A DNA stretch of 62,809 nucleotides, filler included, from Chrysochromulina tobinii (Eukaryota), in the NCBI GenBank assembly GCA_001275005.1. It is 10 parts of 10 records of this genome, joined end to end, with 100 filler letters (N's around TTAATTAATTAA, not from the genome) between each part and the next. Parts side by side here need not be neighbours in the genome. Positions count along the whole stretch, not along the records: positions 1 to 18,011 come from JWZX01000358.1; 9 more parts are not named here. One strand, written 5' to 3'. Under the pieces are notes generated by a model. The model was not told the origin of the DNA. It saw only the letters and a program-made list of their open reading frames with translations, and did not search any database. Positions 1-62,809 of the stretch are shown here, one piece after another. Made by a program: the position numbers and the translations under genes. Numbering within the stretch: position 1 is the stretch's first letter; each line of letters opens with the position of its first letter.

Positions 1-860
1 TTCTTGGCGCCGAGCACCGCGAGCTCGAGCCCCGCCCCCGTCGCGGCCGCCAGCTCGCGCACGACCACATCAAACGACGGCTTCACGCGCGCCGCGTCGG
101 CAAAGAGCACGGCCGCGACGCCCGCCTCGTCGCGCTGCTCGGCGACGGCGGGCTTCTTGATCGCGGCGTCGAGCGCCACGACCGCCGCCTCGTACTTGGC
201 CATGCCGTCCGCGTCGCCGCTCTTGATCACATTGAACACGCTCCCGTAGACCGACTGAAAGTCCTTGTTTCCCGCTTCGATCGCCGTCTGGCACGCCTTG
301 ACCAGCTCCCCCGCCGCCTCCTCGCTCACGCCCTCGGTGCGCTTTTTAATCTCGGTGGCCATCACCTGATCCACCGCGACGAGCTGCGCACCCAGCGCGC
401 CGACGGCCTCCTCGGAGTCTGGGTCGCGCGCCACGTTCAGCTCGAGCTCGTGCAGCCGGGCGCACGCTGCCTCGATGGCTTCGGTCTTGGCCAGTGTCTT
501 GAATGTATTGAGCGCCTCGGGCAGCTTGGCCGCGTGCTCGTCGTCGCCTTCCGTGGCCGCCGCCGACTTGATGGGGCCCAGCGCCTCGGCCGCCCTCTTT
601 TGAAGCGGCCGGAGCGCTTCGGGCACCTCGGACCGGGCATCGACCTCGCCAACCGGCGGCGTCTCGCCCTGCTTGGCCCCCTGCTCGAGCAGCCAGCGCC
701 CCAGATAGGTGAGCGGCCCTTCCGGCCGCGCGTCGGCCAGCGCATTGATGGCGGCGCTGAGAGCCGCCTCGAGCCTACCGCGGTGCTGGTCGACGAACGC
801 GTTCCGCGCCTGCACGTCGCGTGCGGCGCGCATCCGTCGACGCGCAGGACCAGATTCTCG
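1..860 (-). CDS. Partial hypothetical protein, runs off the window start; N-terminal Dpy-30/RIIa-like docking motif
   Basis: Open minus frame reads ...RLEAALSAAINALADARPEGPLTYLGRWLLEQG...VKPSFDVVVRELAAATGAGLELAVLGAK with high GC3. The start codon is not resolved. Confidence 0.55.
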
Positions 861-1929
861 GAGCCTGCCCTGCTCTGGATTGAATCTAAAGATCGCCCAA
901 AATCTGTATTCTAATCTCCGATATGAGATTTTCATTCGAGGAACTGTGCTTCCAACGCCAGTTCATGTACACGTTCATCCCCGTCGTCATCTGGGCGAAA
1001 TCCAGGAAATATCACCTCCTTAGCGGCGCCCCGCTTGCTGGCCTGTTGCCAGTAGTCATGTAAGCGCGCCCCCCGGGGACGCGCCTGCATGAGCGCCGCT
1101 GTACTGTGTGGTCCTGTTTTCAATTCACACGTTCACGTTAAATTGCCATCTCGGCAAGACTCACAGCCACAGGTCCCGTGGTCGAAGCCAGTTGTGCTAT
1201 ATGCTGACGTGTCATCTACTTTTTGCCGCGCAAACCTTTTCATTTTAAAAGTGAGGACTTTGTTCATGTTTGTATTGAAGTTTGACCCTGCAAAACTTGG
1301 CTACTGTCCAACTGTGCGAAACACACGTTGGAGCACAAAAGGTCAAGCTCTAAACAAGTTCCTTCTCGTGCGACTGAAGATGAATAGATCAAAGGAGGAG
1401 GATGGACGTGAGCGTAGGCCGTAGCCAGTGGACAGAGGTCAGAGCCAGGACGCAGGAGTGGACCCACCCCGGCGCACGGACTGGAACAGCACGGCGACCG
1501 AAATGTAACTAAATAACTACAAGATTCTCGATTCTCGGAGCGTGAGGGAAAACAGTTAAAACATGGCCCATGCGGTCCAACTGTTTCATATGCGCCAGAA
1601 CTCACCGGCGAACCGACGTGTACACGATGGACGGTCGCCCGCGGCATACAGATACACGCAGATACGCACACACATAGTTCATGCGCGAACCGTGATGCGA
1701 GGATATGGCGCCAGACGAGACATCATTGACGTTCACATGAGAGAGACGAGAAAGACTTGCGGTCATCTGCTGCATCCCCAGATCAGAACAGCACGAGAGA
1801 GTTCCCTCACGGAGGCGTCCATATTTGAAACTAGAGGCAGGCAGGGGCGCCACGTGTTCACGACCCAGCTCCACAGTTCACGCGCGCCAAGCCGAAACAA
1901 CGTTGGGGGCTCCATAAAGCCATCGAGGG

Positions 1930-2085
1930 CTTCCAAATTTGGGCTCGGACCCCAAATTGGGGTTGGATGGCGCCCAAATTTGGGCACCGAAGCGCCCAAT
2001 TTGGGCTCAGGAGTGCCAAAATTTGGGCTCAGGAGTGCCAAAATTTGGGCTCAGAAGCGCCCAAATTTGGGCTCAGAAGCGCCCA
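1930..2085. repeat. Tandem ~20-22-bp repeats built on the CCAAATTTGG palindrome, overlapping the ftsZ 3' end
   Basis: ccaaatttgggctc, gcccaatttgggctcagg and ccaaaatttgggctcag recur about 8 times. Confidence 0.85.
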
Positions 2086-3657
2086 AAGAAGCGACCGCGT
2101 GGCGGCGGCTTGGCCGGCGGCGGCGGCTGCGTGTAGCGGGAGGGCGGCGGCGCATACGCCGGCGGCACGTACGGATCCGCCTTCGATCGAGACGATGCCA
2201 CGACGGCCTCCGGAGGCACCTGATGAGGGAGGCAATCAGACAGCCCATCAGTGGCAATCAAGAGGCAATCAGACAGCTGGCGGAGTTCACGACGGCCTCC
2301 GGGGGCACATCGAAGCTCGTCGCGACCACAGTGACCGAGATCTCATCTCCGTAGGTTTCGTCAACCGAGGTGCCGAAGATGATGTTCGCATCCTCCGCGC
2401 AGATATTCGAGATCACGGACGCGACCTCGTTCACCTCCTGCAGCGACATGTCGCTGTTGCCCGTGATGGTGAACACGACGCCCTTGGCCCGTTCGATTGG
2501 GAAGTCGAGCAGCGGCGATGAGATCGCTGCGAGAGCGGCGTCTCGGGCACGCGTCTTACCGAAGCCGCGCCCGATGCCCATCAGCGCCGGCCCAGCGTCT
2601 GTCATCACGGCCCGCACCTGATGAGGGAGGCAATCAGCATGCAATCAGACCCAGCGCCGGCCCAGCGTCTGTCATCACGGCCCGCACCTGATGAGGGAGG
2701 CAATCAGCATGCAATCAGACTCAGCGCCGGCCCAGCGTCTGTCATCACGGCCCGCACCTGATGAGGGAGGCAATCAGCATGCAATCAGCCCCGGCGCACA
2801 TCGGCGAAATCGACGTTGATCAGCCCGGGCTTGATCACGATGTCCGAGATGCCGGTGATGCCCTGGCGCAAAATCTCGTCCGCCATCGAGAAGGCCTCCT
2901 GCAGCGGCACCCCCTCGGGCACGATCTCGAGCAGCTTGTCATTCGAGACCACGATCAAGATGTCCACCTGGGCCTCGAGCGCCTCGATGGCCTCGATGGC
3001 CTGGTTCATCCGTCGTCGTCCTTCGAAGCTGAAGGGTTTCGTCACGATGCCAACCGTCAGGCAGCCGGCGGCCTTGGCGAGCTCGGCGACCACCGGGGCG
3101 GCGCCCGAGCCGGTGCCGCCGCCCATGCCCGCGGTCACGAAGATCATGTCCGTCCCTGCCACTAGCTGCTCGATCTCTGCCGCTGCGTCGATGGCCGAGG
3201 CGCGCCCGACGGCGGGTATGCCGCCCGCGCCGAGGCCGCGCGCCTGATTCTTGCCCAGCTGGATCGTCGTGTCAGCCATCGAGCCCGCGAGCGCCTGCAC
3301 GTCCGTATTGCATGCCACGTACTCCAGGAAGGTCGAGCGCTCCAAATCGCCGGGCGTGGCCAGCCGATTAATCGTGTTGCCGCCGCCACCGCCGACGCCG
3401 ATCACCTTGATCGAGCAGGGCGACATGCCCGGGCTGGTCGGGCGAATGGGCTTCGAGGTGGTCTGCGGAGGCACGTAGTCGACGCCCTTGAACTCGCCCT
3501 CCTGCATCGCGAGCGCGCCCGAGCGCCGATGGGACAAAGCGACGGCCGCCGCGCCGGAGGCGACGGAGGTGCCCGTGGCGAAGCCGCTCGCAGCGCTCGT
3601 GGTGAACCCGCTCACGCCTCGCAGCGTTAGGACCGCGAGAACTAGCAGTGCGCGCAT
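2073..3657 (-). CDS. ftsZ: Plastid division protein FtsZ, nucleus-encoded; exons 3657-2800, 2617-2309, 2219-2073
   Basis: Motifs IKVIGVGGGGGN, GLGAGG, AGMGGGTGSG, KPFSFEGRRR, INVDFAD|VRAVM, ISSPLLD, IIFGTSVD. Signal peptide MRALLVLAVLTLRGVSG followed by F (bipartite leader). GT-AG introns restore the frame. Confidence 0.95.
2220..2308 (-). other. ftsZ intron 2 (89 nt), duplication plus branch-point-repeat type
   Basis: Starts gtgcccccggaggccgtcgtg, a near copy of the exon 3 start gtgcctccggaggccgtcgtg. Ends ctgattgcctccctcatcag. Confidence 0.85.
2618..2799 (-). other. ftsZ intron 1 (182 nt), three abutting GT-AG units of 42, 70 and 70 nt
   Basis: Acceptor cassette ctgattgcatgctgattgcctccctcatcag ends at 2758, 2688 and 2618, each followed directly by gtgcgggcc. 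Confidence 0.9.
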
Positions 3658-3897
3658 CTGTCAGCGTGGATGACGGTGATGGACCTGTCAATGGATGAAG
3701 CGACCTGCTGAGAGGCGCCAACCTGCGCCGCGTAATCATTGTCACAAGACGTTTCGAGAAACTTGACGAACCCAAGTTCGCGAAGTGCAAGTACCTCAAA
3801 AGCTTAGAGATACACGCACGTCAATGCTCGCAACGCGTGCAAACCGACATCGAGACTTCGTAGTCTGCCGCGCTGCGGCAATAACTTTACCGCCACC

Positions 3898-4902
3898 ATG
3901 AACGCCACCGCGCTCGCGCGTCCGGCGCTCCGTGTTACGGCCAAGGACTGCGGCGCGGGCTTCTTCGCGTTGCTGATCTACGCGCTCAACCAGCTCATCT
4001 ACGCCGAGTCGCATGGCTACGCCGCCCACGTGGACTTTGGAGAGCGTTGCCGCGACGGCCGCATCAACCGCTACTACAGCGCCGCGCACGGAACCAACGT
4101 GTGGGACTACTTTTTCCTACCCGTCGCACCAGCGGTGGTGCCGAGCGCGTCCGACGTGCTACTCACGCCGAAGCAACTCTTCAACCTCCATCATCTGGAC
4201 CCCGAGTCCATACAGACCTATCCGCACGGCGTGCATCGCCATCTCAAGCTACCTCGCTGGCGATACGATGAGCCATGGCACTGGACGATGCGCAGCCGCG
4301 CCTACCGGCTCCTTTCGGGTCCCGTTCGTCTCAAGCCCCCGCCGCTGCACGTCGTGCGCACGTTTTACCGCGAGCACATACTCGCGCGCGGTTCCGAACG
4401 GCCACTGCTTGGCCTGCACCTTCGTGGCACCGACAAGCTCAAGAATATCGGTGGCCGCATCATCGGGCCTGCGGAATACCAACCGCTCGTGGGCGCGTAC
4501 CTCACGCGCCATCCCGACGCGCTCATCTTCCTCGCCACCGACTCGCCGGCTTTCCTCGCCGAGATGCGCCGCCGCTACCCCGACACGCTCGTCGTCTACG
4601 ACGCGCTGCGCTCGGAGCGCAACGTCTTCATCGATCGCAAGGTGGCGGACACGTACAAAAAGGGCGAGGACGCGCTCGTGGATGCGCTGCTGCTCTCGTG
4701 CGCCAACCTGCTCATCAAGCCCGCCTCGGCGCTCTCCGAGTTTGCCGTCTATTGGAACCCGCAGCTGCACAACCACACGCTCGAGCTCCAGTACGAGGTG
4801 GGGCTCGACGTGCCCGAAACACTCAAGGCGCATTTTGCGAGCGAACGCGACCGGTTGCGGGGGTTTGAGCGCTGCGCGCCCGTTTTGAGGGCAGCAGCTT
4901 GA
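3898..4902 (+). CDS. NodZ-like / O-fucosyltransferase-fold glycosyltransferase
   Basis: GAGFFA, NVWDYFF, LGLHLRGTDK, IFLATDS, GEDALVDALLLS..LLIKPASALSEFA match the GDP-fucose-binding motifs of GT23/NodZ-type enzymes. Confidence 0.8.
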   Translation: MNATALARPALRVTAKDCGAGFFALLIYALNQLIYAESHGYAAHVDFGERCRDGRINRYYSAAHGTNVWDYFFLPVAPAVVPSASDVLLTPKQLFNLHHLDPESIQTYPHGVHRHLKLPRWRYDEPWHWTMRSRAYRLLSGPVRLKPPPLHVVRTFYREHILARGSERPLLGLHLRGTDKLKNIGGRIIGPAEYQPLVGAYLTRHPDALIFLATDSPAFLAEMRRRYPDTLVVYDALRSERNVFIDRKVADTYKKGEDALVDALLLSCANLLIKPASALSEFAVYWNPQLHNHTLELQYEVGLDVPETLKAHFASERDRLRGFERCAPVLRAAA

Positions 4903-5457
4903 CCGGACATGTGGAGACTATACTACTATCTAGGATCGTTTACGCCGCGCGACTTTCATGTTTCGCTGCGAGATCTCATGCGGCCGCGCTCCGGCTCCAC
5001 ATGTCATCACATGTCGACCCCTTGCCTCAATCCGCGCGGCGCTCTCGTGACTCCGTCACATCGCCGCAGTCGCGCGCGTCATCTGGCCTATCGCTCCACC
5101 GCTCTGAGCCGGTCCCTCGCCTCAATCGGCGCGGCCACTGGCACTGCGCCACCTCTTTCCGTTCACACACTCTCACTCGTCAGTCGTCACTAGAAAATGC
5201 TCACTCGTCCGCGTGTCGCGCCGTCGTCGTCCCGGGCTCACAGATCATACATCATAGTTCTCAATTGATAGTTCTCACACAGATGTTCTCACACAAAGTT
5301 TTCACTGTGATCTTCTCCTACAGAGTACAGACCATGGTTATGTGGGAACATCAGCACAATCACACAGATCCTGGATAATCGGTCTTCGATGTGTGAACAT
5401 GATGTGAACTTTGGAAAACGGGTGTCATCTCGTTGCCCGAGCTTCCGTCGCTGTGCG

Positions 5458-6078
5458 ATGACGCATCCTCGCTTCAGCACGCTGCTGGCGCTCGTCCTGA
5501 TCGCCGTCGCCGAATGCTATCACGTGGTCAGCGCGCCGCTGCCGTGCGTGCGAGTAGCTGCACGAGCTACGCCGGCGCCCGTCATGATGGCCAAGAAACA
5601 GGCGGCGGGGAAAAAGGTCCAGGTCGTGCTCAGCCAGACGATCAAGGGCATCGGCAACAAGGGCGAGCTCGTGTTGGTGGCGCCGGCGTATGCGGAGAAC
5701 GTCGTCGTTCGGGGCGGGCTGGGCGTGATCGCCTCACCCGAGATCTTGGCGGACATTGCGGCCAACGCGGCGAAGGACGCAGCAGCGGCGAAGGCGGCAA
5801 AGGATGCCGCCATTGATGCCGACAAAAAGCTCGATGCCGTCTTCGGCAAGCAGGGCTGCTTGATCAAGAAGAGCGTGGGCCGTGACGGCGCCATTTTCGG
5901 CTCGATCACCGCGGCGGAGGTCGCCGATGCGATCAAGGAGCGTGCGGGCCTCGTCGTAGACAAGAAGGACATCGAGCCGCCTACGATGAAGGGCGTGGGC
6001 ACGGGGACGGCCGAGGTGAAGCTGCACAAGGAGGTGACACACAAGCTCAAGATCGTGGTGGCGCCGGCCACATTATGA
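5458..6078 (+). CDS. rpl9: Plastid 50S ribosomal protein L9
   Basis: Signal peptide and transit region, then VQVVLSQTIKGIGNKGELVLVAPAYAEN and GAIFGSITAAEVADAI...VKLHKEV. Confidence 0.9.
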   Translation: MTHPRFSTLLALVLIAVAECYHVVSAPLPCVRVAARATPAPVMMAKKQAAGKKVQVVLSQTIKGIGNKGELVLVAPAYAENVVVRGGLGVIASPEILADIAANAAKDAAAAKAAKDAAIDADKKLDAVFGKQGCLIKKSVGRDGAIFGSITAAEVADAIKERAGLVVDKKDIEPPTMKGVGTGTAEVKLHKEVTHKLKIVVAPATL

Positions 6079-6404
6079 GGGGCCGTAGCGAGCCTGCCGC
6101 TCCCGAGCCGCCGCATGAGGCATGCAGACTGTCTCAGACTCGGTCGTGTAGACGCTCTTCCTCGCCACAGACCGAGTACGTATCGCTGTCGGTCGCGCGG
6201 CGACGGTGCGTAAGTCGGTGCACTGTGTGTGTGTACTTTCTTTGTTACTTTCGCACAACCGACCGTAGCCCTTTTCCGCAGTGTTTCCCGCAGTGGGATC
6301 GCGCAGTAGATCAGACCACTCGCTCGGTCGTCGGTGCACACTCTACGGTATTAGGGCCCTCCAGGCACCACGCTCTAGGACTAGGTGCCCATCACTCGCT
6401 CGGT

Positions 6405-9400
6405 TCAGACGTTGAGCGGCCGGCTCCTGCCGACCACGCCTCCCACAGCCTCAGTCAACTGAGCCGCTGTGGGCGAAGGCACGCGCGCCGGGTAGCCCCC
6501 AGCTTGGCCCGGACTCTCCCTGACGAAACCCGGGGAGCCTGCCTGACCCAGCGCCGTCGTGGGCGCATGCGGCGGCGGCGCGCCGTCAGGCCCCGGGAGG
6601 CCGTGGGGAGATCCGGGGAAGGCGATGGGCCTGTGCTCGGCGAGCTGCTGCCGGCGGGACTTGTGCACCGGCGTCAGCTTGAGGCCGGGGTGCGTCGCGC
6701 CGCCGTGGGCACCGCTCGGCGGCGCGGCGGGGGGATGGCTGCTGCTGCTGCTGCCCACGCCGGCGCGGGGCGACCCCCCTGTCCTTAAGGCGCCCACCAC
6801 GACGCCGCCTTGGGCGAGCGTGCCGCGCGCTATCGTGGGCGTCGAGCGCGAGAGTCCCAAACTGGGCAAGCTCACGCCGTGCTGAGCGCCGTGCTGAGCG
6901 CTCGGCGTCGTGGCGGGCGTCGCGGGTGCGCCGATGACGCGCGCACCCGCGACGACAACGGCCGGGTTCACGCCCATATTTGGAACAAACGTATTCGGAA
7001 CGTCCGTGCCCATATTTGGAGCGTCCGCCCCAAAAGGCGAGCGGTTCACACCCATATTTGGAGCGTCCGCCCCAAAAGGCGAGCGGTTGCGCGCCTGAAC
7101 ATGCGCCCCCATGGAGCTCGTGCTGCCCGCGACGGCGCCGCGCAGCGCCGTCCTGGGCGGCAGTCCACCACGGGCTGTGTGGCCCGCGCCGATGGCGGCG
7201 CCGTCCTGGGCGGCGGCTCCAATGGCGGCGGCGGCGCCGCCGATGGCGGCGGCGTTGGTCCAGGGCGCCGCGTCGGGCGCCGCGTAGGGAGAGGAGGAGT
7301 CGGCGCCCGACTCGGCGCCCCCTTCCTTTTCGGGCAAGTATGAGGCCGTCCGTAACGGCTCGTCCATGCCCGACGGTTGGGCGCTGACGTTCATCGTCGG
7401 GATTGAATTGCGGACTTGCCTCGGGGCACCTGATAATGAGGGGGGCAATCAGGTGGCACTCAGCGTGGCTGGCCATCAAGAGGCCATCAAGAAGAGGCAG
7501 TCCGATGCCATCAGATGCAATCCGATGCCATCAGATGCGATCAGATACAATCAGATGCACTCAGATGCACTCACCTTTCCATGTAGGCTCTGGATGGATG
7601 GGCGTCGCCTTCGCCAGCGGCGGCGGCGGGTTGACCTCCACACGCACCACCATCTCGCCAAAGTCGGCCCCTACGGACACGATGCCCCAACGTCGCAATC
7701 AGAGGCAATTAGAGGCAATCAGAGGCAATTAGATGCAATCTCGCCAAAGTCGGCCCCTTCGGAGACGATGCCCCAACGTCGCAATCAGAGGCAATTAGAG
7801 GCAATCAGAGGCAATTAGATGCAATTAGAGGCAATCAGATGCACTCACCTTCGGACACGATGCCCCATCGCGTTCGGTTGGTTGGGTTGCGCACGAAGCG
7901 GTGCTGCTGCGCGCCCCTCTCGTCCGCCGGGTCACCGCTCGCGTTCGCGGGCTTATCCGCGACCTTAAGCCCACTCAATTGGCTTGTGAGGTGGTCGCGC
8001 AGCTGCAGCAGCGAATGAAGCGACGACTTGACGAGCATGGAGCGCTCGTGTTTCGAAGCTTCGCGCATCCGTGAGAGCGCATCCCATGCCTCGTGAGACG
8101 ATTGGAGGGCCTCGCCGAGCGCCGCCTGATGAGGGAGGTAATTAGGGAGGCAATTAGGGAGGCAATTAGGGAGGCAATTAGGGAGGCAATCAGGGAGGCA
8201 ATGAGGGAGGCAATCAGGGAGGCGATTAGGGAGGCGATTAGGGAGGCAATCAGGGAGGTAATCAGGGAGGTAATGAGGGAGGTAATGAGGGAGGCGATTA
8301 GGGAGGTAATTAGGGAGGCAATCATGTTGGAGCGCTTCTCCGAGGGCCGCTTGATGAGGGATGTAATTAGGGAGGCAATCATGTTGGAGCGCTTCTCCGA
8401 GGGCCGCTTGATGAGGGATGTAATTAGGGAGGCAATCATGTTGGAGCGCTTCTCCGAGGGCCGCTTGACGAGGGAGGTAATTAGGGAGGCAATCATGTTG
8501 GAGCGCATCTCCGAGGGCCGCTTGACGAAATTAGAGGTGCAATCAGACACACTCAGAGGCATTTCGAGAGGCACTCAGCTGGGCGAACTAGAGAGGCAAT
8601 CGGCGACACCTTCACGTCGTCCGGGGAGGACATCATCAGGTCCCACGCGTGCTGCAGCTCATGTGTTAATTGCGATCTCTCGCCCTCGAGATCGGCCACG
8701 CGCCGCCGAAGCTTCTCCGCCTCTGCCTCCGCCGCTGCCGCTCGAATGTCAAAGTCTTTCTGGACGGCGTCCATCTTCGCCTTCGAGTCCTTGCCAAAGT
8801 TCTGCAGCCGTTCCTCGAGGCTCGACACGTACCTGTGGGGAAAAGGCACTCGATCGCAATCAATGCTCATCAGTGCTCATCAGTGCTCATCAGCGCTCAT
8901 CAGCGCTCATCAGCGCTCATCAATGGCATTCACGCACGATGATCGGTCGTTGAGCTGCTGGCTCAGAGCGCCCGCTTTCTCATGAGCCTCTTTGAGCTGC
9001 GCCTCGAGCGCGCGCTTGGTGGCGAGGTGCTCGCGTGCAGACGCTTCGTAATTGGCTCGCATCGTCTCGATTTGGGCCGCTTGCCTCGCGCACCTGATGA
9101 GGGACGCAATTAGGGAGGCCATTAGGGAGGCAATGAGGGAGGCCATTAGGGAGGCCATAGGGAGGCCATTAGGGAGGCAATTAGGGAGGCAATGAGGGAG
9201 GCCATTAGGGAGGCAATTAGGGAGGCAATGAGGGAGGCCATTAGGGAGGCAATGAGGGAGGCAATGAGGGAGGCCATTCGGGAGGCAATCGACTCGATTT
9301 GGGGGCCGCGTGCTTCACGCACTCCAACGTCTTTTGCTCTAACGCCGACGCCGTGGTCGCGAGCTGCGATCTCGTCTGTTCGAGATCGGCCGAGGTCGCG

Positions 9401-11812
9401 GCGAGAATCTTCTTTGTGTTTTGGAGCAGCTCGAAGGTCTGCGAAGGAGGAGGTCGGACGTGAGCGGCAATTAGGCGCACTCAGGCGCACTCAGGGAGGC
9501 ACTCAGGGAGGCACTCAGACGCACTCAGACGCACTCAGGGTACAATCAGGCGCACTCAGTCGCACTCACCTGCGCCAGGTCGGTGCGCGTCGCGTCGAGC
9601 TCGCCCATGAGCTGCCGGATCTCGCCCAAGGCCTTGTCGTGCTGGGCACGCACCGCCCGGAGATCGTCCTGGAGATTGTGCAGTCGCTTCGCGCTCTCCT
9701 TGCTCTCCTCGAGCCAGTCCCTTTTTTGGGCGCGCAGCTCCTGCGAGCAATTGAGGGAGCAATCAAGGGAGCAATTGAGGGAGCAATTGAGGGAGCAATT
9801 AAAGGGAGCAATTAAGGGAGCAAGTAAAGGAGCCATCAATGGAGCGAATAAGGGAGCAATTAAGGGAGCAATCAAGGGGGTCATCAAGGGGTTCATCAAG
9901 CAGGCAATCTCGCACCTGGAGCTCGGCGAGAATGACAGTGAGCAGATCGTCCAGATCGACGATGTCGGTCGTGAGCGACTCGGAGGGCGCCGTGCTGAGC
10001 GACTCGGGGGGCCGAGGCGGCCCTCCCGCGGCACGCTCCATGGACACGTGTGCCTTGCGTAGCATCGTCTCGAGCCGAAAGATGGTCGCCTCGTTCTCCG
10101 CGTTCTTGGCTTTTACCTGCGGAGGGGACGGCAATCAGACGTCATCAGACGCCATCAGACGTCATCAGACGCCATCAGACACGAACAGACGCAATCAGAC
10201 GCAATCAGAGGCAATCAGCATGCAATCAGACGTCATCACACCTCGGCGAGCACGGCGAGGCTGGCCTCGGCCCATCCGATGAGGGAGGCAATCAGCATGC
10301 AATCAGACGCCATCACACCTCGGCGAGCACAGCGAGGCTGGCCTCGGCCCACCCGCGGTACGCGTTATGCTCTCGCTGCGCCTGCGAGCTTCGCTGGCTC
10401 AGCTCCTCAAATGCCTCGGTCTTCGATTCGAGCGCGCGCGTCGTCACGGCAAGCTCGGACTGGTACGACGCGAGCTCATCCTCCGAGCGCTGCGACGAGC
10501 CAATCAGGTTCGTCAGAGGTAATCAGAGGTAATCAACGCTCGGACTGGTACGACGCGAGCTCATCCTCCGAGCGCTGCGACGAGCCAATCAGGTTCGTCA
10601 GAGGTAATCAGAGGTAATCAACGCTCTGACTGGTACGACGCGAGCTCGTCCTCCGAGCGCTGCGACGAGCGAATCAGGTTCGTCAGAGGTAATCAGAGGT
10701 AATCAGGGGCCATCAGAGGCCATCAGCAGTGGCACTGAGTGAGGCACTGAGTGGCACTCCGATGCCATCTCACCTGCAGCTGGTAGTCGGCTCTTCGAAA
10801 CCCTTCTCTGAGTGGCCATCAGTGGCCATCAGTGGCAATCAGTGGCAATCAGAGGCCATCTCACCTGCAGCTGGTAGTTGGCCTCTTCGAAACTCTTCTC
10901 GGCCTTCGCGCGCATCTGGCGCTCCTCACCTGATGAGGGAGGCAATCAGCATGCAATCAGCCCCGATGCCCATCAGCATGCATCTGGCGCTCCTCACCAT
11001 TGGCGTCGCGCAGCTCGCCGTTGAGGTTCGTCAGCTTCGAGATCTCGGCGAGGAGCTCGGCCTGTCGCGCAAATGCCTCGTGCAGGATCTTGCCTTGCTC
11101 ACCTGATGAGGGACGCAATCATGCCTCATCGTAGTGCTCATCAGAAGTTCTCAGGCGTCCTCAGAGGTCCGCAGAGCTCCTCAGTGCTCCTCAGGAGGTC
11201 CTCAGAGGTCCTCAGAGGTCATCAGGGGTCCGCAGAGCTCCGCAGAGCTCCGCAGAGCTCCGCAGAGCTCCGCAGAGCTCCTCAGAGCTCCTCAGAGGTC
11301 CTCTGCGTAAGGATCTCGCTTGGCTCACCATCCTTCTCCTCGCCAGAGCCGGCGCCGACTGCGCTGAGGATGCGCTCGACGATCTTCTGCTCGATCTCGA
11401 GCTGCGAGAGCTCGCGTCCTCGGTAGTCCGCCTTCACCTCTTCCACCTTGATCTCTCCCGCCTTTCGCGCGCGATCGAGCTTTTCCTCATTCGCCTTGAT
11501 GCCTTCCTTCAGCTTCTCCCTGAGGCTGAGCTGCAGCTCGTCGGCGATGCGGGAGATGAGCGCAAGGACCGAGCCGGATATCGACTCGAGCCCGAGCCCC
11601 ACTATCTGCCGCATCGCCTCCCACTTCTCCTCGTCCTCATCCGCAAACACCTGCAGCTGCTCGAGCAGCTCCTGCGACGCGCTCCCGATCGCGACCTCGA
11701 CGTCCTCGTCGACGCTCTTGAGCGACGGCGCGCCCAGCGAGTCCTTGGTCGGACTCAGCCTCTTGGCCAGCTGCGGCGCCGAGCGGTTCTGGCGCGTGAC
11801 GGCCTTGAGCAT
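6405..11812 (-). CDS. Large multi-exon coiled-coil protein with a low-complexity Pro/Gly/Ala C-terminus; roughly a dozen or more repeat-rich introns
   Basis: Heptad-rich exon fragments (ELQLSLREKLKEGIKANEEKL; ECARQAAQIETMRANYE; ELRAQKRDWLEESKE; YVSSLEERLQNF) are separated by GT-AG introns such as 11103-11328, 10930-10997 and 10490-10864. The exon map is only partly resolved. Confidence 0.7.
8126..8530 (-). repeat. Intronic 12-mer array (ctaattgcctcc/ctgattgcctcc) plus four 60-bp-period diverged copies of the next exon start
   Basis: Plus strand shows attagggaggca repeats and atcatgttggagcgcttctccgagggccgcttg four times. Confidence 0.85.
9093..9322 (-). repeat. Intron with a 12-mer array, starting with a diverged copy of the following exon
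   Basis: Intron starts gtgcgtgaagcacgcggcccccaaatcgag and the exon starts gtgcgcgaggcaagcggcccaaatcgag. The interior is ctaattgcctcc/ctcattgcctcc repeats. Confidence 0.8.
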
Positions 11813-12044
11813 CCTCCGATGAGTCGGCGGCGGGCGAAACGGCGCACAAAAGTTGAAGGAAACACCTCGACTTCACGTTCACGTTAAAATTGCCAACGCG
11901 GAACACCTCGTCTATTCCAAGCTGTGGTCGGGTCACGTACAATTAGCCTCTGTCACTTGGGGCCCTTGGGATTTCGTCCACAAATCTGAGACGCTGCAAA
12001 AGGAGATTCGCTCCAAAACGCACCGCCCGTCGCCACCGCGAGGC

Positions 12045-12596
12045 ATGGAGCTCACGGCGATGGACGAGCGGATCGAGGCGATCCTGAGCGCCAAGCGTGC
12101 GGCCGCGGCTGCACACCTCAAGCAGATGAGAGACCACTTGGCGGCCCTCGGCGAGCAGGAGGCGCTCCGATGCACCGACGCGAGCCTACTGCGCTTCCTT
12201 GAGTCGGAGGTGACGTTGAAAGGCACGGAAGTGAAGGCTGTGCGCGTCCCGTCCGCCGCGAGGAACCTGCTCGCCACGCTCAAGTGGCGCAAGAGCTACG
12301 GCCTCGAGTCGCCAGGTCCGCCGCTGCGCACGACGCCGTGCTGCCCGGGCTGTGAAGAGAACGCGTACTCCCACTGCTTCTTCTCGATCGGCGTCGACAA
12401 GCGCGGCTGGGAGGTGTTTTACGCGTGCCCGGGCCGCTCGCACGGCAAGAACCCGGACGCCCTCGTCCGCCACAGCATCCTGAGCCTGGAGAGTGTCTTC
12501 GAAGGACCTTTTGAAGTGCATCCGCGGGATATGCCCAACACGGCGCGGGATATGCCTAATATGGATATGCCCAACACGGTGTCGACGACTGCCGGC

Positions 12597-12634
<38 letters not shown>

Positions 12635-14636
12635 GAGCACTGGCGGCCTCCTCGTAGCTGACGAGCGACCTCTGATGGCTCCTCTGGGAGGCGCCGAGGC
12701 GAGCCATGCGACGAGCGGTGCGCCCGACGACGAGCCGCTCACGGTGATGGCCAAGGTGCTGCTCACTCCTCGCCGACGGGAACGGCAGCAGCACGTGCTT
12801 GCTGCGAGCTCCGTCGAGGTGCGTCGGAGATTGCGTCGGAGATTGCGCCTGACTGATGGCGTCTGATTGCGATAGATGAACGCTCCAGGCAGCGAAGCGA
12901 GAGCAGTCTGATGACCTCTGTTGGCGTCTGGTGGCGCTCAGATGGCAGGTGCTGCCACGCCTCCCTGATGACCTCTGATGGCGTCTGATGACCTCTGATG
13001 GCGTCTGATGACCACTGATTGCCTCTGATGACCTCTGATGGCGTCTGATGACCTCTGATGGCGTCTGATGACCTCTGGTGGCGTCTGTTTTCGCTCGATG
13101 GCAGGTGCTGCCACGCCTCCTGCCGGCCACGATCTCCCCCGATCTCCTCCCGACGGTTTCGTCAGTTTCGTCAGACAAGGGGCGCGCGAGCAAGGGGCGC
13201 TCGATCACGTCAGTTTCGTCAGTTTCGTCAGTTTCGTCAGACAAGGGGCGCGCGAGCACGGACCGCTCGATCACGTCAGTTTCGTCAGTTTCGTCAGACA
13301 AGGGGCGCGCGAGCACGGGCGTTGCAGGCAGGGTCGGCGTGGGCGAGGGCGGCGGCAGAGGCACAAGCGACGACGACGCGAGTGAGCGGTGCCAGTTGTG
13401 CCTGCAGGCTGGCGTGGGCGGATTGGGCGCCGAGTTGGGCGCCGAAGGCTCTTCGCTACCTCCGTGGTGCCGCCCCTCGTCGTCGAAGCACATGGTGATT
13501 GCGTCTGATTGCGTCTAATTGCGTCTAATTGCCTCTGATTGCCTCACTCATCAGGTGCCGCCCCTCGTCGTCGAAGCACATGGTGATGCTTGTCGACTTG
13601 CATGGCTTCGGGATAGCGGACATGGACCCGAGGGTGGGGCTGAAGGCGATCCCGATCATCTTGTCGCACTATCCCGACCGCATCGCGCAGGTGTGTGAGT
13701 GCGTCTGAGTGCGTCTGAGTGCGTCTGAGTGCGTCTGAGAGCGTCTAATTGCGTCTGAGTGCGTCTGGTCTGATTGCCTCGACAGGTAGGCTCCTCGACG
13801 CTCCATGTTCACACCTCTGGTCCATGTTCACACCTCTGGTCCATGTTCACAGGTAGCGCTCCTCGACGCTCCATGGATCTTTAAGGGCATCTGGTCCATG
13901 TTCACGCCTCTCCTCGACGAGATCATGCAGATGAAGGTGATGGCTACTGATTGCCATTGATGATGACTGATGACATCGACGAGATCATGCAGATGAAGGT
14001 GCACACATGTGCTCCGGGGCGAGGACCCCCAGCAGCTCTGATGGCCGCTGATTGCCACTGACGATCACTGAGGGTCACTGATTGCCTCTTTCATCAGGTG
14101 CGCATGCTCCAGGGCGATCACTGATGACCTCTTGATTGCCTCTGATGACCTCTCGATTGCCTCTTTCATCAGGTGCGCATGCTCCGGGGCGACGACATGC
14201 AGCAGTACTTCACATCGTTTCTAACGGCCGAGCAAGTGGAGTTCATGCAAGCCGTGCTGACGATCAAGGCCGCGCCGCGAAAGGTGGTGGCCGCTGATTG
14301 CCTCTGATTGCCTCTGATTGCCTCTGATTGCCTCTGATTGCCTCCCTCATCAGCCGTGCTGACGATCAGGGCCGCGCCGCGAAAGGAAGCCTGCCCACTC
14401 TCGAACCATGACGAACCCCGACGAACCCCGACGAACCCTGACGAACCCTGACGAACCCTGACGAACCCTGACGAACCCTGACGAACTCTGAACCCGAACC
14501 CGAACAGGAAGCTTTCCCGCCCATCACCGCGTCAATCCGTCGGTCGCTCGGCCCCGCCGACAAGTTCTACCGCGATCATCTGGAGGCGATGGGGGGGCAG
14601 TTGGACGCCAAGATGCACCAATGCTGTGGGTGCTGA
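12045..14636 (+). CDS. CRAL-TRIO (Sec14-like) lipid-binding protein, multi-exon
   Basis: TDASLLRFL, LLATLKWRK, GVDKRG.EVFY. Spliced exons read MVMLVDLHGFGIADMDP..IILSHYPDRIAQ|VALLDAPWIFKGIWSMFTPLLDEIMQMK|VRML. The middle exons (12750-13150) are uncertain. Confidence 0.85.
13467..13554 (+). other. Intron whose first 33 nt exactly duplicate the next exon start
   Basis: gtgccgcccctcgtcgtcgaagcacatggtgat at 13467 and 13555, separated by (gcgtctRatt)n and ctcatcag. Confidence 0.9.
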
Positions 14637-14919
14637 CGTTCCCCTATGAACAGCGCACGTTTACCACGTTCGGAGGTCTCGCAGATCACTCACCCTCGTG
14701 AGAAGTCCGCCAAGGCCCAAGGGAACGCAATCCCGATCCCAGCAGAACGCAGAACGCAGATCACGCAGAGCCAATTGCTAATCTTGGGACAGACTCTGCT
14801 CAGATCTGAGATCAAATGATTCCACCGTTTTTGGAACCCTTAGCCGCGATCTATCTCGTTTGACCCGACCCGTCTCAAAATTTAAATCATATAAAATGAT
14901 ACACCATGATGATCACACT

Positions 14920-16090
14920 TCACAGCCTCACCAGCACGACAATGTTGCCTCGGATCTCGTGCCCCGCGTCGGTCCGGACCGCCAAGTCAAGTCAAGTCAA
15001 GTGCCCCGCGTCGGTCCGGACCGCATGCGGACCGCCGTCTCCTCCAAGCTGAAGAGAGTGAGCTCCGTGGAATGCTGCGCCACCAGATGAGGGGATCCTC
15101 ACGTGATCAGCTAATATGTGCAATCCCAACTCGTTTCACAGGAGGCAGCTCTCAAAGGAGAGGCGAGATCACACCGAGATGTACTCAGAGGTCCGTAGGG
15201 AGGGCAGGCACTCAGGAGAGGCGAGATCACACCGAGATGTACTCAGAGGTGATCTCCGCAGGGAGGGCAGGCAACAGAGAGAGGCAATCAGAGGTCATCA
15301 GAGAGGCGATCAGAGGTTCATCAGAGGGGCCATCGGTCTAGGCAATCCGACTCCTCGAAACACGCACCTGAGCCACGAGGTAGTGGACGTATTCCACGCA
15401 GTGTGCGACCCTCTCCGACGCCCTCTCGAGCCAGCCAGGCCCTTGCGGCGGCAAACCTCCGCGGACCTCGTCGAGGCGGCACGTCTCAGTTGAGAAGGCG
15501 AAGACGCCGCCCGAGGCCAAGGCGGCCACCGCGGCGGAGAAGAGCTCGGCGAGACCATGCAGATAGCAGATCACGTCGGCGGCGACGATCAGATCCGCAG
15601 AGCTCGCTTTCTGATCGCGTAGATACGCGACGCAGTCACCACAGGTGGGTACCGCATCGTACACGCCCTTGGACTCGGCGATCCTGATCATGCTGCTGCT
15701 GAGATCGCATCCGAACAAGTGGCCCGTGCAGTGCTTGCGGAGGAGCGCGCCGGCGAGACCCGTCCCGCACCCGAGATCCAAGCACGCGGTGGAGCTGAGC
15801 ACTCCGTCCGACGCACCCGTGGATGCGACGAATGCAAGCAGCGCCCTCTCGAGCTGTGCAGGCGTTTCATACTGCAACGAGCCGAGCAAAAGGGGCTCGA
15901 AGTCCGCCGCGTGCCGGTCGAAGAGGGCGGAGACGTGCTCTCGGTAATGGCCGTCGAGCAGCGCCTCCGCAGTCATCGTCGGCCCCTGGTCGTCACGCTG
16001 GTCCAGTGAGCCCCTGGCCAAGAGTTCGCGACAGAGCCGTCCCGGCTCGACGAGATCCACGGAACCGCTAGTCGGCGCCGCCGAGCGCAT
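14920..16090 (-). CDS. Class I SAM-dependent methyltransferase (resembles the MTase domain of TPR-methyltransferases), with 3' introns
   Basis: VSALFDRHAADFE..L..LQYETP, CLDLGCGTGLAG, GCDLSSSMIRIA, DLIVAADVICY, GGVFAFSTE, R.AH..YV. Intron about 15075-15367; 3' exon ends IRGNIVVLVRL*. Confidence 0.85.
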
Positions 16091-16131
16091 GCTGCCGCCC
16101 TGCGGCGCGAAGAAAGGCCGCCCTGCTGTCG

Positions 16132-17817
16132 GTGTCGCGAGCGCGAGAGGCGGTGCGCAACCTATCGAGCAAGAGCGCGCTGGCTGACGGCGAGCCGCCC
16201 ATGTACTTTGTGCATGCGACTAAAGCGGGCGAGGTGCCGCTCTTCGTCGAGAAGAGCAAATGGAACAAGTTGATCACGCGCTGCGAGCACTGCGCCGGCG
16301 ACGTGCAGGCGCTCGCGACCGCGCTGAAGCAGGCGCTGGGCACGGGCGGTACGATGGATGGCAGCGCCATCATCATCCAGGGCGATCAGCGCGAGGCCCT
16401 GACGGCGTGGCTCCTCAGCCGCGGGCTCGTTCGCGGGCTGCGCTCAGACAAGCTCTCGGAGAAGCACGAAAAGGGGGACGCGCCGGAGGAGGTGGCGGCG
16501 CCGGTGCTGCGCGAGCGCAAGAAGCCGCGCTGGACGACGGGCGACAAGGCGGCCGCCGCGGCGCGTGCGAGCAACGAGCAAAGCGACGGGGATGGCGCCG
16601 ACGAACCCGACGAACCCGACGAACCTGACGAACCCGACGACGGGGAGGGTGGCGCCGACAACGGTGCTCTCGAGGGCGGGGTCTCATCGCGGTTGCGCGA
16701 GGCCTCCTCTCGCCGCTCGCTCGCCGAGCTGCAAGACGACGACGTCGAGGCGCTCGTCTCGGTGGACAAACGATCGATCACCGACAAGAAGGGGTACAAG
16801 AAGTTCGTGCGTCTGATGAAGAGCTGGCCGTACTGGAGCTGTGAATATTCACAGCTACCCTGCCTCTGGCAACGCCACCAGGTGATGCCGCCGAGGGCCC
16901 CTGACGAAACCTCATGAGAGCCTCTGACGAAACCTCCTGATTGCCTCTGACGAAACCTCATGAGAGCCTCTGACGAAACCTCATGAGGCCGTTGACGAAA
17001 CCTCATGGAGCCTCTGACGAAACCTCCTCATTGCCTCTGACAAAACCGCATGAGAGCCTCTGACGAATCCTCATGAGAGCATCTGACGAAACCTCCTGCG
17101 CGCCGCTGACGAAACCTCCTGAGTGCCTCTGACGAAACCTCTGCTGAGATGCGCCTACAGGTGCGCACGGATGGCATTCGGGAGCTCTGCGCGTCCGAGG
17201 ACGACCTTCAGCGAGATCTGCGCATCCGAGGACGACCTTCAGCGAGACCGTTGAAGCCCAGGAGGCGCACGGAGGGATGTTCGACCTCGTGCTCGAGTGC
17301 GGCGGCGACGACTCCGTATTTCCAGGGTGCAGCCGCCGAGCTCTTAGAATCCGTCGCCGAACTCGACGCGGCCCACTCTCGTGGGGAGGGCAGCGTACGG
17401 AGCCCTTGGCAAGCCCAAGCCGTGCCGGCGCTCGCTGGCCGCGCCGGAGCCATACACTTGGCGAGCACATCCCATCCTTCCACCGTCGCCGACCATTCGC
17501 CCCCATGTGTCGCCGTGGAAACGGCCGCTGGTTCGAACGCGGCCGCACGCAAGGTGGGAAAGCGGCCGGTGCTAGTCCCCCTGGGGTCTGGCGGCATCGC
17601 GAGATGGGGCCAGTCGAACCCCATTTCCTTCCTTCGTATCCCCAAAGTCATTAAGTCAACCCTTTCATTAGAATCAATTGAACACGTTCCTTGGCGTAAA
17701 CTTGGTCACGTTGGTAGAGATTGGCGGTTCATCAATAACTACACAAATGGCAGCCTGGTGAGCGCGACATCCCAAGATCACCGATCTGGGCAGCCTGGCT
17801 ACCAATCCCGCATCTGA
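16132..17817 (+). CDS. SUI1/eIF1-like domain protein; intron about 16882-17160; first in-frame ATG at 16201
   Basis: KLITRCEHCAGDVQALATALKQALGTGGTMDGSAIIIQGDQREALTAWL matches SUI1. The intron is built of ctgacgaaacct repeats. The 3' end is uncertain. Confidence 0.65.
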
Positions 17818-18011
17818 CCACGACTCCCCCCTCCCCCCCTCTCCCCAATTGCATGCGACAAGGGGTTGAAGACCGAACAAACTGTCTCTCCACCTTCATT
17901 TCACGCGAGACGCTTTCCTGTCAATGGTGGCCGCCCCATCGACCCGTCCCGACGAGCCGCTCGACCCGCCCGCCGTGTGCTGCGGTCGCGAGTTCCGCGT
18001 GCGACGCGCAC

Positions 18012-18111
18012 NNNNNNNNNNNNNNNNNNNNNNNNNNNNNNNNNNNNNNNNNNNNTTAATTAATTAANNNNNNNNNNNNNNNNNNNNNNNNNNNNNNNNN
18101 NNNNNNNNNNN
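18012..18111. other. Artificial contig linker; others at 31017-31116, 32727-32826, 40696-40795, 42547-42646, 47687-47786, 56821-56920, 58505-58604, 60623-60722
   Basis: Identical N-TTAATTAATTAA-N spacers with stops in all six frames. Confidence 0.99.
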
Positions 18112-18520
18112 AGCGTGTGACGGATCTCGTCGGCGTCGGGCGGCAGGCGCAGCATGCTGATGCTGCCGCCGCTTGCGGCGGCCACGTGCACTGAGAGAAC
18201 GTTCAAATACTGCCCGTACTTGAGTGCGTGCTGCTGCTGCTCCTGCTGCCGCTCGGCCGCCGCCTCGAGAGCATCCAACGCGGCGGCCTCGTCGCTGAGA
18301 GCAGCAAGCACGCGCTCGCGCAGCGCGCGGATCTGCGACTGCCGCGGGCGCAGCTGGGCGGCGAGCAGCCGGTACCGCAGCGCGTCCGCGTCCGCGTCGT
18401 GCAGGCGACGACTCCAGAGCGAAGGCGCGAGTGCCGCCATTGCGACGCCCGCGACGACGCCATCGAAAGTTTGGTCTCCGTACCTAGTTGGAGGTGGTTT
18501 CATCCGCAATCTGGTCATAC
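18112..18520 (-). CDS. Partial hypothetical protein, truncated at the linker
   Basis: Open, GC3-rich frame (ALRYRLLAAQLRP...KYGQYLNVLSVHV). No recognised domain. Confidence 0.45.
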
Positions 18521-18653
18521 CCGCTCGGTGTGCGTCCAGTCTAGCAAGTTTGGTGCGCTCTCGTTGCGCGCGTCGCTTTTGAGCGCATCGCGCGCGCGCC
18601 CCGCAGAAGCGCGCGAGCGTGTGCTTGCAGTTCAGTAGTCGCTGCCTGGGCCG

Positions 18654-21308
18654 ATGGCGGAGGAGATGCTGGAATGTACCTTGCCCACTCTCTTGCGCAC
18701 TGCATGGGGCGTGCCCTTGAGCAGGTGCGAGGCCGGCGTCACGTATGGCTGCTTCGACGGTGGGCATCGAATGTGGGTCTCGAATGGCTGCCGTGGCAAC
18801 TTTCGCTGCAGTTCGAGTTCTGAATTCATTCGCTGCGATCCCAAGCTGCGAATCCACGGCAACCCCACGCTCAGTCATAACGTGACTGCACGCTTCAACT
18901 GCATGTGCTCCAAACAAGCCATCGCCTGGCCGCCCGTCGAGGAAACACTAAAGTCGATGCAGCGAGTCAAATGGCCCGAGGCTCTGCCACGCGTCAACGC
19001 GTGGCTTGGCGCCATCATCAGCGTCAGCGCTACAAATACGCGGTACAAGATGGTTGAGGCGGTCATCGTGGCATGCGGTTTCGTGCCAAAGCACGTGCCA
19101 GCCGCGAAACCGCAGCACTTTGCCAGTAGTGCGCAGATGCTGCTCGAGCTTTTTGGGAGAGCCCGGCAGCGGATGACCAAGATGAGCCCATTTGAAGTCG
19201 CGCTGCTCGTTTCCCATCGGCGTGCTCTGGAGATGATTGCGCATAGCGACAACGAGTGGGGTGCCGTATTTGAGGACGACGCGATCCTAAATCCAATGGT
19301 GGGCGCGTTGCGCGCGGGCCATCTGCTGCATACTGCTTTCTCTGCTGCGGGCGACCAAACCTTCATCTACCTCGGCGCCTGCAACCCGGATTGTGTGCCG
19401 GCCGAGCCGCTTACTGGCTTCCACGGACTTCCTCATGTGCTCTTGCATGCAGGCCGTTGCCGAGGCTACTGTACGCACGCGTACGCGCTGCCTCGCACCC
19501 TGGCTGCCACCTTCTTCGACGACGTATTTGGATGCCAGAACAGCTCGACGACATGCGGCGCTGAATGTGCACTCCGACCGTGCTACATGGATTGGGCGTT
19601 TCGCCGCCACTTCACTCGGGGCCCGACGGCGTGGCTGGTAGGTGGCGGGCTCCGCAGCCCATGGGCCAGCGACCATCGTGGCCTCTTCTTGCAGAATCGC
19701 TCGTCTGCGTTGCAAAACAACGTCTCCGGCACGAGCTTGAGAGGCATGTTCCGCTGGCAAGCGCGTTCGCTTGAGGCAGTCGCGGAGGAACGCTGCAACG
19801 ACCTGTTCGGCATGGGCAGCAATTCTTCGAAGATGGATAGCAAAAGTGCACGACGATTGCCGCTGCGGCAAGTGCTCGTGACGCCTAAGTGGTCTGGGCG
19901 CGTGGGCAACCTTTTGTTCGAATGGGCTGGGCTGCTGGGAGTCGCCGCACGGCTGCAAGCCTCCGTACCGACCTCTCCGGTGGCCCTGAACGTGCCTTCA
20001 ACTGACAAAGTGCCGGGCGTTTCATTATTCAAGCAGTTTCCCACCCTTTTAAAGACGGTGACCTTGTTCGAGATCTCCGAGGAGGACTCGGAGCGACGTT
20101 CGACCTTTTCCCGTAAGAAGGCTGGGCCGTTTGGAGTCTTCGGGACAACGTATGCAAAAGAGCTTCCCAATTTGCTGCGCAACTGCACAGCTTGCACTTT
20201 CACGATGCAGGAGAGCAAGTCGAACTCGTATGGTGAGGCAGACCTGCTCCGCCTCGAGACCTGGGTGGCCTCTCCCCCAATGCACTGTGAAGTCGGTCTC
20301 GTCGAGCTCGCCGGATACTTCCAAAGCTACAAATATTTTGAGGCCATCGCTGAACAGGTCATCCGTCCGTCACTCGCTGCGCATGCGCCTTCAACATGGA
20401 ATGCTGCGAGATCCATCCTCGACAAGGCTCGAGGAACAGGCGCCGAGAGTGCTCGTCGGCTGCTCATTGGAGTGCAGGTCCGACTGGGCGATAAGCTCAA
20501 AGGGGAGTACCGAAGCGTTTACGAGCCGGTGGCTTGGGAGTACTATTCCAAAGGAATGCGGCATATGGCCCAGGTCCTGCAAACCACGGTATCTCGTCAC
20601 CGTAACATTGCATTCATCGTCACCGCTGGAGGCAGTCAAAACGCCAACACTACAAGGGACATCGCCGAGGCCAAGCTGCACCTCGCGAGAGCGGGAGGTC
20701 GTCACCCAGTTTTTTTTACAGGCTCAACCGATCCGTACGTGGACCTGGCGGTCCTGCGGGCCTGCGACGGCTTGGTCATCGGCGCGAGCAGCTTGGGATG
20801 GTGGGCGGCGTACCTCTCTCATCTTCCTGCGGGGCGCGTCATTGTTCCGAGGGACATCTATCGGCCGAGCCATCGCCTGAGCGAACAGTTCAACGGTTCC
20901 GAATACTACCTTCCCGAATGGGTGCAGGTCGCCAACAACGGAAGCAGCGCTTTCACCACACACCTCACACAATCGGGCACAGATGTGATGATGGATTCGG
21001 TCAACAGTGCTTCAACGCCACGATTGCCCAAGCAAACACTGGGAAAGGGTCCTGCTGCGATGATGCAAAAGAACAGGAACATACCAACGCCAACGCCACG
21101 GTGGCCTAAGCAAATAGTGGAAAACGGGCCGGCAAGAATGAGATCGACTCGAGAGAGCGTTCGAAGAAAACCCAAGCTGATTCCTCAGGATGATAGCTGG
21201 TGGACCAGCTTCTGGCGCAGCATGGTCCTATCGCTCACAGCCACTGGTGTGAGTGCGGCTGCTATTGTGGCGTGGATGCTGACTACTCAACGCCTCAAGG
21301 GTGGGTAG
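18654..21308 (+). CDS. Multi-domain glycosyltransferase: DUF3011-like Cys domain, GT25-like domain, GT11-like fucosyltransferase domain, C-terminal TM helix
   Basis: MWVSNGCRGNFRC; LLVSHRRAL..WGAVFEDDA..YLG..CTHAY..MDW (GT25); GRVGNLLFEWA, GYFQSYKYF, IGVQVRLGD, DLAVLRACDGLVIGASSLGWWAAYL, YYLPEWV (GT11). Confidence 0.85.
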   Translation: MAEEMLECTLPTLLRTAWGVPLSRCEAGVTYGCFDGGHRMWVSNGCRGNFRCSSSSEFIRCDPKLRIHGNPTLSHNVTARFNCMCSKQAIAWPPVEETLKSMQRVKWPEALPRVNAWLGAIISVSATNTRYKMVEAVIVACGFVPKHVPAAKPQHFASSAQMLLELFGRARQRMTKMSPFEVALLVSHRRALEMIAHSDNEWGAVFEDDAILNPMVGALRAGHLLHTAFSAAGDQTFIYLGACNPDCVPAEPLTGFHGLPHVLLHAGRCRGYCTHAYALPRTLAATFFDDVFGCQNSSTTCGAECALRPCYMDWAFRRHFTRGPTAWLVGGGLRSPWASDHRGLFLQNRSSALQNNVSGTSLRGMFRWQARSLEAVAEERCNDLFGMGSNSSKMDSKSARRLPLRQVLVTPKWSGRVGNLLFEWAGLLGVAARLQASVPTSPVALNVPSTDKVPGVSLFKQFPTLLKTVTLFEISEEDSERRSTFSRKKAGPFGVFGTTYAKELPNLLRNCTACTFTMQESKSNSYGEADLLRLETWVASPPMHCEVGLVELAGYFQSYKYFEAIAEQVIRPSLAAHAPSTWNAARSILDKARGTGAESARRLLIGVQVRLGDKLKGEYRSVYEPVAWEYYSKGMRHMAQVLQTTVSRHRNIAFIVTAGGSQNANTTRDIAEAKLHLARAGGRHPVFFTGSTDPYVDLAVLRACDGLVIGASSLGWWAAYLSHLPAGRVIVPRDIYRPSHRLSEQFNGSEYYLPEWVQVANNGSSAFTTHLTQSGTDVMMDSVNSASTPRLPKQTLGKGPAAMMQKNRNIPTPTPRWPKQIVENGPARMRSTRESVRRKPKLIPQDDSWWTSFWRSMVLSLTATGVSAAAIVAWMLTTQRLKGG

Positions 21309-21561
21309 TAAATCGATCGCGTACGTATTCAAGGCCAGCTGTCTCCCGTCCAGATACGGTACAGCTCTACAGCTGAAGACAGCCAGGAGACGGACCGAAA
21401 ACTACAGGTCGGAAAAAGCACGGTTTCGATTAACAACACCGCAGCCCGGCCGTCAAACGGACAAATAGATATATGATGATAGTCATATCGGCGGTATAGA
21501 GTACGCGGATATTCTGTACTTCTACTACAGTGGTATCCCTTGATACGGAAGTCTCTAGACT

Positions 21562-24024
21562 CTACGTCGATGGTATTACTTCAACCCCTCTCCCCGCCTC
21601 GAGCTCGACGTCGCCTGCCGCGCCAGGCGGGCCCTGCTTTATCTTCTTCTTCTTCTTCTTGGCCGGGACGTCCGGACTCGAGGGCGGGCCGTCGCTCTCA
21701 TCCAGTACCACCTCTCGCAGCGCCTCGGCGCCTCCTTCCTCCAAACGCTCCCTTTCAAGGCGAGCCTGCCGCAGTTCGCTCAGGGCCGCGTCCGTGGCCA
21801 CTCTTGATTGGACGTGTGAATCAGACGTGTGAATCAGAGCCGAGTCCGTGGCCACTCGAGTTGCGCTGGTCGCACTCGTGGACTTACCTTGCACCTCCTC
21901 CTTCTTCTCAGCATTGACCCAAGTTACGGAGAAGACAATCTTGCCTTGCGGGAAGACGTCTTCACTGAAGTTGATGCGCTCGTAGTCCGCGAGCGCCTGA
22001 AGGCTGACGCTCACCTCGCCCATCGCGTCATCGCTGTCCAACACGCCCATGTCCTTGTCCGTGATCACAAGCTCGAGTTGCTGTGAAAGCAGTTTGCCCA
22101 AGCGCTTCACTTTCCATGGACCCAGCGTCTCGTCCCACACGGGGTAGAGCGTCCTCTCCTTGATGGTACTCTGCACTCGTTGTTTGCCCAGCACGGCGCT
22201 GACGTACGGATCCGCACTGCCATTCGTGTCCGCGGGCTTGAGGCCATCCGCGTAGAGGAGGTGGATCCGCAGCTCGCCACGTCCCTCGAGCCGCAGGTGC
22301 TTCTCGGCGGCGCTCGTGGACTCGAGCTGAATAGGTGGTGGCAGCTCGGGCCGTCTTCCACGCGCACGCACCGCCTTGAGGACGGGCGGGAGCTTGGCGC
22401 GCTCCTCTTCGAAGGCGCGCCGGCACTTTTCCATGTCGGCCTCCTTCCGGCTCCCCTTCGTGATCTCCTGATCCAAATTCTTGAGGAAGGCGTCAAAGTC
22501 GATCGACTGCCCATGTAAGCAGGTGGCAAGTTCGCTGAAGGAAAGGCCATATGCGCCCTGGGCGGCGTCAACGTCTGTGTCGGCATCCCTGAGTACTGTG
22601 TGAGCAATGGCATGCGCCTTCTCCCAAGGAACCCAGGGTGTCCCGTCGCTCTTCTCCGCGTGCGCGAATGCTTTGCAGATGTCGACGGGCTCGATCGCAC
22701 CGTTATTGTCTGGATCCAAGTCTCGATAGATGAGAGCTGTAAGGGCGGCCTTCATGCCCAGCTCCGCAAACTCGCCTCGCTTCGAGACGAGCTCCTGGCG
22801 CTTATTTCGCAGCACTGTCGACGAGCCGTTGGGCAGGCAGTAGAATGCCACTACGTCCGCGACTAGGTTGGCCGACCCCGCGACGACGACGGCGCTCAGG
22901 AGCACCTTGAGAAGCACGAAGAAGTCGAACGCGTACACCTGCCCGGTGACATGGAACTTGAAGACGACTCCGCGACGATGGCGGTCGACGATGTCAAACT
23001 CGGAGGGCGTGCCTCCCGGAAGCGCCGCCGATCCGACCCACACGGCGTTCTGCCGGCCGACTTCCACATCGACGGCGACGATGCTCGACAGGCGCACCTC
23101 GGCGTGCACGCTGCGGTTGCCGATGATGGCGCGTCGAGAGTACGGATCCAGATTCGTGTACGAAATGTCGACACGCAGGCTCGCTCCCGTCGATCGGCGG
23201 TTGGGGAGGACGCCGCTCGGGCCCGTCCTTGTCGATGGGTTGGGCGCGTCAAGGCTGATGCCGGCTGCAGCAAGCCACTCGCTGAGGGGGAGCTGGAGCG
23301 CCACGCCCGCATCAAAGCGAAGCCGCGTGCCGTTCGCGAAGACCAGCTCGCTCCAGAGGCCCTCCTCGCCAGGCAGCGCTCCCACCGATGACCCTCGCCA
23401 ACTGCCATCGACCACATACGCGTGCTCGAAACTCAGCGACATGCGCTCGACGGCAAAGGGAAAGATGGTCTGCCGCAGCTCGCACCCACACTGCCCACTC
23501 TGGCGCTGGAATGGCACGCCGCCGCGCGTCGAGCATGCTGTGCGACGAGTGCGGTTGCCGTCGTCGGCGCAGCGCCAGCCTGTGGTGCGGGTCTCTGTGA
23601 GCGCGCTCGTGAATGCCATCGCATCTTCCGTCTTGTACGTCAGCTCGGACGGTCGGAAGAGACGGCATGGGAGTGCCTGCTGCTGCTGCTGCTGACCCAG
23701 TTGCAGCATCCACGGCTCTGCGCAGTAGGGTGCCGTCAGTGCAGCAGGACGCACACTGGTCGTGCTTGGCATGCCCCCTTGCGTGCTCCACGCGTTGACG
23801 ATACCACCGGGCACCTCGGTCATCGCCCACGCGTTGCTGAAGTGCAGAGGCAGCAACGCCACTAACATCGCGATCAGCACGCAAGTATAGTAGAGCATGC
23901 CAACCTCCGGCACATCGACCTTGATGTACTTGGGCGTCTGGTAATAGAGGAGCCACGGCGCGTGCGTGCGGATCCACGGGGAGCCACAGGATGGCTCCAT
24001 GAGGCAGCTGTACGACAGGCCCAT
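21562..24024 (-). CDS. P2X-receptor-like ion channel fused to EF-hand and C2 domains
   Basis: YQTPK motif before TM1, Cys-containing ectodomain, RGVVFKFHVTGQVYAFDF followed by TM2 ending ADVVAFY, EF loop DPDNNGAIEPVD, and C2 motif LKPADTNGSADPYV..STIKERTLYPVWDE. Confidence 0.85.
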   Translation of the reverse strand: MGLSYSCLMEPSCGSPWIRTHAPWLLYYQTPKYIKVDVPEVGMLYYTCVLIAMLVALLPLHFSNAWAMTEVPGGIVNAWSTQGGMPSTTSVRPAALTAPYCAEPWMLQLGQQQQQQALPCRLFRPSELTYKTEDAMAFTSALTETRTTGWRCADDGNRTRRTACSTRGGVPFQRQSGQCGCELRQTIFPFAVERMSLSFEHAYVVDGSWRGSSVGALPGEEGLWSELVFANGTRLRFDAGVALQLPLSEWLAAAGISLDAPNPSTRTGPSGVLPNRRSTGASLRVDISYTNLDPYSRRAIIGNRSVHAEVRLSSIVAVDVEVGRQNAVWVGSAALPGGTPSEFDIVDRHRRGVVFKFHVTGQVYAFDFFVLLKVLLSAVVVAGSANLVADVVAFYCLPNGSSTVLRNKRQELVSKRGEFAELGMKAALTALIYRDLDPDNNGAIEPVDICKAFAHAEKSDGTPWVPWEKAHAIAHTVLRDADTDVDAAQGAYGLSFSELATCLHGQSIDFDAFLKNLDQEITKGSRKEADMEKCRRAFEEERAKLPPVLKAVRARGRRPELPPPIQLESTSAAEKHLRLEGRGELRIHLLYADGLKPADTNGSADPYVSAVLGKQRVQSTIKERTLYPVWDETLGPWKVKRLGKLLSQQLELVITDKDMGVLDSDDAMGEVSVSLQALADYERINFSEDVFPQGKIVFSVTWVNAEKKEEVQGKSTSATSATRVATDSALIHTSDSHVQSRVATDAALSELRQARLERERLEEGGAEALREVVLDESDGPPSSPDVPAKKKKKKIKQGPPGAAGDVELEAGRGVEVIPST

Positions 24025-24599
24025 GATGATGATTGCAGCAGCAGCAGCGCCACTGACGGCGTATGATGGACGGGGAAGCGTCCACCTCGACCCCTCGTGG
24101 TTTTCGTTGAAGTCTTCAATCTCAGATTCGAGAACGGGGGCCCTCCTTCCTGAGCGTTTGGTAAGCTTGTGGTTTTAGGTGAAGCCATATTGTGAAACGA
24201 CCCAAGGCCCGGCGAGGTCCCCTGACCGGCCGGAACCCATACCGGTAGCCCGTAAGGTCGAGGCGGCCCAGATGGGCCTCCCCTGCCACTGCTGCCTGAA
24301 GTCCCGGCCCCGCCGGCAACAGGCCCGTCAGTGGCCGTCTCGCCCCCTGCGGAAGGTAGCGCGAGTCGCGGTTATTGAATGCCCAGCGTTGAAAGGGAAG
24401 TTGACGCTGGTTTGACTGTCTTGCGGAATGGGCGAAACCGACGGATCCGAACCCCGGCGGTTGAAGGGAATCAAAGTTGGGCATGAATGAGCACGTCTTC
24501 CCTGTCACAGACGTGTCACGTGTAGCCCCGAATATTGTAGGTAAGTGGAGGGGCGGGGAACAGCGACTCGAAGTCCCCCCACTAGGGCTCGTCAGCGGC

Positions 24600-26183
24600 C
24601 TAGTAGTCGTCGACCTCATCGAAGGACATACCGGCCAGGTCGGAGACTGACTGTGTCCCAGCGCGGCGGGTCCACTCGCAGCACTGCTCGAAGCACGCCC
24701 GCACGTAGAGTCTGTGCAGGTCGGACGACCACCGGCCCATGGTCCTGATGACGGTCTCGTTGGCGCCGGCGGCGAAGAGCGCGGTAGCGCCGCCGATACG
24801 CATCGAGTGTGTCGAGAACTCGTCGGGGTTCTCGCCGATGGTCGCCATCAGAGTCTTGATGGCGTGGTTGATCGTGTCGTAGCGTAGCGGGTTGTTAGTT
24901 AGCGGGTCACGAAATAGCGGCGTTAAGTGGGCGTCTCGAGGGTCGACCGGGTCGACTTCGAGCAAGTTGCGCACTTCGGCGACTGCGTCCACGTATTCTC
25001 CGCCTGCGCCGATGACCAGCGGGCAGGTCTTGCCGCCTATGTGAGTCATGTTCTTACATGGGTGCATCCAGAAGACGAGGCGATCCTTGGAAAGCTCGGC
25101 GATGTCGGACCGATTGATCGTGAACTTGTTGGCCTTGCCTTCCTTGGACGTGTACTCGGCGCTCCGAAGAAGCCCTTGGAGTGCACAGGCGAGCGCCGCC
25201 CGGATGTTGGCGTGCGCTGGGTTCTTGGGATCGAGCATGAGATCCATAGCGCGTCTGAGGGACTGTGGCGCTACACCGCGCCTGAGCTTCTTGGGGATGC
25301 CTCCAAGGACGCGCTTCATACCCTTGACCATCTGAGGAATGCGCTCCAGCTTCATGCCTCCTGCGATCTTGACTCCGTGCTCGCGAAGGTGCCAGCCTTG
25401 TACGGAGCTGAAGTATTTGGCGGCGGTGTCGGGGGTAACGCCGCGCTCAGAGACGAGGGCGCAGACAAATCTCATCGCAAGCCACTCGTCCTCGAGCTTC
25501 TCGGAGAGCGGGGTGGTGAAAGGGTCGACTGGCCGGTCGGCGGGCGTGCCGACGACGTCTTGACAGAAAGCGAACCAAGCCCTCACGCCGGTGGTTGACC
25601 TGCCGCGCTTGCCATCAGCCGAGGCCGCGTCGAGGTAGGCGTCGATTTGGTCGTCGAGCGGGTGATGTTTTCGAAGCTGCCTCGTCGTGCGCTCTGGGGC
25701 GGGCGATGCCTTCGAGCGCGTTGTTCGCGAAGAGGGCTCCCAGGGCCAGTGTACGGGGTGGCCGTTGTCATCGACGTAGGAGCCGTCCTGCATGGACTGG
25801 GAGTAGGGCTGATCATCTTCGGCGCGAATTGGCTCCTCGGGCGTTAGCTCGGGGATCTCGATGCGGTTGAAGCGGATGAGCTCGGCGGGCATCGCCGCCG
25901 GAGGTGGCCGTGGGCCCTGATTGGCACGCATCATGCCGCGCTCGATTGACTTGAGCGCTTGGCGCTTGCACTGGTCTGACGATTGGCCTTTCTTGGCGGG
26001 CCATGCGAAAGTGACCGTCCTTTTCTTGGAGGCGGCTAGGGCTTGCTCGATGGCGGCTGACTGGGCGGCGGCTTGGCCAGGGTTGAACGGCTGATGGACT
26101 GGCCGAGGTGTTGCCGTCGAGAAATCATTCCTGGTCGCGCTTCCGAGGGCGTGGCGGCCGGCGAGGGGGTCTGCTGCAGTCAC
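24600..26183 (-). CDS. Tyrosine recombinase of the retrotransposon
   Basis: SAM-like core (TAAKYFSSVQGWH) plus catalytic LLRSAEY, HPCKN, HSMRIGGATAL and MGRWSSDLHRLYVR. Confidence 0.92.
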   Translation of the reverse strand: MTAADPLAGRHALGSATRNDFSTATPRPVHQPFNPGQAAAQSAAIEQALAASKKRTVTFAWPAKKGQSSDQCKRQALKSIERGMMRANQGPRPPPAAMPAELIRFNRIEIPELTPEEPIRAEDDQPYSQSMQDGSYVDDNGHPVHWPWEPSSRTTRSKASPAPERTTRQLRKHHPLDDQIDAYLDAASADGKRGRSTTGVRAWFAFCQDVVGTPADRPVDPFTTPLSEKLEDEWLAMRFVCALVSERGVTPDTAAKYFSSVQGWHLREHGVKIAGGMKLERIPQMVKGMKRVLGGIPKKLRRGVAPQSLRRAMDLMLDPKNPAHANIRAALACALQGLLRSAEYTSKEGKANKFTINRSDIAELSKDRLVFWMHPCKNMTHIGGKTCPLVIGAGGEYVDAVAEVRNLLEVDPVDPRDAHLTPLFRDPLTNNPLRYDTINHAIKTLMATIGENPDEFSTHSMRIGGATALFAAGANETVIRTMGRWSSDLHRLYVRACFEQCCEWTRRAGTQSVSDLAGMSFDEVDDY

Positions 26184-26894
26184 CTGTTCGCTGGGCGCCG
26201 CCGAGGAGCAGCCGCCTGCGAGGCTGTCGTAGGCGCGACCGAAGGCTGCCGCGAAATCAGTGGGGCGCGGCCGCGCGGCCGAATGGTCGTCCTGGGCTGT
26301 CGCGAGATTTTCTGTGGGGAGGAGTGACGAGCCTGGGATGAGTAACGGGATGCAATCGAAGTGGTTGCATGCAATCAGATGGGAGGGACGTGGGTGTATG
26401 CCCGCCGGCGGCTCTCATTCTGAGTGACTTGACACGTGGAGTGGGACCCGTCGGTCACCTGGGCACTCCTTTTTGAGGCCTCTCTCCGTGTTTGGAAGTG
26501 TGAACTGTCACCCTGGACCGCCTTGGCGGCCACTCTTCCGGTTCGGCGGATTCTCGGCCCCTTCTTGAGAGCGGCTGTTTCCGTTCGAGGGCGGTAGTCG
26601 ACCCATGGGGCGTCCGCAAGCCTCTCCTAAAGGTGGGTTCTGGAGTGTGACTTGTCACCCTTGGGCGCGCTCTTGAGAACGGCCGCTCTCCAAACGAGGG
26701 GCTGAGCGCGGGGGCCTCCTGCGGTATCAACGGTCCTCCATAGTTGGTCATCATGGGCTGGCGTGCCTAGTACGCCTCGAGCTCGCGTCTTACGCGGCTC
26801 CTCCCTTACGATGTAGATTGCTCGGGTGACCGTCATGTTCCGGTCACCCCTCGGCCGCTCGCCGGAGATCGAGATAGCGATGCCGAAAGCCGCG

Positions 26895-29800
26895 TCACAA
26901 TGACGGGAGCTCTCGGTACCGCTGCGGGACTTGTAGCTCGACGCAACGCATCCCGCACTCCTGCGGCTGACGCAGGGCCTCGGTGATTTCTCCTCTCGAG
27001 AGATCGTCGGCGACGTCGTTGTCAACCGAAGCAATCCTTTCGTTCTTCTCGTGAACACCTCTGGCCATGAGGTTCTTCAGACGGGCGAGGTTGAGCTCGT
27101 TGAGCATCTCTGTCGATGTCCGTCCGTTCTCGGCAATGCTCTCGGCGGTCGTGTTGTCGACGAAGGCCGTGGTATGAGTGAAATTCTTACCGAGCTCAAG
27201 GCCGAGGTCGAGGAAGACGTTGCCGCCGACGTCGCGGGCGTGCGCTTCGAGGACGTTGATGGAGAAGTTCTCGATCTCCTGGCGCGTCCACCTCCAGTGG
27301 ATGTAGTAGAAGGTGTTGTCGATAGCGCACCACGCCCCGGCGCCGCTGTGGTTCTCGGAGAGGTTGAGCTCTCGAGACGCATCGGAGTATCTGACCAAGT
27401 GGGTCGGGGAGCTCGCGCCGGGGAATTCTGATCGGCTGGCGAGAGGAAGGCCGGTGAGGTCGGCCGTCTCGAGCTGGTGCAGCCACCAGGTGAGCTCCTT
27501 GCGCACCTTAGTGGTGATCATGACGCCGAGCAGCTCGCCCTTGTCAACCCCGAGAAAGATCTTCTTCGCCGTGTTGACAGCCTGGCGGAGATGAAAGAGG
27601 TGAGGCCGGCCGAGCGGGATGACGTCGGCTGCGTGCAAGAGCTTATGGATGAGCGAGTGAGTCTGATTGAACTCAGCTACGCCGACCCCGTTCGGCATGA
27701 CGCGTTTCGTAAAGAGCGTGCGCTTCACGATGGATGCATACGCGGTAGCCTTGATCTTCGGCAGCAGCCGCCGTTGAACGTCGAGGTGAATACCGATGCC
27801 CAGGAAGATGATCCTCAAGTCAGGGCCTTCCTGCTTGTCCATGGGGCACTCGTGCAGGACGAAGGTGGCGATCTTGATCGCCGCCTCGGCATACAGCTCG
27901 ATGCGAGATTGGTGATGACGGGTGACGACTCCGGAGCTGTCAGTGGCGAGGATGAACTTGGGCGCACCATCGCGGTCGTGCAGCTTGTCGTCGAACGAGA
28001 GCAGCCCGCCGTCGTCTACGTAGTAGCAGACCCAGAAGAGGACGTCCCAGAGGAACTCGTCGTTGGACGCCGAGCGTGACCTTAGATGTGCCCTCGATGC
28101 CAGCCACTGGATGAGTGGTGGTATCGTTGTCGGGTACTCCTTGTCCATACGCGCTAGTTCACGCTGCATAAAGAAATTGAGGCCGTCGGACTCTCTGCAG
28201 CAGTGATCGGGTGCGTGCGCCTCGCCAAAGTTGGGGCGCATGTCAAGGCTATAGCCATCCCTGAAGAGAAGTCCTGACTCGCGCCACGCTGATCTCTCCT
28301 TTGGGTGGAAGCGAAAGAAGGCCTTGAGATCGAACTTTTTCATCAGGAGCTTGACGTCGGGCGCTGGCATCGCGATCGTCCTGCACATTCGCAGCGGGGC
28401 GCCAAGGATGGCGGCCGCCCTTGCGACCTCTCGTACGGTGACGAGGCGGAGAGAGCCTGCCGTCACAGCCTCCTCGGCCAGGTTGACGAGAGTGTTGAAC
28501 GGAGGGAGGTCGGCTCTGCCGGAGGTCCACATGCTCTTATCAATAGTGAGCCTGGGCTTCCCGTTTTGGAGGACGATGTTGCACGGGTCGATAATGACCG
28601 GCCAAATCTCCGGGAAAGGGCACGCCGCCGAAATAAAGCCCATGGCGATGTTCTTGACGTTCTGCTCTCCAAAGGCTCTTGCCTCCTTGAGGGCACCGAC
28701 GTGCGGTGGCGCGAGCACGGCGCCGTTGGGCATGTTGGCGCCAGGGAATCCGTGCTGGATCCACGAGACCACTTGCCTGTCTGTGAAGCCCTCGGCTTCA
28801 GCGAGCTCGGTGAAGTGCTCAGCGCTGATCAGGTTGGGCTGGCCGGCGCAGGGCTGATCGTGGGGATACGATGACGGTCTCACGGCATCCCAAATCGCAT
28901 CCTGGGTCAAGGGAGCTTGAGCGTCGCGACGTCTCCAGGCAAAGCCCCACCCGCACTCGTTGAGGGCCTCGGCTTCTGAGAAGGCGACCGGGGTTGGGCG
29001 AAGCTTGCGTGCGACCCGCCAACCACTTTCGCCGGCGCCGGCGCGTTTGAGGGCCTCGGCGACTTCTCTCGCGAATTGTAAGACCTGTCCCTGGACGAAG
29101 AGCGGGATAAGCTGGGCCGTCGTGAGCGGACCCGGTGTCTTCTCCGGCTGCGGCGGGGCAGGAGCTGGCTCGGTGCGCCTCGGGACGTTTGAGCGGGGGA
29201 GCGCTTCCACCAGGAGGACGCTCTCGAGCTCGGGCTCCAAGCATCGCAAGCTGCCAAGCTTGTGGATGCGTGGGGTCGGAAGCTGATCGACGTGCCCGCC
29301 GTCGATCGCATGTGGGCGCGCTGAGCCGACGTGCATGTTGCCCTTGGACGACGAGGGTGTCTTGGAAGACTTCTGGGCCGGGCCGCGCGGGCGGTGCTCG
29401 CCGACCATTGCTCTTGCCAGTAGGACGTTGAGGCCGATGGGAATGAGAGAAACCCTTGGCTCATGATCGATGCCGCGGACGTCGGCCTCGAGCTCGAGGT
29501 GCTCGTGTAGGACGTGTTCGCACACGAGCTGGCCGTCGATCCAGAGTGACGGCATCTTGGCGGAGACGAGGACGTCGGCGTGCACTCCGAAGGGGGAGCC
29601 GCATTTGCACAGCGGAACGGTGGTCTTGGTGGCTCCCATCTCGATTAGATTGATGATGGCGGGCTGGTGCCAAAGTTGGGCCCAATCGGCGTGCTCCTTC
29701 GAGTAGGCCGGGGAGCTCTGGACGTCGTGCTCGGCGGTGCCGAGGATGCTCCACAGTGTGTCGCTGCTCTCGGCGGTCGTGGCTGCAAGGGCGGCGAACT

Positions 29801-31016
29801 CGGTGAGGCTGTTGTGCTTCTGCAAGTACTTGACGAGCCGAGGCGGTAGATGACGAAGGCCTTGAACATTCGCCTTGGAGCGAATCTGAGGGCCATCGAC
29901 GACCATGTACGAGCCCATCGGGAGTGCTATATGCACCGCCTTGAACTCGCGCTCGAGGATGCGGCCGAGGATCTTGAGCTGTAGCTCTAGGTCGCACAAG
30001 TCCTGGTGCGTGTCGTTGAGGATGTCATACTCCTCGACGATCGCGCCGTCGTCCTTGAGGCGGATCTGATCGGCGAGACGACCTTGAGACTTGGCGCCGG
30101 AAAAGAGGATGAGGTACTTGTCGCTCTTGGCGGTTGAGACCGTATCGACGACTTCGTCTCTTGTCCTGAGTAGCTGTGCCTGATGAGACACCATGCTGCG
30201 GAGGAGCTCAGAGTGGCACCTCTTGCCTACGGGGCATGCGCAGCCGAGGCCGATGCGATGACCCTTGGAGACGATCTGGGCGAGCTGGTTGATGCCCCGG
30301 AGGCGTTCTTCGGAGGCGGCAAACTCGCTGCCCGACCACGCCTGTGCACGGGTGACGCTGAGCTGGCGGCAGATCTCGTCGACGGTGGCCGTGCGGCGGC
30401 GCCACCATTCCTGGTAGGCGTCGCATACGGGGTTGCGCTGCGACTCGTCCTTCATCATCGTAAAGGGGTTCGAGAAAATGGACGGGCGGCGCACGTCGAG
30501 CACCGGGATCATTCTGAGTTCGTTCTTGCTTCCCATGTGAGAGTAAACGATCTGGCCAATGTCCTTGACCTTGAGGCCGAGCGCGGCGATTTCCGGTTCG
30601 CAGCCGGCGCAGAGGTCGAGGATCTCAGCATCAGAGTCGTCGTCGTCGTCGGGCTCGGAGAGCGGGACGGGCGTCGACGGCCTCGTCTTGGCGGCGGCTG
30701 GTCGATGAGTTGGCGGCACTGGGACATGAAGCTCGGGTACGAAAGAGGCGATAAGGGCGTCCTTGAAGGCGAGTGGCTTCTTGGGCTCCTTGAGGCCGAC
30801 AGCTGCCTTGGCTGGGTCGGGCGGCGCGAAGGATTGATCTTGCGCTTCGATGACCGCCTTGGCGGGCTCATTGACGGAGTGCTCGCACACGTGCGGCGTC
30901 GACGTCAGAGCTGCGCCGTTGGAAGCTATCGGCGGCGCGGCGAGGGTCACCTGGTCGTGCGGCTTGGCTGCGTCGAGCTTGGCTCGCTGGCGCCGCAGGA
31001 AGGCTTCTCTCGGGCC
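26895..31016 (-). CDS. Pol polyprotein: DUF4326-like, degenerate C5-DNA-methyltransferase-like, reverse transcriptase, RNase H; open to the linker
   Basis: RRPSIFSNPF..CDAY..LGCACP..RCHSELL; LILFSG..EYDI..DL..VHIALPMGSY; FDLKAFFR, RPNFGEAHAP, YVDDG; YSDAS, SINVLEA, VDNTTA, NDVADDLSRG. Confidence 0.9.
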   Translation of the reverse strand, partial: GPREAFLRRQRAKLDAAKPHDQVTLAAPPIASNGAALTSTPHVCEHSVNEPAKAVIEAQDQSFAPPDPAKAAVGLKEPKKPLAFKDALIASFVPELHVPVPPTHRPAAAKTRPSTPVPLSEPDDDDDSDAEILDLCAGCEPEIAALGLKVKDIGQIVYSHMGSKNELRMIPVLDVRRPSIFSNPFTMMKDESQRNPVCDAYQEWWRRRTATVDEICRQLSVTRAQAWSGSEFAASEERLRGINQLAQIVSKGHRIGLGCACPVGKRCHSELLRSMVSHQAQLLRTRDEVVDTVSTAKSDKYLILFSGAKSQGRLADQIRLKDDGAIVEEYDILNDTHQDLCDLELQLKILGRILEREFKAVHIALPMGSYMVVDGPQIRSKANVQGLRHLPPRLVKYLQKHNSLTEFAALAATTAESSDTLWSILGTAEHDVQSSPAYSKEHADWAQLWHQPAIINLIEMGATKTTVPLCKCGSPFGVHADVLVSAKMPSLWIDGQLVCEHVLHEHLELEADVRGIDHEPRVSLIPIGLNVLLARAMVGEHRPRGPAQKSSKTPSSSKGNMHVGSARPHAIDGGHVDQLPTPRIHKLGSLRCLEPELESVLLVEALPRSNVPRRTEPAPAPPQPEKTPGPLTTAQLIPLFVQGQVLQFAREVAEALKRAGAGESGWRVARKLRPTPVAFSEAEALNECGWGFAWRRRDAQAPLTQDAIWDAVRPSSYPHDQPCAGQPNLISAEHFTELAEAEGFTDRQVVSWIQHGFPGANMPNGAVLAPPHVGALKEARAFGEQNVKNIAMGFISAACPFPEIWPVIIDPCNIVLQNGKPRLTIDKSMWTSGRADLPPFNTLVNLAEEAVTAGSLRLVTVREVARAAAILGAPLRMCRTIAMPAPDVKLLMKKFDLKAFFRFHPKERSAWRESGLLFRDGYSLDMRPNFGEAHAPDHCCRESDGLNFFMQRELARMDKEYPTTIPPLIQWLASRAHLRSRSASNDEFLWDVLFWVCYYVDDGGLLSFDDKLHDRDGAPKFILATDSSGVVTRHHQSRIELYAEAAIKIATFVLHECPMDKQEGPDLRIIFLGIGIHLDVQRRLLPKIKATAYASIVKRTLFTKRVMPNGVGVAEFNQTHSLIHKLLHAADVIPLGRPHLFHLRQAVNTAKKIFLGVDKGELLGVMITTKVRKELTWWLHQLETADLTGLPLASRSEFPGASSPTHLVRYSDASRELNLSENHSGAGAWCAIDNTFYYIHWRWTRQEIENFSINVLEAHARDVGGNVFLDLGLELGKNFTHTTAFVDNTTAESIAENGRTSTEMLNELNLARLKNLMARGVHEKNERIASVDNDVADDLSRGEITEALRQPQECGMRCVELQVPQRYRELPSL

Positions 31017-31352
31017 NNNNNNNNNNNNNNNNNNNNNNNNNNNNNNNNNNNNNNNNNNNNTTAATTAATTAANNNNNNNNNNNNNNNNNNNNNNNNNNNN
31101 NNNNNNNNNNNNNNNNTCGCGCATTCTCCAGCCATCCGTCGCACGCCATACGCCGACCTCTGATTCGTAAAGGCGCACGAGCGATGGGGCTTGGGTGCCA
31201 TTCGATGGGGTCACGTGGCAACCTTGCGAGCGCGAGAACGCGATGCGATAAAGGAAGACCTAATGAAGAGTTTAATTTTAGCGTTTGACGTGGTGTCACG
31301 TTTGGTCTCGATTCCTTACCGCGTAGCACATGGTGGCGGCGGGAAGAGGTGC

Positions 31353-31359
31353 TATAAAA
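31353..31359 (+). promoter_or_regulatory. TATA-box candidate
   Basis: TATAAAA about 55 bp upstream of ATG 31412. Confidence 0.4.
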
Positions 31360-31411
31360 GTTGAGCTCTGGTACCGGTAGTCATTCGTTTCCAAACCGCG
31401 CCCTTCGAACA

Positions 31412-32509
31412 ATGCCGAAGTCGTTGCGGGCGAAGGCGGCGAGGGCTGCGGCGACGACGAGCAATGGCTCGATTGCAGATCTGGCGCGTCCGACAGGCAG
31501 GTCGCCTACGGTGCCTTCAGTGCGCCCGAAGCGAACCATTTCTGTCGCGGCCAAGGCGCGTCCGACACACCATTTGGCACTGTATGCGAAATCAGCTGCA
31601 AGGCAGAAGAAGACTGCGGATGAGCGGAAACTGTTGCCCCCGGAGCACGCTGCCCGCAAGAGAGGTGGCCACTTGAGCGACGTGAAGGCCGTCGTGTGCC
31701 TCATTGCACACGACGGGGTCGTGCGTCCTGCCGCTTGGGTGGCACTGTTGCAGGACCCAAGCGTATCAATCGTCATCCACTCGGACAAGGACTTGCCTAC
31801 TGCGCTCAGGGCGTATCGCTACCCTTTTGGAGCAGTCACTGCATGGGAGGATATTTCTTTGTTCAATCTCATGATTGACATGGTGGGCTACGCGGTGAAG
31901 ACCTACCCGGACGTCAGATACATCTACACGTGCCCAGGGAACGGCGTACCGATCGCAGGTGGTGAGGCAATGGTGGATCCGAGGCGGCTTCAGCCCAATC
32001 TGCCTCTGGGGGAAAGTCTCCTGGGTATCCCAGCACGGGCAGAAGAGCGGTGCACCATTCGCAATTGGGAGCCGGCAAGGGTGAAGGCGATGGCCACGCA
32101 GGGTTATCTGGAGCCTATCCCAGCTCGATGTTACGGGTCGATGTGGGTCGGCCTATCGAGAGTAGATGCCGACCTTTTGATGAGTTTGGTGCCTGGGCAC
32201 CAGGCCAGGCTGGCCGCGGCTTACCGAGCTGCATACGCGCACGCCGGCGCGGAGCATTCGGCGAGCCATGCTAGATTGGCCCCAGATGAGGAGTTCATTC
32301 CTTACCTACTGCACGTGATTGGCCGTCGCGCATGGCCTGAAGCCCACTTCCACATAATGGCGGAATTGCAGGCGTCGGAGCCAAAATGCCGTCAGTGCGA
32401 ATACAGGGCAGGTCATGGAAAACTACTGACCGCCACGGAGGAAAAGCGGTTGAAGAAGGGGAGTGCGTGCTTGTTCATGCGCAAGGTCCAGGGTCCTGGG
32501 GGCGAGTGA
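31412..32509 (+). CDS. Divergent GT14 / core-2 I-branching (DUF266-like) glycosyltransferase
   Basis: SIVIHSD, TAWEDISL, GNGVPI, GSMWVGLSR, APDEEFIPYLL and CLFMRKV occur in the order of the Branch-family motifs. Confidence 0.65.
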   Translation: MPKSLRAKAARAAATTSNGSIADLARPTGRSPTVPSVRPKRTISVAAKARPTHHLALYAKSAARQKKTADERKLLPPEHAARKRGGHLSDVKAVVCLIAHDGVVRPAAWVALLQDPSVSIVIHSDKDLPTALRAYRYPFGAVTAWEDISLFNLMIDMVGYAVKTYPDVRYIYTCPGNGVPIAGGEAMVDPRRLQPNLPLGESLLGIPARAEERCTIRNWEPARVKAMATQGYLEPIPARCYGSMWVGLSRVDADLLMSLVPGHQARLAAAYRAAYAHAGAEHSASHARLAPDEEFIPYLLHVIGRRAWPEAHFHIMAELQASEPKCRQCEYRAGHGKLLTATEEKRLKKGSACLFMRKVQGPGGE

Positions 32510-32609
32510 ATCCTATTACCACGTAGGAACTCGTAGCACATGAGTGCGTGTTCCCATTTCATTCTTTATTAGATGGACACATTCAAACACCCTTGTGGTT
32601 CGGTCGCTC

Positions 32610-32726
32610 TCTCGCTCAGTGTCTCACGCACACGCTGCGCTCACGATCTCTCTTATCTCTCATGCTCGGCTCACGCTGCGGCTCGCCGGCTTGGCTCACG
32701 CTCAGTCTGCTCACGCTCGCTCACGC
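32610..32726. repeat. Degenerate (gctcac)n simple repeat at the contig end
   Basis: Recurrent ctcacgct/gctcacg units. Confidence 0.7.
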
Positions 32727-32986
32727 NNNNNNNNNNNNNNNNNNNNNNNNNNNNNNNNNNNNNNNNNNNNTTAATTAATTAANNNNNNNNNNNNNNNNNN
32801 NNNNNNNNNNNNNNNNNNNNNNNNNNACACATACAACACAACACGTGAGCCACAACCAGGCGAGCGCACGTGCGCCCACGTGTCTAGGCGCGCGTCAAAG
32901 TGGACCATGTCTCATAACGCAGCGGTGAATCTCATCTGCAACTCATCGGCGGGTCCTAGCTCCTAGGGTCCGGGGACTAATCAAGA

Positions 32987-35689
32987 TCAATGGTCTGGAC
33001 TGCGACCCGGACTTGGCCTCCACGAGCTGAGAACGTTGCGCGGCTGTCTGGCCGCTCCGTGGATGAGCGCTTTGGCGGCGACCGAAGGATAGTATGGCGA
33101 GCTCATCGAGGGGTTGCTTCGTTCTTGCGGCTGCCACTCGTCCTTGACGAAATCGCATGTCGTCCCCGGCTCGAGCGCCGTGCCGAGCGCGTACCTGGAG
33201 GATGAGGGCGACGAGGGCTCCGCAACGTGGGAGAGGTCCTGGGCAAGAGTGGCGGCAGCCTCCATCGCGGTAGCCATGGGGTGCAGATGGTGAGGACGAG
33301 TGACGTCCCAAATTTGGGTGACGTCCCAAAGGGCCATCGGACTCGCCACTGTCGATGGACTTCGTTCTGCCTGTGCGACCGCGCGCGCCGCGAGCTCCAG
33401 CTCGAGCTCGAGCTCGAGCTCAGGCTCGTTCCTCATGCGCCGTAGCATCTCGTCGGCGCTTGCATTTTGTCGCGAGATTGCATCTCTCCGAAGGATCTCG
33501 TCGGCGCTTGGCGGGTGAGCTTGGCTGGTAGGGCGGGCCGCCGGAGTGTGTGGCGAAGAGGCTGCTGGCCTCCATCTCCAAGAGCCAGCTTGAGCATCAG
33601 GAGTGTGTGGCGAAGAGGCTTGAGGGGCTGCTGGCTGTGCGCTCTCGCGCCCGCGGCTTGGGGATGCTGCTGCCGCTGCCGCTGTCGCTGCCGCTGCCGC
33701 TGCCGCTGCCGCTGCCGCTGCTGTTGCCGCCGCTGCTGCTGCCTTCCGGTCCATACGCGGCGGCGCGACAGCGGCCTGGGGCGGCGTGGCAGCGGCTTGA
33801 GGCGGCGAGGCTCGCGGCGCCAGGCTCGAGGCGGAGGCAGCCGCGGTAGCAGCAGCAGCAGTGGGCCCATGAGGAGGGCTGAGCGCATTGGTCTTGCTTC
33901 CCTTCTTCTTTTTGCCCCCTGTCGCCGGCACGACCTTGGCTGTCGCCTTTGTCGCCGTCGACGCCACGCCGACGACGGCGGCCTTGGGAGATCCGCTCTC
34001 CTTGGGAGATCCAACGTCGGCGTCAGTGAGGAGAGTATAAGGTGCCTCGCCACCGCCGAGACCCCAACCCCAATTCCAGCCCCCAGCGGTCGGTGCGGGA
34101 GCCGGTGCTGGTGCGGGTGCGGGTGCGGGTGCGGGAAGGAGATCTTTCGGCTGATCATCAAGCGTCGACATCCCTTGGTGCTTCATTGCATTTCCAATCT
34201 CATCAAGGGAGAGGCCGAGGCCCTGCATCGCTGCTGCCACTGCCATGCGGCTTCCCTCGCCGCTCTCGCCTCTGAAACTGGGCTGGCTCGAGGGCGGCCC
34301 ACCAAACACACGCAGAAGGCGCATCGCGACATTTGTGGCGAGCGCCGCGGGAGCACCCAAGATCGCGCTCCACCCCTTCAGCGCGGTTGGCTCTGCCTCG
34401 GCCTTCGCCTCGTCCTTCGCCTCGTCATGACCGCCGGGATAGCTGCCGCTGGGATAGCTGCCGCCGCTCCTGGCCCTACCGCTGCCCTTGGCTACGACTG
34501 ACGCCGATGCTGCGGGCGGCGCGGCGGCGGTGGAAGCGGCGGAAGCGGCGGCGGCGGCGGCGGCGGCGGTAGCGGTGGCGGCGGCGGCGGCTGGGACATA
34601 ATTGGTGGGCATGAGAGGTGGCGTACTCCCTCTGCCGACACCACCTCCACGGGCACCATCGCCGCTGCCAGAGCCACGGCCAGCGCCGCCTCCTCCGCGG
34701 CTACCAGCGCCGCCACCGCCACCGCCCTCCATGGCCTGGATGGTAGCGGCCACCAACGCCGCCAAGCCGCCAGTACCATCGAGGAGGCTTCCCTTGCCGC
34801 GAGAGCTTAGGTGGACGCTTGGACTTGCCATATTTGGACCTTCCGAAACCCGTCGGATGAGGGCGTAGGCAGCGCATCCGATGCAGAGGAGACACATGAG
34901 GATGTATGCCGGCACGAGCACCACACCTAATCCGCCCAACCAGCCCATCACTACTGCCAAGGTCAGCGACGGCGCAGCAGGCGGCAGGCGCGGCACTTGC
35001 GGCGCGGTAGGCGGCGCGGGCGGCGGCGCGGGCGGCGGCGGTGGAGGAAAGGGCGGTGGGGGTAGGGCCGACGGCGGTGGCGGCGGCGGTGGAAGCGGCG
35101 GCGGCGACGGCGAGGATGAGGGAGGGTCAGGAGATGGCGGCGGCGGCGGCGGCGGCAAGGGTGAGGGAGGGTGCGGCGGCGGCGGTGAGTTTGGGTGCGG
35201 CAGCGGCGGTGAGGGATGGTGCGGCGGCGGCGGCTGTGGCGGCCACGGCGTTGGCCCGTGTGGTGGCGACGGCAGCAGCTGCAAGGTTGAGGGTTGTTGC
35301 GGAGGTGGTGGCGACATCGGCAGGGGCGGCGGCGGCGATGGGGGCAGCGGCAAGGGTGGAGGCTGTGACGGCGCCAAGACAATATCAAACGTGAGCACCC
35401 CGTCCCCCGCGAACTCCACGACTTGGCCGAGCTCCGCACGCAGCTGATCTGTGAAGCACCGCCCATTTGACACAGCGCGGACAACATCTGACAATGCGCG
35501 GCCCCCGTAGCCTGATTCCCGCAAGCCTCTCGCTGTCACCTTGACCTTGCCGCTAAAGTCGTTTTGCTGCTCGAGTTCGAGCAGCAGCACGTCCGCGAAT
35601 ACTTCATCGCCGCACCGCCGCAATGCTTGCACCAGCGTGTCGCTCGGCAACACGACTGTAAACGCGGGGACCATGAAGCGAGTTTGCAC
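32987..35689 (-). CDS. Proline-rich single-pass membrane protein with a long low-complexity tail; 5' exon uncertain
   Basis: 900-aa ORF with an SPPP stalk, a hydrophobic LGVVLVPAYILMCLLCIGCAAYALI segment and an Ala/Gly-rich tail. Confidence 0.6.
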   Translation of the reverse strand: MQTRFMVPAFTVVLPSDTLVQALRRCGDEVFADVLLLELEQQNDFSGKVKVTARGLRESGYGGRALSDVVRAVSNGRCFTDQLRAELGQVVEFAGDGVLTFDIVLAPSQPPPLPLPPSPPPPLPMSPPPPQQPSTLQLLPSPPHGPTPWPPQPPPPHHPSPPLPHPNSPPPPHPPSPLPPPPPPPSPDPPSSSPSPPPLPPPPPPPSALPPPPFPPPPPPAPPPAPPTAPQVPRLPPAAPSLTLAVVMGWLGGLGVVLVPAYILMCLLCIGCAAYALIRRVSEGPNMASPSVHLSSRGKGSLLDGTGGLAALVAATIQAMEGGGGGGAGSRGGGGAGRGSGSGDGARGGGVGRGSTPPLMPTNYVPAAAAATATAAAAAAAASAASTAAAPPAASASVVAKGSGRARSGGSYPSGSYPGGHDEAKDEAKAEAEPTALKGWSAILGAPAALATNVAMRLLRVFGGPPSSQPSFRGESGEGSRMAVAAAMQGLGLSLDEIGNAMKHQGMSTLDDQPKDLLPAPAPAPAPAPAPAPTAGGWNWGWGLGGGEAPYTLLTDADVGSPKESGSPKAAVVGVASTATKATAKVVPATGGKKKKGSKTNALSPPHGPTAAAATAAASASSLAPRASPPQAAATPPQAAVAPPRMDRKAAAAAATAAAAAAAAAAAATAAAAAASPSRGRESAQPAAPQASSPHTPDAQAGSWRWRPAASSPHTPAARPTSQAHPPSADEILRRDAISRQNASADEMLRRMRNEPELELELELELAARAVAQAERSPSTVASPMALWDVTQIWDVTRPHHLHPMATAMEAAATLAQDLSHVAEPSSPSSSRYALGTALEPGTTCDFVKDEWQPQERSNPSMSSPYYPSVAAKALIHGAARQPRNVLSSWRPSPGRSPDH

Positions 35690-35929
35690 TTTTTTGGAGA
35701 CAAACTTCAGTTTGGGTATGTTTGGAGTTTTTCACGGCCTCACCTCAGTCGAATCTACGCGGTGGCTCGTGCGCGCATGGACAATGGCATGAGCGGCAAG
35801 AGAGGGATAGTCGAGAGGGTTTGGTTCATGAGAGGAGTTGACTGTGGAGTTGAGCCGCGCGTGACGCGGTCGTTCGTCATGGCAGCGGTCCGGCGGCCGG
35901 CGCGATTCGGCTGGGTGCGCCTGCTCCGC

Positions 35930-37028
<1,099 letters not shown>

Positions 37029-37396
37029 TCAAATTGGGCGGACACTTTATACTCCCCGCAAAACAGACCCGGGCGGCCGGGGTTCGTGTCGACGGGGTTG
37101 GGCCGGGGGGGGGGCTCGGGATGACCGCAAAACCGATACGCGTATTCTTAACTTTGTACATACATTCACCGTCGCGGAATGCGGGCCGACGCAGCATCGC
37201 GTCACCAATCTCGCATCTGCTTGGGTTATCGGTGATGATTGCGGCGCTGCTCGTTGAAGAGCGTCAGCTGCGCGCATCGACCCGCGGCGACCTGGAAGAC
37301 TCCCAGGCACTTCTTTGAGGCGATCGGCTCCACGTGGCGGCGAGGGACTTTGTGTGCGGCCCCTCCTATCAACCCCGCCCACGCCGCCTCACAGAC

Positions 37397-38392
37397 TCAC
37401 GAGATGACGTCGTAGTCGGGCTGCCACGCGAGGTCGACTGGCACGCCGAGGGGCGCGACGAGGCGCAGCTTGTGCTCGTCGTGCGCGCCGCCCTCCCGCC
37501 GGCTACCCGGTTTGCTCGGGCTCAGCGCAGCCGCAGCATTGCTTAGCGCGGCTACGTGACGCACCGCGAGGACGGTGCCGCCCTCGGAGGTCGTTACGCC
37601 GCCCTTGACCGAAACGACATGGAGGGCGACGGTGCTCGAGGCGGAGCATGGTAGGCGCAGCGACTGCACGCGGGTGCCGCCGCTGCCGCCATCACTGCCG
37701 CTGTTGCTGTCGCTGCTCAGCATGGCGCTCGCCGGGCGCACCGCCTGCGACGTCGCCACTTCACCCGTTTCGAGTACGGTAGCGGTCACGTAACAGCTGC
37801 CCATGCCGACCGGCAGCCAGCGCGGCGAGCCCACGTAGAGGCACAGCTCACCCGTGGCGCGCCTGTCGAGTCCACGGGTGAGCACTGACACGGGTGAGTG
37901 CATGGGCGCCGACGCGGCCGTCGATGACGATGGGCGCGAGACGGGCGGCGGCGCCGTGTTGCGATCGAGTCGTCGTCGACTGGGCGGCGAGGACGGCGAG
38001 GGAGAGCGGAAGGAGAGCTTGCCGCGCACGGCGTCAAAGTCGCTCATGCTGCGCGAGCTGCCGATGTCCGTCGAAGCCCAGCGCGCTCGCGAGCGTGCGG
38101 ATATGTCGAGGCCCAGCGGTGTGCGCCTTCGCGGCGGCGAGTCAGTGCGCGCACGCGCCACCTCCTCGCGGCCGCGCACACTGAGCTCGAAGAGCGTTTG
38201 ACTTGCCTTGAAGTGCGAGCTGTTGGCATGCACGGTGACTGCTGCGGATTTGGAAAAGGGAGGTCCGGCAAAGCAGTGGTTGCGCCTGCATGGCGATTCC
38301 TCAAAGAAGGGCCCATCCGGCTCGTAGTGCAGCCTTCCACCGGCCGAGCTAGCCTGGCTGCTCGCCAGCTCGCGCCCAAAGGACGCTTTCAT
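37397..38392 (-). CDS. Hypothetical protein, possible C2-like C-terminal region; may continue after an intron
   Basis: ORF of about 330 aa with a beta-rich tail (GELCLYVGSPRWLP..CYVTATV). Confidence 0.45.
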   Translation of the reverse strand: MKASFGRELASSQASSAGGRLHYEPDGPFFEESPCRRNHCFAGPPFSKSAAVTVHANSSHFKASQTLFELSVRGREEVARARTDSPPRRRTPLGLDISARSRARWASTDIGSSRSMSDFDAVRGKLSFRSPSPSSPPSRRRLDRNTAPPPVSRPSSSTAASAPMHSPVSVLTRGLDRRATGELCLYVGSPRWLPVGMGSCYVTATVLETGEVATSQAVRPASAMLSSDSNSGSDGGSGGTRVQSLRLPCSASSTVALHVVSVKGGVTTSEGGTVLAVRHVAALSNAAAALSPSKPGSRREGGAHDEHKLRLVAPLGVPVDLAWQPDYDVIS

Positions 38393-38528
38393 AGAACCCC
38401 GAATTTCGTTGCCTGACGGTTTCAAAACGTGACGAAACCGATATGAACTAAACCGATTTCGACAACGATCTGGACCGGAAACTCGATTTCACAGGATCGA
38501 TTTCACAACTAGTTCACATGCTCGCCGA

Positions 38529-40451
38529 ATGCCGACGATGCCGACGGTCGCAGAGGCGACCAACTCCACATGCGCGACATACACGGTGAACTGCGTTCGC
38601 GGCACGCGGCCCGCACGCGGCCGGCTGCTACCGTCGGACGCGGTGCTCCGGCCGAGCGACTTTTGCCCCAGCCTCATGCCGCCGTGGCTGCCGCCGTCAG
38701 TTGGCGACTACATTGCACTGCGTGGGAAGGGTTCCAAGTGCTACAAGGAATGCCCTGCGTATTCACTGCTGCCTCAGAAGGGCTACGGCGTCACCGCTCT
38801 TTCTGAGTGTAACGGTTCGGCGTACACGGTGCTCCAATGCTCCGTGCGGCCGCTCGTGCCCCACTACGCCGCATCGTTGAGCGTCGACTTTGCGAGCGCC
38901 GCGGGCGTCGACGTGCTGCTGGCGACGAGCGACAATGCGGGGCACGGGCTCTTTGCAATGGTGGAGCGCGTGATCAACCAGATCCTTTACGCGCGCGCTC
39001 ACGGCCTCACCCCCGCCGTATGGGCGGGCGAACACGTGATGGCAGAGGGGCGCGCGTGCCAGCAAGGGCGGAACGCATACTTTGAGAGCTCGGCAGGCGA
39101 CAACGTGTGGGAGTACTGGTTTGAGCAGCCGGCGGACTACACACCGGGCGACGCTGCCACGCGCAGCGGCCGGCGCGTCCGCTCCGTGCAGATCGTGCCC
39201 GCCCAAGCCCTCTACCAGCATTCTACCTCCACACGCGCATTCACGCAGACGTACACGGGCCTCGATTTATACGACGGGCGGGTTTTACTTGGGCGGCGCA
39301 CGGCGGCACACGCGGTGGTGGGCAACGGCACCCTCGTGCGCTCTTTCGTGCGCGAGCGCGCCGCGCGCCTCGTGCGCCATTGGCGCACCTTCAGCGACGC
39401 CTTGCTTGGCGTGCATGTGCGCGGCACGGACAAGGTGGTGGCCCGCAAGGTGCCGCCTGAGGCTTACTTCCCCTGGTGTGACGCGTGGCTGCGCGCGCAC
39501 CCGCGCGCGCTCCTCGTGGTCGCTACGGACGAGCGTGCCTACTATGAGCGCCTTGTGGAGCGCTATGGGCTGTGGAAGCCGCCGGGGCGCGTCGCAAAGG
39601 GCGGCGGCGGCAAGGGCGGCGGCGGCAAGGGCGGCGGCGGCAAGGGCGGCGGCGGCAAGGGCGGCGCCGAGGATGAGGGCGACCATTGGAGCCGCACGGG
39701 GCGCGTGGTCAGTGCGGGTACGGGATACACTGCCCGCAGCGTGATCAGCGCCGCATCCCGTGGCGGCGGCTACGCGCGCGGCGTTGAAGTCCTTTTGGAT
39801 GCGCTCCTCCTTGCGCATTGTGACTTTCTGCTGAAGACGACATCGACGGTGGCCGAGTTCGCGATCTGGGTCAATCTGCGCTTGCACGCCAACTCCCTCG
39901 ACCTGCAATACGAGGATCGGCTTCGCTCTCAACGGCCGCTACCGGCTTGGGCGGCCGCTGTCGGACGCAACGACGCCCAGCCGTTCTGCTCGGCCCTCGC
40001 TCGAGGCTGCCGCATCGATCGCGAGGCGGCATCGCGACGAGCCTTGGGCGGGAGAGCCGCCAGGGGCGCCAGAGGCGTCTCGCCGCCGTATTATCGCACT
40101 CTGCTCCAGCCGGGTCAGAAGTGCGCGCAGTGCCAACCGCGGCTCGATAACAGCACCCTCTCCATCGCGAGCGCGGCCGAGCGCATCAGACCTGGCGAGC
40201 GGTGCGAGCGGCGGCGAGGGCATCGGCCCATGACACAGCTCGAATGCGTCGCGTATGCACGCGTGCGCCGCATCCCCTTTCTCGGCGTCCAGTCCGAAAA
40301 GGCCGAGTTTGGCGGATGCGTCGTGTGGGAGGGGCGCAATGTCGAGTTCAACGCGCACAAGGAGGCCGCGCTCAATGGTTGCAACGTGGGCGCGGGTCGT
40401 GGCGTGTGCTTGTGCGTGCGAGCAGGGCGGCGCGAGCGCCGCCGCTGGTAG
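38529..40451 (+). CDS. NodZ-like fucosyltransferase with Cys-rich N- and C-terminal extensions
   Basis: GHGLFA, DNVWEYWFEQ, LGVHVRGTDK, LVVATDE, GVEVLLDALLLAHCDFLLKTTSTVAEFA. Same motif set as 3898-4902. Confidence 0.8.
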   Translation: MPTMPTVAEATNSTCATYTVNCVRGTRPARGRLLPSDAVLRPSDFCPSLMPPWLPPSVGDYIALRGKGSKCYKECPAYSLLPQKGYGVTALSECNGSAYTVLQCSVRPLVPHYAASLSVDFASAAGVDVLLATSDNAGHGLFAMVERVINQILYARAHGLTPAVWAGEHVMAEGRACQQGRNAYFESSAGDNVWEYWFEQPADYTPGDAATRSGRRVRSVQIVPAQALYQHSTSTRAFTQTYTGLDLYDGRVLLGRRTAAHAVVGNGTLVRSFVRERAARLVRHWRTFSDALLGVHVRGTDKVVARKVPPEAYFPWCDAWLRAHPRALLVVATDERAYYERLVERYGLWKPPGRVAKGGGGKGGGGKGGGGKGGGGKGGAEDEGDHWSRTGRVVSAGTGYTARSVISAASRGGGYARGVEVLLDALLLAHCDFLLKTTSTVAEFAIWVNLRLHANSLDLQYEDRLRSQRPLPAWAAAVGRNDAQPFCSALARGCRIDREAASRRALGGRAARGARGVSPPYYRTLLQPGQKCAQCQPRLDNSTLSIASAAERIRPGERCERRRGHRPMTQLECVAYARVRRIPFLGVQSEKAEFGGCVVWEGRNVEFNAHKEAALNGCNVGAGRGVCLCVRAGRRERRRW

Positions 40452-40795
40452 CAGCGAAGCACCGCAGGCGTAGCATAGGTACACAGGACACTCAGTTTGT
40501 AATCAGGGTATGAGGAAGGGGTGGAGTGAAGCTGAGAGATCAGGTCGCGCACCTGGCAGATGAAGTGGACTTTTTTTCGGAGCGCGCCGCAGGCGAGGAA
40601 AATTTACATGTGATGGCAACCTATATTAAATAGGATCTACACTACATTCGAATAATTGTGCTTCATGAGTGCTGCATGCGATGCATCTTTGACAGNNNNN
40701 NNNNNNNNNNNNNNNNNNNNNNNNNNNNNNNNNNNNNNNTTAATTAATTAANNNNNNNNNNNNNNNNNNNNNNNNNNNNNNNNNNNNNNNNNNNN

Positions 40796-42546
40796 GTCGT
40801 AGAGTTTATCCTCACGCCACGCGTGCCACTCATCTGGCGCATCGTCGATCGGCAGCGCAGGTAAATTATCAACGATCGTGGGGATGTTGATGGGCGACGC
40901 CAAGGCGTCCGGTTCCGGGGTCATCGGCAGGGCATGTTCGTCAATATCGGGCAACACAAGCTCGGGGTCGTGGAAGAAAGGGGCAGCAAAGCTGCACTTT
41001 CTGAGGGACTGCCAGGGGAGCACATCCGGAACTGACCCGTCCGATGGCACCTCGAGCAATACGGCATGGGGCTTAACTGCGAGTACCGTGAACGCGTGCC
41101 TCCAGGCGAGTCCCTTGCCATGCTTGCGTATGTAACGCGACTTCTCCGAATCGCTGTACTTCAGCCACACCTTATCTCCTGGTAGTACTGTACGGAGTGG
41201 TTTCGGGGAAGGCATCAGTCGTGTCTCTGCGTCCTTGAGATCATCAAGCTCTCTCGTGAGTCTCAGATGCATTCGCCTCATTCGCAATCCGAACTCTTGG
41301 ATAGTGCGTTCCTCCGGACTAGCGGTGGGAAGTAAATATGGTTGCTCTAGGGCCGCAAGCGTCGGTGGAGGGTAGCCGAAAAGGGACACAAAAGGTACTT
41401 GCGTGTCGCGCGATAATCGTTGATTGACACAGTGCTGGATCGCGGGGAGAAGTGGCTTCCATCCTTGGTAATCGCTTGTATGCCGGTCGAGGGCAACCTT
41501 CAGTTTCTTCACAGCCGCCTCAGCAAGCCCGTTCGCCTGTGGTGTATGGGGCATGACATGTATCATACGGTATCCGTACAGCTGCTCCGAGGCATCCATG
41601 AGCTTGTTGGCGAAGGCGCTTCCGTTGTCAGCTACAATCACCAAGGGCGGCCCAAAGATAGAGAACACATGCGTGATTAATGCATCGAGGGTCTCCGAGG
41701 CTGTGGTTGACTTTACCGGGTTATATAGAGTGAACTTGGTGAGTGCGCAGACGGTAGCAAGTACGTACTTGTACCCATCGCACTCGGGAAGCTCTCCCTT
41801 ATGGTCCAGATGGATAACCTCGAACGGCCTGGTCGGGGTGGGCGCTGAGCCGATGGGCACGGACATAGTCGCCTGGGACCTCGTACTGCCGCACTTCTCG
41901 CAAGCAGCCGCGAAAGAGTGGCATTCTCGCTCCATTCCAGCCCACCAGTAATGGGCGCGTAGTTGCCTGAACATGGTCTCTCCCCCAACGTGGCCACCTC
42001 CATCGGCCATTGAGAAGTGATGTCTGGAGAGTATTGCAGGTCTACTCTTCGAGGGTCAGCGTCGGGCGGAGGCGAACGGTCGTCTCGGCTCTGCCCAGCG
42101 CGCGTGATCCAATTGATATCAGGATATCGGCCGTGTCATGGGCATCCTCAGGATGTACAACGCAACCCAACTCGGTAGCAGCTTGCGTGGAGATTGCGAG
42201 GAGGCAGCTGGCGTCGCGCGTCGTGAACTCGTCTCCGTCTGCCACTAGCATCACAGACGGCGGGCGTCCGGTGACCCTGTAGAAAATGTCGATGTACCGA
42301 AGCCATCTGGTCAGGCTGGGGCATGATCCGTGGCGGAGGTCGTCCACTAGTCTGCCGACCTGCAGCGCCATCTGCTGCAGCCTATCCGGATTTCGACCGA
42401 GGGCACAAGTGGCGTGGGTATGAGATTCGAGGCTGAACATCTCGTCCTCCTTACCGGCGGCGGCAGACACTCGATCTCGCATGCCACGGCCGGGAATCTC
42501 GGGTGCTCCGGAGGAGGACCAGAATCCGTCGGGGTCATCCGCTCTG
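40796..42546 (-). mobile_element. Ty3/Gypsy LTR retrotransposon pol remnant (integrase), frame disrupted near 42042-42058
   Basis: H2C2 zinc finger (HHF..GGHVG..YWW..CEKC) and rve core IHLDHKG, VADNGSAF, PQANGLAEAAV. An in-frame TGA lies just upstream. Confidence 0.88.
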
Positions 42547-42901
42547 NNNNNNNNNNNNNNNNNNNNNNNNNNNNNNNNNNNNNNNNNNNNTTAATTAATT
42601 AANNNNNNNNNNNNNNNNNNNNNNNNNNNNNNNNNNNNNNNNNNNNAAGCTAACGTGTGTCCGCTTCCCCACGCCGCCTCTTTCCCTCGATCCCCCTGAG
42701 TGTAGCCTTGTTGCTTGATGAGTGCCACAGGCAAAAACACGACGTGGGCTGGCTGTCAACATGAAGATGAGTGGGATCAGCGCAATCCAAGAGTCGGTGC
42801 AAGAAGCGGCCAAAGGAATCGCAGACATCAGGTCAACCATTGCCACTCTCATGATACGTTCCCGTATTTACTATACATATCATACCTTGTATATGTGTTC
42901 C

Positions 42902-44362
42902 CTATTTACTATACATATCATACCTTGTGGGATCATTTACGTTACAATCATGACAAATGAATGTGGCGTGGCAATTTCGTGTTAGGTGAATGATAGAGTT
43001 GTCGAGCCGCTGAATAGTTGCCTTTTGACCTTCAGGGGGTACGTCTTCGTCATTACATTCTTCGTCGAAGCCGATCCATATGTCACGATTACAAAAGGGG
43101 CAAAAGCCATACGATTTGTTCCACATGCGAATCCAATCCGCGTAATTGACAAAGCGCCCAGCTGGTTGTGGGTTCTTGCATGTACCAGTGATGAGACGAA
43201 GATGATCCGTTTGATATAATGACCGGAATCTGTCTTCAATGATGGATAGTAAGCTCTTCGTCCAACCTTGAGGCTTGTCTGGTTCCCCAAAGATCCATGC
43301 ATGGTCGATGGGCCAGAACCATCGACCGTGTTCTGCATCACCGTCCACGTCCATGCAGTCTCGTTGTTGTTCAACAAGGTATTGAAACCTCTCAACTTTG
43401 GAAAAAGAGCCAGCTCCACTTTTCTTCAATTGCACGCGAGTGAGCCCAGATTCGCGATATGTCTGCATGAGCGAGAGGCGCGAGTCAGATTGGCACGGGG
43501 ATTCTCCATCTAAGCTGGTGATGAACTTTCTGGCAAAGATTGTGCCGCCTCGGACGCCAGCTTTCTTGCCAATAGCCACGAGCCACGCTGCGAAATCTGC
43601 GCGCAACTTGGAGACGCGAGTCGAATCGGTACGACCTTCTGCTACAACCTCGGGGGCCTCGCCGGGGGCCTCGCCGGGGGCCTCGCCGAGGTCCTCGCCT
43701 TCAGCCTCGCCTTCAACTTCGCCTTCAGCTTCGCCTTGAGCTGCGTGTTCAGCTGCGCGTTCAGCTGCATGCATCATGGCGAGGCTGGCGCGGATGGCGG
43801 CTGCACTCGGTCGCGATTTTTTCATCGGAGGCGCCGGCTCCGAGCCCAATCTTCGCCTCCGGCCCTGTGGGATTGGAAAGATATGCAAGCCCTTGTGGTT
43901 GTCGTGCAACTGGCAGCCGACCGTGCCACAAGGGCGATCAAACGGTACCTCCTCTACGCCACCATCACTGCCCCTGCCATGGGCACCATGAGCTGCATCA
44001 TCACCCACACTGCAGCGATCAAAGCTCTTGTCGTCAGTCTCTTCGTGAGGTTGAGCCTTCTTCGGAGGCTGCTCTTGCGCTCGATCTTGCGCAGAGAACT
44101 CATCCTCACCGTCAACGTCAAACTCAGCAGCACCATCGGCGAAAACATCGGCGCTGCCTACATCTTCATCTGCATCTCCAAAGTGGTCATCGCCATAGCC
44201 CACCTGGTGCGCAGCTTCCAGCACCTCAAGTCGCCGGCGAAGACGATCAGCGCGTTGCTGCAATTCAAGCAGGCTGATCCGCCGTCCCAGCCTGGCCGCC
44301 TTGTCTTGAATACTCGCAAGGAGGGAGTGCATCTCTGCACAGAGGTTCATCTCGTCGCCCAT
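42902..44362 (-). CDS. Protein with a CxxxGC..H.GLH motif and a C-terminal HNH/His-Me-finger-like nuclease motif
   Basis: CGTVGCQLHDNHKGLH; FCPFCNR...ATIQRLDNSIIHLTRNCH..ICHDCN. Confidence 0.6.
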   Translation of the reverse strand: MGDEMNLCAEMHSLLASIQDKAARLGRRISLLELQQRADRLRRRLEVLEAAHQVGYGDDHFGDADEDVGSADVFADGAAEFDVDGEDEFSAQDRAQEQPPKKAQPHEETDDKSFDRCSVGDDAAHGAHGRGSDGGVEEVPFDRPCGTVGCQLHDNHKGLHIFPIPQGRRRRLGSEPAPPMKKSRPSAAAIRASLAMMHAAERAAEHAAQGEAEGEVEGEAEGEDLGEAPGEAPGEAPEVVAEGRTDSTRVSKLRADFAAWLVAIGKKAGVRGGTIFARKFITSLDGESPCQSDSRLSLMQTYRESGLTRVQLKKSGAGSFSKVERFQYLVEQQRDCMDVDGDAEHGRWFWPIDHAWIFGEPDKPQGWTKSLLSIIEDRFRSLYQTDHLRLITGTCKNPQPAGRFVNYADWIRMWNKSYGFCPFCNRDIWIGFDEECNDEDVPPEGQKATIQRLDNSIIHLTRNCHATFICHDCNVNDPTRYDMYSK

Positions 44363-44493
44363 TGTGCGGGGGCCTGGCTCGGGGGCTTGGCTGGCTCGGG
44401 GGCCCCCGTAACGTATAATATACATGATCGGATGGATGCATTCATAAAAATCGGCGAAAGAAAGGGTGTATGTGTCAAGTCAAAAAGTGTTAT

Positions 44494-44788
44494 GTTTTGC
44501 CCGCGGCGACGCGGGGGCTCGAGGCCCCCGACTTGGCCCCCGCACCATCCATGTCGTGACGACTCTCTCATCTTCAGCGTCTCTTCCTCGCGGATGGGGG
44601 CACGCGAGGTTGACGACGAAGGCAATTGCATGGCTTGCAAGATGCAAGAGCGTGGGAAAAAGGCTAGGTCGCGCCACGCGCCCAATTGCGAGTGGCGCAC
44701 CACTGCTCCAAGAGATGGGGAGGAGGCTGTTGAGCGAAAAAGAAAGCCAGCACGACGGGCAGCGCCAGCGCCAGCGCAAACGGCAGCG
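44494..44788 (+). repeat. Left arm of a 295-bp inverted repeat
   Basis: Reverse complement of 47307-47601, with about 3 mismatches seen. Confidence 0.95.
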
Positions 44789-45775
44789 TCAGCGCCAGCG
44801 TCGGCGTCAGCTGCAGCGGCAGCGGCAGCGGCAGCGGCAGCGGCAGCGGCAGCGCCTGCACCAGCAGTGACAGCACGAACAGCAGCTCAAGATCCAATCG
44901 TCTTGCAGCAACACATTCTCAACTTGCGTGCCGAACTGGAATCCACGAGAAGGGCAGTGGGCGAAGCCTCTCACGCGCGCGACGGGGTGCAGCTCGCTTT
45001 AGAGGTGGCAAAGTCCGAATGCCAAAAAATTCACCAAGAGATGCACGAGCTCAACACGTTTGTACGAGATCTAGAGATGCGCTTCGAGGATATTGAAGGG
45101 GCCCAGGGGGGCTCAAGGGCCTCGACGGGGGCCTCAAGAGCCGCTCCCGCCGCCGTCGCCGGACCGCCGACCGCTGCTGCCGCCAAGACGGGGAGCTCAG
45201 GGGCCTCGGGGGCCTCGCCGGGGGCCTCGGGGGCCTCGGGGGGCGATCCCGCCGTCGCCGCTCGACCCGCCGTCGCCGCACGACCCGCCGTCGCCGCTCC
45301 CGACGTTGCCGATCCCGACGTTGCCGATCCCGCCGCAGTCGCCGGACAGCCGACCGTAGCTGCCGCCAAGACGGGGAGCTCAGGGGCCTCGGGGGCCTCG
45401 CCGGGGGCCTCGGGGGCCTCGGGGGCCTCGGGGGCCGCTCCCGCCGCCGCCGCCGCTGCAAGGACGTGGCCCGCTCCCGCTAACGATTTGCTTACAGAGA
45501 TCGAAATCCACTGTTGGACTGGGCAGAAATTTCCCATCGCCATATGGGCGGATGCACTAGTCCAAGATCTCGAAGATAAAATCATCGACGTGCTGGCATC
45601 TGACCCTGCTTATGAGGAAGCATCCAAAGTAGCAAAATCTCGAGGTCTGCAACTTGTATACAATGGCAAGACACTCATCCACATACTCAACAAGTTGGAC
45701 TCCTACGTGTCACGGGCAAATTCTTTTGGTATCGTCGTCCATGTATTTGTATGTAAATCGAAGGGTCGTATGTAG
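44594..45775 (+). CDS. Paralogue A: CxxC..H..C N-terminus, coiled coil, GASPGAS repeats, ubiquitin-like C-terminal domain
   Basis: MGAREVDDEGNCMACK...; C-terminus IEIHCWTGQKFPIAI..LVQDLEDKI..LQLVYNGKTL resembles a beta-grasp Ubl. Confidence 0.7.
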   Translation: MGAREVDDEGNCMACKMQERGKKARSRHAPNCEWRTTAPRDGEEAVERKRKPARRAAPAPAQTAASAPASASAAAAAAAAAAAAAAAPAPAVTARTAAQDPIVLQQHILNLRAELESTRRAVGEASHARDGVQLALEVAKSECQKIHQEMHELNTFVRDLEMRFEDIEGAQGGSRASTGASRAAPAAVAGPPTAAAAKTGSSGASGASPGASGASGGDPAVAARPAVAARPAVAAPDVADPDVADPAAVAGQPTVAAAKTGSSGASGASPGASGASGASGAAPAAAAAARTWPAPANDLLTEIEIHCWTGQKFPIAIWADALVQDLEDKIIDVLASDPAYEEASKVAKSRGLQLVYNGKTLIHILNKLDSYVSRANSFGIVVHVFVCKSKGRM

Positions 45776-46007
45776 ATCGAACGGTGCGAAAGCCCGTAGT
45801 ACCCACGTTAGTACGATCATACTTCGAGTAAAAATATTATTACTATGACTGTTGAATTGCTGATGCTGTACGCGCGAGAGGCTCTCACAGCGGGAGAACT
45901 TTAAAGAGACATGGATAAGGGCGCCGACGTGCCGACGACGTCGACGACCCATAGATGTGGTCAACTTAAATATTCGAGTCAACTGCATGCTACTGTCGAT
46001 GCTACCG

Positions 46008-47501
46008 TCATTCAAGGAGCTGACATGTTACAGAACAGTACCACGCACCTCCGTTCGCTATTAGAGTGGACTTTGACGCGCCGTCCCAAAAGCACGCAAA
46101 GGGGTCTGAATGGACCAATTGGCCACAGACGCACGTATGTCGTGCGACTCCCTTCACAGGCATGCCGCACCCACCACAGTCTTCTGGGCCTAGACGTGGT
46201 GGATCCAAGCTCGAGGAACTATGGACTCGAGCCCGCTTTGCTGTAGCGGCTCCCGAGGCCCCCGGCAAGGCTCCCGTCGAGGCCCCCGTCGAGGCCCCCG
46301 CCAATGGCTGCCAAGAGAGCTCCGAGAGTGACGGCTCCTGCCTAGGCTGCGCATTCACAGGCGGCGCCATTGGCGGCATGGCCACCTGGAGCTTCATGCC
46401 TGGATACATGCCCTCGGGGACGAGGATGCGCACGCGACGGCCGTCGGGGGCGAGCAAATCGAGAGGCATGCCCGAGGCGACGCCTTCCGGGATTGTGATC
46501 CCCAGGTGAAGGCGCGGCGCCTCACCCAGCATGGGAGGCACGCTCGCGGCGGCGGCGGTGCGAGCATCGGCGTCGGTGCGAGCGTCGGTGCGAGCGTCGG
46601 CTGCGGCGGGAGCGACAGCACCGGTGGGAGCGACGGCAGCGATAGCGGACCCCGAGGCCCCCGGCGAGGCCCCCGTCGAGGCCCCCGAGGCTTTGGAGGC
46701 AGACCTGGTTGGTCTTTGTGAAGCCATCTCTGCGGCTGCGCGAGCATCGGCGGCGATGCGAGCGTCGGCTGCGGCGGGAGCGACAGTACCGGTGGGAGCG
46801 ACGGCAGCGATAGCGGCCCCCGAGGCCCCCGGCGAGGCCCCCGGCGAGGCCCCCGGCGAGGCCCCCAAAGCCCGCGGCTTGGTGGCAGGTTGAGGTATAA
46901 CGTGGCCCCCTTCAATGGCCTTGATGCGCTCCTCTAGTTCTCGTACATATGTGTTGAGCTCGGCCATCGCTTGTTGAAGATGTTGACATTCAACCAATGC
47001 CACATCTAAAGCTTGTTGCAAGCGCTCGCGCGAAGCATTTACTTCTCCGAGCTTCCTTCTCAAGAAGTCTAGATCCTTGGAGAGCCGGTCGATCTCAAGC
47101 TGCAACACCCCCGTAACATTCGATAATTGTTCTGGCGCAGGCGTTGGCGCTAGCTCTTTTGCTGGCGCTGCTGGCGCAGGCGCTATCGCTGGCGCAGGCG
47201 CTATCGCTGGCGCTGGCGCTGGCGCTGGCGCCAGCTCAGGCGCTGCCGCTGCCGCTGCCGCTGCCGCTGCCGCTGACGCTGACGCTGACGCTGCCGTTTG
47301 CGCTGCCGCTGCCGTTTGCGCTGGCGCTGGCGCTGCCCCTCGTGCTGGCTTTCTTTTTCGCTCAACAGCCTCCTCCCCATCTCTTGGAGCTGTGGTGCGC
47401 CACTCGCAATTGGGCGCGTGGCGCGACCTAGCCTTTTTCCCACGCTCTTGCATCTTGCAAGCCATGCAATTGCCTTCGTCGTCAACCTCGCGTGCCCCCA
47501 T
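46008..47501 (-). CDS. Paralogue B: same N-terminus, coiled coil, GASPGAS repeats, (I/V)PEG..PG domain, C-terminal Cys/His zinc finger
   Basis: Near-identical first ~65 aa; ITIPEGVASG..ILVPEGMYPG; CGGC..HTCVC..H..C..WYCSVTC. Confidence 0.7.
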   Translation of the reverse strand: MGAREVDDEGNCMACKMQERGKKARSRHAPNCEWRTTAPRDGEEAVERKRKPARGAAPAPAQTAAAAQTAASASASAAAAAAAAAAAPELAPAPAPAPAIAPAPAIAPAPAAPAKELAPTPAPEQLSNVTGVLQLEIDRLSKDLDFLRRKLGEVNASRERLQQALDVALVECQHLQQAMAELNTYVRELEERIKAIEGGHVIPQPATKPRALGASPGASPGASPGASGAAIAAVAPTGTVAPAAADARIAADARAAAEMASQRPTRSASKASGASTGASPGASGSAIAAVAPTGAVAPAAADARTDARTDADARTAAAASVPPMLGEAPRLHLGITIPEGVASGMPLDLLAPDGRRVRILVPEGMYPGMKLQVAMPPMAPPVNAQPRQEPSLSELSWQPLAGASTGASTGALPGASGAATAKRARVHSSSSLDPPRLGPEDCGGCGMPVKGVARHTCVCGQLVHSDPFACFWDGASKSTLIANGGAWYCSVTCQLLE

Positions 47502-47601
47502 CCGCGAGGAAGAGACGCTGAAGATGAGAGAGTCGTCCCGACATGGATGGTGCGGGGGCCAAGTCGGGGGCCTCGAGCCCCCGCGTCGCCGCGGGCAAAA
47601 C
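47307..47601 (-). repeat. Right arm of the 295-bp inverted repeat
   Basis: Ends gcgggcaaaac, matching gttttgcccgc at 44494. Confidence 0.95.
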
Positions 47602-47786
47602 TTAAGGTAGTCCGCTCATGGTGTACATGGGGCAAAAACTGATCTCCAAAACTACTGAAGGGATTTGAACGAAACTCAAGCCAGAGNNNNNNNNNNNNNN
47701 NNNNNNNNNNNNNNNNNNNNNNNNNNNNNNTTAATTAATTAANNNNNNNNNNNNNNNNNNNNNNNNNNNNNNNNNNNNNNNNNNNN

Positions 47787-48091
47787 ACTCGACGGAGGCG
47801 GCCATCTTGCGCGCGATGGGCACCGAGTCTGCAACCATCACGACCGCGGGCCTGATCATGACCGTCGCCTTCTCTTCGATGCTCCTCTCCGTCACGACGG
47901 TTCTCAACCAGTGGGGCCTCATGCTCGTCGCCACCTCCCTGATCGACACCTTTCTAGTGCGCTCGGTGCTCGTACCCAGCCTCATGTTCTCGTTCGTCGA
48001 GCACAACTGGTGGCCTGGCCGAATGCCAATTCCGACACTTCACAGCCATATGGATCGGCGTCATGTGGCTGCAGACTCTGTGCTCAATTGA
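47787..48091 (+). CDS. C-terminal fragment of an MMPL/RND-family membrane protein
   Basis: TITTAGLIMTVAFSSMLLS..LNQWG..LIDTFLVRSVLVPSLM..NWWPG is the typical MMPL end. Confidence 0.85.
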
Positions 48092-49087
48092 TGCTGGAGC
48101 ACTCTCACGCGTGGAAAGGGAGACGGTGCCTTGCAGTGGCGCTGCCGAGAAGGTCTTCCAGGGCAAGCACCGTTGCTGGGCGAGCAAGATGCGCCGAGAT
48201 GCACCGAGATGCACCGAGATGCACCGAGATGCCGAGCTCGGCGAGCACGATGCGCCGCGCGCGGCGGGCGGGCAAAACCAGTACCATGTCGATATCTCTG
48301 AGGGATATCGCTGCCTACAATCCACACTAACACAACGCGTGCGCATTATACATGGACCATGCACCGGAACTCGCATACTTGTACCGGCGAAACGAGCGAA
48401 CCGCTCGCTCGCGTCGCATAGTCGCTCGTCGGGCACGTCGCTCCGCTCGTGGGTCGATCTGTCTTGGCTCATGTGGACGTGTCCTCGCGGTTGTGGTTGT
48501 TGTAGACGCGGAGCTCGCATACCCAAGTAATTTCCCCCACTGAGCCCCCTAACGTTACGATTCAAAATGACGTGACTCAGTGAGTGCTCTTGGCCAAGGG
48601 CCGAGCTCTGAGCCACCCCCGGTATTCTAGACAGCCTGGGTCCGGGAGGGTGCAGGGTCACGGTCAGGGTGGGGCACGACAAACGTCGCGAGCGAGCCGC
48701 TCGACACAACAACCACCACCGAAAAAGAAGCGCGTCTCATGCAAACAACACGATAGCGCACGAGGCGAGCTTCTCTTCGCTTTCAGCGAAGCGGACAAGT
48801 GGGGACCGACGAGCGGCGACGCCGACGGGGACTGATCGGAGAACACATCTCAGATAATCCATCGGCCCGCTCCGCTTATGGGAACAAAATGCATGCATGC
48901 TCGGCCGGGCCGTTGGCCGGCTCGCTTGCGGAGCCCTCGCCCTCATTCACAGTCACTGAAGACACCATCGGCGGCGAACAGAGAAAGAGGGCCGTGAAAA
49001 CTTTCGGCGTTCCGCGCTTCCTTCGGCGCGTTCGGGACTTGATTGTGTGTCAGAGCTCTCCTGCTTATCGCGCTTGTTGTTGGCAGC

Positions 49088-51127
49088 ATGGAGCTCGATG
49101 GCTTTGTCATCAGCCCGTCACGCAAAAAAGGTGGTGCGCTGCTTAGTGTCGAGGTCGCGGCCCATCCGCCGCCGTTTGGTTCCGAGCCGCTCGTCATCGA
49201 GGATCGGAGACCCGCCCTCGAGCGTCAACGCACACTTAGGGCCGTGCAGGCCGGACGTCGTGTCGCTCCGCGGCTGAGCCCGCGTGAGCGTTGCCGCCGC
49301 TTCACCCAGTCGATACGATGGCAGTCGGGGCAGCTGCTTGCGGCCATCATCGACCTCACCATGCTCATTTACGAGCTCAACGGTGGCTTGGTTGCCGTGA
49401 TCCAAACGACCACCATTCTCGTGCTGCTCATTTACTCGTGCGACCTCGCGCTCCGCGCGTACACATACCGGGGCATGCTGCTGCGTAACCCGTGGGCATG
49501 GTTTGATTACAGCGTCATTTCGTTCTCCATCCTCATGTGGCTCCTTGAGACCATCGTCAAGGCGAATGCGCATGTGACGAGTGCTCAAGACGTGAGCGCG
49601 GGCCTTCGTGGGCTGATCGTGTTCCTGCGCTGGGTGCGCTCGATTCGCATCTTCTTCCTCCTCATGCGACAAGTGAAGGCGGGCCAGCACGCGGCTCGCC
49701 AGCAGACAGGGGAGAACAAGAAACGGTACATTGACCTCGACAAAGGCTTTGACCTCGACCTTGTCTACGTGAGCCCGCAGTTAATCGCGATGAGCGTGCC
49801 CGCCACCTGGCCGACGAGTTTGTACCGCAACCCGCTCCGAGAGGTGGTGCGCTTCTTTGAGAGCCGTCACGGCGTGGGCGGTTACCTGGTCGTCAACTGC
49901 TGCCCTGAACTGCCGTACCCTCATGAAGCCTTCACGTCAGGTGCAGTCATCGCGTTTGATGTGCAGGACCACACCCCGCCGACGATGGCGCAGTTTGTCG
50001 CGTTCCTCAACCGGGCGGTCCACATGAGCGAGAGCAGCACGCTCGCCATCCACTGCCGCGGCGGCAAAGGGCGCTCGGGCTCGATGGTGTGCGCGTGGCT
50101 GCTCTTCACACGCGAGTGTGAAGACGCGGAGGACGCGCTCACTCTTTTCGCCCTACAGCGCACGGAGCTCGGGCTGGGTCGCAGGAAGCTACAGGGCGTC
50201 GACACGCCCTCGCAGAAGCGGTACGTGCACCAGCTGGAGAAGCTGCTGCGCACGCAGCAAGTGTACCACCCGCGCGCGGTTGCTATGGCGGCTGCTGACG
50301 GGAGAAGTCCTCCGACGCCACTGCCCTCTGAGATGGCTGTGGCATTGCAGATTCTCAACGGATCGGACCCGCCGCCGTCCATGCCCAAGATGGTGGAGTT
50401 ACAGCCGCCGCCGCGCCCGATGGTCCATCTCACCAGGCTGGAGCTCAACAACTGGTTTCGTCACAAGCTGCCGAGCTACAATCTCGTCGTCGCGGTCCAT
50501 ACCGAGCTAAAGCAGGGGACGCATCAGGACCCTCGCCACACGATTCTCACGTACGACGGGGGCAAAGCGCCACACGGCGCGCGCGCCGGCCCGTGCTACG
50601 TGACGTATTGGTCGCCGCCCGTGCGCGTGCCGCTACCGCCCAAGGGCGGTGGCGGTGGCGCGCCCGCGACTGCGCCGCCGGAACTGCTCACGTTCGACCT
50701 CAACGTGAGCGTTCAAGGTGACGTGCGCGTGTCCGTCTTCGACCTGGACAAGCTGCTCAAGGATCGCCGGAAGCGCGCGGCCTCTGGCAAGGATCCCACT
50801 CTACCCTTTGACCATGCCCCACCGAGCTCCTGGGCGACGCTCGGAGAGGAGGCTTGGATGGCGGAGAGAGTCAAGGCCTCGGGCGTACAACCGTTGGGCG
50901 CCGCCTCGGGCGCTTCCTCGGGCGCCGGGCGCATTATTGCTGGAAAGGAGGCCGGCTGCCTGTTCTACTTCCTCTTCCACAGCGCCTTTGTCGAGGACGG
51001 CCTGCTGCGCGTCCCTCTGCCCATGATGGACAAGGCGTTCAAGAACAAGAAGGGGATCTACCGCCCGGACGGCGTCACGGTGCTGCGATTTCAGCCGGAT
51101 GGAGCGGCGCCCGCGGACGCGGTGTGA
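49088..51127 (+). CDS. Voltage-sensing phosphatase (VSD, PTEN-like phosphatase, C2)
   Basis: Four TM segments including WAWFDY and an Arg-spaced S4 LRGLIVFLRWVRSIR; linker ENKKRY..GFDLDLVYV; YRNP, QDHTPP, HCRGGKGRSG, GVDTPSQKRYV; C2 end FYFLFHSAF..MDKA. Confidence 0.9.
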   Translation: MELDGFVISPSRKKGGALLSVEVAAHPPPFGSEPLVIEDRRPALERQRTLRAVQAGRRVAPRLSPRERCRRFTQSIRWQSGQLLAAIIDLTMLIYELNGGLVAVIQTTTILVLLIYSCDLALRAYTYRGMLLRNPWAWFDYSVISFSILMWLLETIVKANAHVTSAQDVSAGLRGLIVFLRWVRSIRIFFLLMRQVKAGQHAARQQTGENKKRYIDLDKGFDLDLVYVSPQLIAMSVPATWPTSLYRNPLREVVRFFESRHGVGGYLVVNCCPELPYPHEAFTSGAVIAFDVQDHTPPTMAQFVAFLNRAVHMSESSTLAIHCRGGKGRSGSMVCAWLLFTRECEDAEDALTLFALQRTELGLGRRKLQGVDTPSQKRYVHQLEKLLRTQQVYHPRAVAMAAADGRSPPTPLPSEMAVALQILNGSDPPPSMPKMVELQPPPRPMVHLTRLELNNWFRHKLPSYNLVVAVHTELKQGTHQDPRHTILTYDGGKAPHGARAGPCYVTYWSPPVRVPLPPKGGGGGAPATAPPELLTFDLNVSVQGDVRVSVFDLDKLLKDRRKRAASGKDPTLPFDHAPPSSWATLGEEAWMAERVKASGVQPLGAASGASSGAGRIIAGKEAGCLFYFLFHSAFVEDGLLRVPLPMMDKAFKNKKGIYRPDGVTVLRFQPDGAAPADAV

Positions 51128-51589
51128 AACACTCACCGGACACCGCGTTCCCGCGATCGCGTTGATTCATTGTCGCGTGTTCGTGTGGCAATTTTGGGGT
51201 GTTGGTTGTCCGGTTCACCGAGGATCACAGTGTGGTCCAGCGCTGTTACTGTATGCACTATGCAGTATGTGGTACTGTTTACTGTAATCGGAACCAAGGA
51301 ACGGGCCTATAGCCGGCTCGGGGGCGGCTTAAGGCGGTGCCGCACCACCCGCCTCCCACCACGCGCCGAGCTGCACGTTACCGTGTCCGGCCGGGATGCG
51401 AGGAGCCAGCGGCGCGCGGGCGGGGCGCCGCGGGGTCGGCGCTTATGTTGGGCCTATACTTTTGAGCGTTTCGTAGGGCCTGTTCCCTGCGAGTGTGACA
51501 TAATGCGAGAATTGCGGCCGCGGCTGCGGCTGCGCAGCCGCGCAGCCCTTCGAGAGACAGCCACCGCCGAGTCCCACGCAGAGACCACT

Positions 51590-52406
51590 CTAGTCTTCAT
51601 CTTCTTCGTCCTCCATCATCTCGTGCGTCCCCGCCTCGGCGCTAGGCACCGTGAGGAAGCCGCGCTGGTCAAAGGCGCTGGGCTCGGTGCCGACACACGA
51701 GACAAAGGACACGTTGTGGTTGTACACGAGCCACTCGCCGTCCTCGAGCCGTTGCACGCAGTGCCCCGGGAAGTTGGCGATCTGCAAGCATTGCGGCGTC
51801 GGAGACGCGGTCGGCAGATGCCGACCGCCGTCCATCACGTTTAGGTGGCTCACGAGTGACGCAAGGATTCTCCGCAACGTCCGTCCGCTGCCACCGCCTT
51901 TCTCACTGCCGCCGCCGCTGCTCTCGCCAGCCGAAGTGCTGCCCTCGCCTTCGATCGCCGCAGCCTCCACCTCGGATGGTGTGTGCAGCATGTACGGAAG
52001 CGGCGGGTAATTGGGCAGGACGACGTGAGTCTTGGTGAAGCGCGCGCGAACCAGTGTGGCACGGCCCTGCGGGCGTGAAGTTGAAGTGCCAATTGAAGGT
52101 TTGAAGCTCTTCAGTGGTGATGGTGGTTCGAAGTATTTCGCGCAAGGAGAACCTGTAGCGCGCAACCCAGTCAGGCTGCACGTGGTTAAGCAGCCACTGC
52201 TCCCGTTCGGGGGTTAGCCGAAAACGCGGGGTTGCCTCGCAGCGTGCGGTGCACAGGCTACGCCATAGGGCCTCCGTTGGGAGGCCGTGCATCCGCCTCG
52301 CGCATGCGCCGAAACGAAGCAACGCCCGAGGATCGAGCCATTGCGCCACGGATAGGATGAGATCGTCGGGCAGGCGATCGAACGGAGAGTTCTCGGAGCC
52401 GGCCAT
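51590..52406 (-). CDS. F-box protein with an apparent frameshift near 52065 (pseudogene or assembly error)
   Basis: FDRLPDDLILSVAQWLDPRALLRFGACARRM. The coding-like sequence continues in another frame (ATLVRARF..NYPPLPY..IANFPGHCVQRLEDGEWLVYN). Confidence 0.7.
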
Positions 52407-52678
52407 CTCTTCGCTTCCAGTTCCGGAAAGTTTCGCGTCTCGTGTAGCGGAATCTTCGCGGTTGACCGGGAGTGGGCAGCCCTCCCCCCCCCGGTGTTTT
52501 TGAACGGATAAGGGCAGCCCAGTCGATTCGAGATGCACGGCGATAAGCTGAATTGCTGATCTGATGAATGAGGCAATCAGCTACCGGTACGCCGCTTGAA
52601 CGCGTGACGTTCAGGAGAAACGACATCGCTGAACAGCCCGACCTCGGCGCAGCGCGTTTGCGCCGTCCGCCGGTGACC

Positions 52679-55600
52679 ATGGGCATCAAAGAAGAGCTAC
52701 AGGAGGCCGGCATCGCTCTGCTCAACGAGGATGAGAAGAAGGAAATCGTCGCGCTATTCAACGCCAAGCTTGCAGCGATGGGAGGTGGTGGGAAGACGGT
52801 TGTCGCCGCCTTCAAGGACTTCGACGACGAGTAAGCGCGCACAGGACCCCAACGCTGGCGCCGCCTGCCAATGATCGCACCCTATCGTTGCACCCCATCA
52901 TTGCTCCCTCACCAGTCCTCACGCGGGCGCGTCGGATCTCACCCTTGGGTGCGCGCAGTGCCTCTGGTATGCTCACCTTTGAAGAGCTCGCGATCGGGCT
53001 CCGCAAGAAGTTCAAGATCAAGCCGGCGGAGCTCTCGGATGACAAGCTCAAGGCGGTGTGGGTCTGCATCGACACGGATGAGTCGGGGTACATCGAGATG
53101 TCCGAGTTCCATGCCTTCATGGGAACAGAGGAGGATGAGGAGCTCACGCCGGAGAAGCGTGCCGAGCTCCTCAAGAAGAAGAAGAAGGGAGTTATCAAGA
53201 ATGAGTTGGCCGAAAAGGAGGCGCGCCTCGAGGGCTTCAAGTCCGACAAGACCACGAAGGAGATGCGCGCCGACCTGGCGGCCGCTGGCATTGCGGAAGC
53301 TGACGAGGAGGAGCTCAAGAACATATCTGTGCAGTTTGCCAAGTGGGTCAAGCTGTATAAACCTGGTTCCCACCAAGGCATCGCGTGGCTGGAAGTCTTC
53401 AAGGAGATCGACGATGACCACTCGGGGCTTATCACCTTTGATGAGCTGCGCATGGTCATTCGGCGCTTGTTCAAGGTTAAGGCGGCGGAGTTTTCGGACA
53501 ACAAGATCAAGGTGCTGTGGTGCGCGCTGGACAGAGACGATTCGGACTCGATTGTGCAAGTCGAGTTTGCACGCTTCGCAAAGATTGCCAATACGGCGGA
53601 AGGGGGGTTGGGTATGGGTGAAGTCAAGCTAAGGAAGCGATTCTCGGTGCGAAACCGAATGCTTGGTAAGCGCGAAGGGGGGTTGGAGTATGAGGAGCAG
53701 AAGGCTGTGTCGGCCTTGCTCAACCAGAAGCTCGACGAGGTCATTCCCGAGGCAAGCCTAAAAGCTGATGGGTTCTTTATGCTGTTCAAGGAGTTTGACA
53801 ACGATTGCTCGGGCCTCATCACGTTCGACGAGCTCAAGCGTGGCATCCGCATGCAGCTCATGATCGATACGAGCCTGATGAGCGACATCATGCTGAGGCA
53901 GCTCTGGATCACCCTCGATGAGGACGACTCCGGATACGTGGAGGAAGCTGAGCTGATGCGCTTCATGGACCGTGAGGAGCCGACCAGTGCGATTGAGAAG
54001 CGCCAAGAGCTGATGCGCTTGAACGGCAAGGCACAGCGCGCGCTGTACGCAAAGAAGGTAGAGGCCGAGATCAAGTCGGCGAAGTTCGTCTCCTCCATCC
54101 CCACTGCGACTATGCGCGAGCTGGTCGCCAATGCAGGGTTGACGATCCCCGAGGGGGAGGAGCTCAAAAAGCTCGCCACCGATTTCGCCACGTGGACCAA
54201 GAACTACCTGCCCGACATCCACCAGGGGGTCGCGTGGCTCACAGTCCTCAACGAGATCTGCAAGGATGCGTCGGGCCTGCTCACGTACGACGAGGTGCGG
54301 TACGCGGTGCGCCGCACGTTCAAGGTGAAGAAGGCGGTCTGGTCGGAGGAGCTGATCATGGCCTTGTGGTGCGCGCTCGACAAGGAGGACAAAAACTGCA
54401 TCCAAAAGGTGGAATTCGGGCGCTTCGTCAAGCTGTCCCCACCTGTAGGTACCGCCACAAAGCAATTTACCTTCACTGACAAGCTGGTTGAGGCTCGCAA
54501 GGGCGGGCTGACCAAGGAAGAGGAGAAGGAGGTCTCGGAGCTGCTCAACCAGAAGGTGAAGGAGGTCATGGGCGGCGACGACTCAACCTGGTTCAACCTT
54601 TTCAAGGATCTTGATGTGGACTTGTCGGGCCTCCTTGAATTCGCTGAGATCAAGGAGGGCATCCGCAGCAAGCTGAACGTCAGCGAGTCCGAGCTGTCCG
54701 AGAAGAAGCTCAAGGCACTTTGGATCACGCTCGATGAGGACAACTCGGGGACTGTCGAGTCCGCCGAGTTCCACCGCTTCTTGAAACGCGAAGAGCCTAA
54801 AGACGCCATCGAGAGGCGCCAGGAGAGGATGCGTGCGAGCGGCAAGCGCAAGCGCGCGGCGTTGGCTGCGCAACAGGGAGATCACCTAAAGGACGAGGGC
54901 CTAGTCTCCAGCATCAAGACCCGAGAGATGAGGGCTATGCTCAAGAAGGAGGGCCTCAAGGATCTCACCGATGACGAGGTCCGTGACCTGTCCATCCAAT
55001 ATGCCAAGTGGTGCAAGGAGTACCTTCCCGACGCGCACCAGGGGGTCGCATGGCTGACCATTTTCAAGCAGGTCGCCAACGACATTACCGGCATTCTCAC
55101 GTACGACGAGATCCGCCTCGTGATCCGACGCAAGTTCAAGGTGCCCAACTCGCAATTCTCGGAGGAGAAAATCATGCAGCTGTGGGCCACGCTCGACTAT
55201 GACAACGCCGACGCCATCATGAACGCCGACTTTGCCCGCTTCATGAAGGTCGGCGAGGGCAAGATCCCGCGCTATCGCACGGCGGTAGCGGACGACAACT
55301 TGTCGCGACTCGCAAGCGGGGGTAAATCGGCCCTCACGGCGCGGCCGACTAAGCCCAAGGACACGCGCTCCGCCGTCGCTCTCGCGCACGCGTACGGTGA
55401 CGACTTGCGGGCTTTGCTGTCTCCGCGCAAGCCCTCAGTCCGCACGCCAGTCATCAAGCTGGGCACCTCGGCCGGCGACTTCAATGTGCCGGGCCCAGGC
55501 TCCTACAACTTGAACTTTAACCACAAGGAGCGCATCAGGGCGTGGACGATGGGTGATCGGAAGGCGCGAAAGTCCTCAGTAGAGACAGTGGGCGACTCAC

Positions 55601-56292
55601 CGGGCCCGAGCTACATGCTGCAAGGTTCCGTGTGCGAGCAAGTGGGAGCGGGCAAGCGGTCCGCACCCCACTATGGCTTTGGCACGGGGCCGCGGCTGGT
55701 TGCGGATGAGTACACGGCCTCGCCTGGGCCGGGCGCATATTCGCCTCGCCTGACAAGGAAGGCCGCGCCGAGCGCCTTCCAGACCGTCGCGGTCGGCCAG
55801 CTCACTGAGACGACGACGCCGCAACTGAGCACGCAAAGGGTCCAGGGAACCTGGTCCCGCGACAATGAGACGAAGCTCAGCATCGGCTCCACCGACGGAC
55901 CCGGATGTGAGACCTACTCGCCCCGCATCAACTACACGCGCTCGAATATGCCGCAGTACACCATGCGCCCGCTGGGCACCCGCCAGTTTGTCGATCCTGG
56001 CGGCGAGGTCTCTCCGGGGCCTGGCGCCCTTGCGCCCAAGTTTGGCAGGGACGGCAAAGGCTTGCTTGGCGATTCGCCCAAATGGTCACTGGGACAGAAG
56101 AACGATAAGGCGAATTCCCATCGCTACGCAGGGAAGCAGTTCGATCGCTACTTCCAAGGGAGGGAGGGGCCCCCGCCCGATACGTACACGCCTCTTGAGC
56201 AGTTTGGCGTCACGAGCAACACGATATCGAACTCCTCGAGGCACGCGCCGCAGTTCAAGTTCGGCACGGAAGTTCGTCCGTGCGCAGCGTAA
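52679..56292 (+). CDS. Multi-EF-hand protein with C-terminal SHIPPO/STPGR (PGPG) repeats; intron 52831-52958
   Basis: About 12 EF loops in three repeated modules (DDDASGMLTFEEL, DTDESGYIEMSEF, DNDCSGLITFDEL...). Tail has VPGPGSY, SPGPSY, SPGPGAY, GPGCETY and SPGPG, with interspersed FG motifs. Canonical gtaagc...gcag intron. Confidence 0.85.
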
Positions 56293-56357
56293 TGAGGATG
56301 CCTGGCTCGAGCATATGGCAAAGGGATGTGCGGTGTCTATGCTGATCCTGCATCTCT

Positions 56358-56426
56358 GGCGTGTGTGTGTGTGTGTGTGAACGTTAACACGACAGACGCG
56401 ACAGCCGGTGTGTGTGTGTGTGTGTG
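56358..56426. repeat. Two (GT)n microsatellites
   Basis: gtgtgt tracts at about 56361-56379 and 56408-56426. Confidence 0.9.
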
Positions 56427-57462
56427 GCCCAGCCGGCGGGACCTGATGTGAACCTCAGGTGTCTAAGCACCCTGACCCTCGGTCCTGTGCATTGTCTACT
56501 TCAGGACGTGTTAACTTTGTAAGGGACCGCAAGAGGCGGTCCGCCTTGTCCGTGTCGCATTCATGGTCTCATGCGCGACTAGTAATGTATTCAAAGAACG
56601 CACTATAGACGTTCAAATCGTAATCGACGACCACGGCGAACACGGCTCACGGGTCGACGGTCGCAAAGGGGGCCAGACCCGTTCCCTCGCCTCCCGCCGA
56701 TTAACGGTCTGTGTATACATGTAGCAGGCTGTGCAGAGATGGCCCACTCTGACGTGAGCCAAGCCGCCTGGCTCAGGTGGTTCGACACCTCGGCACGTGT
56801 AACTACCTAAAATCACCTTANNNNNNNNNNNNNNNNNNNNNNNNNNNNNNNNNNNNNNNNNNNNTTAATTAATTAANNNNNNNNNNNNNNNNNNNNNNNN
56901 NNNNNNNNNNNNNNNNNNNNCTCTGATGAGAGCGGAGTGGTGCTGGGGCCCGAGTGCTCGCGCCTTCGTCCTCGCTTTTGCCCTCGGCCATCTGCGCATG
57001 GCCGAGGCGCTCCCCCCGGTCGCGAAAACGAGTCCCTCACGCGCTTCTGCTGGGCTTCCGCGTGTGGTCAATTTTATGGGGGGGGACAGGGCGAGCCCGC
57101 GCTCCACCATGCTCGACGCGGTCGACGCGTACGTGACCCTGGGCGACAAGGTGCCCTCGAATCGGCTCTGTGTACTGGCCCCACTCGATCGGCATCGTTC
57201 GTTCGCGCGCGTTCTTTCTCTTCAAGTACTCGAGAAGGTGGCGTCAAGCGGGGGGCTTCCCATTTCCGCCGGCCCTTTTCTCTTCCGTCGGGCATCGGCA
57301 GTCTCGCCTATTTTAATCGTGCCCGCGACGTTCGGGGCATTCTCCGGTGCTGTGCCCAGGCCCCTTTCTCCCCGAGCGGAGTCGGCCCCTCGCTCGACTG
57401 ACTGCGCGCACAACGAGCCGCAAGGCAGCCCGACGGCACTGCCGGTCATCCGTCTTTTGGCC

Positions 57463-58504
57463 ATGAACGCGATCACTGTGCTCGCGCCGCTTCCAGTGGG
57501 AATCAAGGTGCTCGCCATCGTTCTGAGCAACCTCTACACCGTCGACGCGGTCTGCCCGCACTGCAAGGACACCATCTTGCCGGCCAACCATCAGCCGGCA
57601 GCGTGCCCGCTGATCGTCGAGCTCACCAAGAACGCGGAGATCTTCGCGTCGAAGAAGTTGGGGTCGTCGCCGACGGTCGCGCACTCCATGACGCACGAGC
57701 TGGCAATGCAGTTCACCCGGCCCGTCGTGGACGCCATCGTCGGCCTCGCCTGTGCACCTGTCCAGGGTGTCCAGATCGACTTCACCGACGCGACGTATAC
57801 GTCGGCCAGTGCCGTCGTCAAGGCGGCCGTCTACGGCCACTGCTCGTTTGCAGAGGCCTCGGCGATCCTGGCGGAACGCCTCGATGCCGCGGCCGGCATC
57901 GAGGCCATCGAGAAGATCCGCGGCGCCATGGAGTCGCTCAAGTCGGCCGGCGAGACGGCCGTGCACTCCGCCACGGGTACGTTCCTCTTTGTGTGGGCCA
58001 AGGTCTCCAACGTCATCTCCAAGCGCGCGGACTTCACGTACAAGCTCGAGGCGGCAGCCAAGTCCAAGTCGGCGGTGCACTCGGTGACACTTGTGCGCCC
58101 TGAGACCGAGGCCGAGTTCTACGAGATGACGCACCTCTTCATCATGACCGTCATCGCATTGGGCCTGGCTTCAGCGACGATCGTCATCAAGTTCATCGAC
58201 GATATCGTGTTCGGCACCATCCGCATGAAGGAGTCCTTCCAGGTGGCCCACGAGCTCGTGATCTGCTACTTTCGCGAGATGGACTTCGACCCCGCGCGCG
58301 TCTTGCACATGGGCAATGTTTTTCGTCGAGGTGGTCAAGATACGTTGCTCTCGGAGGCTCGACGGAATGCCGCAGCCTTTTTTCGTGCTGGCGGGGGGAA
58401 CCTGCAGCCGAAAGGCAACAACGACGAGAAGCTCGGCAATGTCAAGACCATCAAGAACACCAAGCCCAACGGCAAGTCCGACGAGTCCAGCAAGAAGCCT
58501 TGCC
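57463..58504 (+). CDS. Probable gag-like ORF1 of a YR retrotransposon, truncated at the linker
   Basis: Intronless. N-terminal CPHC..H..CP knuckle, helical body and Gly/Lys-rich tail ending KKPC, consistent with the start of a zinc finger. The assignment is inferred from this layout. Confidence 0.5.
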
Positions 58505-58604
58505 NNNNNNNNNNNNNNNNNNNNNNNNNNNNNNNNNNNNNNNNNNNNTTAATTAATTAANNNNNNNNNNNNNNNNNNNNNNNNNNNNNNNNNNNNNNNN
58601 NNNN

Positions 58605-59405
58605 CATGATTGCACTCAGAGGCCACCGATGTCCGCCAACACGGTCACCGATGCTGCATCGGATGTGCCTCGGCCACCAACGCCGCCGCCCTCGCAGCGA
58701 CGATCACCGCTGCCTCCATCCGCGCCTCCATCGCGCCACGAAATTATCTGAGGCACTCGGATGCAATCAGCATGCATCCGTCACAATCAGCATGTGTGTG
58801 TGCTTGCACACTCAGAGGCCGCCGAAGCCGAGCACGCCGCCCTCGCCGCCGCCCTCGCTGCCGCCCTTGCCGCCGCCCTCGCCGCCGCCCTTGCCGCCGT
58901 CCTCGCCGCCTCCGAGCCCACCGCTGCCAAGCTCAACGCCCTCGTCGCCTCCCTCGCCGCCTTCTAGCCCGCCGCAGCTGAGCTCGCCGCCCTGTAGCCG
59001 CCCTCCGCCTGCCCACCACAGTCAGCATGATTGCACTCAGAGGCCACCGCGATGTCCGCCAACACGGTCACCGATGCTGCATCGACTGTGTCTCGGCCAC
59101 CAACGCCGCCGCCCTCGCATCGACGATCACCGCCGCCTCCATCCGCGCCGCCGCCTCCATCGCCGCCTCCATTGCGCAACGAAGTCATCAGAGGCACTCG
59201 GATGCAATCAGCATGCATCCGTCGCAATCAGCATGTGTGCTTGCACTCTCAGAGGCCGCCGTAGCCGAGCACGCCACCCTCGCCGCCGCCCTGTTGCCGC
59301 CTAGTTGCCGCCTCCGAGCCCACCGCTGCCAAGCTCAACGCCCTCGTCGCCTCCCTCGACGCCTTCTAGCCCGCCGCAGCTGAGCTCGCCGCCCTGTAGC
59401 CGCCC
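58605..59405. repeat. Imperfect tandem duplication (~420-bp period) of Pro-rich coding-like DNA with gcaatcagcatg cassettes
   Basis: catgattgcactcagaggccacc at 58605 and 59026; both units end gctgagctcgccgccctgtagccgccctc. Confidence 0.8.
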
Positions 59406-60384
59406 TCGTCCATGTGCACTTGCATTGCGTCGTCGACGGTGCACTTGAGTCCAAGGTGGCGACGACCATGCTCATGCTTGGTCTTGTGAGGAAGTCGACC
59501 TCGCTCGACAACGCCGCGCGATGCACGTGCACATGAAGGACGCCGCGTCCTGCGCTCACTGCCCCACGCCATGATGTGACCGCTGCGTTGAGTGGCCTTG
59601 CTGCACAGAAGCATGAGCAAGGTTTTGGTGCGAGCTGAGCTTTGACGCAAACCGTCTGCATGCTCGACGACGCGACGGTGCACACATCGAGGACGCCACT
59701 TGGTGCGGCTACCGCTACACACTACCGCTATACACGCCTAGATGTGTGGTGTATAGCACGACGCACCGCTGCGTTGGGTGGCCTTGTTTTACAGGAGCAA
59801 AGTCTGTGCCGCCGTCGCGTGACTGTATACTGAAGAAGATAGGAAGGGTCCAAGAAAGGGGCCGAGAAAGGACATGCCGTCGCAAGTCCCTGATTAATAC
59901 CCTTCCTAATACCCTCATTAATACGCAGGTCCGAGATGCGTAAAAGGTGTCCTAAGAGGGGCAACGATGCTCGAGAGTTTCCCAAAACAGATCGACATAC
60001 ATGTAGCGCGCTGCGCCGCATCCCTTATTAGTCCCTTAATACTTCCCTTTTGGGCACTTTGATTCAAGCGAGTAACGAGACGTTGATCTTGGTCGATGTG
60101 ATTCAAATCGGTGTGTAGAGATCCGCAAAATTCCTTCCTTAAGGTGTTAGGTAACCCCTCCATACTACATGTACCCTCTAACCCTATAAGTCGAACAACA
60201 TCGGATTGAGTACGTGCCTCATCTTTTTTTGGCTTCATCTTTCGGCAGATTATGGCCTCAGCGGTCCCGATGATGTTGAGACTCTGTGGACGAACAGAGC
60301 TACCAGTTCAGGTTGACTACGTTGTAATAGTGCCATCGAGGTACTAAACTAATCTCGCGGTGTTACATAAAACAACCGACCCCC

Positions 60385-60615
60385 TCAGATACGATACACC
60401 TAGGACACACAACTGTCAAGATAGGACACACGTATAGCTTCTAAGTCTTATATTCATAAATTGACAGCTGCTAGCTAGTATGTGACCAAATTCCAGAGCG
60501 GCCGCGTTGCTTACTCGATAAAAAAGGAAAACCATTCAGATACGATACACCTAGGACACACAACTGTCAAGATAGGACACACGTATAGCTTCTAAGTCTT
60601 ATATTCATAAATTGA
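60385..60615. repeat. Perfect 80-bp direct repeat (60385-60464 and 60536-60615)
   Basis: tcagatacgatacacctaggacac...ttcataaattga occurs twice in AT-rich DNA. Confidence 0.95.
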
Positions 60616-60722
60616 GTATTCGNNNNNNNNNNNNNNNNNNNNNNNNNNNNNNNNNNNNNNNNNNNNTTAATTAATTAANNNNNNNNNNNNNNNNNNNNNN
60701 NNNNNNNNNNNNNNNNNNNNNN

Positions 60723-62809
60723 ACTCCGCAAGCACGGACGTGAACGTGATCGGCATCGTCGCGCTGCCCGTCGCCATGAGCATGCCGCCCTTCAAGACCA
60801 CGAGCGCTGGAGCGGCGACGCCGGTGGGCATGGGCAGCGCAAAGATGGTGGTGCCAGCGGGGATCGTGAGGGTGACACCCGATTGCACAAAGACCTGGGA
60901 GGCGTGAATGTACGAGGTGCTCGCGGCGAGGACCGTGTTGGATGCGATCGTGCTCGGCACCAAGGAGATATTTGAAGACAGCGTCGCGAACGGCGAGGCC
61001 GGAAGGGCGGTGCACGTGCGGCCGGCCATCTTGCCGCTGCACGCGAGCCACGAGTAGCCGGCGAGCCAGTTGTCCGTCGAGGAGCCGAACGCGCCCTTGC
61101 AGGTCACCGCCGAGAAGAAGGCGTCGCCGTTGGGGGGCGCGTCCTTGGTGCCCGTGCACGCCGCGCCGGTGGCGGACGGCAGAGGGTTGAAGGTGGCGGA
61201 GCCCTCCGCGAGGTCAGTGGTGGCGACGCGAATGAAGCCGGGGGGACCAAGCACCGCCGTCCACGTGTCCGCGGGCGTGCAGGCGGAGGTGGTGCCGGTG
61301 TGCAGAGCGAACTGCGACGCATCCGTCGCTGTGTCGATGATGTTGTTGGCCGAGAAGTAAAAGTAGCCGGGGTTCGAAATGCTGACCGAAGCCGCCGGCA
61401 GCGTCTGCGTGTAGCTCAGCGTCGAGCCGCAGTCCTCGAAGAGGAGGCCGTTCAAGTTCGGGAAAGCGAGGATGCCGTTGCCGAACTTGCCACCCGTGCC
61501 GTCGTTGACGTGGATCAGCTCGCCCGTGCGTGCGCCAGTGCCGGTGCCTCCGCCGATCAAGGTGAACGAGTAGAAGGCCGGGTGCGAGCGCGGGGTCGCG
61601 TCCTGATTCGAGCCGACGCCCGAGTCAATCTCCATCGCGTGGTCGCCACTCAGGCCCTCCATGACGAACAGGAACTGGCCCTTGCCAATGTAGCCCTGGT
61701 CCGTGTCGAAGGCGTCGTCCGCCACGAAGAGCACCGACAGGTACTTGACGTTCACCGTGCCGCCGAAGAACTCGAAGCCGTCGTCGAGGTTGAAGGCCAC
61801 CTCGCAGTGGTCGACGATGGTGCCGGAGCCGACGCCGCCGAAGGTGATGCCGTTGATCTCGTTGTCCGCGCCCACGACCGCGCCGCCGTGCCACACGCGC
61901 ACGTACTGCAGGGAGCCCGACGACTCGGTCGGGTTGGTGCCACCATACGTTTTCGCGGTGATGCCCTCGATGATCGCGGTGGTCGGCACGTTGGTCGGCG
62001 CGTTGCCGAGCAGGATGAGCCCACCCCACTTGCCTTTCGTCTCGAGCACGGTAAGCGCGCCGGTAGACGCGTCCGTCACCACCGACGACGACGACGACAC
62101 GGTGGGGTTGAAGGCAGTGAAGGTGATCGGCGCAGCCGCAGAGCCCTCGGCGAGCAAAAAGCCGCCCTTCTCGATGATCAGGGCTGGCGCACCGCCGCCA
62201 CCGGCAGCCACCGGCGAGGCGTAAATGGTGACGCCCGCCTGAATGGCCAAGGTGACGCCCGACTGAACGAACGTCTGGCAAGTGAGCACGTAGAGCGCAC
62301 CTCTGTAGAGCCTCATGTTGGCGGTGAGGGCGCCGCAAAGAGCGACGGGGTCGTCCGGATCAGCCACCGCGGGGCACGTGAACGTCGAGCTGACAAAGCC
62401 CGGGCGGTTGGGCAGGTTGAAGAACGACCAGCCATCGAGCCAGTTGACGCTGCCGAACGCGCCCTTGTACGTGGTCGTGTCGAAAAAGGAGTCGCCGGTG
62501 GGCACCGGATCGACGTTCGAGAACGCGGCCGGGCCGCACGCACGTGGGTCGATCGGAGTCGTGCTGGTCTCGGTGAACGTGCCTCCTGAGATGAGCGGAT
62601 TCGTGTTGACAAACGCCGGCGCCGTGCCAGTGCATGGCGACAAAATTTGGAAGCCGACGGTGGGGCTCTGGATGATGTTGTTCGACGAGAAGAACAGGTA
62701 CGTGTCCAGCGACACCGTCGACGCCGGCAGCACCGACACAATGGACGGCGCGGCGCTGGATGCATTTGTGCAGGTGTCGATGCGGATGCCAGGGTGCGTC
62801 GCGACGTTG
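60723..62809 (-). CDS. Internal fragment of a large protein with tandem bacterial-lipoprotein-like beta-helix domains
   Basis: FVQSGVTL.I.AG, ALIIEKGG.L.AEG..PITFT, GKWGGLILLGNAP, SSGSLQYVRV, NEINGITFGGVGSGT, DDGFEFFGGTVN, DDAFDTDQGY, KGAFG..NWL.G.S. Parts of three repeats are visible and both ends are open. Confidence 0.8.

Follow-up and report, generated by a model that had tools for sequence, protein, structure and literature searches.

The window analysed here is a stretch of 62,809 nucleotides, linkers included, of DNA of Chrysochromulina tobinii, an alga of the parva/tobinii group; its first contig carries a plastid-type ftsZ, a gene for a coiled-coil-like protein and one for a presumed CRAL-TRIO-like protein. 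The ftsZ gene (2073..3657, minus strand; exons 3657-2800, 2617-2309 and 2219-2073) encodes 437 amino acids once both introns are removed, and its closest named homologue is that of Prymnesium parvum (92% over exon 2). Intron 1 (2618..2799, minus strand, 182 nt), with RNA joints in X11, X12, X13 and X15, contains three 70-nt units, each made of an acceptor cassette and the start of exon 2. Intron 2 (2220..2308, minus strand, 89 nt) opens with a copy of the exon that follows it, in that 2308-2288 copies 2219-2199 and provides the GT donor, and a 68-nt insert provides the acceptor, a layout that we term type A. Its RNA joint was found only in X15, which is a different haplotype and may lack the intron. 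At 2483..2512 (minus strand) lies an empty site, 30 nt that are duplicated around a 58-nt insert in two other contigs, L027 and L028; there they form an 88-nt GT-AG intron, absent from the window, of the mirror layout (type B), in which the insert gives the donor and the duplication the acceptor.

The gene for the coiled-coil-like protein (6405..11812, minus strand, as are all its features) has 11 introns, the removal of which leaves one open frame of 1029 amino acids, 48.6% identical to P0001 over residues 6-464. Three of them are of type A. Intron 11103..11328 (226 nt) begins with a diverged copy (11328-11310) of exon 11102-11084, followed by a 207-nt 10-mer tract, and its RNA joint, present in all three runs, lies no further than 7 nt into the repeat; 9094..9322 (229 nt) likewise begins with a diverged copy (9322-9288), here of exon 9093-9061, and continues with a 194-nt 12-mer tract, its joint in X11 and X12 lying no further than 5 nt into the repeat. 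In 10930..10997 (68 nt), 10997-10980 copies exon 10929-10912 exactly, and the intron is indicated by the open frame, the P0001 alignment and, in RNA, only an 11-letter loose end in X13. The single type B intron, 7671..7848 (178 nt; X13), ends in 22 nt that copy the end of the upstream exon and give the acceptor, and has an 86-nt tandem unit inside. Internal copies of the flanks are found in 8126..8609 (484 nt; X12 and X13), where four 57-nt units bear a diverged copy of the downstream exon start next to 12-mer arrays containing CCCTAA, in 10117..10318 (202 nt; X11 and X13), where a 77-nt unit repeats, inside the intron, the upstream exon's end together with the donor, and in 10490..10864 (375 nt), where both flanks are copied in three 85-nt units; the RNA joint of the latter falls, with a 26-nt side, on a near-identical copy at 10575, and it is the open frame that points to 10490 as the acceptor. 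The remaining four are 7430..7574 (145 nt; X13), whose own-flank copy does not exceed the null, 8833..8937 (105 nt; all three runs), whose 7-nt match to the next exon likewise does not, and 9439..9569 (131 nt; all three runs) and 9741..9915 (175 nt; X12 and X13), which have a 10-mer and a 12-mer tract, respectively, without a flank copy.

The third gene (12045..14636, plus strand, as are its introns) is open in its 3' part after removal of four introns; its product is presumably CRAL-TRIO-like, a label based on a motif, and two pieces of the protein had no match in Pfam. The type A intron 13467..13554 (88 nt) begins with 13467-13499, an exact copy of exon 13555-13587, followed by a 55-nt insert. 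Its RNA joint occurs in X12 only, at a depth of 2.5 and with 34 ambiguous letters, and may reflect template switching by reverse transcriptase. Introns 13937..14172 (236 nt; X11) and 14284..14507 (224 nt; X11 and X12) contain copied flank sequence, the former from the upstream and downstream exon ends joined together and the latter from the upstream exon end, and the latter has telomere-variant-like CCCGAA units at its 3' end.

Our counts refer to the 16 defined introns of contig 1, the candidates 12819-13104, 13691-13852, one starting at 15367, and 16882-17160, with no RNA joint listed, being excluded. RNA of the same strain has GT-AG joints at 14 of these 16 positions, three of the five type A introns among them, the support for the other two being weak or from another haplotype; 14 of the 15 RNA joints listed are GT-AG introns, several joints being flagged "between: not known". 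The tracts are spliced out, as the first-pass annotation had supposed, and the introns are real spliceosomal ones. It is highly improbable that the pattern is an artefact of misassembly at repeats or of reverse-transcriptase template switching from one direct repeat to another: although the contigs derive from short reads, the 70-nt unit count differs between assemblies and the 13467 joint is ambiguous over its 34 letters, two further assemblies are concordant over 12 kb, the copies differ from their exons, the 9322 and 11328 joints, at imperfect repeats, stray from the GT/AG ends by no more than 5 and 7 nt, and the open frames need intron removal.

A copy of the next exon, 18-35 nt long, stands at the 5' end of five of the 16 introns, with scores of 11.5-33 against a maximum of 7.0 and a mean of 2.4 among mismatched intron/exon pairs (n=240), and the anchored score of the other 11 is at most 5. 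The copy is exact over 33 nt at 13467/13555 and over 18 nt at 10997/10929, and extends over 21 nt with one mismatch at 2308/2219, 19 nt with three at 11328/11102, and 20 nt with three at 9322/9093 (35 nt if a 2-nt gap is allowed). All five pairs named in the first-pass annotation are therefore present, one with its position moved from 9092 to 9093, but the "many" introns it spoke of amount to five in 16; the tandem 10-12-mers it placed after the copy are listed in four of the five, with none listed in 10930-10997, and its insert supplying only the acceptor describes type A but not type B (one of the 16, 7671-7848). By local alignment, copies of an intron's own flank exceed the null maximum of 12.0 in 11 of the 16 introns; the 11103-11328 copy (11.5) is above the null by the anchored test only, and four introns show a flank copy by neither test. 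As the tandem arrays across splice sites post-date their introns, flank copies alone are no proof of gain. The window's nine remaining contigs (44.7 kb including linkers) contain one weak type A candidate and almost none of the tract motif.

Both duplications (18, 19, 21, 30, 33, 35 and 38 nt in seven cases) and inserts (40-207 nt in the seven compared) vary in length, and none of the seven inserts has a single complementary terminal base, which agrees with the variable lengths and missing terminal inverted repeats first reported. This does not fit a DNA-transposon introner of the TIR or MITE kind, for which duplications would be a fixed 3-9 nt. In the model of tandem AG/GT duplication, both splice sites come from the duplication and no foreign insert is needed (PMC3443670); it shares with our introns the turning of exon sequence into intron by local duplication, but it does not fit either, since none of the five type A introns has AG before the donor and all five carry an insert of 50-207 nt.

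The strain comparison bears on age. The assemblies L006 and L007 match the first 12.6 kb with 2 and 1 mismatches, L007 having one 70-nt unit fewer in ftsZ intron 1, and L027 and L028 are identical to the window at 351/356 and 453/456 nt of the ftsZ coding sequence. These near-identical contigs lack intron 2220-2308 and carry the type B intron that the window lacks, so that, in a comparison of one gene and two contigs from possibly non-independent samples, two ftsZ positions differ in intron presence between window, L006 and L007 on one side and L027 and L028 on the other. This supports the recent activity that the first-pass annotation had read from the range of copy divergence, but divergence itself is a poor gauge of age, as each of the two polymorphic introns, though presumably young, already shows 1-2 differences from its exon. 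That these two introns are spliced in the strains carrying them is deduced from the reading frame; X15 was rejected as proof for the L028 intron, as it matches two L028 exon alleles and not a third.

With ftsZ intron calls that were wrong or in low-complexity DNA disregarded, the coding sequence is uninterrupted at position 1167 in L027 and L028 as well as in 8 further haptophyte loci, and at position 993 in L006, L007, the window and 10 further loci that have introns at other places (L025, where no intron was seen, is left out of this count). Given that other haptophytes have no intron there, both are probably recent gains. Intron 1, at position 858, is shared with L069/L070, from a distant haptophyte, and may for this reason be old, so the shared ancient positions named in advance as counter-evidence apply in part, to this intron. 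We find it quite improbable that these introns are old, with later local tandem duplication or repeat expansion adding exon copies or shifting their ends, and with the polymorphisms representing losses. Such a history would suit position 858, the L051 intron lying 1 nt from the L027/L028 position, the plainly secondary 57-86-nt units that span splice sites and the varying number of 70-nt units, but it has to face the read-through at 1167 and 993, position 858 being empty in 10 other loci among those listed, and type A introns that start exactly at the copy with no tract ahead of it. Among the ftsZ introns of other haptophytes, flank copies are clear in only 1 of 13 (L024) and borderline in a few, so that the layout is patchy across the group; in a quick FtsZ tree with weak support, L027/L028 sit with the window and L069/L070 do not.

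The inserts themselves are informative as to their source. The motif CTCATCAG terminates all five type A introns and seven of the 16 overall. It had been taken for a branch-point cassette, but more probably represents the acceptor end, a candidate branch motif standing 17 nt upstream; the predicted branch A lies at -17 in seven of the 16 introns and at -15 to -33 in the others, and CT(A/G)A(C/T) occurs in introns 111 times in sense against 15 in antisense. Nor are the inserts simple-repeat tracts only: introns from different genes have stretches of 20-36 nt in common without a single difference, and this speaks more for a copied template than for slippage arising afresh. The last 8-36 nt of the inserts recur across introns, and this shared intron-end sequence suggests that the insert is copied from other introns. 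In 10930-10997, two ftsZ-locus pieces (2793-2758 and 2585-2570, overlapping by 4 nt) account for 48 of the insert's 50 bases, a post hoc find with a cassette that is widespread. The 19-nt cassette had no match among viral contigs, and its five prokaryotic matches, which lack the tracts, look like chance. One internal palindrome was seen, in the L068 insert.

Judging from these sequences, introns are probably being made now in this alga, by DNA repair rather than by a known transposon. The specific route that we propose, duplication coupled to repair with templated copying of intron ends, has in our estimate about an even chance of being correct. Offset nicks in an exon would produce a staggered break, and fill-in of the overhangs would duplicate 18-38 bases of exon; synthesis on a template of intron DNA or RNA, accompanied by slippage, would then place 40-200 bases from another intron's end between the two exon copies. 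Selection would retain those products in which GT, a branch-like motif and AG stand in a register suited to restoring the mRNA, the duplication becoming the donor and the insert the acceptor in type A and the reverse in type B, and later tandem duplications across the splice site would yield the longer introns. The presumably young ftsZ introns are flanked by direct repeats above background, and new introns of Daphnia are reported to carry staggered-break repeats (PMC4202315).

The constant 3' end of the inserts, however, fits retroposition at least as well as repair. A short non-autonomous retro-element, or excised intron RNA, might be inserted by a LINE-type reverse transcriptase, with priming at the intron 3' end, 5' truncation and a variable target-site duplication supplying GT. 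We regard such a non-LTR introner as rather unlikely: the five type A inserts have a common 3' suffix of 8-20 nt and variable 5' ends, duplication length varies, and DNA depth reaches ~12,000 at tract bins against ~50 elsewhere, a figure that is not a copy number. Against it, the type B inserts bear the donor end and not the 3' end, pairwise identity among the seven inserts is 0.15-0.67 over the longer, no run of A or T exceeds 3 nt in the inserts, selection for a working acceptor would equally explain the constant 3' end, and duplications of 30-38 nt exceed the usual LINE range. In its favour, about 5% of classified introners are non-LTR, among them one Pavlovales family described as "co-opt 5' carry 3'" (PMC12130899).

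A further possibility, to which we give only a small chance, is that a telomerase-like activity adds repeats to broken ends before they rejoin, the repeats supplying donor-like and branch-like signals. In the genomic sequence of L069/L070, the same layout occurs with TTAGGG/CCCTAA tracts, the flank copy exceeds the null maximum of 9.5 (n=84) in five of seven introns, and G-strand units precede C-strand units in both introns having the two; CCCTAA is found 19 times in sense and never in antisense in the window introns. Mammalian breaks take up telomere repeats with target duplication (PMC2246262), and intron-rich Calcidiscus has pervasive interstitial TTAGGG (PMC13518057). The window tracts, in contrast, are mostly 10-mers of several different kinds and not TTAGGG. 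Interstitial telomeric insertions, repeat tracts at a break and sometimes with a target duplication, fit L069/L070 directly, but in the passages concerned they are not linked to intron creation (PMC2246262, PMC13518057). Here we speculate, while considering it unlikely, that intron production feeds itself in several haptophyte lineages with no transposon involved: broken exon ends would be duplicated and extended by repeats, of telomere type or from intron ends, in which the signals for donor, branch and acceptor are already written, the filler being telomere repeat in one lineage and copied from existing introns in Chrysochromulina. If so, telomere-type end healing would give rise directly to new spliceosomal introns.

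Introners co-opting one of their splice sites from a target-site duplication are known from Symbiodinium, Polarella (classes 4/5/6/8/10) and Aureococcus, from family 5 of a Chrysochromulina TARA MAG, and from fam24 of E. huxleyi, which has 10-bp terminal direct repeats and co-opts the 5' while carrying the 3' site (PMC9860276, bioRxiv 10.1101/2020.10.14.339549, PMC12130899). Our introns resemble them in taking one site from the duplication and the other from the insert, in restoring the mRNA and in showing both geometries. Published introners, though, have duplications of 3-9 nt, fixed per family, and copies alike end to end, whereas our introns vary in duplication and insert length and have in common no more than the last 8-36 nt, and the seven inserts of 40-207 nt lack the end-to-end likeness. 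With a known system of new polymorphic introns, whose repeats span 4-17 bases against 18-38 here, they share polymorphism, direct end repeats and recurrent internal duplications in young introns; they differ from it in that the Chrysochromulina filler resembles the ends of other introns and a recurring cassette brings the missing splice signal.

How new introns arise is an open question, and introners are currently considered the sole mechanism that explains bursts of intron gain (PMC12130899). Here, gain seems to be both common and continuing in a group of algae of which the sequenced member, C. tobinii, has no introner family listed in the published introner screen, and screens for end-to-end similarity likely overlook such introns. 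Because long duplications and segregating empty sites keep the trace that each event left, the genomes and metagenomes already available should allow repair-coupled gain, retroposition and telomere healing to be separated. The duplicated copies will lead gene models of these algae to put exon ends in the wrong place. At four further loci, read by eye from loose read ends, the cassette adjoins a repeated flank of 13-26 nt.

The introns studied here are real and spliced, were probably gained recently, and carry an unusual footprint. They lie in the first (1-18011) of the ten contigs that N-linkers join into the window. Sixteen introns across three genes were defined via RNA joints and reading frames, four further candidates without a listed RNA joint being excluded. 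In the three RNA runs without listed letter differences from the window, 14 of 15 joints correspond to GT-AG introns, with the flag "between: not known" on 10 of these 14. The first-pass annotation had proposed that many introns of the first contig begin as a GT-initiated copy of the exon that follows and are spliced out, and exactly the five introns it had named open with such a copy, out of 16 in total (scores 11.5-33, compared with a maximum of 7.0 among 240 mismatched pairs), three of them being joined in runs without listed differences. Intron 11103-11328 was joined in all three runs and intron 9094-9322 in two, with joints at most 7 and 5 nt, respectively, from the starts of the imperfect repeats, as is expected from splicing. 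Intron 13467-13554 was joined in one run at a depth of 2.5 with 34 ambiguous letters at the joint, the RNA trace of intron 10930-10997 was an 11-letter loose end only, and the joint of intron 2220-2308 was seen only in X15, an RNA run from another haplotype that may be without the intron in its DNA. Removal of 11 introns gave an open frame of 1029 aa that aligned with the protein P0001 (48.6% over residues 6-464), and the plus-strand gene, too, was open in its 3' part once introns were removed.

One of the 16 introns is closed by a 22-nt copy of the preceding exon. By local alignment, a flank copy above the null maximum was located anywhere inside 11 introns, giving 12 with a copy by either test (these 11 and 11103-11328) and four with none. 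An AG stands ahead of the donor in nine introns, whereas the remaining seven lack such an AG but have a GT after the acceptor. Over its first 12.6 kb the window agrees with two other assemblies apart from 2 and 1 mismatches, a single 70-nt unit being missing from one of them, and we consider it extremely improbable that the layout is an artefact. In introns 13937-14172 and 14284-14507, the ends of the upstream and downstream exons recur in already joined form; this can be explained, without need of cDNA, by an event of type B, in which the insert supplies the donor and the duplication the acceptor, followed by a second duplication, and a cDNA template is possible as well. On the second contig, a candidate intron at 21780-21890 repeats the downstream exon in its interior and also holds a 13-mer tandem.

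Seven inserts measured 40-207 nt and their duplications 18-38 nt; the inserts had whole-length identities of 0.15-0.67 and neither terminal inverted repeats nor an A/T tail, which bears out the variable lengths and missing inverted repeats described earlier. The accompanying description of the insert as a simple-repeat tract holds only in part, since introns of different genes have identical stretches of as many as 36 nt in common. The window's five inserts of type A, in which the exon duplication provides the GT donor and the insert the acceptor, have a 3' suffix of 8-20 nt in common. If a short element or intron RNA had been retroposed, that would account for this constant 3' end, but it leaves type B unexplained and strikes us as unlikely. 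The recurring 3'-end sequence, or cassette, also lies beside a repeated 13-26-nt flank at four other loci (loose ends, read by eye), and in L068, a paralogue or relative, a phosphatase-like gene is interrupted by a type A intron of 78 nt that carries a 38-nt copy plus a related cassette and whose retention introduces a stop codon. A CT(A/G)A(C/T) core, which we take from its consensus to be a candidate branch point, occurs 111 times in sense versus 15 in antisense in introns and 4 versus 4 times in coding sequence; in seven introns of the 16, among them all five of type A, the A of its last copy lies at -17. In addition, 48 nt of the 50-nt insert of 10930-10997 can be matched to two stretches, overlapping by 4 nt, of the ftsZ locus, which lies 8 kb off; one stretch is coding sequence, and the match was spotted post hoc.

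A scan with FtsZ exon 2 yielded 66 loci, 21 of which were examined for intron positions. Two near-identical strain contigs, L027 and L028, match the ftsZ coding sequence of the window at 351/356 and 453/456 nt and extend into downstream non-coding DNA. In both, the coding sequence continues without a break across the site of intron 2220-2308 (ftsZ position 1167), and both carry at position 993 a predicted 88-nt GT-AG intron that is absent from the window, made of a 58-nt insert opening with GT followed by 30 nt that duplicate the upstream exon and end in AG. Position 1167 is uninterrupted in these two contigs and 8 other haptophyte loci (nine of the 21 being uninformative), and position 993 in L006 and L007, other assemblies of the window locus, and in 10 other loci having introns elsewhere (L025, intronless as seen, left out); an intron of L051 lies 1 nt from position 993. 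By parsimony, both positions probably represent gains, as read from the sequences of one gene in two contigs that are possibly non-independent. The window shares the position of ftsZ intron 1 (858) with L069/L070; the site is empty in 10 other loci, and the intron is either old or gained in parallel. The earlier suggestion of ongoing gain is thus backed by two ftsZ positions that differ between near-identical strains and weakened by the shared position of intron 1. Later duplication within old introns certainly accounts for the 57-86-nt arrays that span splice sites, but leaves the empty sites unaccounted for, and as the origin of the layout we hold it to be very doubtful.

We favour, with about an even chance of being correct, an origin by repair-coupled duplication and templated copying of intron ends, as this accounts for the variable duplications, both geometries, the mosaic inserts and repeated rounds; an exon stretch would be duplicated during DNA repair and intron-end sequence would be copied in from a template. 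Introners likewise borrow one splice site, but in the comparisons run here the studied introns departed from introners in lacking terminal inverted repeats and a short, fixed duplication length and in having inserts that are not alike end to end; the constant 3' end of a non-LTR introner was seen in the type A inserts, not in type B. In the passages searched, introner duplications are 3-9 bp (PMC9860276), dinoflagellate introners have a duplication length fixed per class (bioRxiv 10.1101/2020.10.14.339549), new-intron repeats in Daphnia are 4-17 bases (PMC4202315), and a review of intron gain treats break repair and AGGT duplication (PMC3443670). The searched part of a 2025 screen gives zero introner families for C. 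tobinii, its 15 haptophyte rows covering Emiliania and Pavlovales (PMC12130899), and among the matches listed from a 2022 introner supplement, C. tobinii and C. parva accessions appear in the genome list only. The C. tobin genome paper uses "intron" once (PMC4580454). The searched parts of a Phaeocystales paper describe abundant simple repeats and hold no analysis of this intron layout (PMC12480563), and those of a Calcidiscus paper report an intron-rich genome and interstitial TTAGGG and draw no connection between them (PMC13518057). We found no description of a duplication-plus-tract layout in the literature searched, most subscription papers lying outside its scope. The Emiliania genome paper reportedly notes an enrichment of 10-11-bp repeats in introns.

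In L069/L070, which a quick, weakly supported tree of the sequences suggests to be another haptophyte lineage, flank copies occur in five of the seven introns of ftsZ (against a null maximum of 9.5, n=84) together with TTAGGG/CCCTAA tracts, G-strand units preceding C-strand units in each of the two introns that contain the two kinds. Telomere-type healing would fit these loci better than the window, for which we find it decidedly improbable. Other haptophyte loci have a clear flank copy in just 1 of 13 introns. As for individual loci, L069 (1-1846) and L070 are haptophyte ftsZ loci whose introns are made of telomere-type repeats and exon copies, and L069 has an additional insert at ~1685-1797 with a 25-nt duplication, for which no GT/GC-AG solution was found. 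At ftsZ coding position 1102, the 75-nt GC-AG intron of L024 begins by duplicating the exon that follows but has a non-repetitive insert, and the AT-rich ftsZ loci L063 and L064 present short exon pieces 3-4 times with AT/CT microsatellite introns between them.

FtsZ exon 2 of the window shares 92% identity with the FtsZ of Prymnesium parvum, and the ribosomal protein L9 of the window is identical at 205/206 residues to a Chrysochromulina parva protein. The organism is accordingly a Chrysochromulina from a parva/tobinii group, in which we presume that C. tobinii belongs with C. parva. Neighbouring genes encode a protein with weak fucosyltransferase/NodZ-like similarity (3898-4902), a methyltransferase (15338-16090) and a SUI1/Img2-like protein (16200-16881). 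Frames on the minus strand of 24200-31016 resemble, by eye, a DIRS-type tyrosine-recombinase retroelement, and the integrase-like frame at 40796-42000 we take, also by eye, to be that of an LTR retrotransposon. Finally, a (CAAGT)n tract at 14959-15023 lies between 23-nt direct repeats with no obvious splice sites. Many loose ends fall in this tract in DNA run X1, and it turns up again in non-coding sequence of L028; the arrangement may reflect the same process minus splicing.

What the first reader, a model, noticed from the sequence alone, without database searches (positions are those of the whole stretch)
2618..2799. Three back-to-back GT-AG introns (zero-length exons) in ftsZ
Seen: units 2758-2799, 2688-2757 and 2618-2687 each start GT and end with the full acceptor cassette, joined as CAG|GTGCGG. 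Only removal up to the last AG gives intact FtsZ. Established: AG|GT ratchet points mark recursive splicing, known from very long animal introns. Inference: a 182-nt algal intron may be removed recursively. The restored exon start is itself GTGCGG, so something must stop it acting as a donor. A similar stack occurs at about 14097/14172.
Basis: partly seen in the sequence, partly recalled or inferred. Interest (0 to 1): 0.72.

Follow-up and report, generated by a model that had tools for sequence, protein, structure and literature searches.

The report
Algal intron packed with exon copies
An intron in a freshwater alga's chloroplast-division gene holds two spare copies of its own end plus the start of the next exon, and finished RNA lacks all of it; the copies are likely duplication scars rather than stepwise-splicing signals, and most nearby introns carry such scars, suggesting this alga is likely making new introns now.

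Summary
The three GT...AG units are real, but units 2 and 3 are each a 36-37-nt copy of the exon-2 start plus a 33-nt acceptor cassette: a tandem duplication across the intron/exon boundary, the 'mirage' pattern known from amphioxus. The host is the Chrysochromulina tobinii/parva complex. RNA contigs in 2 of 3 runs skip exactly 182 nt; contigs cannot tell one step from several. Recursion is possible (about 20%) but not needed: neighbouring introns skip internal acceptors followed by CG or CC, which cannot ratchet, and skip duplicate donors; 12 of 18 exons here start with GT anyway. Copy number is 3 in two assemblies, 2 in another; DNA depth is 2.5x. The stronger result lies outside the finding: 13 of 18 introns in this contig carry a 16-40-nt copy of their own flanking exon beside a shared CTGATTGC repeat cassette, and ftsZ has three intron positions present in some strains and absent in others. 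This points to ongoing intron gain, like Daphnia's but with longer repeats. The scan noted similar acceptor arrays earlier in annelid and sea-urchin DNA.

The parts
2800..3657 (-). ftsZ exon 1 (ATG at 3657; likely plastid-targeted FtsZ, N-terminal extension plus GTPase domain)
   Evidence: Pfam Tubulin/FtsZ and FtsZ_C on P0133; RNA contigs 2795-3710
2758..2799 (-). U1, 42 nt: real donor GTGCGC plus acceptor cassette; its last 36 nt recur exactly at the end of intron 10997-10930
2688..2757 (-). U2, 70 nt: 37-nt exact copy of exon-2 start plus 33-nt acceptor cassette (decoy acceptor at 2688; preceded by decoy acceptor at 2758)
2618..2687 (-). U3, 70 nt: 36-nt exact copy of exon-2 start plus cassette ending in the acceptor that is used (2618); one unit fewer in L036
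2309..2617 (-). ftsZ exon 2
   Evidence: RNA contigs X12 record 22, X15 record 29, X11 record 13
2220..2308 (-). ftsZ intron 2, 89 nt; starts with a 21-nt copy (1 mismatch) of the exon-3 start; absent from strain locus L027
   Evidence: RNA pieces with the exon-3 variant base
2073..2219 (-). ftsZ exon 3 to the stop codon
10490..10864 (-). Control intron, 375 nt: decoy donor at 10773 and two decoy acceptors (10660, 10575) followed by CG; outermost sites joined in RNA
   Evidence: (1 of 4 runs, depth 3, shorter side 30 nt)
10117..10318 (-). Control intron, 202 nt: decoy donor copy at 10241 skipped
   Evidence: (joint in 2 of 4 runs)
13937..14172 (+).
   Evidence: (1 of 4 runs, depth 3.5)
14284..14507 (+). 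Control intron, 224 nt: a full cassette acceptor at 14353, 70 nt from the donor and followed by CC, is skipped
   Evidence: (joint in 3 of 4 runs)

Best explanation
The 182-nt stretch is one intron of a Chrysochromulina ftsZ gene that holds two extra head-to-tail copies of its own acceptor plus the first 36-37 bases of the next exon, and mature RNA lacks all 182 bases; the copies likely arose by local duplication and are likely skipped in one cut to the last acceptor rather than ratcheted off. Shown: the repeat anatomy, the 182-nt net removal, 2 or 3 acceptors in different assemblies, no intron at this site in other haptophytes. Inferred step 1: the intron was gained in this lineage when a short CTGATTGC...CTCATCAG cassette, shared with many other introns, was copied in beside a duplicated GT-starting piece of exon (break repair or template switching; short homologies such as CTGA, TGAT, ATGC lie at the entry points). 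Inferred step 2: the same process or slippage added a 70-nt acceptor-plus-exon unit, and unequal exchange changes its copy number. Inferred step 3: the spliceosome pairs the first donor with the last acceptor, as the final products of four other decoy-bearing introns show; that the repeat arrays mark 'inside the intron' is my untested guess at how.
For: Units are exon copies. RNA skips exactly 182 nt in X12 and X15; X11 is broken at the joint but its pieces fit. Outermost sites are joined in 4 of 4 other RNA-covered introns that hold decoy sites, including decoy acceptors followed by CG or CC and decoy donors, none of which can be cleared by AG|GT ratcheting. 13 of 18 introns (8 of 9 RNA-supported) match their own flanking exon better than any of 34 foreign flanks; score 28 or more in 13 of 18 own against 2 of 612 foreign pairs. 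107 of 108 homologues with the DFAD motif read on in frame there (many are transcripts), and genomic locus L020, with introns close by on both sides, has none at this site. Copy number 3/2/at least 2. 182 nt is an ordinary length here (68-484 nt in 18 introns); U1 at 42 nt is shorter than all. In X11 the AG|GT junction piece has 2.8 times the depth of the unspliced-donor piece (11.9 vs 4.3), as for unspliced RNA alone (one run, weak). Amphioxus mirages with AG/GT signals do not disturb splicing (PMC3087553, PMC3902484, passages).
Against: Contigs cannot separate a direct cut from stepwise cuts, because the 36-nt repeat is longer than a usual assembly word and rare branches are dropped. Control joints rest on depth 2-8 contigs; two of the four are in one run only, and the 10575 decoy is identical to the used site over the junction. 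Products with early stops would be hidden if nonsense-mediated decay acts. Each unit has a CTGAT branch-like motif and a good donor (9.7 bits as CAG|GTGCGG), so nothing in the sequence forbids stepwise removal. 9 of the 18 introns are predicted from reading frame only. RNA folding shows no clear exposure of the last acceptor (see rejected list).
Confidence: 0.6

Rival explanations
1. Recursive (ratchet) removal is the main route: exon 1 joins the first or second acceptor, the join regenerates a GT donor, and the remaining 70-nt units are spliced one after another; or units are removed inside-out, as in fungal stwintrons.
For: Every partly spliced form is a normal-looking pre-mRNA: regenerated donor 7.1 bits against 5.9 for the real donor; a 70-nt unit has the same build as the RNA-supported 68-nt intron 10997-10930 and 88-nt intron 13467-13554. 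Consecutive splicing of short nested introns is shown in fungi (PMC7138796, passages).
Against: Not needed, since non-GT decoys are skipped elsewhere. No excess of AG|GT junction depth over unspliced RNA in X11 (weak). Units are unconserved, variable in number and absent from relatives. Known ratchet points sit in long introns and use a cryptic exon with its own donor (PMC8605326, passages); the candidate inner donors here score -0.4 and -7.1 bits.
Confidence: 0.2
2. The spliceosome often picks an inner acceptor; the frameshifted products are destroyed or ignored, so only the outermost product is seen. The stack is then a mildly harmful, tolerated repeat.
For: Inner-acceptor products carry a stop within 18 codons of the joint. 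Unspliced pieces are common in the RNA runs (intron 2: depth 4.9/3.5/5.5 unspliced against 13.3/4.6/11 spliced), and high intron retention is reported for Emiliania (PMC4028052, passages), so splicing is loose in haptophytes.
Against: Decoy splice sites were found in 6 of 18 introns by the scan, and 2 more by eye (13785, 14353); a rule favouring outer sites explains that load more simply than waste at each. No inner-acceptor joint is among the 15 joints listed.
Confidence: 0.15
3. The third unit, or the whole stack, is an assembly artefact.
For: L036, otherwise nearly identical over 12.9 kb, has one unit fewer; L028 and the window differ at base 2651 inside the repeat. Depth is 2.5x, not 3x. 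No long reads were available.
Against: Depth is well above 1x; L028 has three acceptors; a different strain (L027) has at least two; the C. tobinii gene model needs three (inferred from the protein). Other stacks over 12 kb have the same copy number in the window, L028 and L036. At most the count (2 or 3) is in doubt.
Confidence: 0.05

Closest known systems
'Mirage' minisatellites of amphioxus (Adh3, troponin C, globins BflGb6/BflGb9, PGBD5); PMC3087553 and PMC3902484, passages read
   Same: Tandem copies of intron 3' end plus exon 5' start; unit in the reported 10-160 bp range; AG/GT signals in the copies; copy number varies; normal mRNA is made; donor-side versions occur too.
   Different: Here in a haptophyte; the intronic part is a cassette shared by many introns; the pattern affects most introns sampled and comes with intron presence/absence differences between strains.
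Recent intron gain in Daphnia pulex by repair of staggered double-strand breaks; PMC4202315 and PMC3488318, passages read
   Same: Presence/absence polymorphism within a species; a direct repeat of adjacent exon at one end of the new intron; later internal repeats lengthen it.
   Different: Exon repeats are 4-12 bp in Daphnia and 16-40 nt here; Daphnia inserts have no obvious source, these share a simple-repeat cassette carrying a branch-like motif and an acceptor (or, mirrored, a donor).
Introners, including those of a marine Chrysochromulina MAG; PMC9860276, passages and a supplement search
   Same: A repeated element supplies one splice site and a target duplication supplies the other.
   Different: Introner duplications are 3-9 bp (4 bp in that Chrysochromulina) and copies match along their length; here introns differ in length (68-484 nt) and share only short cassettes. 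C. tobinii and C. parva appear only in the list of assemblies in the supplement as held (file cut when stored), not among rows reporting Introners.
Recursive splicing at ratchet points (Drosophila Ubx, Bx, kuz; vertebrate long introns); PMC8605326, passages read
   Same: Juxtaposed AG|GT inside an intron; a donor would be regenerated after the first cut.
   Different: Intron of 182 nt, not long; sites unconserved and variable in number; no strong downstream cryptic-exon donor; no intermediate shown.
Fungal stwintrons (Aspergillus, Lipomyces); PMC7138796, passages read
   Same: Short complex introns, partly born by duplication of a splice site, removable in one or two steps.
   Different: There nested units are shown to be removed consecutively by smallest-intron choice; here units are serial exon copies and final products use the outermost sites.

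Membership tests
Mirage minisatellite | Tandem repeat whose unit spans an intron/exon boundary | tested here: met
   70-nt unit = 33-nt acceptor end + 36-37-nt exon start
Mirage minisatellite | Normal mRNA made; copies absent from it | tested here: met
   182-nt skip in 2 of 3 RNA runs; P0133 identical to the spliced product; minor forms not detectable
Mirage minisatellite | Copy-number instability | tested here: inconclusive
   3, 2 and at least 2 acceptors in L028, L036, L027; depth 2.5x; assembler collapse not excluded
Recursive splicing ratchet point | Juxtaposed acceptor and donor (AG|GT) with a usable regenerated donor | tested here: met
   7.1 bits regenerated against 5.9 real; median of 17 local donors 8.6
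Recursive splicing ratchet point | Intermediates joining the upstream exon to the ratchet point, and recursive lariats | tested here: inconclusive
   Only contigs were served; the repeat hides the junction; depth ratio 2.8 in one run shows no pile-up
Recursive splicing ratchet point | Lies in a long intron | tested here: not met
   182 nt, within the local range 68-484 nt
Recursive splicing ratchet point | Cryptic RS-exon with its own downstream donor | tested here: inconclusive
   Inner GT sites score -0.4 and -7.1 bits; the next AG|GT, 70 nt on, scores 9.7 and could serve
Recursive splicing ratchet point | Conserved across related species | tested here: not met
   No intron at this site in L020; 107 of 108 homologues read through; unit number varies
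Introner | Family of introns alike along their whole length | tested here: not met
   Longest shared 3' ends 31-36 nt; lengths 68-484 nt; only 18 introns seen, no whole genome
Introner | One splice site carried, the other taken from a short (3-9 bp) target duplication | tested here: inconclusive
   Logic fits intron 2, 10997-10930, 13467-13554 and the L027 intron, but duplications are 18-33 nt
Introner | Terminal inverted repeats or an autonomous transposase partner | not tested
   No whole genome held
Daphnia-type recent intron gain | Presence/absence of an intron between conspecific alleles, absent in outgroups | tested here: met
   Intron 2 absent and another 88-nt intron present in L027; 4 of 15 listed cluster members run into an intron-like tail after AEIEQ (proteins only); outgroup ORFs read through
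Daphnia-type recent intron gain | Direct repeat of adjacent exon at one intron end | tested here: met
   21 nt (intron 2), 29-30 nt (L027 intron), 18 and 33 nt in two neighbours

The most novel reading that the evidence does not exclude
Chrysochromulina is in a burst of intron gain driven by a self-propagating simple-repeat cassette that lands with a long copy of a GT-starting exon piece. Each repeat landing at the same site builds an AG|GT ratchet, and stepwise re-splicing of 70-nt units clears the stack: the shortest recursive splicing known, and the safety net that lets these insertions survive. The intron-gain half alone I put near 0.6; the stated probability is for both halves.
Probability: 0.2. 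Interest if true: 0.78.

Novelty: new variant of a known kind. Interest (0 to 1): 0.5.

Why it matters
Where new introns come from is a long-open question, and few species show gain in progress. A cultured alga with a small sequenced genome, in which one gene has three strain-variable intron positions and most sampled introns keep a long copy of their target site, would let the mechanism be read from strain comparisons. The stack is also a natural test of splice-site choice: three identical acceptors with 36 identical downstream bases, one productive. It warns annotators too: the C. tobinii gene model turns the copies into two extra VRA microexons that the RNA contigs do not show.

Tried and rejected
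No whole genome was held, so statistics rest on 18 introns of one contig. The 20-nt cassette end had 0 matches in viral contigs and 0 in prokaryote genomes: no extra loci. RNA folding gave no consistent sign that the last acceptor is more exposed (acceptor unpaired probability 0.12/0.34/0.21 globally, 0.15/0.35/0.13 with an 80-nt span). Routes using the 33-nt inner GT...AG pieces shift the frame. A heterozygous 3/2 reading of the 2.5x depth was dropped, since C. tobin is reported as likely haploid (PMC4580454, passage); mixed cells, collapse or depth noise remain. One search used an L027 boundary one base off; one search corrected it and left L027 out of the counts, and one search's numbers are the ones used. 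Intron 11328-11103 has a visible 19-nt exon copy but did not beat the foreign flanks (23 vs 24) and is counted as a miss. Eight joints were not shown, so absence of 42- or 112-nt skips there is not evidence. Ten paper searches listed no paper describing these repeats, mirages or intron polymorphism in Chrysochromulina; the library lacks most subscription papers, and I did not see the Emiliania or C. parva genome papers. PMC12480563 and PMC8379373 (passages) had nothing on intron sequence; the latter calls haptophyte intron gain and loss an open question.

Full report
Observation. Of 7 routes tried, only removal to the last AG keeps the frame; with intron 2 (2308-2220) also removed, the product is 437 aa, identical to database protein P0133 and an FtsZ by Pfam. 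The internal AG|GTGCGG joins are therefore copies of the true intron/exon boundary.

Organism. The closest proteins are prymnesiophyte FtsZs, and the 90% cluster includes Chrysochromulina parva and C. tobinii entries; exon 1 matches the C. tobinii protein's start. The window is several contigs joined by spacers; this one spans 1-18011 and holds 55 of the 65 TGATTGC motifs counted.

Is the stack real? In the one DNA run laid, the contig over the unit has depth 100.6 against 39-40 beside it. Of 36 loci from a metagenome scan, three are this gene in this species complex: L028 has three acceptors, L036 two, and L027, a different strain whose contig starts inside the stack, at least two. L028 and L036 differ from the window by only 2 and 1 single bases over about 12-13 kb, so they are not independent strains. 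The C. tobinii gene model reads DFAD-VRA-VRA-VRAVMTD, which needs three acceptors (inferred from the protein). The stack is real; whether 2 or 3 units, or both, exist in cells needs long reads.

RNA. In 2 of 3 RNA runs a single contig crosses the intron and skips exactly 182 nt (X12 record 22, X15 record 29); in X11 the contigs break at the joint. The RNA runs have no cover at 3714-3800 where the DNA run has, so their unspliced pieces are probably RNA. These are contigs: joints to the first, second or third acceptor share the same 36 downstream bases and rare branches are dropped, so intermediates cannot be seen. In X11 the AG|GT junction piece has depth 11.9 and the unspliced donor piece 4.3, a ratio of 2.8, about what unspliced molecules alone give; this is one run and a poor measure.

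Controls next door. Four RNA runs laid on 9950-14700 gave 15 joints, 7 of them GT-AG introns. Decoys followed by CG or CC, and duplicate donors, cannot be cleared by AG|GT ratcheting. So this spliceosome yields outermost products without recursion, or inner products are destroyed. Depths are 2-8, so minor forms would be missed. AG|GT is also not diagnostic here: 12 of 18 exons start with GT, and several ordinary exon joints regenerate donors of 8-10 bits. Recursion stays possible at ftsZ, since the regenerated donor scores 7.1 bits against 5.9 for the real one and a 70-nt unit is built like the neighbouring 68-nt intron.

The wider pattern. I modelled 18 introns in three genes: 9 with RNA support and 9 from reading frame, giving open frames of 1029 aa and about 300 aa for the two neighbours. 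In 13 of 18 (8 of 9 RNA-supported) the intron matches its own flanking exon better than any of 34 foreign flanks, over 16-40 nt; 13 of 18 own pairs against 2 of 612 foreign pairs score 28 or more. In several the copy starts at the first intron base and supplies the GT donor, followed by a CTGATTGC repeat tract ending CTCATCAG. The last 36 nt of U1 recur in intron 10997-10930 and 31 nt of the U2 cassette in intron 10318-10117; summed DNA depth over the cassette is 21,014 against 40, which suggests hundreds of similar copies (the tool warns this is no copy number). Strain locus L027 lacks intron 2 exactly and has instead an 88-nt intron whose 3' end copies the upstream exon end. Four of 15 listed cluster members run into an intron-like tail after AEIEQ, where the window has none, and two start intron 1 with a different body (proteins only). 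Outgroup ORFs read through these sites, and 107 of 108 homologues read through the intron-1 site, though many are transcripts; L020 is genomic and lacks it. Gain is the simpler reading for introns that carry nearly perfect copies of their site; loss in L027 is not formally excluded.

Mechanism. Best reading (0.6): cassette insertion with exon duplication made the intron, a further acceptor-plus-exon unit was added and doubled, and the intron is removed in one cut between outermost sites. The duplications and net removal are shown; the DNA mechanism and the one-cut route are inferred. Rivals: recursion as the main route (0.2), frequent inner-acceptor use hidden by decay (0.15), artefact (0.05).

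Comparison. It is a mirage by anatomy and outcome (PMC3087553, PMC3902484; passages); I took that name from earlier scan notes and checked it in those papers. It fails two features of known ratchet points (long intron, conservation) and the decisive one, intermediates, could not be tested (PMC8605326; passages). The intron-gain pattern resembles Daphnia's, where exon repeats are 4-12 bp (PMC4202315; passages), and Introners, with 3-9 bp duplications and end-to-end similarity (PMC9860276; passages and supplement search), but matches neither fully. Ten searches listed no description of it in Chrysochromulina; genome papers outside the library, and supplements I did not see, may mention the repeats.

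Verdict. Observation confirmed; recursive splicing unproven and not required; the stack is a known kind of repeat, but its setting, an alga apparently gaining introns with long exon duplications, is a new variant worth a genome-wide check. Interest 0.5.

Noticed in passing
L027:198-285 and window 2220-2308: Reciprocal intron presence/absence between strains in ftsZ; the L027 intron is the mirror type (insert gives the donor, a 29-30-nt copy of the upstream exon gives the acceptor).
   Followed up: yes
window about 3165 (after codons AEIEQ); proteins P0122, P0123, P0125, P0130: Four cluster members end in an intron-like tail here, where the window has continuous exon: a likely third strain-variable intron. 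DNA not seen.
   Followed up: partly
window 2570-2585 and 10962-10977 (minus strand): A 16-nt stretch of ftsZ exon 2, just where the duplicated piece ends, recurs exactly inside the cassette of another intron; such chance homology could have primed capture of the cassette.
   Followed up: partly
window 2690-2737: All four RNA runs show the same 17-nt loose end matching the U2 exon-copy/cassette junction with one base changed, a variant not in the window, L027, L028 or L036: another allele, or another locus carrying this junction.
   Followed up: no
window 7671-7848 (minus strand): Predicted intron containing a copy of the spliced junction itself (22 nt of upstream plus 19 nt of downstream exon), like a preserved empty site.
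   Followed up: partly
window 8126-8609 (minus strand): Four 57-nt units with diverged exon-start copies and altered acceptors: possibly an older, decaying stack. No RNA laid here.
   Followed up: no
window 14387-14507: The inner part of this intron starts GAAGCC after AAAG, a possible former GA donor (GA donors are reported at 4% in Emiliania, PMC4028052).
   Followed up: partly
window 6407-11812 (minus strand) and about 12730-14635 (plus strand): An 11-intron gene for a 1029-aa, probably coiled-coil protein, and a gene with a CRAL-TRIO-like domain (Pfam E 4e-4 on one exon, below the curated cut-off).
   Followed up: partly
P0127 (C. tobinii KOO53150.1): The public gene model seems to mis-model the stack as two 9-nt microexons.
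   Followed up: partly
window 18112-62809: Nine further contigs joined by N spacers, with few intron-repeat motifs (10 in all) and many GC-rich low-complexity repeats; not examined.
   Followed up: no
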